A stretch of DNA of 64,000 nucleotides from Octopus sinensis (Eukaryota). Numbering within the stretch: position 1 is the stretch's first letter; every line of letters starts with the position of its first letter. The translations under genes and the position numbers were made by a program. The DNA is taken from NCBI RefSeq assembly GCF_006345805.1, contig NC_043003.1, forward strand, positions 558,001 to 622,000. The letters are read 5' to 3'. Below are positions 1-64,000 of this stretch, in pieces. Below the pieces are notes generated by a model. That model saw only the letters and a program-made list of their open reading frames with translations, was not told where the DNA came from and did no database searches.

Positions 1-24
1 TAAAAAAAAACAAGTAAAAAAAAA

Positions 25-127
<103 letters not shown>

Positions 128-1074
128 TATTAATGTTTGCTTTTATGTTATAATGAAAACAATTTTACATCAAACTGATGTACATTTGATGGAGCACAAA
201 TTTATTATTCTTTAACAAGAATATTATTGACAGTAACTTCGAAGTTTTCACCTGCTAAGCCATCATCAGATATATGTCTGTGTGTTTTGATCATTACCCC
301 TGCCAATCTTTCGCTTGCAGTTCAGCAAAAAATCTGTGGAATAAATCCTAGACTTCAAAAAATATTTGTATTGGGGTTCATCTGTTTGTTTGAAACCCTC
401 CAAGGCAATGCTGAAGCATGGCCACAGTCCAATGACTGAAACAAATAAAAGATAGAAGCCTAGTTATATAGCGTATGTATGTTTAGTTCTTGTTGTTGCC
501 TCCGGCTTCAAGCCTCTGATATTGTTGAAACAACTGACATCTTTGGCTGCCAGTTGACTGAAACCTGAGATTTCATACAAGTGTGAACATACTTTCGTGA
601 TGCATTAGGGGGGGGGGCATCTTCTGTTCTTCTATAATTCTGCCTGGTGCATTGCCAGCTTGCATAAATAAAGTATACCTGCATGCATCTAGCTCAAGAT
701 ATGCCACCAGCACCTCAAAAATATGGTCTAATTTTATGTGTTCTGTGTCAGTTCTATAAACATTGCATATGTTCTCTGTGTTGTTGAGGATATAATTAGG
801 TTGGAACTAGTAATGATGATGCTAGTAACATCTGCTTGTTTTTGTTTTTAATCAAGCATAGCATAATAATGGAAAAGAGAGGAAACAAGAAAAAAACAAA
901 AAAAAAAACAATTCAGTCTTCGTTGGAATTCATGGAATTGAACCTAGTCTCATCTTCTTCATAGTTCTGTTCTTTAGATGATGTGAGCTGTTTTTCTATC
1001 TGTATCTAGGTCGTAGTCTTTAAATGATTCTGTTGGTCCAAATAACCAATTTTGTTAGCTGCACACAACTTAGT

Positions 1075-1150
<76 letters not shown>

Positions 1151-1268
1151 ACACTTATGTATATACTTATGTATATAACATCTAATCTAGGATAGAATTT
1201 TTCGAAAAAATTCTATCAATGGCCAGCACATTAAAAAATACCTTTAAAGGTTAAATTTATAAACAATT

Positions 1269-1506
1269 TATAAGCAAGGGCAAAAGAAAAAAATTCTAAT
1301 GCCAAAATATGCCGAAAATGGATTCTACGTCAATAACCATGTAATATATCACTACAAATACATATTTCAAAGAAAGCCGACAGAAATTTCTAAAAGATTC
1401 CATTATTACCATATCGGACCCATGATATATTACATGGTTATTGATGTAGTGTCCATTTTCAGCATATTTTGGCATTAGAAATTTTTTTCTTTTGCCCTTA
1501 CTTATA
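1269..1506. mobile_element. Foldback/MITE-like element with ~82-bp inverted arms
   Basis: 1269-1351 is the near reverse complement of 1423-1506; TA flanks. Confidence 0.8.
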
Positions 1507-1709
1507 TATATATATACATATATATAAAGTTAGATAAGGCTAGTTTAAGAGATTACCCTGGGTTTCATGTCCATAAAGTGGTTAGCTTTACAACTAAGTG
1601 CTTTATGGAGGGGAAACCCAGGGTAATCCCTTAAACCAACTTTATTTATATTATATACTGTTCTATAACTTAGAGTGTGTTTCTTTTTCGGATTTATGTT
1701 CTACCGACA

Positions 1710-1749
<40 letters not shown>

Positions 1750-1944
1750 TCTGTCCTACCTGTGTTAGCAGTGCAATTCATTCACTTTTTAAAGTGATCT
1801 CTACAGAATTTCTATAAAAATTAGAGCGAGTACAGAAAGTGTATGAAACGTCATAACTTTCAGCACTGGCTCTAATTTCTATCGATTATCTGTAGAGGTG
1901 AATTTAAAAGTGATATATATACATATACATATATATACATATAT

Positions 1945-1987
<43 letters not shown>

Positions 1988-2328
1988 CATAATGTAGCAC
2001 AGTTTCCTCTCACACAGCTGAACAAAATTAGTGACGTTCTGTAAGTGTAATTGTGAAGCAGAGGTGAGAACAGGAATGGTTTCTCTCTTTTACTCTCACT
2101 CTCACTTTCTTTCTCTCTCTCTTTCTTTCTTTAATTTTTACTTTGTATTGTAATAGAATAACTTTCAATGCTATCAATCCAGCCTGGTTTTTAAATATTT
2201 TCAAATTCTGCCATGGTTATCAAAAATATTTACATTTATTTCAGTGAAGACATTGTATTTAAAGAACACAGGGCACAAACTAATTTTTGTTTCATTTCAA
2301 ATTTTGTGTTATTTTTTAGAATTCAGGT

Positions 2329-2381
2329 ATTACTTTCTTTAATTACTTTCTTTAATTACTTTCTTTAATTACTTTCTTTAA
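2329..2381. repeat. 13-bp tandem repeat (ATTACTTTCTTTA) x4
   Basis: Read directly from the sequence. Confidence 0.9.
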
Positions 2382-4278
2382 TCACGTAGTTCTAGATTTC
2401 CTAGTTTCTAAATTTCTGTCTCATTTTAAAAATGATAGTAATTTTTGTTCTAAACATTGAGACAGCTTCACAGGGAAATTAAAAGAAATAATTGTTGAAT
2501 TGGTTTAGGTTTTATTCCCAAAGACTATATTCAATTACTTCTTTAGTTCTACCAGTTCTAGTAACAGCAGAAGGGGTCTATTACTAGGGCTGTCTTAGCA
2601 GTATTATAAAGCCCCTGGGAAAATCAATATCTTGGGCCCTATATTTACTGACAGGAATACATAAATAGGAACTGGGCCCCCAGACCCATGAGGGCCCTTA
2701 AGATCTATGAGGCCCTCAGGCAAATCGGTACATCAGGCCTTATAGTATTTACTTATTGACTACAAACCACAACATACATAGATCAGAATTGAGGTCCCTA
2801 AACCCATGAGACCCTTGGGAAACTACTCAATGTGCCTAGATGACCCTGCTTATTGGTAGTGCTTAGGGTGACCCTCATGTTCTGGAAATATGCACAGATT
2901 TACTAGAACATTCTGACCACATGTCGATATGGATACTTAGAGGAGTTCATAGTCTTGCAAATGGTATGGTAGCCCCCACTAATGCTGGTGGTATGAACAA
3001 AGCACTTAGTACATTCAATAAAGTGGTTGGCATTAGGAAGGGCATCTAGCTGCCGAAACCATACCAAAGCAGATACTGAAGTACAATGGGTATAATATAT
3101 ATATATATTGTTGTATCTTGGGAGGATCATTTTGCCAATAAAAACACTTGCACTGATTATAATTTGCATCTTATTGTTAGTTAATTAAATAACCAATTAA
3201 ACCATAAGAGTGATCATTTGATCATTTGATCAATCAGTCAGTTTGTCAGTCCTTTCATCAGCTTTTGTAACCCCATCACTGGCTCACTGTCATCTGACCC
3301 AGCCTTGCCTGTTGCTATGGGTACATGCAAAGTGCACAATAAAACACAGGTTAAAAACATTTCTTTCTGGTAGGATCATTGACCTTCTTTTAAGAAACGT
3401 TATAGCTTCTACTTATGATTCCACTTGAATAATATAATATTGTAGTTTTTAAAAGCCATATGAAAGCATTGTTAACTGTGTTAGTTAATTGTTATTACTA
3501 GTACAATCTATTTGATAGGAGAGGTGGTGGTGGGGAAGTAATAGGGATAACAATGCTCTGGTGACAGCCGTAGTGATGATGATGATGATGGAGATGGTTT
3601 GTGATAAGGGTAGACATAAATGTTTAGAAGAACACCAGGGTAGGAATGTTTCTCATATTACATAGCTGGGGTATTTCTGGTCTGATATAGATAGCTTGCA
3701 ACTCCAAAGCTTCCCCCCCCACCTCTCTTTCTCTCTCACTTTCTTTCTCTCTTTTCTCCCTCTGTATTTTTGTTTCTCTCTAATGCTTTGGTTTCTCACA
3801 CAGCATCTGAAAGAAACCAAAATATATATATATATATAAATACAATTTACAGGAAATAAAAATAAAAGAGAAGAAAACTTATATAGTGATGGTGGCGATG
3901 GTAATTAAGAAGTGATGGTGGCGATGGTAATTAAGAAGGAAAAAGATGTTGGGCAGAGAATGGTTCTTCTGTTTCCCATTTGGCCTGGCTGGCTGAATTG
4001 TTGTTGTGTAGCACTGATAACTTCTCTCTGCTATCGGTTCTCTACTACTGCTTGTTGGTTGTAACTATTTGCTTGTTACCTCAACCGGTGTGCATTACAT
4101 GTGGAGTTACTACCTTTTCTGATGCCGAATGGGGTATCATGTCATGTGATCCTCTTACAGTAATACCTGCCACTGATACTTTTTTTTCAATATAGAACAA
4201 CATTTTGGTACGGTGCCAATCTATAATAATCTTGAAAGAAACATTCTGAGACCTAAGACCATACCATAGCCAAGCAGC

Positions 4279-4314
4279 TATTTAAGAGCCGGTACCGATT
4301 GTCGATAGCTCAGT
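4279..4314 (+). promoter_or_regulatory. TnI: Core promoter of troponin I: TATA-like TATTTAA (4279-4285) and initiator TCAGT (4310-4314, predicted +1 A at 4312)
   Basis: TATA-to-Inr spacing is about 33 nt. An 80-nt ATG-free leader follows and ends in AAACC-ATG (A at -3). Confidence 0.65.
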
Positions 4315-4391
4315 GGAGTGTTTTTTGCAACAGAAAGTAGTTAAGAGGGGTTACCTGTCTTCTGATTTTTTCTTCTCAATTCACTTAAACC

Positions 4392-4397
4392 ATGTCT
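4392..4397 (+). CDS. TnI: Troponin I first coding exon, Met-Ser (6 nt), phase-0 donor
   Basis: ttaaacc ATG TCT | gtaagt. Joins in frame to exon 22979 to give MSEEEEREEAERKKRQEE, a plausible TnI N-terminus. Confidence 0.8.
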
Positions 4398-6672
4398 GTA
4401 AGTATATCCTTTTGTTGGTTCAACTGCATAATTGTACCTTGGATCAATTTTTGTATGGATTTAACTGCATTGAGGTAAGTAAGGGATTGTTTAATTGCAT
4501 GGTGACATCCAAGCTTTTTTTTTTTTTGGCTTGTTTGAAGAGATAGCTTAAAGAATACCAACAACTGTAAATTGTTTTGGTGATATTCTCCTTATATACA
4601 ATTGTTAATTAAAAAGTTTGCACTTAAGTCAACTTTAGATTTTAATTAATTTGAATCTATTTATATTTATCAATATATTTTTACTTTTGCTCATTTGAAT
4701 ATTTAAATAAATGTTTTAATATGTGAACAAACATGCTAAATAAATAGTGTATATGTATGTATGTGTATCTATAAATGTGTGTGTGCGTGTGTGTGTAATA
4801 TATCATCATTTCTCTTTTTTATTTAGCATATTTAATATATTAAAACTATTAATTTTACAAATATGTTTTCTAATTTAAAAATTTAGAAACATATTTCAAA
4901 TTGATTTAAATTTTATTTTATAAAATAAAGACAACAACTTGGTCTTCAGAAAAAAAAAATTAATTAGTTTAGCTTTATTTTTGCAACATAAATAAATAAA
5001 TTGTATGTTTTCAAAACACCATTCTTTAAAGCTACATCTTTGACAACGAGGTATTAAAAAAAAAAAAGGCCACAAAATCATGTTTGTGTCTTTTTACAAT
5101 TCCACTTTGCTGATGACGTCTAAAATGACATTTGAATGTTATTTAGTTCTTTGTACATTTGTTTTTTGGATGTTTTTTTCGTGTATGATTTATTTGAAGA
5201 ACACTTGTTTGTGGTAAAGAAATTCAAAATCTTAGAGTTAAGACAAAAGCATTTACAATAAAAAGCTATGGGTTTGTCTCACCCTTCCATCTCTCTTGTG
5301 ACATTTTTCTTTTTCTACTTCATTATATTTTAAATATTTCATCTCAAATTTTAAGTTTTCATAAACGTAGATTATCTTCTCAATAACTTTGATTAGTCTG
5401 TCTACCTTTTGTTTTTCTGTCACAATGTCCCTTATTTTGGCATTAGTCAAAAACTGTCCAATTCTTTAACCAAAAACTGATATCATTTCCAATATTTAGT
5501 TATTTTTTATTTTCTAAAAACCTTGTTTTTATACATCTGTATATCTCAAGTCAATGGATATCCTCTTTATGGTTATTTGGCTTGCTAGAAATAGCAAACA
5601 ACATTTCTATCCAAATACTTGAATTACATCCTGCTGTCTAAAAAGAAAAAAAAAAGAAACAGAAATTAGTGTTGTCTGAGTTGTAGTCGATCTCCAGGAT
5701 GAAAAATTTTCAAAATGGTCACATCTGGAAAGCCTTTGAGTACAGCTCTGCTTTATCAAGGCTGACTACCTGAGACTAAAGGATAAAATGAACAGCCGCA
5801 TCCATGTTTTAACTAATGTGGCTGCCTCTATGCAAATGCTTGAGCTTCTAGAAATAGTAGCTAAATCCCACCATATTACACCTCTTACCATCTTAAGAAA
5901 GTTAGGACACATTCCATCATGCTATCCATTGTGCTAAATAGATGGAATTGTCATGTTTGGAATGTTTTTAATCATAATTGTGCTCAATGAAACCTCACTT
6001 GGGGTTAAATAACATTCAGACCCATATATGTCTTTTGATGGGATAATGGCATTGACCCTAAGAAAGGGTCAAACTGGGCAATTTCTGATCCCTCACAGGC
6101 ATTGCTGCAGCTTGTGGTTGAGCTTTTTATCATTCAGATTGCTCTGTCAAACGTGAAGCTTATTTCTTCAATGACACGATTGTATATATTTAGAATAACA
6201 GTGTAGGGTAAGTGTGAGAGGCTGGATCTAGCCAGTTTAAGCATAAAACAGGTAGAATTTTGGCCTGGGTATGACTAGTTTAAATGCTAAAGTGTAAAGG
6301 ACTTTGTGTCCAAATTAAGGTCAGTGTTACATATTGGTCACGATGTCATTGAAAATGGCACCAAGACCAATTTTCCCATTGTACTTATGCGAATATTTCA
6401 CTAATTTAATTAGAAAATCAGATTTTATCACTGACATTAAATTAAAAAGGGATCTTGTCACCCACCCACACACATTGTCTTGTAAACACTTTTGAGCTGT
6501 TCTCATGTTCTTTATCTCAATGAAAGTACTGAAGAGGTTGCGAGACCAAAACACTAAAGTCTAACCATAGAAATGAAATAGCGTAACACACACACGCATG
6601 CATGCGTGCACACACACACACACACTATACTTTTACATAAAGAATGGCAACAATGACTTCAAAGTTTCTGCC

Positions 6673-6722
6673 TGACAGTTTGATGAAGGCTAGTAGGCTA
6701 AAACACTTCGAAGTCACTGTCA
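6673..6722 (+). ncRNA. Degenerate hammerhead-like motif
   Basis: TGACAGT-TTGATGA-aggctagtaggct-AAAA-c-acttcgaagt-C-ACTGTCA: 7-bp helix I around a core with C3>U and G12>A changes; GUC triplet present. Confidence 0.4.
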
Positions 6723-6841
6723 CTACTCTTGTAAAAATACTAAGAATACAATATATATATATATATATATATATTGTGTAATTCTTCAGTTTAATGTTAA
6801 ATTATATTATAACTTATCATTAAAAAAAATCAAACAAACAC

Positions 6842-6873
<32 letters not shown>

Positions 6874-7365
6874 GTATGTATATATATACATGTTAAAATA
6901 TCAAACAATGAAAATGACTGCTCAACACCGTATTGGACAATCTTTATTTGTGGGAGACAAGCACTAACATGCCGAAGGGGCAGGCTAGATAATTGTTAAG
7001 AAATTCCTCTTGACATGAAACCATTGGTAACCTTGTTAATTCAGAAATAATATATATATATATGTATATATGTCTCAGTAATAAAAGAGATAGTGATGAT
7101 AATAATAATCTTTGCCACATTTCAAGCGTTCTTCTGCACAAGTATAACAAATATTAAATGTCAGGTATGTTTTACCTTCTGCTTGTGCAATCTTGATTGG
7201 ATTTATTAATACACTGATACAGAAGAGAGCTAGCACCACCTGACAGTGATAAAAACTAGTTGTTAGCACCTTATTTGTCTACTTCCCTTCTAGCCTCATC
7301 AAAGATGCAGCACTCTGTGTGTGTGCAGTCACATATATTATGAAGTACCTACATACATACACAAG

Positions 7366-7391
7366 TGTATATATATATATATATATGTTTG

Positions 7392-7429
<38 letters not shown>

Positions 7430-7543
7430 TGTATGTATATATATATATATGTATGTATGTATATATATATATATATGTATGTATGCATATATATATATAT
7501 ATGTACGAATATATATATATGTATATATATATATTATATATAT

Positions 7544-7591
<48 letters not shown>

Positions 7592-7781
7592 TATATACAT
7601 ATATATATATATGTATATGTATGTATCATCATCATCGTTTAGCATCCGTTTTCCATGCTAGCATGGGTTACATATATATGTATATACATATACATACATA
7701 TATATGTATACATATAGATGCATATATATGTATACATACATATATATGGATAGATATAGATGCATATATATGTATGTGTAT

Positions 7782-7827
<46 letters not shown>

Positions 7828-7852
7828 GTGTGTGTGTGTGTGTATGTATATA
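7366..7852. repeat. Long compound (TA)n/(TG)n microsatellite; similar blocks at 13920-14062, 23570-24062, 25070-25208
   Basis: Read directly; explains the YI-repeat pseudo-ORFs in the ORF track. Confidence 0.95.
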
Positions 7853-8693
7853 AGCAAGAACACTATAATTCTGTAAGGGAAAGCTTGATGAGAATCTGCT
7901 GTTGAGCGTACACCATAATAATCCCCACCAAATATCTTAAGTAGAAAAATATACGAAATAAAGCAGCATATTGTAATTATGATACTGTAGAATATCTGCC
8001 TGTTTTCTGGAAATATATTCTTTTACTTTATTTCACCCAACATCTTTTCTTATTAAATAACATAACATGAAATGTTTTTTTTATATTCTATACACACACT
8101 GGTGTGTTTAATATATATTTATGGTGAAGTTTTATGCAGCAGTAAATGTTTGGTATTTAATATTTATAATTTGAAGAGGACCAGACTTTTATATGTATCA
8201 TAAAGTCTATGATATATCTAGTGTATGATAGATATAAATATGAAATATATCATAAAACTTTATAATATGTAGTTTTGTACTTGACAGCTCTTAAATCCAA
8301 ATTCTGCAAATGTCTGAGAGCAGCTTTGCATTTTAGCTCAGCCATCTTGTGGTTAATAAAATATTCATAAATAACAAACTGAAGCTATTGGGCATGTGAT
8401 AGTAAATTTATTTTTTAATAAGATGCGTACCTACGATTTGACTTTGTTTCAGTTTTGAAGCAGAGTTGTTACTATGTCTGCCAAATATCTGACTGCTCTT
8501 TCTAGCAGCCCCAGTGCCTGTTTCGAATTTCACTCAATTAGGCCTCCTCCTCCCTCCACCCACCTTCTGCTGCATCAACCCATTTCCAAAATTTTTCTTT
8601 GGTACTGAGTTGTTGCCCTTGTCTTTGGTTGATTTAAGCAATGTTCAACATTGTTTATCTCTTCTATACACAGCTTTGGCCCTGACTCATTAA

Positions 8694-8917
8694 CCCTCTC
8701 GTTACCGTATTTCTGTTGAGATGCTCTGTGTTTCTTTCAATTAATTTTAAATATAACAAAGAATTTAGTAAAATAACTGAGTTATCATTAAGCTGGTTTT
8801 AGGAACATAAATTGTGACTTAGGTTTGGTGGAAGATTTTAATTCAGAACTTTTATGAAAACAAGACATTTGTACTACAGAACGAGAGGCAGTTTCAGCCA
8901 GGTTGGTCACGAAAGGG
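8694..8917. mobile_element. piggyBac-type MITE with TTAA target duplication
   Basis: TTAA|CCCTCTCGTTACC ... GGTCACGAAAGGG|TTAA (TTAA at 8690-8693 and 8918-8921). Confidence 0.8.
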
Positions 8918-9029
8918 TTAAAGCTGTCATGCTTTCCATATTAAGTTTCTAGCATCTAATTTACTTGGTAATTTGGTAGCAACTCTTGTCATGTCTTAGG
9001 TTTAGTTTAAAGATAATCTAATCCATCTT

Positions 9030-9440
9030 AGGTGCAGGAGTGGCTGTGTGGTAAGTGGCTTGCTTACCAACCACATGGTTCTGGGTTCAGTCCCACTGCA
9101 TGGCATCTTGGAGAAGTGTCTTCTACTATAGCCTTGAGCTGACCAAAGCCTTGTGAGTGGATTTGGTGTACAGGAAACTGAAAGAAGCCCATCGTATATA
9201 TATATATATATATATGTGTATGTTTGTGTGTCGGTGTTTGTCACCTTAACATCACTTGACAACCAATGCTGGTGTGTTTACGTCCCTGTAACCTAGCGGT
9301 TTGGCAAAAGAGAATAATAGAATAAGTACTAGGCTTACAAGGAATAAGTCCTCGGGTAGATTTGATCAACTAAAGGTGGTGCTCCAGCATGGCCATAGTC
9401 AAATGACTGAAATGGATGAAAGAATAACAGAATAAAAGGA
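9030..9440 (+). mobile_element. tRNA-derived SINE family A (head ggtgcaggagtggctgtgtggtaag, internal TA/TG microsatellite, tail gctccagcatggcc..gactgaaa)
   Basis: Pol III A/B-box-like head. Homologous copies at ~11525-11956 (+), 18011-18367 (inverted pair), 25208-25510 (+), 37255-37545 (+), 55490-55655 (-), 62820-62975 (-). Confidence 0.8.
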
Positions 9441-9524
9441 TAGGTTTAGCTTAAAGGGGATCTAATCCCTCTTACGGCTTTCTTCACTTTTATAGACGTT
9501 TTCATCGTTTTCTTTTGTTAATCC

Positions 9525-9642
9525 TGCATGAGATGGATTAATCTTTATGTTAATCCATGTTTGTTGTGTTTTTTGTTGATTGATTTATGCTTTGTTTTGC
9601 TTTTGTTTGTTTGTTATTTCTTGCATGTTTATTTATTGCATG
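9525..9642 (+). promoter_or_regulatory. Three RBFOX-type UGCAUG motifs upstream of cassette exon A
   Basis: TGCATG at 9525-9530, 9622-9627 and 9637-9642; the last two lie inside the 3' splice-site tract. Confidence 0.6.
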
Positions 9643-9649
9643 TTAACAG

Positions 9650-10048
9650 ATTAATGCAAGTTACAAACAACTGGTTACCAAGGAGACATCAAACGGTTGT
9701 GACCCCATTTCATATCATTATAACATTAAAAGAGACATCACATATGGCTGTAATAATGAGGACGATGGGGATGATGAGAAAGATGATGACGATGAAGAGG
9801 ATGATTGTGATAGCGACTTCGAAGAAGGACCTGAGAAATCTGACACATCATTGGAACTTCAAAACCACAATGGAAATTCCGATAATCCTTTTTGCTCTCC
9901 TGTAAAAGACACCTTTGAATCTTGTGCTGAAATTCGAGTAAGTAGTGCAGATCCTGGGCCACTTTCAGCAGCAATCCTAAATAATATGTACCCAAAGGTT
10001 GCCAACGATGATTATAATTATAAGTCTTCAAACCTAACTGAAACAAGG
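9650..10048 (+). CDS. TnI: Candidate TnI cassette exon A (133 aa, acidic: INASYKQLVTKETSNG...EDDGDDEKDDDDEEDDCDSDFEEGPEK...NLTETR)
   Basis: Acceptor tgttaacag|ATT after a U-rich tract. Open frame for 399 nt to donor AGG|gtgagc; a second in-frame donor CGA|gtaagt follows 9937. Phase 0-0. Confidence 0.68.
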
Positions 10049-11049
10049 GTGAGCAAATTAAAAAATATAAATTTCTTTTCGTTATTCCAACAATATTCGC
10101 CTTCATTCTAACATGAGTTCCAAATACTTAGATGTTTTTTTTATATATTTAGTTGAATGTATTTGTTAAACAGGTTCTGTTTTTATAGAGAAGGAATATT
10201 TATTTTGAAGTACTATTTACATTAGAGTCTCATGCCTTTCACTTCAGAACTTGGAGAAGCTGACATTATTTTTCATTCTTAAAGGGGTGCTAAAATAGTT
10301 TAGATTTCATCAATATGGAATCTGATGTTCTTCCAATAATTTCAATGATTTAGAATAAGATTTGATTACGAGGTTATGAAGATTCTCCTCAGTTTTGCCA
10401 AAGTAAACTAGACAAGATCCATACACACACACACACACACATACAATTTTAAATATAAGTAAAAAGGCCATCAAACCAATATGAAGTTGTGTAACTATTT
10501 TTTCCCATCAGATTATCAAATTCCATTTCTTTAATACCAATGGAAAGTAGAGAGTTAGAATGTTATCATGAAGAGCCTTGCATAGAATGAAATCCCACAT
10601 TTATACCCTAACCGAAACGTTATCACTCGTTCTTAATAGTTTGTCCATTTTGTACCAAATTCTTTCAGCCCACCAGTACGCTTATCTCTAAATAAACCTC
10701 TCTGTTTACTGGCATAATTTACAAACTCAGCCTCACCTTTTAATGTGTCTCTTCTTTTCTCTGCTTGAATATGTCAGAGTCATATTAAAAGCCATAAGAA
10801 AACATGAAGGAGACTCAACACTGAGTTGTGTTCAAGAGTTTCCAAAGATTCCATGAAACCCAGCAATGTCAAAACACATGATTAGTTTTATAATTTGGAA
10901 AAAGTAAATTAATTGCATATTATACGGAGTATTGTATCATCTCTAATTTGCTAGAAATGAAATGTGAGTGACTCAAAGGCTTAGAGTTTCGTGTCCAACT
11001 GGGATCATGTCAGAATCCTACCCAAGAAAAGATTGTGGATGTACACACA

Positions 11050-11430
11050 TTATTTTAAAATGTACATCAAGTTTTTCTACACATCTCCCTGTGATGCTCC
11101 TGGACACATCATCAGTGATGTTTCCTGAGGTTATCAGGTGTTTGGGTTCCTTCAACATCAGATGCCATCATCCAGGTAACCCAGCTGGGGGTTGACCAAG
11201 CCCCATCTTGTGTCCAGTTGACACCACCCCTGGTAGCATTGTTCATTCCAGGGCTTTTGCCTCCTGACCCACAGTTATCTTGAGGCAACCATTGTTGCCC
11301 CTACAGTCAACCAGATGACCTTCAGCCTATTGGCCCCTGTGATGCCAAGTATGTTGTAAGTTCTGCTGAAGGATTGGCCTACAACCCCTCTGCATCCTCT
11401 TGCGATGGCATCACTTGCCACTTCCTACTT
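11050..11430 (-). mobile_element. HERO-like (RLE-type) non-LTR retrotransposon 3' end relic
   Basis: Minus-strand GCRGVVGQSFSRTYNILGITGANRLKVI...ASR*LWVRRQKPW resembles the HERO C-terminus (EVGCRGF.GQS..LGI.G..ASRWLW.KR..W); 3' UTR contains CATCACTGATGATGTGTCC. Confidence 0.65.
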
Positions 11431-11524
11431 TCACATCATTCCACCATCTTGGCATGTTTCCACATTTTATTCTCTTTAGCCTCTATTAACTAAAATAAAT
11501 AAATAAAATGAGATAAAAATAAGA

Positions 11525-11680
11525 GTGCAAGGATAGCTGTGTGGTTAAGAAATTCACTTTGCAACCACAAGATTTTGGGTTCAGTCCCACTGTGCAGCAC
11601 CTTGAGCAAGTGTCTTCTACTTTGGTCCAGGACCAAACACTGCTTTGTGAATGAATTTGGCAGACAGAAACTGTGGAGGT

Positions 11681-11716
<36 letters not shown>

Positions 11717-11956
11717 TACATACATACACAGACATATACATACTTGTGTGTATATATGTGTTCATTTCTGTTTGCCTCACCCCTACCCCATCCCTTGACA
11801 AACCACTGTTGGTTTGTTTGTATTTCTGTAGCTTCATGATCCAGCAAATGAAATAAATACAATAAGAACGACTTAAAACCTGTACTGCTGTTGTTTGGTC
11901 CAGCTCGCTCTATGAGGCAGTGCTCCAGTATGGCTGCACAGTACAATGACTGAAAC
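11525..11956 (+). mobile_element. SINE family A copy
   Basis: Same head, internal microsatellite and tail as 9030-9440. Confidence 0.75.
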
Positions 11957-12101
11957 GTTTTTTACTATTTGATTAATTATTCTAATTTATTTTCTTAATT
12001 ATGAACTGCATTGATTACATTAGTTCTAGCAGGTGAGTATCACCATCCAAGCGAAATTCTTTAATCAGCTTCATTAAAAGAGTTGACTATCTCTTCTTTA
12101 G

Positions 12102-12206
12102 GAATCCACTTCACCTGACTCTGGTAAATTTAGTTTTCTTAGTGTTCATACCAATCATTTGGAACCGGTTCCATGGTTGAAAGATCCAAAACAACCAGAT
12201 TACCAG
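12102..12206 (+). CDS. TnI: Candidate TnI cassette exon B (35 aa: ESTSPDSGKFSFLSVHTNHLEPVPWLKDPKQPDYQ)
   Basis: Acceptor ctatctcttctttag|GAA, donor CAG|gtagga, 105 nt, no stop, phase 0-0. Confidence 0.65.
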
Positions 12207-12747
12207 GTAGGAACAACTTAGTCTATGGAATTCTCTCTAAAACTAGCAACTCAAATAATTATTCCAAATTTTTTTTAACAAATTTCAATGCTATCAATCA
12301 ATTAAAATATTTTTGTAAGAAATGTAGGCATTCACGTCTCGGATGATAAATTGCCAGAATTAGTGGAATGTTAGATGAAATGTCTTTTAGTATTTAGTTA
12401 CATCCCTTCGCTTCCCAACAAGGTTTGCCTTGTTTTTTAATCTTTCAAAAGGGATAAAATATGTACCTGGGTTAATTTAATTGATTGTACCCACTGTACA
12501 GAATTTGTGGTCTCCTACCAAAAGTAGAAATCACTATTATTATTATTATTATTATTATTATTAAGGTGGCGAGCTGGTAGACTCATTAGCATACCAGACA
12601 AATTGCTTAGTAGCAATTTATGATAGTTTTTACTTTCTGGTCTCTGCTTCCACCGAGGTCAACTTCGCCATTCGTCAAGTATGGGGTCAATGTAACAGAC
12701 TTACCCCTCCTCTCAAAAACTGCTGGTTCTGTGTCAAAATTTGAAAC

Positions 12748-12795
<48 letters not shown>

Positions 12796-13161
12796 CATTA
12801 TTATTGTCATTGGGTGATGAGTTTCTGACAAAATGCCTCATCATGTTGTTTAGTTACAGGACCCTCTACAATCTGAATCCATATGTTTTGAGGTTCAGCT
12901 TTACTTTTTAACCTCATGAGGTCAGAAAAATAGTAACCAGCTGAATATTGAGGGAGAGATGTACCTGATTGTCCCCATTCTCAAACTTCTTGGCTATGTT
13001 AGTTATATTATAATGACATTGTAATCAATGAAAATTACTATTCAATATCAACATTATTATCTCTAATATCAACATTATTATCTCTAATATCAACATTATT
13101 ACTATTGTTAAGAACAGTTTTCTATATATGGCTGATGATAATAACCAAAATTTAATTTTAG

Positions 13162-13239
13162 ACAAATAAAAGGCATGGCTCTCCTGAGAAGAATCTTATT
13201 CCTAACAGAGGTTCAAACTTGAAGGATATACAAAAGAAA
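13162..13239 (+). CDS. TnI: Candidate TnI cassette exon C (26 aa: TNKRHGSPEKNLIPNRGSNLKDIQKK)
   Basis: Acceptor tttaattttag|ACA, donor AAA|gtaaga, 78 nt, no stop, phase 0-0. Confidence 0.6.
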
Positions 13240-13923
13240 GTAAGAACAATAAATGTCCAGATTTAATCTTTTTGGAAAGGAAAACTTTTTGTAGTTCATC
13301 TCCCTCACCAACTGTTATGGAATTCTTCTTGTCTCAGACAAGTCAGTTTAAAGTTTAATTGTTAGCACAAGAAAATGGGTTATCATCCAGATATGAAAAA
13401 AATATTTAAATATTTCATCCAACAGTTTATGTACAATTATCTGATATACGCATAAAACTCTAGAAAATTAGCTATAAAGTTATCTCAGATTCATGTATAT
13501 TTGTATAGACATGAATATATGTGTATATATATGTTTTCACATATACACACCTATACCTAAAATAAACTTGAATTAGTTGAACCTCAGTTATTTTTATACA
13601 CCACAGTGAAACTTTAAACAGATGTAAATATATGCATGGAAAGTTTCAATGTAAAGGCTTTAAAACATCTGTAGCTTGATTACTTTAAATTTGTTTTAGA
13701 TTTTAAACACATGCTGTGTTTTGTGTATGCACACACTCACACTCACACAATACATACACACAATACATATAATGAATATGCATCTGTGTGTGTTTGTATG
13801 ATTTTGTTCATTTTTGGCATCTTCCAAGTTAATTTATAAAATTTCTAAGAAGCAGTTAAAAAGGAACAAAATCAAAACTATTTTCCTTATGTTTAGATCA
13901 AATAAACAAAAAACAAATATATT

Positions 13924-13954
<31 letters not shown>

Positions 13955-13965
13955 GTATATATATG

Positions 13966-13997
<32 letters not shown>

Positions 13998-13999
13998 AT

Positions 14000-14060
<61 letters not shown>

Positions 14061-14898
14061 ATATTGAAGAAAGGAAACAAATGATTAGTTTTCAAGTGAT
14101 TGTGTTAAGAGATATCGTGATAAAATTATGTAATGGTATTTTCAGCTAAAATATTTCGACTCATTTATTGTCCGGCTATTTTGGGCTGGCAAATAATACC
14201 CTGCTGTTAAATCTATCTTAGTAGCTTACAGAATGTTTACAGAACTTGCTATTTTCATCCTGCTGTTTGCTAGATATTGGCTCCACCTATCTCTTTCACT
14301 ATGTAATCTAACACTGTTTTCCTTTTCTTATCTATATCATAATGTAACGAACGGAAAACTATAAAATACGCAGATATCTTAGCCATGCATATGCTTCATT
14401 AGTATTGTGTTTATTCATGTATTCAATGTGTAACTCTTACCATTAGAATTTCCTCGAGCGTCACTGCTTCGGTGTTAGTGAGTTCAATCCTTGGACGAGT
14501 CATTTGTGTTATTCAAGGTAGATTGTATTACTTACCTCATCCATCCTCACAGGTAAAATAGGCTTCAGTTCATGGTTGGGTGGTTAGTAGTTGGAAAGGC
14601 GTTCAGCTTGAAAGATATTTTTTGCAACAATCTATGTACAAATATCTAAATAAATAAAGTAAAAGAAAAATGAAAAAGGCAGGGAACATGAAAAAGGCAG
14701 GGAACATGAAAAATGGACGTTAAAAAAATGGAAAGGAAACATTATTTAGTTTTTTCTCTCTTGCTTTTTTAGAAATAGTTTTCTCCACCCTATTAAATTA
14801 CTAACTGAATCAAGATGTTAGATATTGAACATTTAGAGCAAAAGTAGATCTCTCTTACTTTCTGTCTTAACAAGAACTAAACATTTTTCCTCGTACAG

Positions 14899-14964
14899 TT
14901 TGAAGCTGTGAGTAAACAAGAACCAAAAGAATTTGGTAAAAGAAATATAAATCTTCAAGAAAAC
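14899..14964 (+). CDS. TnI: Candidate TnI cassette exon D (22 aa: FEAVSKQEPKEFGKRNINLQEN)
   Basis: Acceptor tttttcctcgtacag|TTT, donor AAC|gtaagc, 66 nt, no stop, phase 0-0. Confidence 0.65.
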
Positions 14965-16811
14965 GTAAGCATCCTTGAGGCATTTGTTCGATTTTATTCA
15001 TTGTAAAGAACATAAAATAGCAAATCCTTCAGAATTGAGTAGAGTTATTTTTTTTTAATTTCAAGAAAATTGCGAAGCTTTTAAGTTTTTTATTGATTTT
15101 ATTTATTTGTACTGTTACAGATTTATCGATTTAGAATAATGCAAAAACAGCAATGAACGCATAGAATCCCTAGTGTGCCAGAGAAAATGCTTGGCAGCAT
15201 TTCTTCCTGCTTTATGTTCTCTGTTCAGATTCTGCTAAGGTTGACTTTGCCTTTCATCCTTCCAGGGTTGATAAAATAAGCATCAGTTGAGCACAGAAGG
15301 CAGCAAAATCACCCACCCCCCTCCTCAAAGCTGCTGGCCTTGTACCTATAGTTTTAGAGACGTGCCCCTAAATGACAAAACCAGGTGTTTTATAATATTT
15401 CTTTGGTTTGGTGCTTTCTGGGTTGACTTTTGTTCTTCACATTTCTCGTCAGTAAAATGTGAATTTAAGTGAGTGTCACATTTGGCAAGGTCTTGACTAA
15501 ATATGGTTTCCATTCTAGAGATAAAAAGATTTTTTTTTTACCTGGGTTTGCTGTTAGATTAAACAAGTCAAGTGAATACATAGAAGATTTCTTGCAGTTT
15601 CATGCCAATATCACTCTGGAATTGGTCCAGTTGATTATATCAACTCCACTACAAATTATTTGTTATCAGAGATGCCGTGTCGAAGCAGATTAAGTGGTAA
15701 TGTTGTTGTTATTATAAATGCTTGGATACATTTGCTGCTGTAAGAGTTGGACTTCATTTTGAGCTGATCCCTTATCTTGATTTTGCTGATGTTTCCAGCA
15801 GTTAAAAAAGCTAACAGTACTTGAAGGATGTTAATCTATTCAGTATCTGTACTTTTCAAGGTATAGGTGGGATTTAGCTGTTAGTCACATAATGGCAGCT
15901 TGAATCAAGGATAATGCCAACGAGCTCAATGGATTATTGTATATACTGAAATAAAAAAAATTCTGTATTTATATCTATGCAAAATTTTCAATAGTTATTA
16001 AGTTAATTTCTGTTTAATTTTCTGCAAATTGAAATTAGCTGCATCTTTGAATAAGGTGCTGAGCCTCAGGAAAAGACTAATGGTTCTTGGAGTGTTGTCA
16101 ATGAGTCTTTGCAAAATTTGGTAGGAATCTTTCTTCAAATTTTGAATCCTGCTGAAGTCAATTTGGTCTTTCATCATTTGGGGGGGGGGTCAATAAAATA
16201 AAGTACAACAGCAACAACTATTATTATTATTATTATTATTATTAATATATAATTATTATTATTATTATTATTATTGGGGATGTTCTTATTTCTGTATTGA
16301 GGCCTAAAAATACAGATCTTCAAAATATTGTTTCATTATATTAAAAGTTACGATTATGTCTTTGGTTTTTGTTCTATGGAAACAATTATTCAAAGTCTAA
16401 CACTCAAACACATGTCATGACAAGCAGAATAATGTCTGCAGTCAATGCAATTGACTGACCCCTCCCCTCAAAATTACTAGCCTTGTGCCAAAATTTGAAA
16501 CAATGATTATTACTAGAAAGTTCTGTAAATTCCATGCTTTATAAATGTTCTTATTTTGATGCCTAAATTTACAGATCTTCCCCACATTCATTTATTAGGT
16601 TAAAGATTTCAACTCCATAGTTATGGTTGTTTAGAGCATAAAACCTCAACTACTGTCGCTATGTTAAATATTTAGATTATGTCCATGATTTCATCCCCTA
16701 TTAATGTATTTCAGTATTTTAGACAATACTCTTTCTATCTACCTGTATTTTTTATAAGTCCAATATTATTATTATTATTGTAATATTGTATTCTTAATTT
16801 ACTTTCCCCAG

Positions 16812-17799
16812 GGTTTAATTTCTTCCTTTAAAGTGCCATCACGAACCCTAATTAACAGTGATTCAATAAAAGACTATAAATCCAAACTAGAAAGTTCCTT
16901 AAGCAAAACTAAGATTCAATCCCATCACAATAAACTGTCGACTGAAAGTGGAGTTAAAAACCCTTCCATTCTCGAAGATCTTACTAATTCTAAAAATAAA
17001 AATTCCTCCTATAATAATAGTAATAATGATAATATTAATAATGATAATAATCGTTATTATAACAACAACAACAATATAATCACAAAGAATAATAACAACA
17101 ACAATAATTCTGGTCTGAGAGTAAGAGAAAAGACAGTCAAAGTTTGCAATAAATGGCCACCAGAAAAAGCTACCAAGGTGCATGATATTTCCAAACGCCA
17201 CGATGATTCTGAGACTGATTCTTCCCCACATTGTGAACCTGACACAAAGCCAGCTGTTCTTGTTAGCCAGAAAAGTGTGGTCAAACGATGGCCTCATGCT
17301 CAAACGGCACAGATTTCTATGGCAAAGCGTCCAGAAAAATTGACAAGTTGGTCATCAGGTGTAAATGGAAATGGTTCCATTACACAGCGCCTAGATTACA
17401 AAACGGACGTGCGAGGGAGATGGCCCCCAGAAGTTGATCTCAAACAAACTGCTAGAGAAAGCATATCATCAGCATTAGCTCAGAAGATTTACAAACCACC
17501 TTCGAAAGATGCAACAGGTGTGTCAGGCCAAAATTTAAGAAAAGATGTAATTAGTGAAACAGCTGTTGTGCAAGTTTTTTTACAGACACCAGAAAATACT
17601 CGATTAAAAGACGGAACATCCACTTGTAAAGTAATCCCTAAATCTCAAGAAAATAACGAACTGATTATTCCTCATCACTCATATCATAACGGACATGTAC
17701 CGGAAACCAGAAGCTCTTTACTTACTAACCTGCATGCTGTTAAAGATCAAAATCTTTCATATACATCTTTTGTACCTTCTACTAACCAACACCAAAGCA

Positions 17800-17830
<31 letters not shown>

Positions 17831-17903
17831 CAGTGGGGATGAGGTCAAAGGCCAAACTGTATCATCTGCTCATTGTCTTATTCATTGGCAAAGTGGAAAG
17901 AAA
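16812..17903 (+). CDS. TnI: Candidate TnI giant cassette exon E (364 aa, S/T/N/K-rich, poly-N and poly-D tracts, three [KR]WP[PH] motifs)
   Basis: Acceptor atttactttccccag|GGT is in frame with the ORF-track ORF 16833..17990, the longest ORF in the window. Donor AAA|gtaagt at 17904 is phase 0. Length 1092 nt = 364 codons. Confidence 0.75.
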
Positions 17904-18817
17904 GTAAGTTGTGCATTTTCATTCAATGTCCTTTTTCGTTTTCGTTTTTTCTCCCATTTACAGGGAGAATTCATTAATTTTCTTTCATAACTACAATGGA
18001 ATTTGTATTGTTACTCTTTACTCTTTTACTTGTTCCAGTCATGTGACTGCGACCATGCTGGAGCACCACCTTTAGTCGAGAAAATCGACCCCAGGACTTA
18101 TTCTATTGGTCTCTTTTGGCGAACTGCTAAGTTACGGGGGCATAAACACACCAGCAAAGCCTTGTCAGGGGATTTGGTAGACGGAAACTGAAAGAAGCCC
18201 GTTGTATATATATGTGTGTGTGTGTCCCCGTAATTTAGCGCTTCGGCAAAATAGACTGATAGAATAAGTACTAGGCTTACAAAGAATAAGTCCTGGGGTC
18301 AGTTTGCTTGAGTAAAGGCGCTGCTCCAGCATGGCCACAGTCAAATGACTGAAACAAGTAAAAGAATATATATATATAAGTGCTATAGATGGACCGCATC
18401 TATAGCACTTATTCAGCATTACCTGACACCTTTGGGTCTCAATGACACCATTACCTCTCATAACCTATATATATATATATATACATAAAATGTTATACAT
18501 AGACTCATTGTAATAAAATTGCAAAACCTATTCAATCTGTATTTTATTTTATTTACAAATTCCACTGTATCTGGGAGGCTTTATACATGTTGAATGAAAG
18601 GATATAGTTTATCGAAGGTGAATGTTTATATTGCAGCTTCAGTTTCACACCATCGTCATCTCCAGATGCCAGTAGTGTTTTTGCCTGAAGATCACCAGAG
18701 TGGTGTGAAAGTCAAGTCACACACTAAAGATTCAGTTTTGATAAACCATATTCTCTAAAACATGTATTAGGCCCTCCTTTTCCATCCATTCAATGCAATT
18801 AAGTATTTGTGTATGCA

Positions 18818-18851
<34 letters not shown>

Positions 18852-18903
18852 TATGTATGTATATGTATGTATATCTATCTGTGTATGTATCTATCTATTT
18901 ATC

Positions 18904-18947
<44 letters not shown>

Positions 18948-18948
<1 letters not shown>

Positions 18949-19636
18949 TCTTCAGGGCCGTCACCTTCGATCTATATAGTACCATGTCCCTCTTGCATTT
19001 CTTGAGGCTCTTCTTTTCCTCTGCGGCTTTCAAGAGCTTCTCCATCCGGTATGCCTCAAAGTCTTTCTTTAGTTGCTGACGAATCACTCAGCTGAGAAGG
19101 GAATATTCAAGGTGGTCTTAATGGCATAAGGGATGTGCTCAAGGGAAGGTTGAACAGGACCACCCGTGCCAACCTCATCAACAGTACAGTTCTACCTGCA
19201 ATGTTGTATGGTAGTGAAACATGGGCTACCACAAAGAGAGAAGAGCAGAGACTGGTAATGGCTCAAAGAGCCAGGGAAAGGTCAATGCTTGGTATCTCGT
19301 TGAGAGAGCACATCAGTAGCAAGATCATCAGAAAGAAGTCCGGCATGAGGGATGTAATCACAGAGTATACACGCAACAAGTTTAGATGAGCTGGACACAT
19401 CGCCCGGCTCACTGATAATTGGTGGACCCACGCAGTTGTCGAGTGGTACCCACGTGAGCAGAAACGACTACCTGGAAGGCCTCCACGACGGTGGAGTTAC
19501 GATTTTAGGAGGACAATTGGGATCACGTGGATGAGAAAGGCGCGATCCAGAGAGGAGTGGACAGCGTGCTGTGACCAGCGGTGTCAAATGGACGCCTGAC
19601 GGACTGGTCGGTCAAGGTGATCAAGGTGAAGGTGAT
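18948..19636 (+). mobile_element. RTE-clade LINE, 5'-truncated with an inverted 5' segment, inserted in (TA)n
   Basis: + strand LPAMLYGSETW...FR*AGHIAR...EWYPREQKRLPGRPPRRW to stop at 19597-19599, with an (CA)AGGTGA repeat tail. 18948-19087 encodes IRQQLKKDFEAYRMEKLLKAAEEKKSLKK on the minus strand. Confidence 0.85.
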
Positions 19637-19987
19637 ATACATATATATATATATAGTATTGTATTTCAGGATGGTCATTTTTTTTTTTGCCCATTAAACA
19701 CACACACTGTATATTCATTCTTCACTCATTACTGTTCTTATTCTAACTCATGTCCATTATCCAGAAATCATTTGTCACCCATCTGTGACCTCTTCAATGA
19801 CACTTTCCATCTTCATGTGTGTTCTTGTCACAGATGTATGACAAAAGATGTGTAATAAATGAGTGAAGAACGAATATATAGTGTGTGTGTGTTTATTTGA
19901 TGAAAAAAAATGACCATCCCAAAATATAACAATATCTATTTCAACACATGTCTTCACATCAGGAATCTTTCAACACAAATTTATAAA

Positions 19988-20037
<50 letters not shown>

Positions 20038-20039
<2 letters not shown>

Positions 20040-20263
20040 GAGGGTTGGCCAGAAACCACCTGACAGTAAACCAAAACCATTTAATTCCAAGATTTATTTA
20101 TGTGAATGAATTGAATAAAAGCATCTAAATATGAAACATCATGAAAATTGTTCAAACTGAAGTCCTTCTCAAGCAACACATTCTTCCATTCAAGTCAATA
20201 CAGAATTACAGAGAATATTTATGGAATTTTGATTTACTGTCGGGTAACTTTTGGCCAACTCTG
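20038..20263. mobile_element. Tc1/mariner-type MITE
   Basis: Inverted ends CAGAGGGTTGGCCAGAAACCACCTGACAGTAAA / TTTACTGTCGGGTAACTTTTGGCCAACTCTG followed by TA. Confidence 0.65.
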
Positions 20264-22978
20264 TATATCTTTGGTTTTGCAAAGAGCAAAGAGGTTATTC
20301 AAAATGTAAAACAAAGCATATATAATCTCTCTCCTAAGGATGAAACATGTTATACTGTTGTTTTGAAAACATGTCTTATTAAATATACATACAAAATATT
20401 CCTTCTGTTGACATTTTTTGAGCAGTAAGAATAATAATGATAATATTAAGCTGTTGCTTGGAACATTGCAAAAAGTTATTATGTTAAAATTGTCGAGGAA
20501 GGTTTTAATTTAAATATCAACATTTTAGGGTGAGCGACTTTTGTTTGTATTCAGGCGTAGAGATGGCCTCAAGTGGGTTGGTATCAAAAGGGTAATCTGA
20601 GATGTACACCAGAAGAATCATAAAGAAACATAGGACAGAATTAGAAGCAAGAAATAGACATCTTTTGAAAATACCAGATTGGAATGTCGTCAGTTTGAAT
20701 TGACAGCAAATAAGGTAGCTTGCTGCAGGTTGGCAGCTTTTCAACAGAAAGTTCTAGTTTGAGTTCAATGACCGACCAGAAACACATCAGTAGAATAGAA
20801 ACGGGAATGTATTGGTTTTGCTGTCTTCATGTATTTAACTCACCCTGTATGGGAAAGAGAGAGAGAGAGAGAGAGAGTATTATAATGTGAACCTGGAATT
20901 TATCAGTCATGCAATTTAGAAAAGTGAAAAGGAATGTAAAAAGGATTAAAGAGCTGCAAGAAGCATTTCTTTCTATCTGGATGCAGGTAGAAATTAGATG
21001 ACGTTGAACCCTTGGAGGAGCCGCTATGTGGTTACATGGCTTGCTAGAAATAGCAATTAATTTGCTTTCAAATTATATCATATCATCTTGAAAAAGGAAG
21101 AACACATTGGATAATTCAGTCTTGAATACACATTTACGAAATAGGCAGAAAATTCTGTTGACTCTGGAGATAAAGAATCTAGAATGCACAAGAATTTATT
21201 CCAATTGCCTTGTCCAAACTCCAAAACTAAGTCTTGAATTTAGCACCACCTGAAGTCAGATTGTTGCATTAATGATGAGAGAAAGACCATCTCTTTGGAA
21301 CGTAATAGTTTAATATTCCATCAATTTATTTATCTGAAACTTACTGCTAACATTTATAAATTGCGAGTATAAAAAGATAGCAAATAAAATAAAAGAAACA
21401 GATTAATAAATTAAATTGAATGATCATTATTCCAAAATAATTCATTTTAATGAAGTAATTTTACTCTTTGGAATAAAACAATTATTTTATTCTAATTGTT
21501 AATCTAGCCCAAAACAATGAGAATAGCCAATTTGTCTTTAATTGGTGGCATCGTCAACTGTGGTTTAACTGAACTATTTTATTCTGTAGTCTTTGTTTAA
21601 ATATTAAAATATATATTGGTGTTAGGAAAGGCATCAAGCTGTAGGAACAATGTGAAAACAGACGCTGGGGCTTGGAGCAGTCCCCTGGCTAACTCCTGTC
21701 AAACCATCCAATCCATGGGAGCTTGGAAAACAGATATTAAATGGGGATGACAAAAATAGTGGAATTTATTGTAGTTCTTGTCCAACATTTAAAAGATTAA
21801 CAAAAAGTTTTTGTAAATTTGATGGGGAAATAAATTGATGTAAATATTTATTAGTTTATCTTATGTTGTAAATAAATATTAGAAAAACAGCTAATTATTA
21901 AACTATTTTACACTTATTAATGTTTTAAGTTTTGTTAACAGTTAATGAAGATATTTTCAAAACAACAAAGTTCTGTTTCATCTTTTTTTTGTGCATGTCC
22001 AAAGTTTGTTTCTCTTGTGATATCAAGGAATGCAGCATGCTCTTGTTGTTTATGGTGGTTGTGGGCACAATCACTTATTTTCTTTGTTGTGTATCATTTT
22101 CAGCACCAAAGCCTCTGCCATTGGTGAAGACTTTGGTAAAATTAAATTATCTCCAGACATTATTGCTTTTACTTTTAGATGCTCAGAATGTCACATGACT
22201 TAAAATATATTCTTTGAAATAAATATAAAATGTTTAATCTGAAAACTAATGCAGGAAAATTCTCATTATTAAATTTATCAAAGATTTTGGGATATAATCA
22301 TTGAGCAACGTAATTATGCAAATGAACCAATTTAAAGGGCTCATTAATGAAGGGGTCAATAGTTTTTCATTAAGAATTACTTAATTAATCAGATTTAAAT
22401 GTTCGATTTCAGTTTGTTTATTATAATCATTTAGATGTATGTTCTAGTCGGTTTATATAAAACAGCTGAGAATTATGTCAGTGTCTGAATGTCTGCGCTT
22501 AGTATAATTAATTCAATAATTAAATCTAGTTCTATACATTCTTTCTTAATTTATAATTATGTAGACTTTTTTTTTTGCTTCAGATGTTTTTTTTTTCTCT
22601 TCTTTTGAAATGTGAACAGTTTGTGCAATTGTGCCATTTTTTTAACTACAATGTCTTCACAAACGTGGGTATTCTTATGCCTGTGCAAACGGCTGGATTG
22701 TATACCTCACGACTTAGACACCTTGATTTTAGACTAAGCAAATTCACAGCAGAGATGTATTTAATATTTCCTTAAACATTTTTCTCTTTAATCTTGTCGT
22801 AAACACTGCTTTAGTAACTTTTCTATCTAAAAGACACAAAAGACAAATACATTTTCTTACCTCTAAGATATGGTTTGTATATAAATTACTCTTTAAAAAT
22901 AAAGGTAAGTGATCGATGCTCTTCACTTCATTGAATTTATGTTCATTGCTATAAAGTTTTGCAAACTTTGTTGTGTAG

Positions 22979-23026
22979 GAAGAAGAGGAACGCGAAGAGG
23001 CCGAAAGGAAAAAGAGACAGGAAGAG
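22979..23026 (+). CDS. TnI: Troponin I exon, EEEEREEAERKKRQEE
   Basis: ttgttgtgtag|GAA ... GAG|gtaaga, 48 nt, phase 0-0. E/R/K-rich helix typical of invertebrate TnI N-termini. Confidence 0.88.
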
Positions 23027-23910
23027 GTAAGAATCCAGATTTAATTTTCAATAATTTTTCAAAGAATTTCATACATTATACATCATATTATTCACAGTAG
23101 ATTTACATTATTTTTTTTTTCTTCATTTTCGTTAGACAACACCATTATCATATCACTACATATTTTTTAAAACTCTTTTTTTTTTTTTACTTTGTAAATG
23201 TTTATCATCACTCATCATTCAGTTATATTAGTCTATGATATTATTATTTTTTCCTTCTTACACCCCCCACCCACCCATCTATCCTTTCCTTATATTTGTT
23301 GCACTTCTACATCAGTCTTAGGTGAAAGCTATGTCGCTGATCTCTTAGTTAGATGCACCCTTTCTATGCTGTGTAAAATGTGAGGTGTTTTACTTTGTTT
23401 TGTTGGTGTTGTAGAGCAACAGAAATAGTTTAATTATAAAAAAAACAACAAAAAACAATGCATGATCTTTTGTCTTTCTTTTCTGGTTCCTTTTTTTTTC
23501 AGAATAAAGGTTGATGTATTTTTTTTTAATAAAAGTTAGCTACATTAATAATGTTACATGTGTTGTGTCTCTGTGTATATGTGTGTGTATGTGTAAATGT
23601 GTGTATGTATGTATTCATGTATAAATACATACTTGTGTATATATTTAAATATATATGTACTGTGGGAATATGAGTGTATGCATGTATATTTGTAGGTACA
23701 TGTGTGTGTATATATATATATGTCATCATGAATATATGTATATATTTATATATGGATATATATATATCCATATATAAATATATACATATATATATATGTA
23801 TATATGCATGTGTGTATGTGTTTATGTATATAGATATGTGTATATATTTGTATGTAAAAATATCTAGATGTATAGATATTGTATATGTGTATATATATGT
23901 GTATATCATG

Positions 23911-24038
<128 letters not shown>

Positions 24039-25107
24039 GCACATACACACACATATATATTTACATGTTAATGATCAAACTGTGTCCAGAAATCATGATT
24101 ATTCATTTCAAAAATATTTCCCCCACCCCCTATCGATGTTATGTTAGTTTCATCTCTACATGGTCCTATGTTACCCCTCTTCTGTCCCCTGTCAAAATTA
24201 ATCCAATTAAGGGACGATTCATAAAAACTTAAGATATACATTTAAACAAAAATAATATATTCTATAAAAAATTTAGAATTAAGCAAAATCCCTAATAGTA
24301 AAAAAAAAAGATTATATACAATAAAAAGAACCCAAACAAAACTGAAATATAAATAATAAAAGTAACATGATTGAATACCTATTAATTATGCATATTAATT
24401 ATTATGATGATTATTATTATTATCAATTTTTTTTAAAACTAAATAATGGTAAATCATTTTTGGTCTGTGAGATTTGTATTGTAACTTAACAAATACTGTC
24501 ATTGCTATGTACAGTTAGTACTTCATTTTTATGACCATCTGCTATTTGGAATTGCCATTATGCAGGTTCTACTCTTTAATTTTTTTTTACATTTTATTTT
24601 TTTTTACAAAAATATATATTTTCCATTCACCTATTTTCACTAATCACTCTTAGATTTTTACTACTTACTAAAAATAATTAGCAAATAATATAATGATATA
24701 TCTTTTTTTATATAAATATTATCATTTTAGTTTTGCATGTATTGTCTTTGATTTAACTATAAATCCAATTCTCATAGCTCATCATATTTATTCTGATGAA
24801 GTGGTTCACTTTGTTGTTTACATTTGTCAAGTGACAAAACTAACATCTCCATAACAAGCTAAACTTAGATTTATTTTTGATTACCTCGTGTGTAACCAAT
24901 ATTATTTTTCATATCATGCTGGGCTTCTCTGCCACACTGGCTACGATAGTTTAAACTTATAACGAAATCAATTAGGACCAATATTTATCTTGCAGTGTAG
25001 AAACTTATCCTATGTCATGGATATCATTCTGATGAATAAAGTTTATCAAGATTGGTGTGCATGTAATTTATATATATATATACATACATTCATACACACC
25101 TATCTTT

Positions 25108-25510
<403 letters not shown>

Positions 25511-27452
25511 ATATATATATATCACCTGTTGTGACCTACCTATTGGATGTTATACACTGCTAGTCACAATGCACTTCCAGGTCTTATTTCGTTGTACCCT
25601 TTTCTTCCATTTGGCCCAAGACTATATCAGATTACAATTTGATTACAGTTAAACAAATTGTTTAACTAAATTGTTTTTTCTATCATTGTGGAGGCCTTTT
25701 TTTTTATCTCTTGGATACCAGTCAGCAACTGCATGGGTCCACCTGTTGTCTGTGAACCTTACGACATGTCTGGCCCAATTAAACATTTTTACAGTAACCT
25801 GATTGGCCATGACACAAAAGGTTCATGGAAAGAGTTATGCTAGGAATATCAATGTGAGAGCATATATCCAAAACAAGGTCACTCGACATTATAGTTTCAG
25901 GAAAATGAAAAGGTTTAGTAAAAAATCTATAAAAAAAAGTCAATATTGTGGCACTGTGAACCCATCCATTAAGTTTCAATGATTGGAATTTTCAGACCAA
26001 ATTCTTTAGCAAGTGCTACATAAATATTTTTACAAGTTACAGTTTGATCTTATCTGACACAACTGCAAATTTATAAATTTTGCTTTTCTTGAATTTTTTT
26101 CTGACTGCTTTCATAAATTGAGCTAAAAATACCATTATCATAAAGAAAGTGAGAAATCAATAAATGAACTCCAAATTACTTTCTTAGAAAAACTGAAGAT
26201 CAATGTATTCAAGTAGTAATTCCTTAAATATTAGATAATATTTTATATGATGTTTAAACAGATTACTGGAAGCAACTAGCACAATGCTCATATATCACGT
26301 ATTGTTTTGAATACAAAGATGTCAACAGCTTCAATTAACTGAAATATAACCAAAACAGAAAAATTACAAAGTCTCAAAGACTCTTTACAGATGTAATTAG
26401 ATGGTTTTAATATTACCTGCCATTCAACAATGAGTGAAATCTGTAATCTGATAAGTCTTGAAACTCTGCTCAGCAAAAATGGAAATAATTCTGGCATTCA
26501 TTGATGCCAAGTAACATTTGGGAATGTATAGTGAAGGCATCAAAATGGACAGTTCTGATTATAGCTACATATGTTTCCATAGTGTGGCTAGTTATACAAT
26601 AATCATTAATATTACATGGTGTTGCACAACTTTGCATTATTACATAATATCACCATTTCATCAGGCATTATTCATTATTGAACCTTTTATCAGCAAAAAT
26701 CAAACTGTGAAGAAATATGTCTGCTGATAAATATATTGAAAGTGGGAGTTGTCGAATTGGGACAGGAGATAATTTGAAGTGCAGTCAATCAATTTCATTT
26801 AATTAGTAAAGTAACAAAAACTGTAGTAATAATTGTAGGTGTCAAAGTTGATGAGGGAGTGGTCATGACAACCTTACACCATTTAACAGATAAATGCATT
26901 TACCAGCCAAAAGTTTACCAATGACATTTACAACAATAAACTTTCAACAGTCAACACAATAGATTTTACATTATGTATATATAATTTATGATTTAGACAT
27001 ATATATATAAATATAACACACTCGCACACTGTGTCAGACAGATACATACAAATGCATGATACAGTTTTATATGGTCTCTGATTGTTTAGATTTTAGTTGC
27101 AAATACAAGATGTGTGAAAACGTGACTTGAATTGATTGTGGAAAGTAGGTGTGGGAGGTCAGAAATCATTTGAATGATGAGCTCTGACAGGTGAGAGAAG
27201 ACAGAATTAAGATGATTGTGTTGCAGTATATCATACAGGAAGACATTGTACTGCAAGAAATGTAGGTGAATACCTCAGTTAGCGCTCCATGGGATAAACC
27301 CGGCTAACAGTATGAGAACAGCTTTGGAGCTCTGATGAGAATAGGTTTAGGTTGCTCTATTAATTAATTGATCAATTATGCATACAAACCTTTGCAAGAT
27401 GCAGATAGAGTTCCTCAAGCCATTCGAAACATAAGTAAACATATAAAGTTAT

Positions 27453-27680
27453 TTAACCCTTTAGAATTCAGGTTATTCCGTCAAATGCAATGTTTAGTTA
27501 TTCACATTGGTTTGAATTAGTCATGCATTATCTCATAGCCACAAGGTTTCATTGGTGTGATTGCTTGTTTTCACAATGACATTGTAGGGTAGGTGTGAAA
27601 GGCTGGATCTGGCAGGTTTGAATATAAAACAGGTGGAATATTTTGGCCAGATAAGGTCGGTTTAAATGCTAAAAGGTTCA
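27453..27680 (+). mobile_element. Second piggyBac-type MITE family (TIR TTAACCCTTTAGCATT); other copies ~6120-6303, 55718-55950, 61152-61345
   Basis: Shared core tgtagggtaggtgtgagaggctggatctggccagtttga..ataaaacaggtagaata and inverted ends ttaaccctttag / tttaaatgctaaagggttaa. Confidence 0.75.
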
Positions 27681-28699
27681 GAAGATAATTCTTCATTTCT
27701 GTATCTGATAGATAATGTTACACCTTCTGCCTGGTGTAGTCTGCTCTAATTCTGTTTTCCTAATTTTGGGTGTTCACTGTCTGTTTTTTCTTTTTTTTTT
27801 ATATATACCATCTTGGATATATTGTTATATCTTCATAAAAGAATGATATACAAATCAAGCCATGAAAGGAACTCAGTTTGAAGTCAGTTATTTATTTGGC
27901 TTTTTTTTTTCTCTCGAAACAACATTTCCCCACTTCTGCAGATTCTAGGTTAATGACAAGATATATACACCTTGTCTTCAAAGGTGAGCATGAGTGATCT
28001 CCTGATCTCACTGATGGGTACCAAATCTATACCTACTGACCTGAGTTCACTGAGTAAGTGACTTTGCTTCTTAGCTGACCCCAGGTCATATAAATGGTCA
28101 GGTTAGTTGGAAAAAAATGAAGTGAGAGTGGTCACTTTCCTTGAGGTATGGCTCGGTGGTTAAAATATTTGCCTCGTGATTATAAGGCTGTGAGTTTGAT
28201 ACCTGACATCATGTTGTGTCCTTGAACAAGACATTTTATTTCACATTGCTCCAGTGCACTCAGCAGGCAAAAATGAGTGGTACCTGTAATGAGTGGTACC
28301 TGTAATTCAAATTGCCAGCCTTATCACATTCTGTGTGATACTGAATCTCTGTGAGAACTATATTCAGAGTACGCATGTCTGTGGAATGCTCAGCCACTTG
28401 CATGTTAATTTCAGGAGCAGGATGTTCCATTGATTGAGTCAAATGGAACTCTTGTTGTTGTAACTGACAAAATGCCAGTTAATGGTAGAAGAGAAGAATG
28501 GGTAATCTGGTCTTTGCAGCAAGGTGGAGTTCCTTAAAATCACCAAAAGGTTCTTGCCCCCTCTATTTTGTATCATTCATGTGTCTAATGAGAATTTTTC
28601 TCTCAGCATCTTGAAGATGTCAAACGACATCTTCAACAAAATCTGCCCACTTGATAGTACTTTGGTGATGAGTTCCTCAAAGCATTCCCCTTTTATTAG

Positions 28700-28996
28700 C
28701 ATTTTTGTTTTTTGCATGTTGTGTTATGGACCTCACTGGTTCCCTGTAATTTTTGTGTCTGGCAATTGATGTTGCTGTTCTTTTTGTGTGTTTTACTGTA
28801 ATTGTGGTGTTTGTGGTTTTGTTGTTGTTGCTGGTATGGTTGTTGTTGCTGGTACGGTTGTAGGTTTGTTCTTGTTTTTGTGGTGGTTGTTGTTGTATGG
28901 TTACGTGACTGGTTGATAAACGGTTCTCTATCCTTGTGTTGGGACCACCATCTTGACCTTGTCACATGAAAAAGTTTTAAAATCAGATGTTTGAAG

Positions 28997-29049
<53 letters not shown>

Positions 29050-30400
29050 AGAGCAGTGTGAGTTCATGTGTGCGTGTGTGTGTGTGTGTGTGCTTGCTTG
29101 GGGGAAGAGTACTGGTGAGAGGCTTCTTTTGATTGTGGTAGCAAGTTCTGTTGTTGTTGGGAGGAGGAGGTGGGATTCTGTTGTTGTCACTTCTGCAGTT
29201 GCTGTTGTTGTTGTTAATGTTGTTGTTTTTGTTGGTGTGGTTGTGGTGTTAGTAACAGTGTTAGCCTTTTCTCATTCGACTTCTGCCATTGGCTGAAGGC
29301 CCTTAGGCAGTTGGTCGAATCACATGTGGGGCACCTGTGTCTTCTGCCTTCCACTCTTACAAATAACTGCTGTTTGGCAGCTTGATTGGGTCAACGACAT
29401 TTTTCAGCCTTTTCTGACTTGTCTAGATCAGGAGTTCTCTTCCTATAATCCACCGTTTTTTTTTTCATTCTGGCATAATATTTATATCACCAAGATGGTT
29501 ACCTCATCCTTCTTGTCATTCAAAATGGCTACCACTAGTTCCTGGGTTTCTATTTTATTTCTAGTGGCATATCTGCCACCCTCACCTTTACTATTTGCTG
29601 AGAATGAGGATCAAGTTCTCACCCTTAACCAGAATATTGATGTAGCTCATTGGTTTGCCTTCACAAAGGAATCTGATCACCACTGTCCCCTATTCCATGA
29701 ATGCCATGTTATTTTTTTCAATTCCACACTGCATTCAAGCAATTGCACATCCGAGTACAGACTTCCTATCCATGGACATTTTGTGCTTATGCACTTGTTG
29801 GTCATTGTACGCTTCTCGGCATTCTCCATCATCTCCAGATGTATGGCTTTGGCAGGTTTCCTTTTTGCATTCTGTACAAGGTTTCTGACTTTTCTCAGCT
29901 CCTGTTTTGCACTTCTAATTGCTCTTCTCAACTTCTGTTGCATTTGCCAAAGAATTAGTCCTTGCAGCTGCTGTTAGTATTGTTACTGTTGGTGCTGCCT
30001 TCAAAGGTGATAGAACTGCTGACCACAGTGGAAAATTGGTGGTGGTGTTTGATCCGCCAACTGGTCATTGAGTTTATGGTACTGTTATTGTCAGTCAGCC
30101 TGTGTTGTTGCTACTACTGCTTGGCAGCTTGTTGATGTTGTTGTTAACAGCTCTTTTCTCTCCAATACTATCTATGACAGGGTTAGCAGAGTGATGGTAG
30201 TGACAGTATTGCTCAACAGGGGAGAGGAAAGTTTTTCTTGGGAAAAATGCTTGAAAATAAAGGAGAGGCTTTCAGTAGTAGCTTCATCCCCCCTGCTTAC
30301 AGCACCTTTCAAACTTCCTTTCTCTTGTTGGTTGATAACCGAAAACTGAGCCATGTTGGATGTTTATATTTTTTAAAATATTTTCTGTCATCAAAAAAAA
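28700..30400 (-). mobile_element. Possible decayed gag/ORF1-like retroelement sequence
   Basis: Minus-strand QLFVRVEGRRHRCPTCDSTNCLRA (~29283-29378) looks like a broken CCHC knuckle; multiple stops and frameshifts; Q/N/T-rich tail. Confidence 0.35.
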
Positions 30401-30799
30401 AAAAAATTGTTTTTGTCTTTTAAAGTTTAGCCTAAATGGGGGAAGAAATAGAAAGAAACCCCTAAAAGAGTAAGCTACCAGTTTTCCTCCAATGTATGAA
30501 GCTGTAGCAATATGTGACACACCACCCCAGGAGGAATAATATTAAGGGTTATAATAATGATAATCCTTTCTAATACAGACACAGCAATTTTGAGGACAGG
30601 GGACATTCAGTTACATTGACCCTTGGGCTCAACTGAAAGGATGAAAAGCAAAGTCGACCTCAAAGGAATTTGAATTCAGAACACAGAGCCAGAAGCAATA
30701 CTGCTCAGCGTTTTGTTCAGTGTGCTAACGATTCTGCCAGTTCACCGCCTTAAAAGTAATAATAATAATAATAATAATAGGAATATTAAATATAACAAT

Positions 30800-31005
30800 A
30801 ATATAGACAAATGGCTGAAAGAGACTGAAATAGAGTGCATGGTAGGGTTCCAACAGAAAGTTTGTCTGTTAAGGACGGCAAGGATTATAAGGCGGGTTCT
30901 AAGCACTTGAAAGACTGCTGAAAGCTTGTGGATACTTAAGGTTATTGGTAGTACCCCACTACCCACATAAATCCTACCAGGAATAAGACCGAACCTGAGC
31001 CAACC
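30800..31005 (+). mobile_element. R4/Dong-like non-LTR retrotransposon 3' fragment inside a (TAA)n tract
   Basis: QQKVCLLRTARIIRRVLST* (stop 30908-30910) resembles the RLE-element C-terminus LQKAVLLGTARILRKVL; AAT repeats on both sides. Confidence 0.65.
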
Positions 31006-31113
31006 AAAATAATAATAGCAATAATAATAATTATAATAATAATAATATTTTAAAATGGCGGTGCCCCAGCATGGCCACAGCTCATGAGCTGAAACTGGAA
31101 AAATCAAAATCAA

Positions 31114-31177
<64 letters not shown>

Positions 31178-32587
31178 GAAATGCTAGCTGTGTTATTGTT
31201 ATTGAAATATTTGTTTTTGTCCTTTACAGTCATCAAGGAAACTAATGACCTTCGACCTATCTCTGTGGTTGTCATGTTTCTTGATATTCTCCAATTCTGT
31301 GGTGGTAGTCACAATGTTGATAAAAGTGGGTGGTCATTGAGAAGGACCTGTGCGTGTTTTATACTCAGTTGGTGGAGTTTGATATCCTACAGTTTAGTGC
31401 AGGGGTTAGGGTTAGGGAATTTTGGGTCTCCTTCATAAACATGTCTGTAACACAGCCACCAGAAAATAATACATATTAACGAAAAGAGAAGGGAGCCTCG
31501 ACATCATCCCTCAACCAACTGGAAAGAGCATCCAAATTGCCCTCAAATCACACCCTAACATCTTAAAATAATAAAAAAAGAAGATATTAGATAATTTAGT
31601 TGTAGAAATACCTGAACAGACAGGATGATCGTGGTTGGAATGTTTTGGTCATGGTTCTGCTGTATTTGCATTCATCTGAGTCAAAGAACATAGAAACTTC
31701 TTTGAATTATTCACTTCTTCTTCTCTTCTTCTTCATTCTTCTTCTTCCTTTCTTAGGTTTCTACCTTGTACCCTCTTCCTTTCCATCTTTAGCTCTCTCT
31801 CTCTCTCTCTCTCTCTCTCCCCCTCACTATATATATTTATAGTCTTTCATCTCTAATCCCATTTAAATTCTAAATCTTAAATGGTAATAGTTGTAACCGT
31901 TGTTAATTTAAATTCCTTCTTGTTCAATCATTTTTCTTATTTGTTCTGGAATATTCTCTTGTTGTTTGCCTTGTTATTTAATTATTTATCAAGATATTTG
32001 TTGTCACATGAATATATTTTTTGTAGATTTACTTTTATAGTCAATTTCTTTGTATTTTTTTTTCTTTTGCATTTTCACACTGATATTAATAAACAATTTA
32101 CAAGAAAACAAGCAATTATTGGTTTCTTACGCCTGCAAAAATTTTAATGATTGTTTTAAAATGAAGGGTGAACAATAAGTTGTAGTCTTCCTGTCTTTCT
32201 TAGGGATTATTGTCAGTGAAGAGAGACTTGTTAAAACTTATTCCTAATATCAGTTCACAAAAGTGACGCCAACACTGAGCAGGCATCTTCATTGAAGCTT
32301 CAACATTTACCTACAAGCCAAATGACGGGGAGTTCTACCTGCGTCCATCAAAGTTTATTATTTGAATCTGACATTTTCACATAAAAAGCAACCATGCTGG
32401 CACCATGTAAGAAGCACAAAGTACACTCTGTAATGTAGTTGGTATTAGGAAGGGTATCCAGGGTATTAGGAAGGGTATCCAGCCGTAGAAACCAAACCAA
32501 AACAGACAATGGAACCAGGTGTGGCCCCTGGGCCGCAGGTTCCTGCCAAGCCATCCAACCCATGCCAGCATGGAAAATGGATGTTAA

Positions 32588-32620
<33 letters not shown>

Positions 32621-34579
32621 CCTTTAGTTAGACTCTAAATAAAAAATATGGTTGGCAATCCTGATGCCAAGTCATCTCAGTATTATTCCAATCCACCACT
32701 TAGTATTTTTCATGAAATAACGATAATGCTGGATAATTCGAACCTCAAAAGTAACAACTCTGATTCTGTTACTAACTCACTGGGGAGACATTTTTGCAAG
32801 GAAGAACTGCGTTAATCCATTTTGTGTTTCTAATCAGTTACATTGTTTCCTGGTCAAGTAAGCAGCATTAAGCCAAAAATAACTGGCTGTAAAAAGGACA
32901 GAACCACTCCTGCTGGAAGTGTATAAAGTTGGTGAATTTCCCAGTTTTGGAAATAAAGTATAAGAAGAAATATATTTGTGCCAAAGTGTGGACTTTGAAA
33001 TATTTTGGTTGAACCCAAGTCCTTCTTCTTTTAGAGAATGTGTTGAGGTGGCTGGAGGAAAGTTGATGGTGAATTCCTTGAATATTTTATAATCAGAGGT
33101 ATTCGTTGACAGATAACTATCCCTAATTAAGTTTAGGGAAAGGAAAATGGAATGGTGATATAACTCAACCAAGAGTAGTCTCAGCTCTGATGGAGTTCCC
33201 ATTGGTCATCTCTCAGTATATTGGCTAAAATGGAATGAAAAGTAATCTTACCAGTTGCAAACTCAGAGTAGTAAAGTTGCTAAATTAGATGTAGTAAAGC
33301 CTTCAACCCACTGCTGTCTCGGCCATCTCAATTGCACTTCAAGCTAATAATACTTTATTTTGTATTAAAACAAAAAAATAGCATTTCATAATATTTATTA
33401 ACTTGGTGAAGCAATTCTCTCCTTTCTGCTTTGACCTTTTTTTAAAAACATTTTGAATTGTGAGTAATGATCTTCCAGTGTGTCTTAGTAGATAGAACTG
33501 CATGTTTTTTTCTTTTATTTATCCAACGATTGTGAGTCGATGCGTGTCAGGTGTCTGTCTGTGCGTGTGGCAATGAGTTTAGTGGCTTCAATTGCATTTA
33601 TCGAATGATAGAATGACTTAGAGAACGTTGCATTTACTTATTTGTTGATTTAGAGCTAACTTTGTAATAGAAGAAGAATTGTTCAGCTTTAGGTTTCTCT
33701 TAACATCTCTCCCTCTCTCTTTCTCTCTCTTTTTCTCACTGATTTCAAACAACTAATTTAGTGTAGTTCAAATTTTGTCTCTAATTGTCTTTATTCTCTT
33801 TTCCTTTATTCCTTTTTCATACTCTTTTACCGTTTTTGTTGCCTTTTCTTTTTTTTCTTTTTCTTTTTTTTTGCTGTTATCTGGTTTTCTTGGTGTGCCT
33901 TTTCAGAAATGTCTTCTTAACATTGCATCGAAATGGTATATACAAAGTGTGACTAGAACTGTATTTTATTTTCCTAAGTCGTTAAGATTGAAGCAGAAAG
34001 GCACTGCTCAGACCCTGTGGTAGCCCTCTCAGATCGGAAGATGAGGTGAGACTGATGTATTTAATGCCAAACTTTGGGAGGCAAAGGTTATTGTGTTGTG
34101 AGAATACTTGGAAACTGAAGAGAGTTCATTCAGAGCAGCAGTGACTAAAATTGAAGTACTGTATATAATGGTTCATCAGGATATACTGTATATAATGGTT
34201 CATCAGGATATGTATATATATGGTAGGGAGATGAGAATTAAAGAAGTGGGTGCAACATGGTAGATTTGAAGGGAGTTGGAGATGCAAGACCAAAACCCAT
34301 CTTATTAACTTTAATTGATGGTAGCCTGATGATTGCAAGAACTCTAGAGACTATCTTCACTAAACTCACCAAGCTTTCTTAATGATTCCTCATATGATAG
34401 AATATCACAGCAGATCAATTATGATGTTCTGTCTGAAGAGGTTAAGTAACTTTACTAAACAAGTATCAATTGATTTTTATTACCATATTTGATGGCATAT
34501 AAGACACATTTTCTTCAAAAAAGGAAAAAAAAATGTCTCAAAAATTCACCCTGGGTCCTATATGAAAAATTAAGCTTAT

Positions 34580-35025
34580 ATTCTTTTCTACTCCAGGCAC
34601 AAGGCCTGAAATTTTGGGGGAGGGGTTTAGTCAATTAGATCAACCCAAGTACGCAACTAGTACTTAATTTATCGACCCCGAAAGGATGAAAGGCAAAGTC
34701 AACCTCGGCAGAATTTGAACCCGGAACATAAAGACAGACGAAATACCGCTAAGCACTTCACCCGGCGTCCTAACGGTTCTGCCAGCTCACTGCCTTACTT
34801 TTAGAATAATATTCCTTTCTACTCTAGGTGCAAGGCCCAAAAGTTTGGCGGAGGAGACCAGTCAATTAGATTGATCTCAGTATGCAACTGGTACATAATT
34901 TATTGACTCCGAAAGGATGAAAGGCAAAGTCAACCTTGGCAGAATTTGAACTCAGAACATAGGACAGATGAAATACCACTAAGCATTTTGCCCGGCATGC
35001 TAACAGTTCTGCCAGCTCCTCACCG
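34580..35025 (-). mobile_element. Two tandem copies of SINE family B (head ggcgagctggcagaa..gttagc, core gttctgagttcaaattc..gactttgcctttcatcc)
   Basis: Homologous copies at ~12565-12745, 15175-15375, 30560-30750, 39560-39715, 46525-47170, 52905-53110, 53715-53905, 63185-63610. Confidence 0.8.
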
Positions 35026-38000
35026 CCTTAAAGTCAGGCCTATGTTACATACGTTAACCCTCTAAAAAGTTTGTTTCCTGCTTGTGTGTTACTGGAATTG
35101 GGATGCATCTAATATGCTTATGTGTCTTTTATCCCATCAGATGTGGTAATTAAAATATTGCTAATGAGAAATTCTTTGATCTGCATCGAATCATTAATAA
35201 ATAAAATAGACATCAGTAAAGCTGATTATCAAATTACTTAATTTCTCCATCTGCTCACATTTTGTGTAGTTGGGAGTAAAACCAGAAGCTGACCATTCTA
35301 TATTGACTCAATATAGAATGTGTGTTTATTAGTCCCACCAACAGGTTTAAGGGAAATTTTAAAGGATTTTGTAATTTAGATCTTAACTTCAAAACTACAA
35401 TATTGAATTAACTAAGCCATACTAATTAATTAGTTAAATTAAATATTACAAACTGACCAACATAGTTAAGTATTTATTTGTTATTTGGCCAGTGCTTACA
35501 TTATAATATTTTTGTTCATAAACCATAGAATTCATTTAAATCTCACTGTTTAGGAAATTCCTCAAAGATTATTGATGGCTGTACGGCATCTATAATCTGT
35601 CTCTCCACAATATCATTCCTTTCTGTTATTCACCTGCAAATGTCTTGTATTTAAGCTATTCACACTCTTTGTATTGCTACAGTAATAAAGAACTACTTTC
35701 TAATAATAGCTCAGAGTCTTTAGACATTCTTGTAAACTTTCCATTTACTCTTTGAGAAGTCTCTTCATTTTATACTATTACGCTTTGACTACTTTCTCTA
35801 TACATTGCAAAGCACTGATTTCAATTATGTAAATTCATACCGTCTGTTTTGAAGTTCTTTTCCAAGAAATCACCTTCCAATAGTTATTCTTCTATAACTC
35901 TCTGCCTCACTAGCTTGTTTCACACAAGCTTGCCATGACACGTAATTGCTTTGATATTTATCTTCTGAGAAATAACTGGCATCTCACATATATCAACTGT
36001 TTTCCTCGTTTCTTTGTGTGAGAGCAAATTTCTACAAATTCATAGATACTATCTAGTAGTTTTGGTTCCGATAGGAACCCAGATATTCGTTTTGCCTTCC
36101 TTATATGAAGTATTAATGCCCCACCCACTCATAATCCTGTTGTTTGAAAAGGAAAAGAGAAAGAATCTTTTTAACTCACATAATATTGCTATTTTCAATC
36201 TATTTTATCTTACACACATCAACTTTTAACTTGAGATTCCACTCCATATTTTCTCCATTTTCTTCTCACCAGACATATTCCAGTTTAGCCTATCTTTCCT
36301 CCCATCTTTCTTTAAGAGAATGTGTGCTCCTATCCAGTAATTGAAGACATATCCTATATATATATATATATATATATATCTTCTTCTTTTATTTTTATGA
36401 GCTTTTGCTTAATTCATAAATAAGAATTATTTTATGATTCTGGGATATTAAGCAATCTCAGTCGACCATGTGTTATACTGGTCTTATTTGTATGGAAGTT
36501 ATAATATTTAAAAATATGTTAAAATACTAGAAGATTAATTCGTTAAAAATAAATGAAGACTAGAAATATGTCTTGTTCTGTTAGTAAAAGCCAAAGTGTG
36601 ATGTTAGATTAGTGAAGATAAAGAAATGGTTAATTCATGAATGCATAATAAGGTGAGATGCAATGATGTGTACGATCTTCTCATTGATGTCATTATCTTC
36701 CCTTTTGCAAAAGTAAAGATATGAATATCGATGAGGAAGAACTGATTGTACAGTTTCTTGTCATCTTTATCAGTAACTGAATTGAATGCATCAATGGAAA
36801 TACTTTTCTAACTGCTTTGTAAGCTGTGGCCAGAACAGGGTCATTACTAGGAGAGAACTACTGAAAGGAGCAGATAAAAGTGAATGAAATTTTAAATTAA
36901 AGTGTAGGCTAAATGTAGACCCATGTCTGCTCTGGCTCATCGTCAAGGGCAACTGATATCAAGATTGATAATAATACAACCTTTTTGGGAGTGACTTATT
37001 GTCAGAGACTACATGAAATATCATTTAGTCAAACTTTATAAGATGTTGACTAATAGAAATAATCAACTGTGGGCACTTAGATGAACGATTGAACCACATG
37101 GTGTTGAAGATCTATAGAGCTGTATGTGTGTGTGTGGTTTTCTATGTGTGTGTGTGTTAGTTACAGAAACAATCTTCTAAAACTGGGAGAAAGGAGGAAG
37201 AAGCCATGGACCAGCAATCTGGTCCAGATGCTGGTTTCAGATTCTACTCCACTGAACTTTGACAAATGTCTTCTACTGTAGCCCTGGATTGACCAATGCC
37301 TTGAGTGAATTTGGCAGATGGAAACTGTGTGGCAGTCCCTGGTGTGTGTGTCTGTGTGTATCTTTGTGTTTGTCTCCTCCACTGCTTGAATATTGGTTTT
37401 GGTTTGTGTGCCTGTAACTTAGCAGATGGCAAAAAAAGACTGATAGAATTAGTACCAAGCTTAAAAAATAAGTACTGGAGATTGATTTGTTCAACTAAAC
37501 CTTTGAGGCAGTGCCACAGCATGGCCACAGTTTAATGACTGAAACATGGTAAAGTCTTGATAACTCCATTAGTTGATTAAAAAATTACTTATAAATTTGC
37601 CATATTCTAAATATCTAGAAATCTGACAGATAATTTTCCCTGGCAGTGCTCCAGCATGGCCACAGCCTTAGGACTGAAATGTATAAAAGAATAAAAGCAT
37701 AAATGCATTTGAAGCATTTTCATATCTTTATTTGCTGAAAAGTGTGCTGGAAAAAAATGGGGAGTCTGCAGTCTAAATGGTAAGGATCCTTGAAAGGTTG
37801 AGACTAAAAGCAACGAGAAAGATTAAGCGCATTTGGGGATTAACTAGCATTTGGGATTAACTAAGAGAGAATAAAATGATGTCCTGACCATTGCTTTGTA
37901 TAAACAATAGAAACTCGTATCATGAAAGTAAGCTCCACCCTGGAGCATAAACTTTCAAATGCTCTGGGATCCGTTTTGATATGCCAAGCATCTTTTTCAC

Positions 38001-38647
38001 TCTTTTACTAGATAGCCTATTGTACTTGACATCTTTTCACTCTTCTTCATCTCCACTCTATCATCTCTATACCATCCTCCTCTTCATCCTCATCATCATT
38101 TCCATAGTGCTACAAACGGTGCAAACAACAACTCCGCTCCATCCTGTTTTATCTCATCTGTGAGGTTTTTCAACTCCATCACTGATCTCATACTGATTGT
38201 TTACTAGTTTCTTAATTATGTAATAACGATCTATTTATTTATCCTCATCTTCTTAGTCTCCATTCCCTTCCACATTTCTGTTAATCTGAAATTCAATAAT
38301 GGTTTTCTTTTATGGAATGTTATTGAAATGGTGGAATCAAATAACTTGACATTTAAAAATTTAGAGCGAGAAAAAAAAAAAAGAAGTGTAAAATATATTT
38401 TTTAGTATTATAAATATTATATTTGTAAATATAGAAGTATTTAAAAAAAACTTATTTTTCATAATTCATAAAGTAAGGGAAACAAATGAAATGACATACA
38501 CTCCTTCAACAATGGCAGGAAAAAAAAATCTGATCTTGATTTCTTAACTTCTAATTTCTGATATATCAAAAAATCTTATATTTAAACAAAATACAAAACA
38601 AAATACCTCAAGCTAAATCCTTTGGCTCTTTATTTTTCTCTTTATTT

Positions 38648-38649
<2 letters not shown>

Positions 38650-38712
<63 letters not shown>

Positions 38713-38810
38713 CACACACACACACATATGTATGTATATGTATATGTGCATATATATATATGTGTGTGTGTGTATGTATATATATATACATACACACACA
38801 CCACACACAC
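38650..38810. repeat. (CT)n-(CA)n-(TA)n-(TG)n compound microsatellite
   Basis: Read directly from the sequence. Confidence 0.95.
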
Positions 38811-40636
38811 ATATTCATTTTGTTTGAGATATATGTTGACATTATTTTTAAAAAATAAAAATCCTATTTTAGATAAATGACTTTTTTTTGGAATAAATTC
38901 TATTTTTGGATAAATGACTCTTTTGAATAAATTCTTAGATTCTTTCTTCCACTTTTAAAGTTCAAAGTAAAAAAAAACTAATAATAAAAACAAAACAAAA
39001 TGTGTTTGGACCAAAACTAAGCTAAAAGCGATTAAGAAGCTGCACAGTAGATCTATGTGTGAAAGTATTATTCTGTGCTCTGCATGCTGGGTTTTCAAAT
39101 GAAGGAATGGCTGATGTGACATTTGGCTGAAGTTATCTAAACAATTCTCACAGACTCAATGATATAACCTTTGAATGATGCCGTGAAATTACATTTTTAA
39201 TTTTAATTATTTTTTAATATAATTTATTTTTTTATTTTAAAATATTTTTTTAATCCAATGTTTTTTCCCCACCACTTTTTCCCAGTTTAGTGAAATCTTT
39301 CTATGTAGCAAGTAATATGATAGATAGTTCTTTTTATATTTTTTTTTATTGTTTGATTTTTGTAGCAGATTGTTGGCTAAATTACTGGAACCAGTGTGAC
39401 GGCATATTGCCTACATTAAATTCTATGACATTAAAAAAAATTAATTAAAAAGAAAATTAATTAATTAATTAATCTATAAAAAAACCAACAGAAAAAATTC
39501 AATACCACAAACAATTATTCATTAATATAATAAATGTTATTATTATTATTATTATTATTATTATGGTAGCAAGCTTGATGTTCTGAGTTCAAATTCCACT
39601 GAGATCGACTTTAGGGGTCAATAAAATAAGTGCCATTCGAACAGTGGGACTGATGTGTTTGACATAGCCACCTCTCCTTAAGTTACTGGCCTTGTGCTAA
39701 AATTTGAAACCATTATTATTATTATCATCATTAAAGTGTTTCACTGTTCATTCTGCATTTTGTCCCAGCAGATCAATTTTTGTGATTCCTTCTACTTCAT
39801 AAAGTAAAAGAAGAATTTCCAGAATACTGACTTTTATTGAAAAAATACTCAAAACATATTTTAAATCTCTCCATTTTTACCAATTTACCATTCTAAGTGA
39901 CTGTTTTTCTCCACAGCTGTTTGTGAGATTGGTGAGCTGCTGATACATATCAACAGTTTCTCTGTGACTGGGGGAAAACTGTTGACATCTTAGAAGGAAT
40001 GTCTCCATAATCATCCTTAATAATAATAATAATAATAATAATAATGATAATAACAATATCTTCTATTTGCTAGAAGGGCTGAAAATGTTGGGGATAGGAC
40101 AAAGGGGAAATTCAATAATAATAATAATAATCACATGTATAATTAATATGGATCTTTTCCCAGATAAATTTATTTTTATTTACCTTTTTTTTTTTTGCTG
40201 TAAATAATTTTCAAAGTATTTTCATAATCAATCACTCAATCACACACACACACATACACATACACACACTACACACACAAATATGATTATTGTATAAATT
40301 ATTTCCCTGACAAAATGGCCTCATCAGGTTTTAAACTGATGATCAACATATATGAAACTATTGAACACCATTCAATAATTTATTGTAGAAATATTAATGA
40401 TTCGTCCCCCTTTGACTTTTTTTATTTATATTTATTTTTGTATTGCCAATCATCAATCTTCTGTAACTGGCTCCACTGTACTGCCTCTTCCCCCCCCTCT
40501 CTACTCTGCTTTGCCCAGCCCAGCCCAGCCCAGTCTGGTCTCTTGCCCCATCCCTTTAATGGGACCCAGAATGTAGTAGATCCGCTGTTAACGTGAACCT
40601 GTCTACTAAGTGTAACATAAGAACCTCTCTGCCCAG

Positions 40637-40732
40637 GCTGCCCGGCGAAGGCACGAGGAGGAAGAGAAGAAAAAGAAGGGCAAAAGAAAGGGTTTGGGTG
40701 GCCTGTCTCCAGAGAAGAAGAAACTACTCAAG
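40637..40732 (+). CDS. TnI: Troponin I exon, AARRRHEEEEKKKKGKRKGLGGLSPEKKKLLK
   Basis: ctctctgcccag|GCT ... AAG|gtactg, 96 nt, phase 0-0. KRKGLGGLSPEKKK is recognisable molluscan TnI sequence. Confidence 0.95.
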
Positions 40733-43465
40733 GTACTGCCATCTATCTGTTCAGCCCCTCTGGCTGCTGCAGACACTATGTTGTTTTCACTGTATTTTGT
40801 TCTGGTCACACTGTTTCCTGTTTACTCTCATCAAAAGCAAGCAGCATGTGTTGTTGTTGTTGTTCTCTCTCTATCCTTTTTTTTCTTTTTCTTCTAAATA
40901 TTTAAATATTTCCATTCATTCTCTGCATGACTGAATGATGTTGGATCTTTTCCCTCTGCTTCATGACTCTTGTAGGTTTGCGGGTGGCAGGGAAGGACTG
41001 ATGCCTTGTGTTTGTGTATAAGAAACACATACATACATACATACATATATTCTCTGTCTCTATCACTCACTCACATGCAGACACATGCATACACACATGT
41101 ACGCATACACTCACTCTCTTATGGTGAATGCTGTAGAGTAAAGCTCAGCTCCCAGCAAATTGAGTCAAGGGACTTTTCTCTGTTCCTAGCTGAAGTTATT
41201 TCCCTTCCCTGAAATTACTGTTGAGAAAATCTTGAACCACAAACCATCCCTCCCCACTTCCTCCCCATCTCTCTCAAACCCAATAATATTAACCATTCGT
41301 TGATGAATACTTTTATAAAACTTCAAAGAATATAAATTTATTGATACATCATGCTACACAATCGTTTCTCAATCATTTTTTTTATCTACAGCCTCTTTGT
41401 TCTTGTGTTACTCAGAGGGACCCTCACAGCTACTCCCTCTCGAAATAACCTTTTTATATTTTTAAGTAGAAATATATCCAATTTATTGTACATAAATTTT
41501 AACAGCAAAATCTTATCTGGACCCTAATTGAGAACAACTGTCTACACCCATCCACACACACTCACCTGTCTGTTTAGTACTCACCTCAATGTTTAGTACT
41601 CTCCTCAATGTTGGCAACACTGTGTAGAAAAAATCCTGTCAACGTTTATGTATTTATAAATATGTTAATGGAGATGTTTGGTGTGTCTTCATTAAAGTTT
41701 TCCAGTTTGATTTTTATGTAAAATTCATAATGAAGGAGAATGTAAATGATCTACTCATTGATATGCAAAACAGAACTATTATTGGATCTTTTCAATTGAA
41801 ATATTAAATTTCTCTACCATGATTAAGATGGTGGGGAAATCATTTGGGTTGATGTTCGAATGTCACGGATAACAAACCAATTTAGTCAGAGAAGATTAAT
41901 GTAAGCAAACACTTGGTAACCATGGATTTCTCCTGCTGTATTAAACTGGATTTCTTTTAATCTTAAGTCAGCTCAAGTAGGGTTGCTCAACTTGTGCCAA
42001 GTCAACAATGAGCTTCCAGTCCCACAACATAAAACCAGATTACCTTTCTTTGTCTTTTCATAATCCTATGAAATCTGATTGCTTTATAGTTATAAGTAAG
42101 GCTAGAATATATATATATATACATTACATGCAAGAAAAGCTACATTGTGATAGGCAAAGTTTACTGCAGCATTCATCCAGAGAAAGTAATGGCACACTGT
42201 GCCTGAAAACATTACGTATATATCTGTGGGAGATGGAATGGCAAATGAGAAAATTAGATACATTTCTGCCTTGTCAGATATTATCAGTTACATGTATTCA
42301 TTGCCTGCTTAGATGAAATCCACCACCACAGATATATATGAAACATAATGCAAGGCAGTCTTATCTGTTCCAACAAAAAGTTCTGAGTTAGGTTAACGAA
42401 AACATTGAATGAGAAATAGAAGTTAAGAAAAGGAAATTTTCAAGACTGTCTGGTGTTCAATCATTTGGCATTTTGAAATACTTTAACTAATATTTTGATT
42501 TATGGTGACAAAAATATACAAGCTCTGAATGAATATTCAAGTTAGAATTTATATATAACCATTTTGCTCTGCAATACAAAGATCACAGCCTTGGTTATCT
42601 TTATTATAAGGTTTAGTGTATTTTAGTATCTTCCAAATAATTTTATAGTCTCTGATATTGCTCCCTTAAGCAAAATAAATAACTGCTTGTTTTAATTATA
42701 GCAGACCCATTCCATAAACTAACCTAAGATGTCTGGGTGACAAATGGGTTCAACTTTATTGTTGGCTGATCAGTGATAGGAAGGATATCCAACAACAACA
42801 ACAAGAACATTTTCTATTCCTCTGAATATAGAAAAAAAACCTAAGAAATGAATATATAAAACAGTAAAAGTACCTTTTGAAAATAAAGTATAATTTTTAA
42901 AAATTCTAATGAGAAACATCAATTTTTTACTCAGATATTTTAAACTTAGAATCCAGACTTGGACAAAATATAAAAGACATCTTTATCTAGTGTCTATAGA
43001 ATATTCCTAAATTGGTTTATTAAATCTAAACCGGTGGGTTTTAGAATTTTCTACAATTGGCAAAAGAATGCAGATGGAAATGGTCAGTACTAATGCTTCT
43101 TACATTAACTGCATGAATGAAGATCAATGCAATTCTTTTCTTCTTTCCTTCCTCCTTCAAATCGAGGATGCAAACACTTATAAAACCTACACCTGTCTAT
43201 GGTTGCTCTACTTGCTAGAAATAGCAGCCAAATCTCACTCAAGTCAAACAAGTAAAAAAAAAAAAAAAGGGGAAGGATGCATTACAAAAAAGATGTCAGG
43301 GAGAGGAATGTTGAAGGCTTGCATGCCTTTCCTGATGGGTTTGCTTAATCAGTGTTGATCTGGGATCAAATAACATCAACAATAGTCACATACTTGCTGG
43401 ACCCCTCAACAAATGTGGGCCAGAAGTTTCTTTGTTAGTAAAAGGAAGGTTTGTATTGAGCTGAC

Positions 43466-43517
<52 letters not shown>

Positions 43518-45821
43518 TGTCCATGCATATATTTATAAACCGTATCTTGAAAGTTAAAGTACGAAATAGCTTGTCTGGTGTATTTGCATATATTTCTCTT
43601 CATATCATCACAGCAAGACATTCTTTCTCAATTTTATGAATCAGATTTCATTCTTAGAAATATGAAGTAGATTATAAACGCTGAGATTTTTTATATGAAT
43701 AAATATTAAATGGAATATATTTGTATTTGTGCGTATGAGATGATGAGAACTATGATGATGTCTATGTGTGTATTTGAGAGTGCATATGTATGTATAGGTG
43801 TGTGTGTGTGTATAATCCATGAGTTTAGTTATCAAAGAGTCTTAAGTGATAAAAAATATATTTTGTCAGACTAAGGATTATGGATGAAATATTTTATTCA
43901 CTTTCAGACTTATCTTTGAGCTCTTTATTCAAAGTGGCCAGACAGAGCTTCCTTTGAACTTGTCAACTTTTGAAATGTGTGTGTGTGTTTGTGTGTGTGT
44001 ATACATATGTATATATATATATATTTACACACACACACGTATATATGTGTGGGTGTTTATAAATATGTGTTCATATATTTATATGTGTGTGTGTACGTTG
44101 GAGTGTGTATGCATGTATGTGTGCTATTTCACAGACACTTATTAAACCATCTCATCTCCTTGGAATCTTATCCATTGATTCTCTCAGCTTCTATCCAGAA
44201 GTTTTTTTTTTTTACTTCCAATGAACCAATAAACTCAGCGATCACACCCCACCTACACACACGCCATGCTGTCCGTTTCTCTGGTTACAAAAAAGATGTT
44301 GCACTGAGGTAAAACTCGACGTGTGTGAGTCTGAGGATATATAGAGCAGTATTGAAACAATATTCTAATTTCTGTGTGTGTGTGTGTGGTGTGTGTGTGT
44401 GTAACTGAAATAATGCTTTGTTGAGGTGATAGTTGTTGGTTTTGCCATGCAAGTCTGACTGAAAAAAAGCCATTTTTAATGTTAGTGGAAGACTTCCTCT
44501 ATACCCCACCCTTAACTATTGTCTCTGCCACCCCTTCACCCCCACCAAGCAATCTACACATCTCTACCGTTATGCTTCCTACTCATTTATGACATTGGTT
44601 TTTGGTAGCTTGACACAACGTCTAGTTGCCTCACCCAAGTTACCAAAGGATTTTGGAAGAGGTCTTCAATTTTTATTGAGGGAGAGGTTAGCTTCCAAGT
44701 GAAGTAACTTTAATGGACATCATCTTTTTCTACACTTTACTTTGCCGTATGAATGTGGGAGAGAAAGAGAGAGAGAGTAAATACTTTTGGATATATATAA
44801 TATATATATATTAGTTTGTTTTTCTCTTCATTTGTTTTATGTCTGTTTTTCCATGCTAGCATGGGTAGGCAAATCCATAGATGAGGTGTAGTTTTACAGC
44901 TGGCTTTTAGCCCCATCATTGAAATGTAGGTAACAAAACCAATATCACATTGTGATCATGAAAAAAGTCTTGTATATTTGTACCGTTTGTGCTGACAGAT
45001 TGTATTTGTAATTATGAGTTTGTTGGTTGTATTGATTTCTCTTTCTGGAAACCCTGGCTTTTCCAGATTGTCACTTAGGCATTTACCAAGTGCACCAATT
45101 CTTACTGGTATAAATGTGAAATTATAATCTGGATATAGAAGCTAAAAATTTCAAAGAAGTTGTCCATAGTTATTTTCAAAGATAAAATTTTCAAACAGCT
45201 ATTCACATCAGCAGGGCACCTTATCACTATGATGGCACATAACTTTTTCTTGTCCGTCCCAAATAACAATGTCTGGCCGATTATGTTTGCACTTGATGAG
45301 AATAGGTTTCTATAATGTGTTGCTTACAGACTGTCTTTGTAATGCGTGTGTTGGCTGGTTGATTGCAAGTGTGCCTGAATGTTTGTATTCTATATTGTAA
45401 CCACTTGAGCAAACCAGCGGTGGCATTGATATTTGTTGTTAACATTATGAGCGCTTGCTCTGTGCTTCCAAAATCCTTTGGAAAACAAATAAAATCTTTT
45501 ACTTGAAGACAACAAGTAAAGGTTGGTGACAGGTAGTGCATCCAGCTGTAAAGTCTTGCCTCAAAATAACTCACAATTTAACATTTGCTGGCATCGAATA
45601 AAACAGACTTAAAATGAACAATTGCAAACATTGAGGTGGGGAATGTTTCACATTCCATATATTTCATCTTTCCAATCACCATCACCAAAAAATATTTCAT
45701 TATCAACATTCTAACATTTTATGGCTACAAATGTGGGACTACAAATATTTCAACATTCAAAATATTGCTTGGAATTAATAAAATTCACTTTTTCTTAGTC
45801 TTCTTTCTCTCTCACTCATTT

Positions 45822-45866
<45 letters not shown>

Positions 45867-46017
45867 ATCTTGAATTGGAGGCTCTTCATTTAGTGGACGC
45901 ATGGACAACATTAATTTGGCCACTTCTGGTCATTCTGTCTTCATCATCTTCATTCTCATCGTATATATTATTATTGTTATTATTATTCTTACTTTTCAAG
46001 TCATTATTATTATTATT

Positions 46018-46086
<69 letters not shown>

Positions 46087-46524
46087 CTACATTTTTATTA
46101 TTCCTTATTATTAACATTTCATCCATTTCTCTTTTTTTATCCAAATTATGTATTATTAATTATATTTCATATTTTTATTTAATTATTTATTTATTTCGCT
46201 GCCATTCAATTTCTTACTCTTTCTTTATTTCCTTCATTTATTTATTCATTTTTCCTACTTAATTCTGCTATTGCACAGTATTTCCTCATCTAACCACAGA
46301 TAAACACATTGTCTTCTATTCACATCTGGAATGCTCACTTATTAAACTGTTATGTTTAGCATGAGGTTTTTTTTATTGGATTTTTAGATTCTTGAGTCTT
46401 GAGGAAACCAGACTATATGATTTCTTCACATATTCATGTTTTACCATAATTTAACATGGCACCATTACTTTCCTTACATGGTTAAACCATTATTTTTATT
46501 GTTATGGCAGCAAACTAGCAGAAT

Positions 46525-47170
46525 TGTTTCTGCAATGGACAAAATGCTTCATGGCATTTCTTCTGGTTCTCTATATTTTAAGTTCAAATCCAGCCAAGGT
46601 CGACTTTGCCTTTCATCCTTCTAGGATTGATAAAATAAGTACCAGTTGAGCACTGGGGTCAATATAATCAGCTAGTCCCCACCCCACAAATTTGAGGCCT
46701 TGTGCCTGTAATAGAAAGGATTATTATTGTTATTATTATTAAGGTGAAGAGCTGGCAGAATTATTCTTTTCTATTCTTGGTACAAGGCCCGAAATTTTTG
46801 GTGGGAGGGAACAAGTCAATTAGATCGACCCCAGTATGCAACTGGTACTTAATTTATCAACCCTGAAAGAATGAAAAGCAAAGTCAGCTTCAGTGGAATT
46901 TGAACTCAGAATGTAAAGACAGATGAAATACCACAAAGCATTTCACCTGGTATGCTAACGTTTCTGCCAGCTCCCCCCCCCCCCCCGGCCTTCAGTGCCA
47001 GACAAAATGCTTTCCAGCATTTTATGTTCTGAGTTCAAATGCTATCAAAATCGATTTTGCCTTTGATCCTTTCAGAGTCAATAAATTAAGTACCAGTCAT
47101 TTACTGGGGTTAATGTAATTGACTAACTTCCTCTCATCAAAATTGCTGGCCTTGTGTCAAATTTTAAAGC
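46525..47170. mobile_element. Cluster of SINE family B copies in +/-/+ orientation
   Basis: + copy ~46525-46720, minus copy ~46765-46972, + copy ~46990-47170. Confidence 0.75.
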
Positions 47171-47985
47171 AATTATATTTCTATTATTATCATTATAATT
47201 TATCATAAGGCTAGTTACAAAAACAGTAGAGAGCCAAATTAAATACTTTGTGCTATTTAATTATCTCCTTTTACAATCTAAATTCAAATGCCATAGAGGT
47301 AAAATTTCTGTCTACCCACCTCTCCTTTGTCCTCTATCCTTCTGGGGTTGATAAAATAAGGTATTCTATCAACAGGAGAAATAATCATCAGTGTCATAAT
47401 TGTTAAATGCCTTTGCCAGGTAGAAATCCTAAGAAAACAGTTATTCTGAACATAGACACTAAGAATTTTCTCTCTTGATTACTAAACAATGAACACTCTG
47501 TGAAGAGTAACAAAAAAAAAAGACAGAAAAAAGAAAAAAACCATTCCAAGAATTTTTTTCAGACTTTAATTATTTTCCATCTATAAGAAATGGTCTCACT
47601 TGATGAAATATTTAATTATGTCATGCTGATGATTTCTAAAAAGAATGAAATGGTGCTATACAGGATTATCTAAGACAAGAAATTTTATGAACTACAAAAT
47701 AAGAAAACAACAACAACAAAAATCAAATAAGTGTATCATGTGCATTTCCAATGCATATTTCTTTACTCCTAAATTTTAAAATCAAATTTCTAATCCTGCC
47801 AAATATTATGAAGAAGTAAACACACCCCTTTGTACTAACTGTCTGTTAGGAAATTCCACATATTATTCCTTATGTGGCACAATAGTTAAAAGCAGAGCAA
47901 CGTACTAAATTCTTGATTCACAGATATTGCTTTCTGTCCATAGCAAGATCCTTAACCCTGCTTGTTGGTGCCTTAATAAATGTAC

Positions 47986-48022
<37 letters not shown>

Positions 48023-50039
48023 TAATTATTATCATTATTATTATTGTCATCCTCATTTAAATTATAAAACTGCTTGCTTCAGATAATTGCACAATTAAAT
48101 GATCAAATGTAGTAGTTTCATGTTCATCACTGTTACATGTAGGAAAAGGAAAGCACTTAGCTTTGTGGTCAGAGTATTTGGCCCACAGTGATAAGATCTT
48201 GAGTTCAATTCTTGTGCACTGTGCCCTTGAGTAAGGCACTTCATTTTATTTCATGTTACTCCAATCTATGGATCCAGATGAGCGTTGAAGCAGCAGCTCT
48301 CTCTTGTCACATCCTGGTTGTTCTGAGAGAATACTCATGACAACATAAGACCTCCATAACAATTAGCCAAAGAATAAGTTCGTTACTGAGTCATACTCGC
48401 TTGCAAGTGACGGCTATGTTGTTTGTTGTTTGTTGTTTGGGTTCTTACACGTAGAAGATAGTTTCAGTTAGATTAATTAATTGCAGTGATTGCTTTGTGT
48501 TTAATTAGATCATGTAGTTATGTAGAAAAAGCACTTATTGTCTTTTTTCCCCCTTTTTCTTTCCTGCATAACATTCTATGAAGGCAAAGGTGAACATGTC
48601 AGGCAACGTAATGTTACTAAGCAAACACAAGAACGACAAACAACTCAATTTGATCCAGAATTTGAAATTACAATAAAAACTGTTATCACTGCTGAGTGTT
48701 TAGAGACAGGATTTCAAGAGACACAATACAAACTTGTGATCCCTTGTCAGCTGACCTTTCTCCGAAAGTCACCACCATATATATGTTGTAAACTGCTTTG
48801 TGATTGGCCAACTCAATTAGCCAAATTCTTGTCATAAACAATCTGCAGATGTTGGTGTGCAGGACTAAATACTACGAAAGGCTTGTGAAGAGGGGGTGCA
48901 AGGAGTGCAGGTGCACCCCCTAAAGGTTGTTTTGGGGACAATGGAAACGTTTTGAACATGAAAAACTTCATCACCAAAACGAAGAAGCGTAAAAACATTT
49001 TGAAACTGATTTGAAACATTACTTTTCCATTTCATGAGGAAAAAAAGTGGAGACTAAATAAACAGTGCATGTGTTTATTAGCCAAATATGACCATCCCCA
49101 AGTATAACAATATCTGTTTCACCCAACTCGATTTCACATCAAGAATCATGCAAAACAAACCAATAAATGTTATTAATTCTGACGCACAGAAATAGCTAAC
49201 GATTCTGTCTGCATCTGAAAGATCACAATTATATTTTTTGTGTGGAAAACAGTTAATAATTCATTACTGTTTACATAAGTAATGAATTATTAATTAGTAA
49301 CACAGTGAATTATTAACTGTTTAGTAACACACACAAGATTAGTAAGTCTTTCATTTGGCAGTAGTGTTCCTACCATTAGTTTATTCTCTAGTGTACTAAT
49401 ATATTAACCTTATCATCATCATCTGTCACTCCACCAGTTTAAACAGGGTTCAAAGCAAAAGCTCGTCTCCCTTTTACTTTTCTTAATGTACAAATTGCAA
49501 ACTCCCCCTCATCCCCCCCTCTCTCTCTCTCTCTCATTCTCTCATTCTCTGACCAACATTCTTTCAATTCTGATGAGCCCCAGAATTCAGTTTTGTCCCA
49601 ACATTCTTCCTCTTCTGCATCAGCAATCTACCTATTGTCCCCACCAACTCTATTTCTTTCTGTGTAAATGATGTTGTTCTCCATCTATCTTGTACAGAAT
49701 TCATTAGGGGTGTGTCTCGAACCAGCCAGCTCTGACCAATGAATTCACTATTGCCTCTCACAAATGCTGACCACATCCGATGGTCAGCTGCAGGCAAGGT
49801 TGTAATGGATACCTGCTTTTCATCCACCCCTACCCTTTCACATTAAATCCTCCCCACACACATGCTGCAAACCTGCCCTGATTCTATAAGCAGAGATCTT
49901 CCGATGGTGCCATGCCAACTCTGTCTCCTTTAAAAGGATAATGACACAAACATTGTACATATTGAGTACACCCTGTTACATACCCCCCCCCCCACCTATC
50001 TAATTATGGACAACATTCAACAGGAACCCTGGATTTTGT

Positions 50040-50349
50040 TACAGATGCTAAGCTTCACCATTAATGAGAATCTCTTTCTTGATGAATGTATCGTCAGCAT
50101 GGTCAGAACTGCATCAGATCATCTGGTCTTCCTCTTCACAACCCTCAACAACTATTAAAGCTTTACAAAGTTCGAGTGAGGCTCACATTGGAGTATCATT
50201 CCAATATGAGTGGGACAGTATCTGCTGTTGCATTCACAGACATTCTTGATAACACCCAAAAAATGTTCCAGTCAACAGTTTGGCATGAAGTCAGTTATCG
50301 ATGCAACCCAACCCAACCTTTGACTCACAGATATCTTCTACTCTCTCCC

Positions 50350-50395
<46 letters not shown>

Positions 50396-50500
50396 AGGTA
50401 TTACAGTACCTTCTTCAAATCCGGCTGGTCTCATGCCTCTTTCACTCAAGTACCTTACACTCGTCTCTCTCTGCCTCTTGTTTTCAAGCCTGTCTCTGAC
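50040..50500 (+). mobile_element. L2/CR1-group LINE relic (RT C-terminal region)
   Basis: QQLLKLYKVRVRLTLEY...LDNTQK resembles LYK.QIRP.LEY...LD.VQ; interrupted by a (CT)n expansion. Confidence 0.55.
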
Positions 50501-51338
50501 CAAATCCTTCTTCCTCAGAATGTTGGCTTTCAGAATTTTTTCTCTGCATTTTCTTCAAGTTGTTGACTTGTAGTTATTTTTGAAGACCCCTGAACACATG
50601 AATTCCATTACTCTTATGGGTCTTACAAAAGTCATGGACTCACCTATTTTATTGCCATTAAACCATTAATAGAAAACAAAGACAATTGTTTTGTACACTA
50701 ATGGGATCAGGTAACAAAGGAGACAAAAAACTGCTTAACAAACTTCCAATGTATTTGTTTGAAAAAACATGCATTAATAAAATACTAATAACTTTATTAT
50801 ACACATCACAACCGTGAGCCAAGACACCTTTATTGAGTATAAATATATTTTGAGCATCTATTTATCTATTTAGCTAGAAAGATAGATAGATACTCAAAAT
50901 ATATTTTAAGATGTTTGTGTGTGTTTCCAGACATGCATTCCAGTGAAAATATTCAAATAAGCTTTCCTTGAGTGCTTCAAAGACACTTTCCTGGATACTT
51001 CGTTAATAGCAGTTGAGAAGTGACTTCTTTCTTTACAAATATCACAGACAAGAAGCACAAAATAATTTATTTACAGTTTCCCATTCATTTTCATCCTGGA
51101 ATAAGTTGGGTGGTTTGTCCATTGTTGGCACCATCATTATAAGAAGTAAGTGATCTTAACACAACAGCAAACCAAGGGTTAAATTTGTTTTTAGTGAGGA
51201 AGAGTTTTAAGAGCAAAGTAGTTATGGACAGTAAGGGGGAACTGAAGATGTTTGGAAAGAATTAGGAAGTTACATGATATGTACACTATTTACCTTATTT
51301 ACATTTGACAGATATTTGTCCTCATCTTGTTTGTTATT

Positions 51339-51384
51339 AACGCAATGTTTCGGCTGATATACCCTCCAGCCTTCATCAGGTGTC
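51339..51384 (-). ncRNA. Second copy of the hammerhead motif on the minus strand
   Basis: Reverse complement GACAC-CTGATGA-A-GGCTG-gagggtatat-CAGCC-GAAA-CATT-GCGTT: perfect 5-bp helix II, mutated helix III palindrome, one helix I mismatch. Confidence 0.65.
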
Positions 51385-51455
51385 TTGGGGAAACTTCGAA
51401 CCTGGGTTCTCATTCCTAAGCTATTTTTCGATGTTGTTATTATTATTATTACCAA

Positions 51456-51501
51456 GACACCTGATGAAGGCTGCAGGGTATATCTGCTGAAACGTTGTGT
51501 T
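51456..51501 (+). ncRNA. Minimal type-I hammerhead ribozyme motif (PLE type)
   Basis: GACAC-CTGATGA-A-GGCTG..CTGCT-GAAA-CG-TT-GTGTT: helix I GACAC/GTGTT, intact core, palindromic AACGTT, one helix II mismatch. Confidence 0.7.
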
Positions 51502-52235
51502 AACAACAAACAAGATGGGGACAAATATCCGTCAAATGTAAATAATGTAAATGATGTAAATAATTTCCCATCTCTTAAATATAGAACTGTTACATGATAT
51601 GTGTCTTTCCTGAGGGGATTTATTGGGTTGCTTACCACAGTAATATAAAACTGATATTTTTTCCCCCAGGAACAAGACTTCAGATTTATGGGGTAAAAGT
51701 GGAAAACGAAACTGTATGATGTTTGTGTTGTTTCTCTGCAGTTGGTTAGATTTAAATAAAGTGGAGTTTGCAATTGAGAATAGAAACTGGATTGCAGACA
51801 AGACTCACTTGACTCAAGTTACTGGAAGCTTACACTCTTCTCTATTACAACCACTTTCAACACACAAAAATATTTTTTTTAAAAAAGTAGAATTAATGAT
51901 TGCTTAATACATTTTGGGCTGTTTATTCATAAATATGTATTGTCTATCACTGCATTCCCTGTTCTGTTTGTGTGTTGGATGTTAATTACATTTGCTATCT
52001 GTGTTCTTCTTCCCCCACATTCAATAACAAATGTTTTTGCGTGTCCTGAAATTTTCCTTTTCCTGAAGTGGCTCTCCCATCGTTTATACTTCATTCAGAT
52101 TCATTTTTAACCCTCATCAATTGCAAATAATAATTTTAATGACCAAAAGGTACAAAATTTCTGTTTGTCTTCCCGCTGTATTGTCTTGTCTTCTGCCATT
52201 TGTATCATTTCATGTCTTGCATAATCGATCCGTTT

Positions 52236-52267
52236 CCTGCTTGCTGCTTTAGTGTCACTGGTGCATG
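52236..52267 (+). promoter_or_regulatory. MBNL-type YGCY cluster plus UGCAUG upstream of exon 52293
   Basis: cctgcttgctgcttt (three TGCT) at 52236-52250 and TGCATG at 52262-52267. Confidence 0.55.
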
Positions 52268-52292
52268 AGTGTTTGTCTTCTGTTTGTAATAG

Positions 52293-52449
52293 CCTTCTCC
52301 TGAAGTCTGTGCTGCGGCAGAGAAAATCACAAAATTGACTGATGTCAGTCAGGTAGACTTAGATGACACTGATGAGGAAGCAACGAAGAAACTGATACTT
52401 TCACAACGTATAGTTCTTTTACCTGACAAACTTGAAGAGCTAAGTAAAG
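52293..52449 (+). CDS. TnI: Candidate mutually exclusive TnI exon (PSPEVCAAAEKITKLTDVSQVDLDDTDEEATKKLILSQRIVLLPDKLEELSK + 1 nt)
   Basis: tcttctgtttgtaatag|CCT ... AAAG|gtactg, 157 nt, open, phase 0-1 like exon 56940-57060. Its C-terminal half aligns with FICERVEPLITEGLNE. Confidence 0.75.
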
Positions 52450-54978
52450 GTACTGTGATCTCAAAACTGAATACCAAATTCTATTGGTTCTGATCGACAT
52501 GTATGATTCCATAAATGTATAAATAAAATTAATTTTTATGAAGGTAATTCTAAATCGAATGAGTTACAACAAACTATTGACGAACCTCAAATTTCTTAAT
52601 GCAAATAGTTTTATTATTGATATTTCGCACCATCATAATCTTCATCATTATCATCATTATTATTGTTGTTGTGGGAGGCACTTGAATATGCAGGAAACTT
52701 CTCAGTAAGACTGAGTTTGTAATCCAAATTCTATACACAATGTCAACTACTTTAGCTCCATTACTAATAATCTTAGAAATTTAATAATTATCAGAATTTC
52801 CTATTCTACTCAACCATAATATATCTCAAAATATTGAAAGATAACAGTTTAAGTTTATTTAAGAAACTATCACCAACATCGTTATTGTTATTGTTATTAT
52901 TATTATGGTGGTGGTGAGCTGGAAGAATTGTTAGTGTGTTGGGACAGAATGCTTAGTGGCATTTCTACACAAAGTTGAATTTGACTTCCATTATTTCAGG
53001 GTCAATAAGTACAAGTTGAGCACTGAGGTCAATGTGAATAAGTACAAAGTGAGGTCAATGACTTGCCTCCTTCTACTAAAATTACTTGCTTTGTGCCAAA
53101 ATTTGAAACCACTGTCATTATCATTATTATTATTAGTAGTAGTAGTAGTTGTAGTAGTAATAAGTAGTATTAGTATTATAAACAGAGCAACTATGGAAGC
53201 ATTGGAAAACAAGAAGAACTGATGTTTAAAGGCAGAAAAGCCAGCCAAATAAGACATTTGCATTGAGATAATCGTTCCAGTCCCTCATTATAAAACCCCT
53301 TTGTTGTCCTTATAAGCAAAGCTTTACTCACCTCTGATTGCTTAAGCTTCTCATACCTGTTCAATTATTCGAGATCTCATCACCCTTACCATCCTCATCG
53401 TTTTTGTAACTGAACAAGGTGATGTCTAAGATGTTCTTGGTCAACTGGATCCATGACTAATTTTTGTTTTGTGGTTTCAATTACTTAACCTCACTTGCAT
53501 AACATACCCTGCAAAGAGTTATGGATACAACAAATTACCAATTCTCTCAAAATTCTCCTACAAGAAGTCATTCGATTTGTTGTTCTTGTGTTGATGGTGG
53601 TAGAAATTTCCAACATGGTTTCAATATCGAATGAAAACCATTTTTAGATAGTAAAAACTTGTATCAAACCCATCATCGTATGATGATTATAACAACAACA
53701 ATGATAATAATAATAATAATAATAATTTCAAATTCTGGTGCAAGTCCAGCAGTTTTAGGGGAGGGAGCAAGTTGATTATATCCACCCTGAGAGGGTGAAA
53801 GGCAATGTTGACTGCGGTGGAATTTGAACTCAGAATGTAAAGATCCAAAGTAAATGCTGCTGAATGTTTTGTCCAACATGCTAACAATTCTGCCACCTCA
53901 TTGCCTTAATAATAGTAATAATAATAATAATAATAATATTTGAGGAGGCTATTTGATGTTATGTATTGAACCAATTTCTGTGCATTAGTGGCATTTATTT
54001 TATTGACTCCTCCAAAGAATTCCTAATTATGCTCAACTAAAGGTGGTGCTCCAGCATAGCCACAGTCACATGACTGAAACATGCAAAAGAGTAATATTGG
54101 TGCATATTTTGTCACCTTTGGTAAGCGAAAAGCAAAGTTGACTGCACCTAGGACTGAACTCCGAAACAGGATTGCACCAAAACTGGGGTGGGTCGGGTGG
54201 AAGGGTAATTATAATTGGCTCCCTTTTTTGAATTGTAACAACTTCACCACTTTTGTTTACCCTCTTGCTACATTTAATTATTCTGATGACAATGATGATG
54301 ATGATGGCGGTACCATTATTATTGTAAAAACTTAAAACAAACCTCTGGCATTTAACAAAAATTTTTTTTTTATTCTTGTATGTGGTCCCATTTTGACCCC
54401 TCTGGTGCTCCTTCACCAATATTCTTATATTTTATGTGGCCATGGTATGCAGAATGTGTCAAAAAATCATATCAACAGATTCCTTATTTTCTGCATGCTG
54501 CATGTCACAAAGAGCAACTTTACCTCTTGTTTACTTTTATTGATCTTTTTTAAATTTTTAATCAAACATTTCATAAATTCATTGATTCTTAATATTTTTT
54601 ATAACAATAATGATAATAACAATTATTATTATTATTACTATTGTTGTTGTTGTTAATAATATTTGATATATATATTGATGTATTTTTGTATATATTTTCC
54701 AGCATTAATTCTCATAAAAAAAAACCATAACACCCTTCCAACTGGGCAAGTTCCTAGTTAGTAATATAGATTTGATATTGTTTTCAGTATTGTATCATTG
54801 AATATTTTTGTATTATGCAATGTAATCTCACATATATAACATAAATATTAAATATATAATATAAGCGTGTTTATATATGCATATATGTATATATACACAC
54901 ATGCATAAATATAAATATATATATGCATATTTATACACATTGTTTATATTATATATATATTTGTATTATATTTATGTG

Positions 54979-55026
<48 letters not shown>

Positions 55027-55717
55027 GTTTAATTGCACATTTTTGTTTTCAATATTTAATGTTTAGCTTGTGGTATTGGTTTTTCCATTAAAATCATTTT
55101 CTGCTCAGATTAAACAAGTCTCACCACTCCTCTTCTATGCCATTAAATCTAATACAAACCATTAGCTTTATTGTTTGTGATGGTGGTACACTTAGATATT
55201 GCTATTTGTTACTTATTATAATATTTGTTTAATTTACTGTAAACAATGAAAATCAGTGGCTAATGAGTTTTCAAAGTGCTATTAATTAGAAGCCTTCTTC
55301 ATAACCATTGCAGCCTTGCCACTCTCTGTTAGTAAGAGACCTCTTCTCTAATGATGAATTCCAATGACTGTAAGTTAGAGAGATAAGCTCTTGTCCACTT
55401 CTCTTTGCAAGCTCTTGGAGAGATCATTGAATACATAATTTGATTGTGTTTGCGTGAGAAAGACTTTTATTTGTTTCTAACACACACACATTTGATAGGC
55501 TTCTTTCAGTTTCCATCTACCAAATCCACTCACAAGGCTTTGGTTGGCTCAAGGCTGCTGTTGAAGATACTTGCCCAAGGTACCACACAGTAGGATTGAA
55601 CAGGGAACCATGTTGTTGAGAAACAAACTTCTTACCACAGCCACATCTACACCTATATAGCCAATGTCCAAGCCTTTAATTTACCCATTATTAAAGGTTC
55701 TTATTAAACTAATGTAT

Positions 55718-55950
55718 TTAAACCTTCAACATTCAGATCACTCCTCTGCCAAATGTAAGGCTTATTTATTCCCATTGTTTTGACAGAAATAATGCATTAT
55801 CTCATAGTTTTGCGATTTCAATGATGTGAATGTTTATTTCTAGAATGACATTGTAGGGTAGGTGTGAGAGGCTGGATCTGGCCAGTTTGAACATAAAACA
55901 GGTAGAATATTTTGGGCTGGATATGGCTGGTTTAAATGCTGAAGGGTTAA
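55718..55950 (+). mobile_element. Copy of the second piggyBac-type MITE family
   Basis: Same core as 27453-27680; ends tttaaatgctgaagggTTAA. Confidence 0.75.
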
Positions 55951-56939
55951 AAACCTTTCAAAGAAATAATTGGGATATTTTAAAACATTGGTTTCTAATG
56001 TAAGGCTAGTTCATGTGAATGCCACATGGAAGGCCCACTACGAGGGTCAATTATGGAGCATTGTGAGTGACTGCATATTGAGAGAGTTTCAGGAGATTAA
56101 GGGGTGGGGGTCGTTTGAACGAGCGTATCTGTGTAGTCAGCAGTAACAACAAGGTCTTTATTGTATAGAAGAAGAAAGGGTGTTGGAGGTTTTAGCAAAT
56201 GGTGAGGTTCACAAAGCTTGATTAGATATTGGAGACATAACTGCTGATGCCAAAACAGGTCGCTGCAGTGAGGGAGATAATCCGGAGGGTGTCATTGGTC
56301 ACCTGTTTAGTTACCTTTGATGTGTAAAAGATGAAGCATCCTTTTTCTGTGAAGGCTAATCAACATAAAACTAGCAAAAATGTGACCAGTTGAATTAAGT
56401 ACCAGGATGGGTGTTAGCTGCGTTACCTTGCATAGGTAGTAATCAGATTGTCCAATAAGAGGTGAGACTGTGACACAGGGAAAATATTAAGCTTAACAAA
56501 GAAAGAGTTAATATTTCAATTCCCCTATTAATAATGTATATCTTATATTTTTTATAGCTCTAAATGTGTGGCCATTGTTTTGAAATTTTAGTTATTTCTT
56601 ATAATTTAAAGACTTCATGTTATAAAAATGAATTGCAGTAAATGTTAGGCTGAAACTTGGTTTTGTATCTAAGATGGAACCAATTCCTTCGCATCATTGA
56701 TCCTTTTTCCCTAGGGAAGTCATTAATGAACATCACAATCTCCTCTGCAAATTTCAGGTTTCATGTTATCATTTCAGATTTCTATTATTATCAGAAATCG
56801 TGTTATTAATGTTTACTTGGTTTTTTTTCTTCTCCAAATATTGCTGTTCTTTGTTTGATCAATGTTTGACCTTTGTTACAAACTCATGATTTTCTTTCTG
56901 TCATCATATGAAGATCGTTGTTGCTATGTCTGTTTGTAG

Positions 56940-57060
56940 AAACTTATTATGCAAAAGGCCGCTGAAGACTTGAAAAATGAAGCTAAACGGAAAGCTGAAG
57001 AAAAAGAACGCTTCATTTGCGAGAGGGTTGAGCCATTGATTACCGAGGGTCTAAATGAAG
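56940..57060 (+). CDS. TnI: Troponin I exon, KLIMQKAAEDLKNEAKRKAEEKERFICERVEPLITEGLNE + 1 nt (TnC-anchoring helix region)
   Basis: tctgtttgtag|AAA ... GAAG|gtaggc, 121 nt, phase 0-1. KLIMQKAAEDLKNEAK matches molluscan TnI as I recall it. Confidence 0.96.
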
Positions 57061-57067
57061 GTAGGCG

Positions 57068-57093
57068 TTGCCTGCTGTGTGCTGTGCATGCCG
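57068..57093 (+). promoter_or_regulatory. YGCY cluster plus UGCAUG just downstream of exon 56940-57060
   Basis: ttgcctgctgtgtgctgtgcatgccg: four YGCY and TGCATG at 57085-57090, within about 33 nt of the donor. Confidence 0.55.
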
Positions 57094-58459
57094 ATATGTG
57101 CATACCTCTTCCCTGCAGGATGGTGCCATACCATGTGTGTGTTTTTACTTAGAAAAACTTTCAGCAAACTGGATTGAAATGTTTATTTTTCTCCTCTTTC
57201 TATAATCCTTATCTTGCTATAATTCCCTCCCTTCATTTCCATCTCCAGTCTTTGTATTTATTTTAAACAAATCCCATGTCTTTATATTTAATCTATTTTT
57301 TCTCTTCCCATGGTCTCCTGGAATGCAGTCCTTGTTCAAAGACTCTTATAAAATCTCTTTTCCCTTTACAAAAATTTAATCTTTTTCCTTCCTTGATCCA
57401 GGTCAAAACTTTCTTTACATTGTGTGTCATTAAACAAAAGAAAAAAAATACAACTTAAAAAATGGAAAGATGGAGCTAATATGGCTAATATGGCTAAGAA
57501 TGAGCCCAGTCTTAGCCCTGTCAGTATTTGCTTTGCCTTGACTTGATTTTATTTAACTTGCCCCTTTCTTTAATGTCAACAATGAGCCCAAATCATTGAT
57601 GCATGTCCTGGTGAAAATCTCTCCCTCCTTCCCATTCCATATATATTTGTCTTTTTCTCTTTCTATCCATTTGCCTCTCTCTCCCCCACTCGTTTTCCTC
57701 TAAAAGTTTCACATTCCTAATTTTATTCTCTTATTCCACTTCCCCAACATTTTCTCCACTCCTGAATGTCTTTTGTTTTTCAGATGTAACTGCATGTATA
57801 GATGACAACTTTTGTTATTCTATCCCATCTTGGGTCAGAGATAAATAAAAAAAAAAAGACTTTCTAAAGCATCTCCATGGCTATCTCTAAAAAATGCTCT
57901 TTCTAATATGCTGTTCTTGAAATCCATTCATCATCAACAAAATGTCTAGTATTGTCTTTATGCTGGGTTTCACCTCAGGGCAGGTCCAGCTCTTTCAAAT
58001 TATTCCGGTCATTGTTTTGCGGGAGTGTCTTCCTTGACCACACTTCCATTTTCTTAATGACATCCAAGTCAACAGAACGTCCATCCTATCATTTGAGAGT
58101 CTGGCATAGCGAATACTTTGTCCGCTACAATTTATCCAACTGCAGAGCACAGTTTGTATATCTTTCTGTGCAAGTTTACTTCTGTAATCATATAATTACC
58201 ATAAAATAGATCAAGGAATTTATTGAAGACATGGAGAGAGTCTTCAACGAAGTGTCAGCCTCCATTCATCTGACTTTGGTAAACTGACTTTACAATATTG
58301 TCTTTACTCTGTCTTTGATTCATAACAAATTCTAGTCAGAACATGGAAGACGTGATTTGAAAGAGTCTGTAATGTCTAATTATACCTGCTTACTAAATTC
58401 ACCAACACATGTGTATAAACATTCTCATTCATACACACATACATATGTGTGTATGTGTA

Positions 58460-58512
<53 letters not shown>

Positions 58513-58735
58513 GTGTGAGTATATATATATATATATATATATATATGCCTCAAAGCTGCACACCTGATCATATGTATGTAATAGTATGATAAGGAAAACT
58601 CAGCAACTGACAGTTGTTACTATTGCACAGAAATAATTGTTGTGATTTGTGATTAAAGCCTGTTCACTCCATCTTCTTGCTTCTATCAATATATATATAT
58701 ATATTTATAATAAGTGTAGATCGTATCCGAGTGGG

Positions 58736-59170
58736 TATATATTTATAAAAAGAAGTTTGAAAATGCCACTATATAAGATGAATTTCAATTTTCTTAGAAA
58801 TTTTACATGTTTCGGTTCTTCTTGAAAAAATGAACATTATCAAAAATATTTTAAAAAGTTAAGTGTAATAAAAAAGTTCATAATTGTTTCTTACTGGTCT
58901 CAACAGAATCCACGTGGTGGTGTTTTGTGGGGAGTAAGCATAATAGGTCACTGCTGCTACTACCATTTCAGCCACTGACCATTCGGACACATAAGACAGC
59001 TAAAAACAACCATGTGGATTGTGTTGAGACCAGTAAGAAACAATTATGAACTTTTTTATTGCACTTAACTTTTTAAAATATTTTTGATAAGGTTCGTTTT
59101 TCAAACATGTAAAATTTCTAAGAAAATTAAAATTTATCTTATAAAGTGGCGTTTTTTATAAATATATATA
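58736..59170. mobile_element. Foldback element with ~170-190-bp inverted arms
   Basis: 58736-58926 is the near reverse complement of 59002-59170; TA-repeat flanks. Confidence 0.8.
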
Positions 59171-59641
59171 TATATATATATCATGCATTTGGAAAGAGCT
59201 TAAGCATAATTTGAGCATAAGTACACATAAATTAACCATACATGAATATTTGAGAATTATATCCTTCACAGGTAAATGGATTTTTTTTTTGAAAATCCTT
59301 TTAGTTTATTTATTTATTTACATTATTCTTATTTACTTTCTTTGTTATTAACTTGTATTTCATAAGATTTATTTAATATCTATCATAAAATTTTAATTAA
59401 AGTTCCTTTTTTTTTTATTAATATCAAAGTTTTACCTGTTTTAATCCCAATCAATGAAAGGATTATCATTTTCTGAACATTAAAAAAACAACATTAACTT
59501 TGATTTTTTTCAAATTTAATTATTTGATCTGTTTGATTAAATAATGTTATTTTATCTATTTGGTATTTTTTTTTAAACTCTACTATTATAAAACATTTTT
59601 CTTTCAGCTTTATGCACCACAATCCTAAATGTATTATATAC

Positions 59642-59696
<55 letters not shown>

Positions 59697-60399
59697 TATA
59701 TACATATATTTGTTTTTATGTCAAGTTATAACAAAAGCAATTATACATTTCAAACTGAAATAATTACTCAATTATTTATAATACATTTGCTAAAAGTGTG
59801 ATGACAGGGACTTCAAAGTGTCAGTGTGCTTGCTTTCTTTGGATAGTCTGAAGTAGGGTAGCAGGGTGAAACTTTGCAATTAATGTCATCACTCTTCTTG
59901 CGAAAATATAATTTGTATATTTATATATTGAGAGTCAGAAATTTAGTTTCATAGCAGCCAATTTGTGTTACTGTATGGTTTTCTGTTAAAAAAAAAAAAC
60001 TGTTTTAGAGTAGAAGGGTTATTTAACAGTCATCAGACTTGGCTGATTTGAAATGTATAGCTTGGGCCGTTTTGTGCTGGAGATCTGAAAACAATACATC
60101 TAGTTGATATGTTTGATAGATGTTGCAAAAAAATTTTAAAATCCAGGAATAAAGATAATGCAGTGAAATAAAAATCTGCTGGCCGTTTGCCATATCAGAG
60201 TTCTATCCTTTGCATTGGTTCTTTTAGCCATTGTCCTGCGTTTCAGCAAATAAATGGTGACAGCTTACCTTAATTTTTGGAGCAGGTGAATGAAGTAAGA
60301 TGAGGAAGAAGAGAAATAAATCTTGAGAATGAAATGGAGGTTTTATTAAAAAAACAAAACATGTATAGGTGTTGGGAAAATGTAACTTGTTAAGATGAA

Positions 60400-60890
60400 A
60401 GTAGCTCATGTGAAGCGAGGATGGAAATGAACAATTGGTCAAAGTATATTTCTGATCATGAGGATAAGGGGAGAAAATTTCACTCTTAGCATTCAGCAAA
60501 GCTCTTGGGTGAAGAGAATTTTTCATGATATCTTTTTCTCTACTGAACAAAGTCTGCACCTCCTCTTGCAGTTGAGGTAAGGTCTGTGTTTTCTATGAAT
60601 CTCTCGTTGATATATTGCACAGAATTATCTTCCAATAGCTATAGATATATCTTGCATGTGTGGCATTGTGTCTCCTGGATTTTAAAAAAGGACCGATTCT
60701 TCAATCGTTTTGAAAATACATTCTTTAGCACCAACTTGTCTCCGTACTTGTGCCACCCTGCTCTATCTGTCAATACCACTGCCACCTTATGCACAGAGGT
60801 TTCTCTGTTACATTGACCATTTAGTGGGTATATGGTATTCTTTCTGCATGAAGCAAAAAAAGGGCCCAGGCCAAACTTTTCAGCCATGTC
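60400..60890 (-). mobile_element. Penelope-like retroelement relic, GIY-YIG endonuclease C-terminal region, frameshifted
   Basis: Minus-strand translation CRKNTIYPLNGQC..SVHKVAV..KYG..NVFSKRLKNRSFF ... RPYLNCKRRCRLCSVEK/DIMK..LLNAKSEIFSPYPH resembles the PLE pattern C..CPL.G.C, YIG, C-x2-C, LLN.RSE. Confidence 0.7.
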
Positions 60891-62004
60891 TGATGACTAA
60901 TTGCTTGTAACTATCTCCAGACAAACCATTGAGTATTCACCGATGGTTCTACACTTTGCAAATGTGTGTAAAACTCAAGTTATTGCTGTGCATACATGCA
61001 CCCTTCAAAACGATTTAATCACACTGAGTAAAATGCTTACAGAATAATTAATTATAAAAACAAAAGAAAAGTTGTTAAGAAACCATTTTAAGAAATGTCC
61101 AGTGTTTGGAGGGTAGATTGCTACATCATTCTAAAAAGATTCAAAGAATATCTTAAACATTTAGCATTCAAATTACTCTGCCTAATGACTATTTATTCAC
61201 ATTGTTTTGAATTAATTATTCATTATCTCATAGCTTTGAGATTTCGACATTTTAAGTTAGGTATGAGAGGCTGGACCTGGATGGTTTGAGCATAAAATAA
61301 ATAGAATATTTGGGCCAGAGATGGCCAGTTTAAATGGCAAGGTCTTCAAGTGGTGCCAAATAATGAAATTCGCAGTAATGAATAAAGCTAAAATGAAAAC
61401 AGATTTCTATAGTTGTAATGTAAGTGAATCATAACACAGACTAAAGCTGTGTGTGTTTAAGGAAATGTTTCTTCTCTTATTGAAACAAGTTATTGAAACT
61501 GAGCAGAAAATAACAATGTTTGTATTTGACTATCTTCCAAGATGAAATATTGTTTGCTATAAATTAATGGATGTAATTTTTGAGGTTATTAACCTTATAT
61601 TTATATCTACATTAAAACAGGGGATTGGCAGTGATGGTAGAACATCAAACAAAATGTCTTTAAGTATTTAGTTATGATTGTTTATGTTCTAAGTTCAAAT
61701 CTCAACTGGGTCTTCTCTTTGCATTTTATCATGCTGGGTTTGATAGAATACAGTAGCAGTCGCGTGCTAATGCTGATAGACTGTTCTTCAGATTCGAGGC
61801 CTTTCATCTGTGTTAGAAACCAATATTTTAATCTACCGTATATTTTGATTAATTTCATCTCAGCATTATCAGGTGTCTTATTCTTTGATATATAGACAGT
61901 TCTAGAGCTGATTTGAACTAGGAGCCTTCATTTTGAAACTAAGAACAGTGACACTCTTGTCTTCAATGCCATTCATGCATGTAGATTTGGAATCTCATTT
62001 TAAA

Positions 62005-62815
62005 ATTCCATCATCATCATTTAACGTCCCTTTTCCATGCTTGCATGGGTCAGACAGAATTTGTTGAGGCAGATTTTCTACAGCTGGATGCCCTTCCTGT
62101 CACCAACCCTCAGCAGTTTCAAATCAAGGTAGTATTTCCCCACAGCCAGACATGTTTGCATGGAAGACTGGAAACGAACAACATCATTTGTATGACAATG
62201 ATGACATCATGTGATGTCAAGACAGAAGTACATACACACATGAACACACATGCATATATGTCTGTGTGTGTGTATATATATATATATACATTGGGCCTCA
62301 CAGAGGCAATGACAAAAGTCTGAGACCTCTGGAGGTATGCAGTAACTGAGAAGACCTGGCAAATAAAGTGAGTTCACAGCTGTAACCTACACCAGCGTCA
62401 CATAACCAGCCCCAGCACATTCAAAAGTACCTTGGATTGTAGGGTGACATGCCATGCTTAAGGAGACCTATTGAGTCAAGTACATCAAAATCAAATCAAA
62501 ATCAAATCAAATGGAAATTGTAGTTGTGACCCCCATACCAGTAGCACATAAAAAGCACCATCTGAATGTGGCCAATGCCAGTGCCACCTTGACTGGCTTC
62601 CGTGCCAGTGGCATGTAAAAAGCACCATCCAATCATGGTCAGTGCCAGCTCTTCTGGCACCCTTGGAGTGATTGGCATTAGGAAGGGCATCCAGCTGTAG
62701 AAACACTGCCAGATCAGGTTGGGGCCTGGTGCAGCCTCCTGGCTTCCCAGACCCTAGTCGAACCATCCAACCCATGCCAGCATGGAAAATGGACGTTAAA
62801 AGATGATGATGATGT
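62005..62815. mobile_element. Composite of repeat family C copies (ATC-repeat end, tttccatgct.gcatggg, gcattaggaagggcatccagctgta); related pieces ~2900-3075, 7625-7670, 21610-21750, 32330-32620, 44840-44920
   Basis: The same diagnostic motifs recur in both orientations. Confidence 0.65.
62292..62512 (+). mobile_element. RTE-like LINE 3' end with (ATCAA)n tail
   Basis: LGLTEAMTKV*DLWRYAVTEKT followed by a UTR and an atcaaaatcaaatcaaaatcaaatcaaat tail. Confidence 0.55.
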
Positions 62816-63855
62816 ATGACAAACTTTCAGTTTCCATCAACCCAATCCACTCACAAAGCTTTTGTTGATTTGGGTGTATTATAGAAGACACTTGCCCAAG
62901 GGGCCACACAATAAGACTGAACCCAACACCACGTGGTTGGGAAGCAAGCTTCTCACCACACACCCATGCACACCTTGCCTATTTAGAAGTAATATTTCTT
63001 GGTACAAATCCTACCTGATACTATATTTAATCAGGATTAAGACACTTGAAGATTTGGAGATGAAACCAGTTGAAATGTAATGTAGATGTGAATACTAAAA
63101 ACACGTTTTACCTTACAGATGATATTACTAGGCCTAAAAATTATTATTATATAACTTTTGCATTTTAATATTGTTACCTAAGATAGGGCAGTGAGCTGGC
63201 AGAATCGTTAGCATGCTGGACAAAATGCTTAGCAGTGTTTCGTTCATCTTTATGTTCTGAGTTCAAATCCCACTGAGGTTGACTTTACCTTTTATCCTTT
63301 TGGAGGTTGATAAAATAAATACCAGTCAAGCACTGGCATTGATGTAACCAACTTACCCCAGAAATTTCTGGCTTTGTACCAAACATTTGAAACCAAAATT
63401 ATTATCTAAGTCAAAAAATCTTTGAGATAAAATGCTTAAACACTATTCTTCTGGCTCTTTAGGCTCTGAGCTTAAATTCCATCAAGGGTGACTTTACTGT
63501 TCATCTTTGTGGGGTCAATTAAATAAGTACCAGTTGAGCACTGGGGCCAAGGTAATTGATTAACCCACCCCACTAAATTTCTTGTATTTGTTCCAAAATT
63601 TAAAGAATATTATTAACTAAGAAATAAAATGCCAGAGATTTGTTAAATTCCAACTCTGAAAGTGTTATTTTCAAAAAAATATGAATCCATGTTCTAGGTT
63701 TTTTTTTTTGAAAAAATTTCATTATATTTAACATTGCTGAAGCAGGATCAGCCAAAAAGAGATTAGAAAAAACGGTAAGGTAAACCAGACCTGACTAAGT
63801 TTTCACCAGTCACCGATTCCGCTCTTGTTACCAATTTTGCTACATCTTTTTACAG

Positions 63856-63956
63856 CACAGTTGCAAGATCTGGTAAAGAAACTCCATGCGAAAACAGCAG
63901 AGCTTGAAGAAGAAGTCTATGACTGTGAATTTAAAATCAGAAGACAAGAATTTGAG
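63856..63956 (+). CDS. TnI: Troponin I exon, (A)QLQDLVKKLHAKTAELEEEVYDCEFKIRRQEFE (TnT-binding coiled coil); gene continues beyond the window
   Basis: ctttttacag|CA CAG ... GAG|gtactc, 101 nt, phase 1-0. LEEEVYD.E.KIR.Q.FE is the troponin-family heptad region. Confidence 0.96.
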
Positions 63957-64000
63957 GTACTCTCTCTTTCTTTCTCTCTCTCTCTCTCTGTGCCTCTCTA

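What the first reader, a model, noticed from the sequence alone, without database searches (positions are those of the whole stretch)
9650..17903. Hidden array of five symmetric exons that could add ~580 aa to the troponin I N-terminus
Seen: exons 9650-10048 (133 aa), 12102-12206 (35), 13162-13239 (26), 14899-14964 (22) and 16812-17903 (364). Each has canonical AG/GT sites, no stop codon, a length divisible by 3 and phase 0-0, matching the flanking exons. Five such hits in a stop-rich intron are unlikely by chance. The sequence is acidic, S/T/N/K-rich and probably disordered. It is unlike the E/R-rich extension of the scallop 52-kDa TnI as I recall it. Inference: a modular giant TnI isoform family, possibly cephalopod-specific and possibly non-muscle or specific to one muscle type.
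Basis: partly seen in the sequence, partly recalled or inferred. Interest (0 to 1): 0.9.

Follow-up and report, generated by a model that had tools for sequence, protein, structure and literature searches.

The report
Giant octopus troponin I cassette exons
The five open stretches are real, conserved coding exons that insert up to 580 disordered amino acids into giant (about 900-1000 aa) isoforms of the octopus troponin I gene, but they are already in NCBI's predicted gene models, under misleading names, rather than hidden.

Summary
Observation confirmed exactly. All five stretches are open, 3n long, phase 0-0 and flanked by AG/GT.

With splice and length thresholds set to include the five, the + strand of this intron holds 5 such loci against about 0.5 expected. 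Only c5 is significant on openness alone.

The window is Octopus sinensis.
- X1 (XP_036360316.1, 998 aa) carries all five exons.
- X4, X11 and X15 skip subsets.
- In the 16 models examined, c1 and c5 are always present and c2-c4 are cassettes.

The models carry a Pfam Troponin domain but are named "histone-lysine N-methyltransferase", "DDB_G0283697" and similar.

The long isoforms start from E/R-rich exons upstream of the window, not from the "MS" exon at 4392. That exon makes the short roughly 190-aa TnI and skips the array, as a cDNA from a relative shows.

Two other unidentified, presumably cephalopod genomes keep all five exons in the same order, frame and splice context:
- Exon identity is 86-94% against 62-81% for introns.
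- All 6 exonic indels are 3n.
- dN/dS is 0.38.

The insert has no known domain, is predicted disordered, and carries conserved WPP motifs. Its function is untested. No paper describing it was found.

The parts
4339..4397 (+). Proximal alternative first exon of the TnI gene: 5'UTR plus ATG TCT, donor GTAAGT. It starts the short TnI isoform and splices past c1-c5 to 22979. The 5' limit is approximate.
   Evidence: Sequence. 88% DNA identity to L001 5707-5877, where the exon encodes ATG GCC. cDNA contig L004 from a relative joins this exon directly to the T2 and T3 orthologues.
9650..10048 (+). c1: 133-aa acidic exon (pI 4.1), phase 0-0. Present in all 16 long isoform models examined.
   Evidence: Orthologues at L001 7537-7920 and L002 726-1112 have the same acceptor (gcatgttaacag|AT) and donor (|GTGAGCAA) context. 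dN/dS 0.31.
12102..12206 (+). c2: 35-aa cassette exon, phase 0-0. Skipped in isoforms X9, X11, X13 and X15.
   Evidence: Orthologues at L001 8443-8538 and L002 1588-1662, with 3n length differences. dN/dS 0.34.
13162..13239 (+). c3: 26-aa basic cassette exon (pI 10.6), phase 0-0. Skipped in X13 and X15. It is the best conserved of the small exons (...NLKDIQKK).
   Evidence: 65-68% aa and 78% DNA identity to L001 8815-8892. L002 1918-1995.
14899..14964 (+). c4: 22-aa cassette exon, phase 0-0. Skipped in X4, X11 and X15.
   Evidence: Orthologues at L001 9592-9660 (69 nt) and L002 2646-2711 (66 nt), with conserved acag|TTTGAAGC and |GTAAGCAT.
16812..17903 (+). c5: 364-aa exon, phase 0-0, inside the longest open stretch of the window (16758-17987). 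Present in all 16 long isoform models and spliced to 22979.
   Evidence: Orthologues at L001 9965-10930 (P0031) and L002 3009-3944 (P0047). dN/dS 0.42. No Pfam domain. AlphaFold mean pLDDT 37.
17145..17165 (+). First conserved motif, C-N/S-K-W-P-P-E, within c5.
   Evidence: Invariant C, K, W, P, P, E across three species.
17271..17300 (+). Second motif, KSVVK-x-WP-x-A, within c5. The Trp is lost in L002.
17400..17486 (+). Third WPP motif plus the most conserved block of the array, K.DV..RWPP..D.KQTARESISSA[LI]AQK.
   Evidence: 22 of 40 aligned columns are invariant in three species. 84% DNA identity to L001 10458-10524.
17001..17108 (+). Asn-rich tract (AAT/AAC repeats) inside c5. It is absent from both other species.
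17802..17831 (+). Run of ten Asp (GAT repeats) inside c5. It is absent from both other species.
22979..23026 (+). T2: 16-aa E/R-rich exon (EEEEREEAERKKRQEE), phase 0-0. It is the acceptor for both c5 (long isoforms) and the proximal first exon (short isoform).
40637..40732 (+). T3: 32-aa exon (AARRRHEEEEKKKKGKRKGLGGLSPEKKKLLK), phase 0-0. Skipped in X7.
56940..57060 (+). First exon of the conserved TnI core (KLIMQKAAEDLK...), phase 0-1.
   Evidence: Pfam Troponin, E = 2.3e-7..
63856..63956 (+). Next TnI core exon (AQLQDLVKKLHAK...YDCEFKIRRQEFE). The gene continues beyond the window.
   Evidence: The gene spans 145.5 kb in GCA_006345805.1.

Best explanation
**What it is.** The five stretches are genuine, conserved, protein-coding cassette exons of the Octopus sinensis troponin I gene, a locus of about 145 kb.

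**Two classes of product.**
- A proximal first exon (ATG TCT at 4392-4397) splices straight to the 22979 exon and gives the ordinary TnI of about 190 aa.
- Transcripts that begin further upstream, outside the window, encode a 135-235-aa E/R-rich extension. They splice over the proximal exon into c1, then optionally c2, c3 and c4, then c5, then 22979 and the TnI core. These products are 898-998 aa, about 114 kDa for X1.

**What the insert looks like.** c1-c5 add 497-580 aa. The sequence is fast-evolving, hydrophilic and predicted disordered. It has an acidic head (c1), a basic mini-exon (c3), and a long basic tail (c5) with three or four W-P-P motifs and one strongly conserved block, KQTARESISSA[LI]AQK.

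**Most likely mechanism (inferred, not shown).** The TnI core anchors the protein in the troponin complex on the thin filament. The insert acts as a long flexible spacer or docking arm between the E/R-rich extension and the core. Its length and charge pattern are tuned by including c2-c4. The conserved WPP-type short linear motifs bind an as yet unknown partner.

**Shown here:** exon reality, boundaries, frames, cassette pattern in RefSeq models, conservation and purifying selection, lack of a known domain.

**Inferred:** promoter usage, thin-filament location of the long forms, tether or docking function.
For: - X15 (XP_036360332.1) was found by exhaustive HMMER.
- **Cassette pattern.** Across 16 models, c1 and c5 are always present and c2, c3, c4 are variably present.
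- **TnI membership.** The Troponin domain spans aa 859-984 of X1, E = 3.8e-34. The gene record is hit by PF00992 and spans 145.5 kb.
- **Upstream origin of the long forms.** The N-terminal 235 aa do not map in the window. In L001 their last exon lies upstream of the proximal first exon.
- **Short isoform.** cDNA L004 joins the proximal exon to T2 and T3, skipping the array.
- **Conservation in L001.** All five exons are collinear between the proximal exon and T2, open, 3n long, with conserved splice contexts.
- **Conservation in L002.** The same holds. Exon identity is 86-94% against 62-81% for introns. 6 of 6 exonic indels are 3n against 25% of 57 intronic indels (P about 2e-4). dN/dS is 0.38, with dS 0.24 and Fisher P = 2e-8.
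- **Conserved properties.** Per-exon charge is conserved between species, as are the motifs.
- **Disorder.** AlphaFold mean pLDDT is 37. No Pfam domain was found.
Against: - No RNA reads or peptides could be examined here.
- The RefSeq proteins are computational (Gnomon) models. c5 is longer than a short read, so the link between the upstream extension, c5 and the TnI core in one molecule rests on separate junctions, not on a full-length cDNA that I have seen.
- dN/dS of 0.38 indicates only moderate constraint.
- Most of the sequence is 32-39% identical between octopus and L001 (c3 is 65%), so much of it may matter only as length and charge.
- One WPP motif has lost its Trp in L002.
- The taxa of L001 and L002 are unknown.
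- No partner, tissue or location is known, so the tether or docking mechanism is conjecture.
Confidence: 0.8

Rival explanations
1. The exons are real but belong to a separate gene nested in or overlapping the TnI locus. The RefSeq models that fuse them to TnI would then be chimeric predictions.
For: - The RefSeq names do not mention troponin.
- The models are computational, and no full-length cDNA containing c5 plus the TnI core was available here.
- The insert has no similarity to any TnI outside this group.
Against: - c1 opens one codon after a stop with no usable ATG. None of the five exons has a start or in-frame stop.
- All are phase 0-0, matching both flanking exons.
- c5 ends at a strong donor conserved in three species rather than a stop.
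- The array keeps its place between the E/R exon or proximal exon and T2 in L001.
- 16 of 16 models join c5 to 22979.
- No other gene is called within 10 kb of the 145-kb gene.
Confidence: 0.1
2. The exons are spliced only as low-level noise or as non-productive variants. The long isoforms would have no function of their own.
For: - Fast sequence evolution: 32-39% aa identity between octopus and L001 for most of the array.
- No known domain.
- Species-specific poly-N and poly-D expansions are tolerated in c5.
Against: - Open frames of 508-580 codons are maintained in three genomes.
- All exonic indels are 3n.
- Exons are markedly more conserved than introns.
- dN/dS is 0.38 with P = 2e-8.
- An invariant motif block is present.
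Confidence: 0.06
3. The five stretches are chance open frames or pseudo-exons in a long intron, or remnants of a transposable-element ORF.
For: - c2-c4 are individually unremarkable as open frames (12-27% chance).
- The intron is full of repeats and holds a LINE reverse-transcriptase fragment at 19096-19386.
Against: - 5 loci are observed against about 0.5 expected.
- P for c5 is about 3e-6 window-wide.
- The stretches are single copy in the window.
- There is no transposon-related Pfam hit.
- They match RefSeq coding exons exactly and are conserved across species.
Confidence: 0.01

Closest known systems
RefSeq (Gnomon) models of the same gene in Octopus sinensis: XP_036360316.1 (X1) to XP_036360335.1 (X18)
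   Same: These are identical sequences. Skipping variants are in X4, X9, X11, X13 and X15.
   Different: The models are named after low-complexity look-alikes (H3K79 methyltransferase, bromodomain, myb-like, Dictyostelium DDB_G...), not troponin I. No paper in the searched library cites them.
Long molluscan TnI with an E/R-rich N-terminal extension (scallop '52K' TnI and its shorter splice form). Recalled from memory of Ojima, Nishita and Tanaka's work, and not verified in the library.
   Same: A TnI core is preceded by a long, alternatively spliced, charged N-terminal extension. The octopus long isoforms carry such an E/R-rich part (aa 1-235 of X1, E+R 47%).
   Different: c1-c5 are a second, compositionally different module (E+R 9%, S/T/N/Q-rich) inserted between that extension and the core. 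It roughly triples the size. No gastropod or bivalve protein matched c5 in the exhaustive search.
Hypervariable N-terminal region of vertebrate fast skeletal troponin T (TNNT3), built from small alternatively spliced exons
   Same: An array of small cassette exons in the N-terminal variable region of a troponin subunit generates many isoforms. Exons 4-8 of TNNT3 are alternatively spliced (abstract of PMC2447309, listed).
   Different: It is a different subunit. The TnT exons are tiny and acidic. Here two large exons (133 and 364 aa) are constant within the long isoforms and only the three mini-exons vary.
Insect flight-muscle heavy troponin components (Pro/Ala-rich extension of Drosophila TnI exon 3; Lethocerus TnH). 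Recalled from memory.
   Same: A muscle-type-specific, disordered extension is added by alternative splicing to a thin-filament regulatory protein. It is proposed to reach other filament components.
   Different: There is no sequence or compositional similarity, since the octopus insert is not Pro/Ala-rich. Tissue specificity of the octopus isoforms is unknown.

Membership tests
Troponin I gene product (Pfam PF00992 Troponin) | The protein that contains the exons carries a Troponin domain | tested here: met
   X1 (P0034) aa 859-984 hit PF00992 at E = 3.8e-34, 118 bits against a cut-off of 26.2. Window exon 56940-57059 alone gives E = 2.3e-7. The gene record is flagged PF00992.
Troponin I gene product (Pfam PF00992 Troponin) | The exons are physically joined to the TnI core in real mRNA or protein | not testable with these tools
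   Only computational RefSeq models show the c5>22979 junction. No reads, long cDNAs or peptides with c-exons were available. The one cDNA found (L004) is the short isoform.
Alternatively spliced cassette exons | Symmetric phase (0-0) and length divisible by 3, so that inclusion or skipping keeps the frame | tested here: met
   Met in O. sinensis, L001 and L002. Flanking exons end and start in phase 0.
Alternatively spliced cassette exons | Both inclusion and skipping forms exist | tested here: met
   c2, c3 and c4 are each present in some RefSeq isoforms and absent in others. The whole array is skipped in the short-isoform cDNA of a relative. This is evidence from models and a cDNA, not read counts.
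Protein-coding sequence under purifying selection | Open frame kept across species, 3n indels, exons more conserved than introns, dN/dS below 1 | tested here: met
   Exon identity is 86-94% against 62-81% for introns. 6 of 6 exonic indels are 3n. dN/dS is 0.38 (0.31-0.42 per exon), Fisher P = 2e-8.
Scallop-type E/R-rich TnI N-terminal extension | Glu/Arg-rich composition | tested here: not met
   E+R is 9% in c1-c5 against 47% in aa 1-235 of X1. c1-c5 are therefore a different module. The E/R extension itself lies upstream of the window.
Xin-repeat-like actin-binding motif (a lead from memory: DV..RW..E) | Match to the Pfam Xin repeat model or a solved relative | tested here: not met
   No Pfam hit other than Troponin at E up to 10. 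PDB profile searches gave only chance matches that do not cover the WPP residues.
Transposable-element ORF | Multiple copies, or a reverse transcriptase, transposase or gag domain | tested here: not met
   The stretches are single copy in the window and have no such Pfam domain.

The most novel reading that the evidence does not exclude
The c1-c5 module is an innovation of coleoid cephalopods. It turns troponin I into a thin-filament-anchored scaffold of about 110 kDa. Its conserved WPP motifs and the KQTARESISSA[LI]AQK block would dock a second structure, such as the thick filament, dense bodies or a signalling enzyme, in a particular muscle type or even in non-muscle cells. That would be a functional counterpart of the insect heavy-troponin bridge, arrived at independently.
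Probability: 0.2. Interest if true: 0.7.

Novelty: new variant of a known kind. Interest (0 to 1): 0.45.

Why it matters
Troponin I is normally a small regulatory protein of about 20-30 kDa. A conserved family of 100-115-kDa isoforms with a lineage-restricted 500-580-aa disordered insert would be the largest TnI described, as far as I could find.

It suggests an extra thin-filament-linked function in cephalopod muscle, whose regulation is poorly understood.

There is also a practical point. The public annotation calls this troponin gene a histone methyltransferase, bromodomain or myb-like protein. Transcriptome and proteome studies of octopus are therefore likely to mislabel one of the main muscle genes.

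The exons themselves are not a discovery, because they are already in RefSeq models. What this work adds is the recognition of what the gene is, the cross-species evidence for selection, and the conserved motifs.

Tried and rejected
- **Word-index protein search with c5.** No hit, although the RefSeq isoforms exist. Only the exhaustive HMMER search found them.
- **Pfam on c1, c5 and their L001 orthologues.** Nothing.
- **PDB profile searches with the c5 alignment and the WPP block.** Only chance hits: a viral capsid at E = 0.8, and SPMIP5 at E = 0.009 arising from two identical weak stretches that do not cover WPP. Rejected.
- **Xin-repeat resemblance recalled from memory.** Register is off by one and there is no model match. 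Rejected.
- **Transposon origin.** Rejected.
- **Exact look-ups of alternative constructs.** I tried 'MS'+c1..c5+core, 'MS'+c1+c5+core, the short 'MS'+core, and eight constructs joining an E/R extension directly to 22979. None is in the collection. This is negative and not decisive, because other parts of those isoforms may differ.
- **Locus look-up for X15 and X1.** X15 is not on record, and the X1 gene is too long for DNA to be returned. The upstream exons of O. sinensis could therefore not be read.
- **dN/dS between O. sinensis and L001.** dS is saturated (1.4-2.4) and the alignment is unreliable. I used the L001-L002 pair instead.
- **AlphaFold.** Run on a single sequence only, so low confidence is weak evidence for disorder.
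- **Literature searches** for cephalopod or mollusc TnI isoforms, the XP accessions and the RefSeq names. Nothing relevant. The invertebrate-troponin review PMC6529277 is not held.
- **Rfam on the whole window.** No family.
- **Search for a second set of TnI core exons in the window.** None.

Full report

Yes. The five coordinate pairs give stretches of 399, 105, 78, 66 and 1092 nt. Each is divisible by 3, free of in-frame stops, preceded by AG and followed by GT. They translate to 133+35+26+22+364 = 580 aa.

The flanks are as described. At 4392-4397 the sequence reads ATG TCT|GTAAGT, behind a TATA-like TATTTAAG. At 22979-23026 there is an AG-flanked exon encoding EEEEREEAERKKRQEE|GTAAGA.

**2. 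Is it more than chance?**

Outside the candidates, 5.8% of trinucleotides in the intron are stops.

- c5 (364 codons, inside a 410-codon open stretch that is the longest non-repeat ORF of the window) has P about 3e-6 even after correcting for every start on both strands.
- c1 is only suggestive.
- c2-c4 would be open 12-27% of the time.

I scored donors and acceptors with a simple consensus scheme. With thresholds set to the weakest of the five (post hoc), the + strand of intron 1 contains exactly these five loci. Its - strand has 1, the remaining 41 kb has 0 (+) and 1 (-), and the upstream 4.3 kb has 0 (+) and 1 (-).

That gives an expectation of about 0.5 and Poisson P = 2e-4. None of 300 order-3 Markov simulations reached 5. 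Candidates that appear at looser thresholds are microsatellite-derived ([10 protein letters not shown]) or hydrophobic junk.

The five are single copy in the window and lie between SINE-like repeats. Four of the five have higher G+C than both flanks; c4 does not. c1 and c5 show codon-position asymmetry typical of coding DNA.

**3. Gene context in the window**

The first hits Pfam Troponin at E = 2.3e-7. A further N-terminal exon lies at 40637-40732, encoding AARRRHEEEEKKKKGKRKGLGGLSPEKKKLLK.

Two TnI proteins of cephalopod type, P0001 (from the cDNA contig L004) and P0002, read MA + EEEEREEAERK[KR]RQEE + AARRRQEEEE... + KLIMQ.... This confirms the canonical short isoform, in which the proximal first exon is joined directly to the 22979-type exon.

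**4. What the exons are: exact matches to RefSeq**

The word-index search with c5 found nothing. The exhaustive HMMER search of 1.84 billion representatives found two proteins.

- P0030 is 100% identical over all 364 residues. It is XP_036360332.1, 'uncharacterized protein DDB_G0287625 isoform X15 [Octopus sinensis]', 915 aa. Its order is a 235-aa E/R-rich N-terminus, then c1, then c5, then the 22979 exon, the 40637 exon and the TnI core.
  - The version with all five exons (998 aa) is XP_036360316.1, isoform X1.
  - c1+c2+c3+c5 is X4.
  - c1+c3+c5 is X11.

Sixteen isoform models of this gene were retrieved and tabulated:

| Exon | Status across the 16 models |
|---|---|
| c1, c5 | present in 16 of 16 |
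| c2 | skipped in X9, X11, X13, X15 |
| c3 | skipped in X13, X15 |
| c4 | skipped in X4, X11, X15 |

The rest of the variation lies in the upstream E/R-rich exons, plus skipping of the 40637 exon in X7.

X1 has a Pfam Troponin domain at aa 859-984 (E = 3.8e-34) and no other domain. The gene spans 145.5 kb in assembly GCA_006345805.1.

The window is therefore O. sinensis, and the 'hidden' exons are annotated coding exons. What is hidden is the gene's identity. The products are named histone-lysine N-methyltransferase H3K79-specific, bromodomain-containing, myb-like or DDB_G..., evidently from low-complexity similarity.

From my knowledge of the NCBI pipeline, not checked here, alternative Gnomon isoforms are reported only where RNA-seq or transcript alignments support the variant introns. 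The cassette pattern probably reflects real junction reads. The full-length combinations are inferred.

**5. Where the long isoforms start**

Residues 1-235 of X1 and X15 do not map anywhere in the window. In the related locus L001, the last E/R-rich exon (77% identical to aa 176-235, ending ...EERRKR|GT) lies about 4.7 kb upstream of the proximal first exon.

The long isoforms therefore start upstream of the window and splice over the proximal 'MS' exon into c1. Constructs starting 'MS'+c1 are not in the collection.

**6. Conservation**

The second hit, P0031, is a 322-aa ORF on a 208-kb contig of ENA assembly ERZ21867824. I fetched 21 kb around it as L001. L001 contains, in the same order and strand:

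| Feature | L001 coordinates | Identity to window |
|---|---|---|
| E/R exon | 865-1044 | 77% aa (to X1 aa 176-235) |
| proximal first exon (ATG GCC) | about 5712-5773 | 88% DNA |
| c1 | 7537-7920 | |
| c2 | 8443-8538 | |
| c3 | 8815-8892 | |
| c4 | 9592-9660 | |
| c5 | 9965-10930 | |
| T2 | 12878-12925 | 100% aa |
| T3 | 18444-18539 | 97% aa |

Every orthologue is open, 3n long, AG/GT-flanked, and keeps the local splice context. Examples are gcatgttaacag|AT and |GTGAGCAAAT for c1, and acag|TTTGAAGC and |GTAAGCAT for c4.

Amino-acid identity to octopus is only 32-39%, or 65% for c3. dS is saturated.

A third genome was found through P0047, which is 80% identical to the L001 c5. It comes from Logan contigs L002 and L003, from runs ERR12921336 and ERR12945498. 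It aligns with L001 through exons and introns. In that comparison:

- The five exons are 86-94% identical, against 62-81% for the six intron segments.
- All six exonic indels are multiples of three (3, 21, 3, 3, 21, 6), against 25% of 57 intronic indels (P about 2e-4).
- dN/dS is 0.38 overall (dS 0.24, dN 0.092, Fisher P = 2e-8) and 0.31-0.42 for each exon.

A spliced cDNA contig from run ERR868086 (L004) is 98-100% identical to L001's exons. It joins proximal exon > T2 > T3 > core, so the array is skipped in the short isoform.

The taxa of L001, L002 and L004 are not known to me. I take them to be cephalopods because their TnI N-terminal exons are nearly identical to those of the octopus.

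**7. What the insert looks like**

- **Composition.** c1-c5 are hydrophilic (GRAVY -1.1) and S/T/N/Q-rich (27-35%), with E+R only 9% against 47% in the upstream extension.
- **Charge.** The per-exon charge pattern is conserved. c1 is acidic (pI 4.1 and 4.3), c3 basic (10.6 and 10.0) and c5 basic (8.8 and 9.3).
- **Fold.** AlphaFold on c5 alone gives mean pLDDT 37 and no fold. This fits disorder, but it is a single-sequence prediction.
- **Motifs.** Three-species alignment shows islands of invariance: C[NS]KWPPE, KSVVK.(W/S)P.A, and K.DV..RWPP..D.KQTARESISSA[LI]AQK. L001 and L002 have a fourth ...RWPPVS.
- **Repeats.** The poly-Asn and poly-Asp tracts of octopus c5 are absent from the other two species.
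- **Relatives.** No Pfam family and no solved structure is related. No protein outside these genomes matched c5.

**8. How it most likely works**

*Shown.* This is a two-start gene. The proximal exon gives the short TnI. Upstream E/R-rich exons lead into a constant c1...c5 frame with three optional mini-exons, all in phase 0, feeding the same TnI core.

*Inferred.* The Troponin domain should place the long forms in the troponin complex on the thin filament. The insert would then be a flexible polyampholyte arm of about 65 kDa between the E/R extension and the core. Selection acts mainly on its frame, length, charge pattern and a few short linear motifs, which is the usual signature of a spacer or docking region.

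I put about 0.8 on 'genuine conserved coding cassette exons of long TnI isoforms'. I put roughly 0.4 on the specific tether or docking role.

Rivals are a chimeric gene model (0.1), splicing noise (0.06) and chance or transposon ORFs (0.01).

**9. Comparison with what is known**

- **Closest in fact:** the RefSeq models themselves.
- **Closest in kind:**
  - the long molluscan TnI with an E/R-rich extension (scallop 52K; from memory). The octopus has this as well, upstream, and c1-c5 are a distinct second module.
  - the cassette mini-exons of the N-terminal variable region of fast troponin T (PMC2447309, abstract).
  - the insect flight-muscle heavy troponin extensions (from memory).

Defining features tested are in the membership table.

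**10. Verdict**

The finding is not a hidden feature, because it is already annotated, though mislabelled, and I found no paper describing it.

I rate it a new variant of a known kind, an alternatively spliced N-terminal extension of TnI. Interest is moderate at 0.45. It would rise if long-read or proteomic data show a tissue-specific TnI of about 110 kDa.

Noticed in passing
whole gene (window 4339-64000 and beyond); RefSeq XP_036360316.1 to XP_036360335.1: The RefSeq product names of this Troponin-domain gene are spurious: 'histone-lysine N-methyltransferase, H3 lysine-79 specific', 'bromodomain-containing protein DDB_G0280777', 'myb-like protein AA', 'uncharacterized protein DDB_G0283697/DDB_G0287625'. 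They presumably arise from low-complexity E/R, N and D runs. Expression or proteome studies that use these names would miss that this is troponin I.
   Followed up: partly
upstream of window position 1; L001 865-1044: The long isoforms begin with a 135-235-aa E/R/A-rich extension, itself made of several optional exons. It is encoded outside the window. In L001 its last exon lies about 4.7 kb upstream of the proximal first exon. The O. sinensis exons could not be read because the gene is too long for the locus tool.
   Followed up: partly
window 63856-63956 (codon TGT near 63925): The TnI core exon encodes ...EEVYDCEF..., whereas eight of eight other mollusc or cephalopod TnIs inspected have YDWE (TGG to TGT). 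The Cys is also in the RefSeq proteins. No alternative copy of this exon exists in the window. A mutually exclusive exon beyond 64000 cannot be excluded.
   Followed up: partly
window 4398-4497: The first 100 nt of the intron after the proximal first exon are about 90% identical to L001, including a second GAG|GTAAGT at about 4467. A 5-nt indel argues against coding. This may be an alternative donor or a regulatory element.
   Followed up: partly
window 23336-23415 (also 24459-24511, 24574-24621, 39108-39190, 39381-39409): These are conserved non-coding blocks, 79-93% identical to L001, in the introns after the 22979 exon and before the 40637 exon. The blocks translated (23336-23415, 39108-39190, 39381-39409) have stops in all frames. 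They are candidate splicing or transcriptional regulatory elements.
   Followed up: partly
window 17001-17108 and 17802-17831: Coding microsatellites lie inside c5: an Asn-rich AAT/AAC tract and ten GAT (Asp) codons. They are specific to O. sinensis and absent from L001 and L002. The exon tolerates in-frame repeat expansion.
   Followed up: yes
window 19096-19386 (+): A 97-codon open frame (…LYGSETWATTKREEQRL…) looks like the C-terminal part of a non-LTR (LINE) reverse-transcriptase ORF. There was no significant Pfam hit. It is a degraded retrotransposon fragment in the intron.
   Followed up: no
window 9029-9436, 11525-11710, 18011-18373, 25208-25511, 37231-37554, 55494-55655, 62824-62966; also 12535-12792, 15163-15350: Several families of dispersed SINE-like repeats (67-92% identity between copies) fill the introns, including an inverted pair at 18019-18368. 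TA/TG-type microsatellites give long spurious open frames (IYIYIY...).
   Followed up: no
window 40637-40732: RefSeq isoform X7 skips this 32-aa exon, which encodes the conserved GLGGLSPEKKKLLK segment. This exon too is treated as a cassette in the models.
   Followed up: no
tool behaviour (against 24, 38): The word-index protein search returned no O. sinensis protein for c5 or for the TnI N-terminus, although 17 or more RefSeq isoforms with identical sequence are in the same collection. Only the exhaustive search and exact look-ups revealed them.
   Followed up: no

What the first reader, a model, noticed from the sequence alone, without database searches (positions are those of the whole stretch)
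52293..57060. Mutually exclusive exon pair that swaps out the troponin C-anchoring helix of TnI
Seen: exon 52293-52449 and exon 56940-57060 are both phase 0-1. Their 3' halves align (LILSQRIVLLPDKLEELSK vs FICERVEPLITEGLNE), and both continue into AQLQDLVKKLH. Including both gives E-T-Y-Y-A-K-G-R-stop; skipping both gives H-S-C-K-I-W-stop; so exactly one must be used. The 5' halves differ completely: KLIMQKAAEDLKNEAK is replaced by PSPEVCAAAEKITKLTDVSQVDLDDTDEE. Established: this N-terminal TnI helix binds the TnC C-lobe, and molluscan TnC binds Ca2+ only at site IV in that lobe. Inference: a TnI isoform that keeps the TnT coiled coil but has lost or rewired TnC coupling.
Basis: partly seen in the sequence, partly recalled or inferred. 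Interest (0 to 1): 0.92.

Follow-up and report, generated by a model that had tools for sequence, protein, structure and literature searches.

The report
Ancient alternative exon pair in octopus troponin I
The octopus troponin I gene carries two either-or exons, shared with scallops and clams, one of which replaces most of the helix that holds the calcium sensor troponin C with an acidic stretch, so some mollusc muscle filaments may carry a troponin I that is poorly coupled or uncoupled to calcium.

Summary
Window 52293-52449 (exon A, 157 nt) and 56940-57060 (exon B, 121 nt) lie in the same slot of the Octopus sinensis troponin I gene. Both are phase 0-1 with good splice sites. Using both or neither gives an early stop.

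One detail fails: A and B do not resemble each other above chance within octopus (p 0.07-0.18).

The decisive evidence is comparative. The same A-then-B pair sits between the same flanking exons in Pecten maximus, in three unnamed bivalve-like contigs and, as RefSeq isoforms X2 and X1, in Dreissena polymorpha. Octopus A matches bivalve A exons (z about 8.5). A bivalve mRNA uses A instead of B. Between two bivalves, A shows pN/pS 0.03.

B supplies 13 of the 24 residues of the scallop TnI peptide crystallised in PDB 3TZ1 and aligns to cardiac TnI 51-90. The entry's paper describes that peptide bound to the TnC C-lobe. A puts an acidic stretch (net charge -5 to -7) there and keeps the linker motif S-x-R-x-x-x-L-P-D.

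Loss or weakening of TnC anchoring is inference, not shown. No octopus transcript could be checked. I call it a new variant of a known kind; Drosophila wupA has either-or TnI exons elsewhere in the protein.

The parts
40637..40732 (+). Common upstream TnI exon AARRRHEEEEKKKKGKRKGLGGLSPEKKKLLK (96 nt, ends in phase 0). It holds the first 11 residues of the TnC-binding 24-mer and is the inferred donor for both A and B.
   Evidence: in bivalve mRNA P0090 and Dreissena X2 the homologous exon is spliced directly to the A-type exon
52293..52449 (+). Exon A (A-type alternative exon, 157 nt, phase 0-1): PSPEVCAAAEKITKLTDVSQVDLDDTDEEATKKLILSQRIVLLPDKLEELSK. Its 5' part is acidic and contains Pro. Its 3' part carries the linker motif LSQRIxxLPD.
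   Evidence: top hit of a bivalve-only A-exon HMM in 144 kb, E 0.002, next 1.3; z about 8.5 against bivalve and scallop A exons
56940..57060 (+). Exon B (canonical, 121 nt, phase 0-1): KLIMQKAAEDLKNEAKRKAEEKERFICERVEPLITEGLNE. It aligns to cardiac TnI residues 51-90 (H1 core plus H1-H2 linker).
   Evidence: Pfam Troponin 30.3 bits; used in RefSeq isoform X15
63856..63956 (+). Common downstream exon (ca)QLQDLVKKLHAKTAELEEEVYDCEFKIRRQEFE, the start of the H2 helix that pairs with TnT. It is the acceptor for both A and B.
22979..23026 (+). Upstream TnI exon EEEEREEAERKKRQEE (48 nt), shared by the short squid-type and the giant isoforms.
16809..17903 (+). Large exon (about 365 codons, approximate ends from tblastn) of the giant N-terminal extension of the 915-aa RefSeq isoform X15. 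Context only, not part of the exon switch.
9647..10048 (+). Another exon of the giant N-terminal extension (residues about 235-368 of isoform X15, approximate ends). Context only.

Best explanation
Exon A (52293-52449) is a functional alternative coding exon of the Octopus sinensis troponin I gene. It is spliced in a mutually exclusive way with exon B (56940-57060), between the ...GLSPEKKKLLK exon (ends 40732) and the AQLQDLVKKLH exon (starts 63856). The pair is at least as old as the split of cephalopods and bivalves.

Exon B builds the core of helix H1, the amphipathic helix that sits in the C-lobe of troponin C, followed by the H1-H2 linker. Exon A keeps the linker (LSQRIxxLPD). In place of the helix core it has a stretch of variable length and strongly acidic charge, net -5 to -7; in octopus this stretch begins Pro-Ser-Pro.

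The A isoform therefore keeps everything needed to sit on the thin filament. That includes the H2 coiled coil with TnT and the inhibitory region KVNDTRGKFVKPVLKKV.

Inferred, not shown: the A isoform has lost most of its structural anchor for TnC. In molluscs the TnC C-lobe holds the only Ca2+ site. The most likely consequence is a TnI that inhibits with little or no TnC/Ca2+ control, used in particular muscles or cells.

Exclusivity is enforced at least by reading frame: both exons are 1 mod 3, so using both or neither gives a premature stop.
For: Gene identity and structure:
- Pfam Troponin hit.
- E 3.6e-21 to cardiac TnI chains in the PDB.
- RefSeq XP_036360332.1 (Octopus sinensis, 915 aa) maps onto the window and uses exon B.
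- Frames and splice sites.

Conservation of the pair, always in the order e1 - A - B - e3 and with every complete A exon read from DNA (plus Dreissena's 36-residue A) 1 mod 3:
- Bivalve-like contig L013: A about 10007-10103, B 11180-11300.
- L014: A about 10007-10112, B 11399-11519.
- L025: A at the locus start (cut off by the locus end), B at 1307.
- Pecten maximus L028: e1 31522-31596, A 34004-34106, B 36352-36472. A is absent from all 12 RefSeq isoforms read.
- Dreissena polymorpha RefSeq X1 (B-type, 917 aa) and X2 (A-type, 913 aa) differ in exactly this slot.

Homology of octopus A to these exons:
- Score 58 against 22.6+-4.2 and 60 against 22.6+-4.4.
- An HMM built only from bivalve A exons picks the 52293 ORF as the single best of 4,816 six-frame pieces (E 0.002, next 1.3).

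Expression and selection in bivalves:
- The 920-nt Logan contig L012 holds a complete 163-aa ORF with A and without B.
- L012 against L013: the A exon has pS 0.69 and pN 0.02 (ratio 0.03); the other exons give 0.09.
- Between L013 and L014 nearly all aligned blocks are exons, exon A among them; the introns largely fail to align.

What is swapped:
- PDB 3TZ1 chain B, GLSPEKKKMLKKLIMQKAAEDLAN, is 22/24 identical to octopus, and the exon boundary falls after residue 11.
- Exon B aligns to cardiac TnI 51-90.
- Net charge of the 5' part is -5 to -7 in all seven A exons and 0 to +1 in all six B exons. B is always 40 aa; A is 32-52 aa.
- Single-sequence AlphaFold2: B-type P0023 has one continuous helix 20-62. 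A-type P0090 has coil 22-36 and a short helix 37-51. H2 is intact in both.
Against: - No octopus or other cephalopod transcript or second cephalopod genome could be examined. The 5.8-billion-protein search with the exon A region found nothing in the 108-343 aa length range it covers. Exact look-ups of five guessed octopus isoforms failed, including the canonical short one, so that test is uninformative.
- Eleven residues of the TnC-binding peptide remain upstream of A.
- HMMER can align octopus A co-linearly with cardiac H1 at low posterior probability, so a weakened or altered TnC contact is not excluded.
- The AlphaFold models are single-sequence, single-chain and of low to moderate confidence (pLDDT 62 and 71).
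- No A-type exon was found in the e1-B intron of one TnI gene each of Patella caerulea, Lottia gigantea and Helobdella robusta. The exon is therefore not universal, and convergence cannot be formally excluded, though the shared position, phase and motif make it unlikely.
- Similarity of A to B is weak.
Confidence: 0.7

Rival explanations
1. Same real exon switch, but the A segment rewires coupling rather than removing it. The retained GLSPEKKKLLK stretch, the few hydrophobic or aromatic residues before the acidic cluster, and the short amphipathic helix (EKWRVVSERL in bivalves, KKLILSQRIVLL in octopus) would dock a different TnC isoform or another partner. Alternatively the acidic cluster, which holds a Ser/Thr in a CK2-like context in all seven species, would act as a regulated module.
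For: - Low-confidence co-linear alignment of octopus A to cardiac H1.
- Predicted short helix 37-51 in P0090.
- Strong purifying selection acts on the whole A exon, including its acidic part, so that part does something specific.
- A conserved T/S followed by acidic residues is present in all A exons.
Against: - TnC is itself very acidic (general knowledge), so a segment of net charge -5 to -7 is a poor TnC ligand.
- The variable length of A (32-52 aa) against the fixed 40 aa of B argues against a precise helix-in-groove fit.
- No partner was tested.
Confidence: 0.2
2. Exon A is an old alternative exon that is still functional in bivalves but no longer used in octopus: a relic that happens to be still open.
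For: - No octopus transcript evidence is available here.
- The only octopus RefSeq isoform retrieved (X15) uses B.
- Octopus A has a lineage-specific 16-residue N-terminal addition and is the most divergent A exon.
Against: - The frame is open across all 52 codons with intact AG/GT and a good polypyrimidine tract.
- Its G+C is exon-like.
- The motif and the terminal ...LSK|g are retained after an ancient cephalopod-bivalve split (hundreds of millions of years, my estimate). A neutral sequence would have decayed unless inactivation was very recent.
Confidence: 0.07
3. Chance open frame with splice-like edges; the similarity to bivalve exons is a composition artefact.
For: A 52-codon open frame has a chance of a few percent in AT-rich DNA (my estimate). 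The direct A-B similarity is not significant.
Against: - Composition-preserving shuffles give z about 8.5 against two independent bivalve A exons.
- A blind HMM scan recovers exactly this ORF.
- Position between the same exons, order, phase and the ...SK|g ending are shared.
Confidence: 0.01

Closest known systems
Drosophila wupA (troponin I) mutually exclusive exons 6a-6d
   Same: A set of either-or exons inside a single TnI gene gives isoforms thought to be functionally specialised (PMC8011728).
   Different: The fly exons lie downstream of constitutive exon 5, which holds A116; from memory A116 sits in the conserved KKAAEEL helix, and the exon 6 set encodes the linker and the H2 helix that pairs with TnT. 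All four variants are, as far as I recall, homologous full-length versions. The mollusc pair covers the H1 core plus the linker. One member has no recognisable H1 core, is acidic and varies in length.
Scallop TnI isoforms with and without the long N-terminal extension (Akazara 52K/19K TnI), and the giant RefSeq isoforms of Pecten, Mytilus, Crassostrea, Dreissena and Octopus
   Same: Same gene family and the same habit of producing many N-terminally different TnI isoforms by alternative splicing or promoters. Squid transcripts and giant Pecten isoforms can also omit the GLSPEKKK.LK exon, the other half of the TnC-binding peptide.
   Different: All of those that I could read keep the KLIMQKAAEDL helix core (B-type). 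The A-type swap is a different, internal event. In Pecten it is absent from all 12 RefSeq isoforms read.
Scallop TnI peptide / TnC C-lobe complex (PDB 3TZ1; Kato et al., Biol Chem 394:55)
   Same: The crystallised 24-mer GLSPEKKKMLKKLIMQKAAEDLAN is 22/24 identical to the octopus B isoform. It defines what exon B contributes.
   Different: The A isoform contains only residues 1-11 of that peptide, followed by Pro-Ser-Pro and an acidic run.

Membership tests
Troponin I (Pfam PF00992 Troponin; TnI branch) | Significant match to the Troponin family model and to solved TnI chains over H1, H2 and the inhibitory region | tested here: met
   PF00992 30.3 bits on the exon B ORF, cut-off 26.2. Spliced B isoform against PDB cardiac TnI: E 3.6e-21 over residues 39-148. 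The A isoform still gives E 3.7e-13.
Troponin I (Pfam PF00992 Troponin; TnI branch) | Inhibitory region (basic actin/TnC-binding segment ...RGKFxKPxLKKV...) present | tested here: met
   INDLTIKVNDTRGKF / VKPVLKKVSKTEAK in downstream exons (L003 about 3249-3295 and 4461-4503). It aligns to cardiac DLRGKFKRPTLRRV.
Mutually exclusive exon pair | Two neighbouring exons in the same slot, same phase class, each keeping the frame alone | tested here: met
   157 and 121 nt, both 1 mod 3. up+A+e3 and up+B+e3 are open.
Mutually exclusive exon pair | Inclusion of both, or of neither, is non-productive | tested here: met
   Both: stop after ETYYAKGR. Neither: stop after HSCKIW.
Mutually exclusive exon pair | Transcripts carry exactly one of the two | tested here: inconclusive
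   Octopus: not testable here, since only isoform X15 with B was retrieved. Relatives: bivalve mRNA P0090 has A only; P0023 and many others have B only; Dreissena RefSeq X1 has B and X2 has A.
Mutually exclusive exon pair | The two exons are homologous (tandem exon duplication) | tested here: inconclusive
   Octopus A against B is not significant (p 0.07-0.18). Octopus B against bivalve or scallop A exons gives p 4e-4 and 8e-4 over EEKxRxxxxRxxPL. hhalign of the profiles gives P 8.6e-4, probability 24%, 3' halves only.
Drosophila wupA exon 6 cluster (as orthologous event) | Same protein segment is exchanged | tested here: not met
   The fly exon 6 set follows constitutive exon 5, which contains A116; placement of A116 in the H1 helix is from memory. 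The mollusc pair aligns to cardiac TnI 51-90, which is H1 and the linker. No A-type exon was seen in the arthropod or nematode TnI proteins among the hits.

The most novel reading that the evidence does not exclude
Molluscs have kept, since before cephalopods and bivalves split, a dedicated TnC-independent troponin I. This isoform would assemble with TnT on thin filaments and inhibit actomyosin, but could not be switched by the single-site molluscan TnC. The thin filaments of particular muscles (catch, smooth or tonic fibres) or of non-muscle cells would then be left to myosin-linked control. That would give a molecular handle on the old puzzle of why troponin components are present in mollusc muscles that behave as myosin-regulated.
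Probability: 0.3. Interest if true: 0.8.

Novelty: new variant of a known kind. Interest (0 to 1): 0.62.

Why it matters
Troponin I normally needs its H1 helix to hold troponin C. I know of no natural TnI isoform in vertebrates, flies or worms that drops that helix while keeping the TnT coiled coil and the inhibitory region.

In molluscs the TnC C-lobe, which H1 binds, holds the only Ca2+ site. According to work cited in PMC5963113 (Tanaka et al. 2005), activation runs through the structural TnC-binding site plus the inhibitory region of TnI. A conserved isoform lacking the H1 core should therefore change or abolish thin-filament Ca2+ control.

This is directly testable in scallop, where molluscan troponin biochemistry and the 3TZ1 structure already exist, and where I find the exon in the genome but not in any RefSeq isoform I read.

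The work also shows that RefSeq products named 'caldesmon-like', 'trichohyalin-like' or 'uncharacterized protein DDB_G0287625' are giant troponin I isoforms.

Tried and rejected
It is kept only as indirect homology through bivalve A exons and profiles.
- Search of 5.8 billion proteins with the exon A region of a 196-aa A isoform: nothing. The length filter (108-343 aa) excludes giant isoforms, and Octopus records appear thin, so the result is uninformative.
- Exact look-ups of five guessed octopus isoforms (giant+A, short+A, short+B, and two with the upstream exon skipped): none on record, not even the canonical one. Uninformative.
- Genomic loci for Sepia pharaonis TnI, Dreissena X1 and X2, Owenia and Bradybaena: not on record. 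No second cephalopod genome was available.
- JGI metagenome scan with squid TnI: the patterns were saturated by a low-complexity peptide, and the transcripts returned were all B-type, from mixed invertebrates. It did yield L025, another bivalve genomic A-B pair.
- A-type exon in limpets (Patella, Lottia) and a leech: not found in the e1-B intron of the gene examined.
- Second Pfam Troponin locus on the same chromosome (L001): it looks like troponin T, not a second TnI.
- Scan for docking/selector RNA pairing around the exons: the script timed out. Not done, and no claim is made about how exclusivity is regulated beyond reading frame.
- In-frame internal acceptor in exon A (cag before GTA GAC TTA): possible by frame, but it has no pyrimidine tract, so I did not adopt it.
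Full report
**Where we are**

The window is G000:C7:558001-622000 of a 2.72-Gb assembly. A 915-aa protein returned by the representative search maps onto the window exon by exon. It is XP_036360332.1, 'uncharacterized protein DDB_G0287625 isoform X15 [Octopus sinensis]', on a contig of exactly the length of C7. The gene on the + strand is troponin I (TnI). The exon B ORF scores 30.3 bits against Pfam Troponin. The spliced canonical protein matches cardiac TnI chains of the PDB at E 3.6e-21, from the start of H1 through the inhibitory region.

Exons seen in the window:
- 9647-10048 and 16809-17903, a giant N-terminal extension
- 22979-23026
- 40637-40732
- exon A, 52293-52449
- exon B, 56940-57060
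- 63856-63956

The remaining exons lie just downstream in L003: INDLTIKVNDTRGKF, VKPVLKKVSKTEAK and LAKLERKKAENFRP....

**Checking the observation**

- Exon A is 157 nt and exon B is 121 nt. Both are 1 mod 3, with pyrimidine-rich acceptors and GT donors.
- The upstream exon ends in phase 0 with ...GLSPEKKKLLK.
- Spliced in silico, up+A+e3 and up+B+e3 stay open and both run into AQLQDLVKKLH. Up+A+B+e3 stops after ETYYAKGR, and up+e3 stops after HSCKIW.
- Exon A has exon-like G+C (40.8%, against 29-35% in its flanks and 40.5% for exon B) and is unique in the genome.

The one weak point is the claimed similarity of the 3' halves of A and B. Within octopus it is not better than shuffled sequence (p 0.18 local, 0.13 for the halves, 0.07 global).

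**What decided the matter: the same exon pair in bivalves**

Among TnI homologues of the canonical isoform, one protein, P0090, lacked the KLIMQKAAEDL helix. It reads ...GLSPDKKKKLK-DSPVEYDTEEEEEKWRVVSERLTPLPDDFDFLST-AELKKLCKQLH.... It is a complete 163-aa ORF on a 920-nt Logan contig with no introns, so it is an mRNA.

Searching with its odd segment found a gene call on a 268-kb ENA contig. In that genomic locus (L013) the order is:
- e1, MAAEEEKKKKKGKRKGLGGLSPEKKKLLK
- an A-type exon, cag|DVEYDTEEEEEKWRVVSERLMPLPDDFDFLST+g|gt, 97 nt
- 1.1 kb further on, a B-type exon QIIMQKAAEEMKKEALAKAEAKEKYISKYLEPLTIDGLGE+g, 121 nt as in octopus
- e3, (A)ELKKLCKQLH...

The same arrangement recurs elsewhere.
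- L014: A is 106 nt.
- L025, a JGI contig.
- Pecten maximus (L028, LR736847.1): a profile of A exons picks a single ORF between e1 (31522-31596) and B (36352-36472). It reads atag|YDTSDENDDDYDAEKRRVLSQRIQPLPDLTCMSK+g|gt at 34004-34106, 103 nt, with E 2.4e-7 against 3.1 for the next hit.
- Dreissena polymorpha: RefSeq already holds the two outcomes. 'Caldesmon-like' isoform X1 (917 aa) has QIIMQKAAEDLRKEALAKAQEKEKFINERVGPFNVDGLGE. Isoform X2 (913 aa) has DFIGEITYTAEELEEKFQELSYRVLPLPDEIDLLTP in the same slot and is otherwise identical around it.

All 12 Pecten RefSeq isoforms I read carry B, so the scallop A exon is not in any isoform I read.

**Is octopus exon A the same thing?**

Yes, on three grounds.
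- Octopus A against the P0090 A exon scores 58, where composition-preserving shuffles give 22.6+-4.2. Against the Pecten A exon it scores 60 against 22.6+-4.4, z about 8.5.
- An HMM built only from four bivalve A exons, run over all 4,816 six-frame pieces of 144 kb of octopus DNA, returns the 52293 ORF as the single best hit. It covers the profile end to end at E 0.002; the next hit is at 1.3, and the exon B ORF ranks fourth.
- Position, order, phase and even the ending ...SK|g (octopus, Pecten) are shared.

The aligned A exons share an acidic run, then K, then h-h-S-x-R-h-x-x-L-P-D. Octopus has about 16 extra residues at the front (PSPEVCAAAEKITKLT).

**Function in bivalves**

- Between the transcript L012 and the genome L013, the A exon has 13.5 synonymous and 1.5 non-synonymous differences (pS 0.69, pN 0.02, ratio 0.03). 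This is at least as constrained as the other exons (0.09).
- Between L013 and L014 nearly all aligned blocks are exons, and exon A is among them; the introns largely fail to align.

The A exon is therefore a coding exon under purifying selection, and it is transcribed. For octopus the argument is by homology: a sequence that still matches after an ancient cephalopod-bivalve split (hundreds of millions of years, my estimate), still open and with intact splice sites, has been under selection for nearly all that time.

**What the swap does to the protein**

- PDB 3TZ1 chain B is a 24-residue 'Troponin I' peptide, GLSPEKKKMLKKLIMQKAAEDLAN, 22/24 identical to octopus. From memory, this entry is the structure published by Kato et al. 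[quoted passage not shown] The exon boundary falls after residue 11, so exon B supplies the last 13 residues.
- Against human cardiac TnI, exon B aligns to T51-F90. By the published helix limits this is H1 residues 51-79 plus the H1-H2 linker. Those limits, and the statement that the N-terminal two-thirds of H1 fill the TnC C-lobe cleft, are from my memory of Takeda et al. 2003.
- The 3' part of the A exon is a good TnI linker: Pecten VLSQRIQPLPD beside cardiac ALSTRCQPLEL.
- The 5' part is different in kind. Its net charge is -5 to -7 in all seven A exons, against 0 to +1 in all six B exons. Its length varies (A exons are 32-52 aa, B always 40 aa). In octopus it opens with Pro-Ser-Pro.
- Single-sequence AlphaFold2 gives one continuous helix 20-62 for the B-type clam protein P0023. 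For A-type P0090 it gives coil 22-36 plus a short helix 37-51. H2 is intact in both. Mean pLDDT is 62 and 71, so this is weak support only.

**Mechanism I commit to**

The A isoform keeps the TnT coiled coil and the inhibitory region, so it can sit on the thin filament. It has lost most of the structural TnC anchor. Scallop TnC has a single Ca2+-binding domain (PMC12040844). Molluscan troponin is thought to act through the structural TnC-binding site plus the inhibitory region of TnI (PMC5963113, citing Tanaka et al. 2005). The expected result is a TnI with weak or no Ca2+/TnC control.

What is shown:
- the exon pair, its frames and its conservation
- its expression and selection in bivalves
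- which residues are exchanged

What is inferred:
- use of exon A in octopus
- loss of TnC binding, as opposed to altered binding
- any tissue role

Two facts against a simple 'lost' reading: eleven residues of the binding peptide remain, and HMMER can lay octopus A co-linearly on cardiac H1 at low posterior probability.

**Distribution**

I found the A exon in Octopus, a scallop (Pteriomorphia), Dreissena, and four unnamed sequences whose B exons resemble Dreissena's (three contigs and one transcript). I did not find it in the e1-B intron of one TnI gene each of Patella caerulea, Lottia gigantea and the leech Helobdella. It was also absent from the arthropod, nematode and flatworm TnI proteins among the hits.

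**Comparison with what is known**

Mutually exclusive exons in a TnI gene are known from Drosophila wupA, exons 6a-d (PMC8011728). Those lie after constitutive exon 5, which contains A116; from memory that residue lies in the H1 helix, so the fly event would be a different one, in the linker/H2 segment. Scallop TnI isoforms that differ by the long N-terminal extension are known, and giant versions are in RefSeq for several molluscs. Those isoforms keep the B-type helix.

My six literature searches found no description of the A-type exon. It does exist as an unremarked Gnomon isoform in Dreissena.

I therefore rate it a new variant of a known kind.

Noticed in passing
window 9647-10048 and 16809-17903 (plus about 234 codons upstream of the window): The octopus TnI gene encodes a giant 915-aa isoform whose roughly 730-residue N-terminal extension includes a single exon of about 365 codons. 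RefSeq names it 'uncharacterized protein DDB_G0287625 isoform X15'. Comparable giant TnI isoforms of Pecten, Mytilus and Crassostrea ('trichohyalin-like') and Dreissena ('caldesmon-like') are also misnamed.
   Followed up: partly
window 40637-40732; squid proteins P0011 and P0288; Pecten giant isoforms: The exon holding the first half of the TnC-binding peptide (…GLSPEKKKLLK) is itself skipped in some squid transcripts (…KKRQEE|KLIMQKA…). In giant Pecten isoforms it is replaced by another exon (…QKLIET|KLIMQKA…). Both halves of the TnC anchor are therefore subject to alternative splicing.
   Followed up: no
L028 34004-34106 (Pecten maximus LR736847.1): An A-type exon (YDTSDENDDDYDAEKRRVLSQRIQPLPDLTCMSK) with good splice sites is present in the scallop gene but absent from all 12 RefSeq isoforms read.
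   Followed up: partly
all A-type exons (window 52293-52449; L013, L014, L025, L028; P0090, P0125): Every A exon has a Ser or Thr inside the acidic run in a CK2-like context (T-D-E-E, T-E-E-E, T-A-E-E, S-D-E-N). Octopus and P0090 start with x-S-P, a possible proline-directed site. This is sequence only, with no test.
   Followed up: no
L001 = G000:C7:109729796-109730005: The only other Pfam Troponin hit in the genome search is on the same chromosome, about 109 Mb away. It reads like troponin T (EEEKRAILAQRIQPLAIDGLNAEKLREKAKELHDHL).
   Followed up: partly
L014 6084-6170 and 6314-6394: In one bivalve-like contig the e1 exon (…KKKKKGKRKGLGGLSPEKKKKLK) is present twice in tandem, about 230 bp apart. 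The second copy has GLGRLSP.
   Followed up: no
L003 about 6130-6145 (C7:628130-628145): The last exon seen can either end by read-through (…GAAG-stop, ggt tag) or splice at G|gttagt to give …GAAEE, as in RefSeq X15. This suggests alternative C-termini, as in Pecten isoforms.
   Followed up: no
window 52275-52292 and 56925-56939: The acceptor regions of exons A and B share the string tctgtttgta(at)ag. It is too short to call, and the bivalve acceptors do not share it.
   Followed up: no
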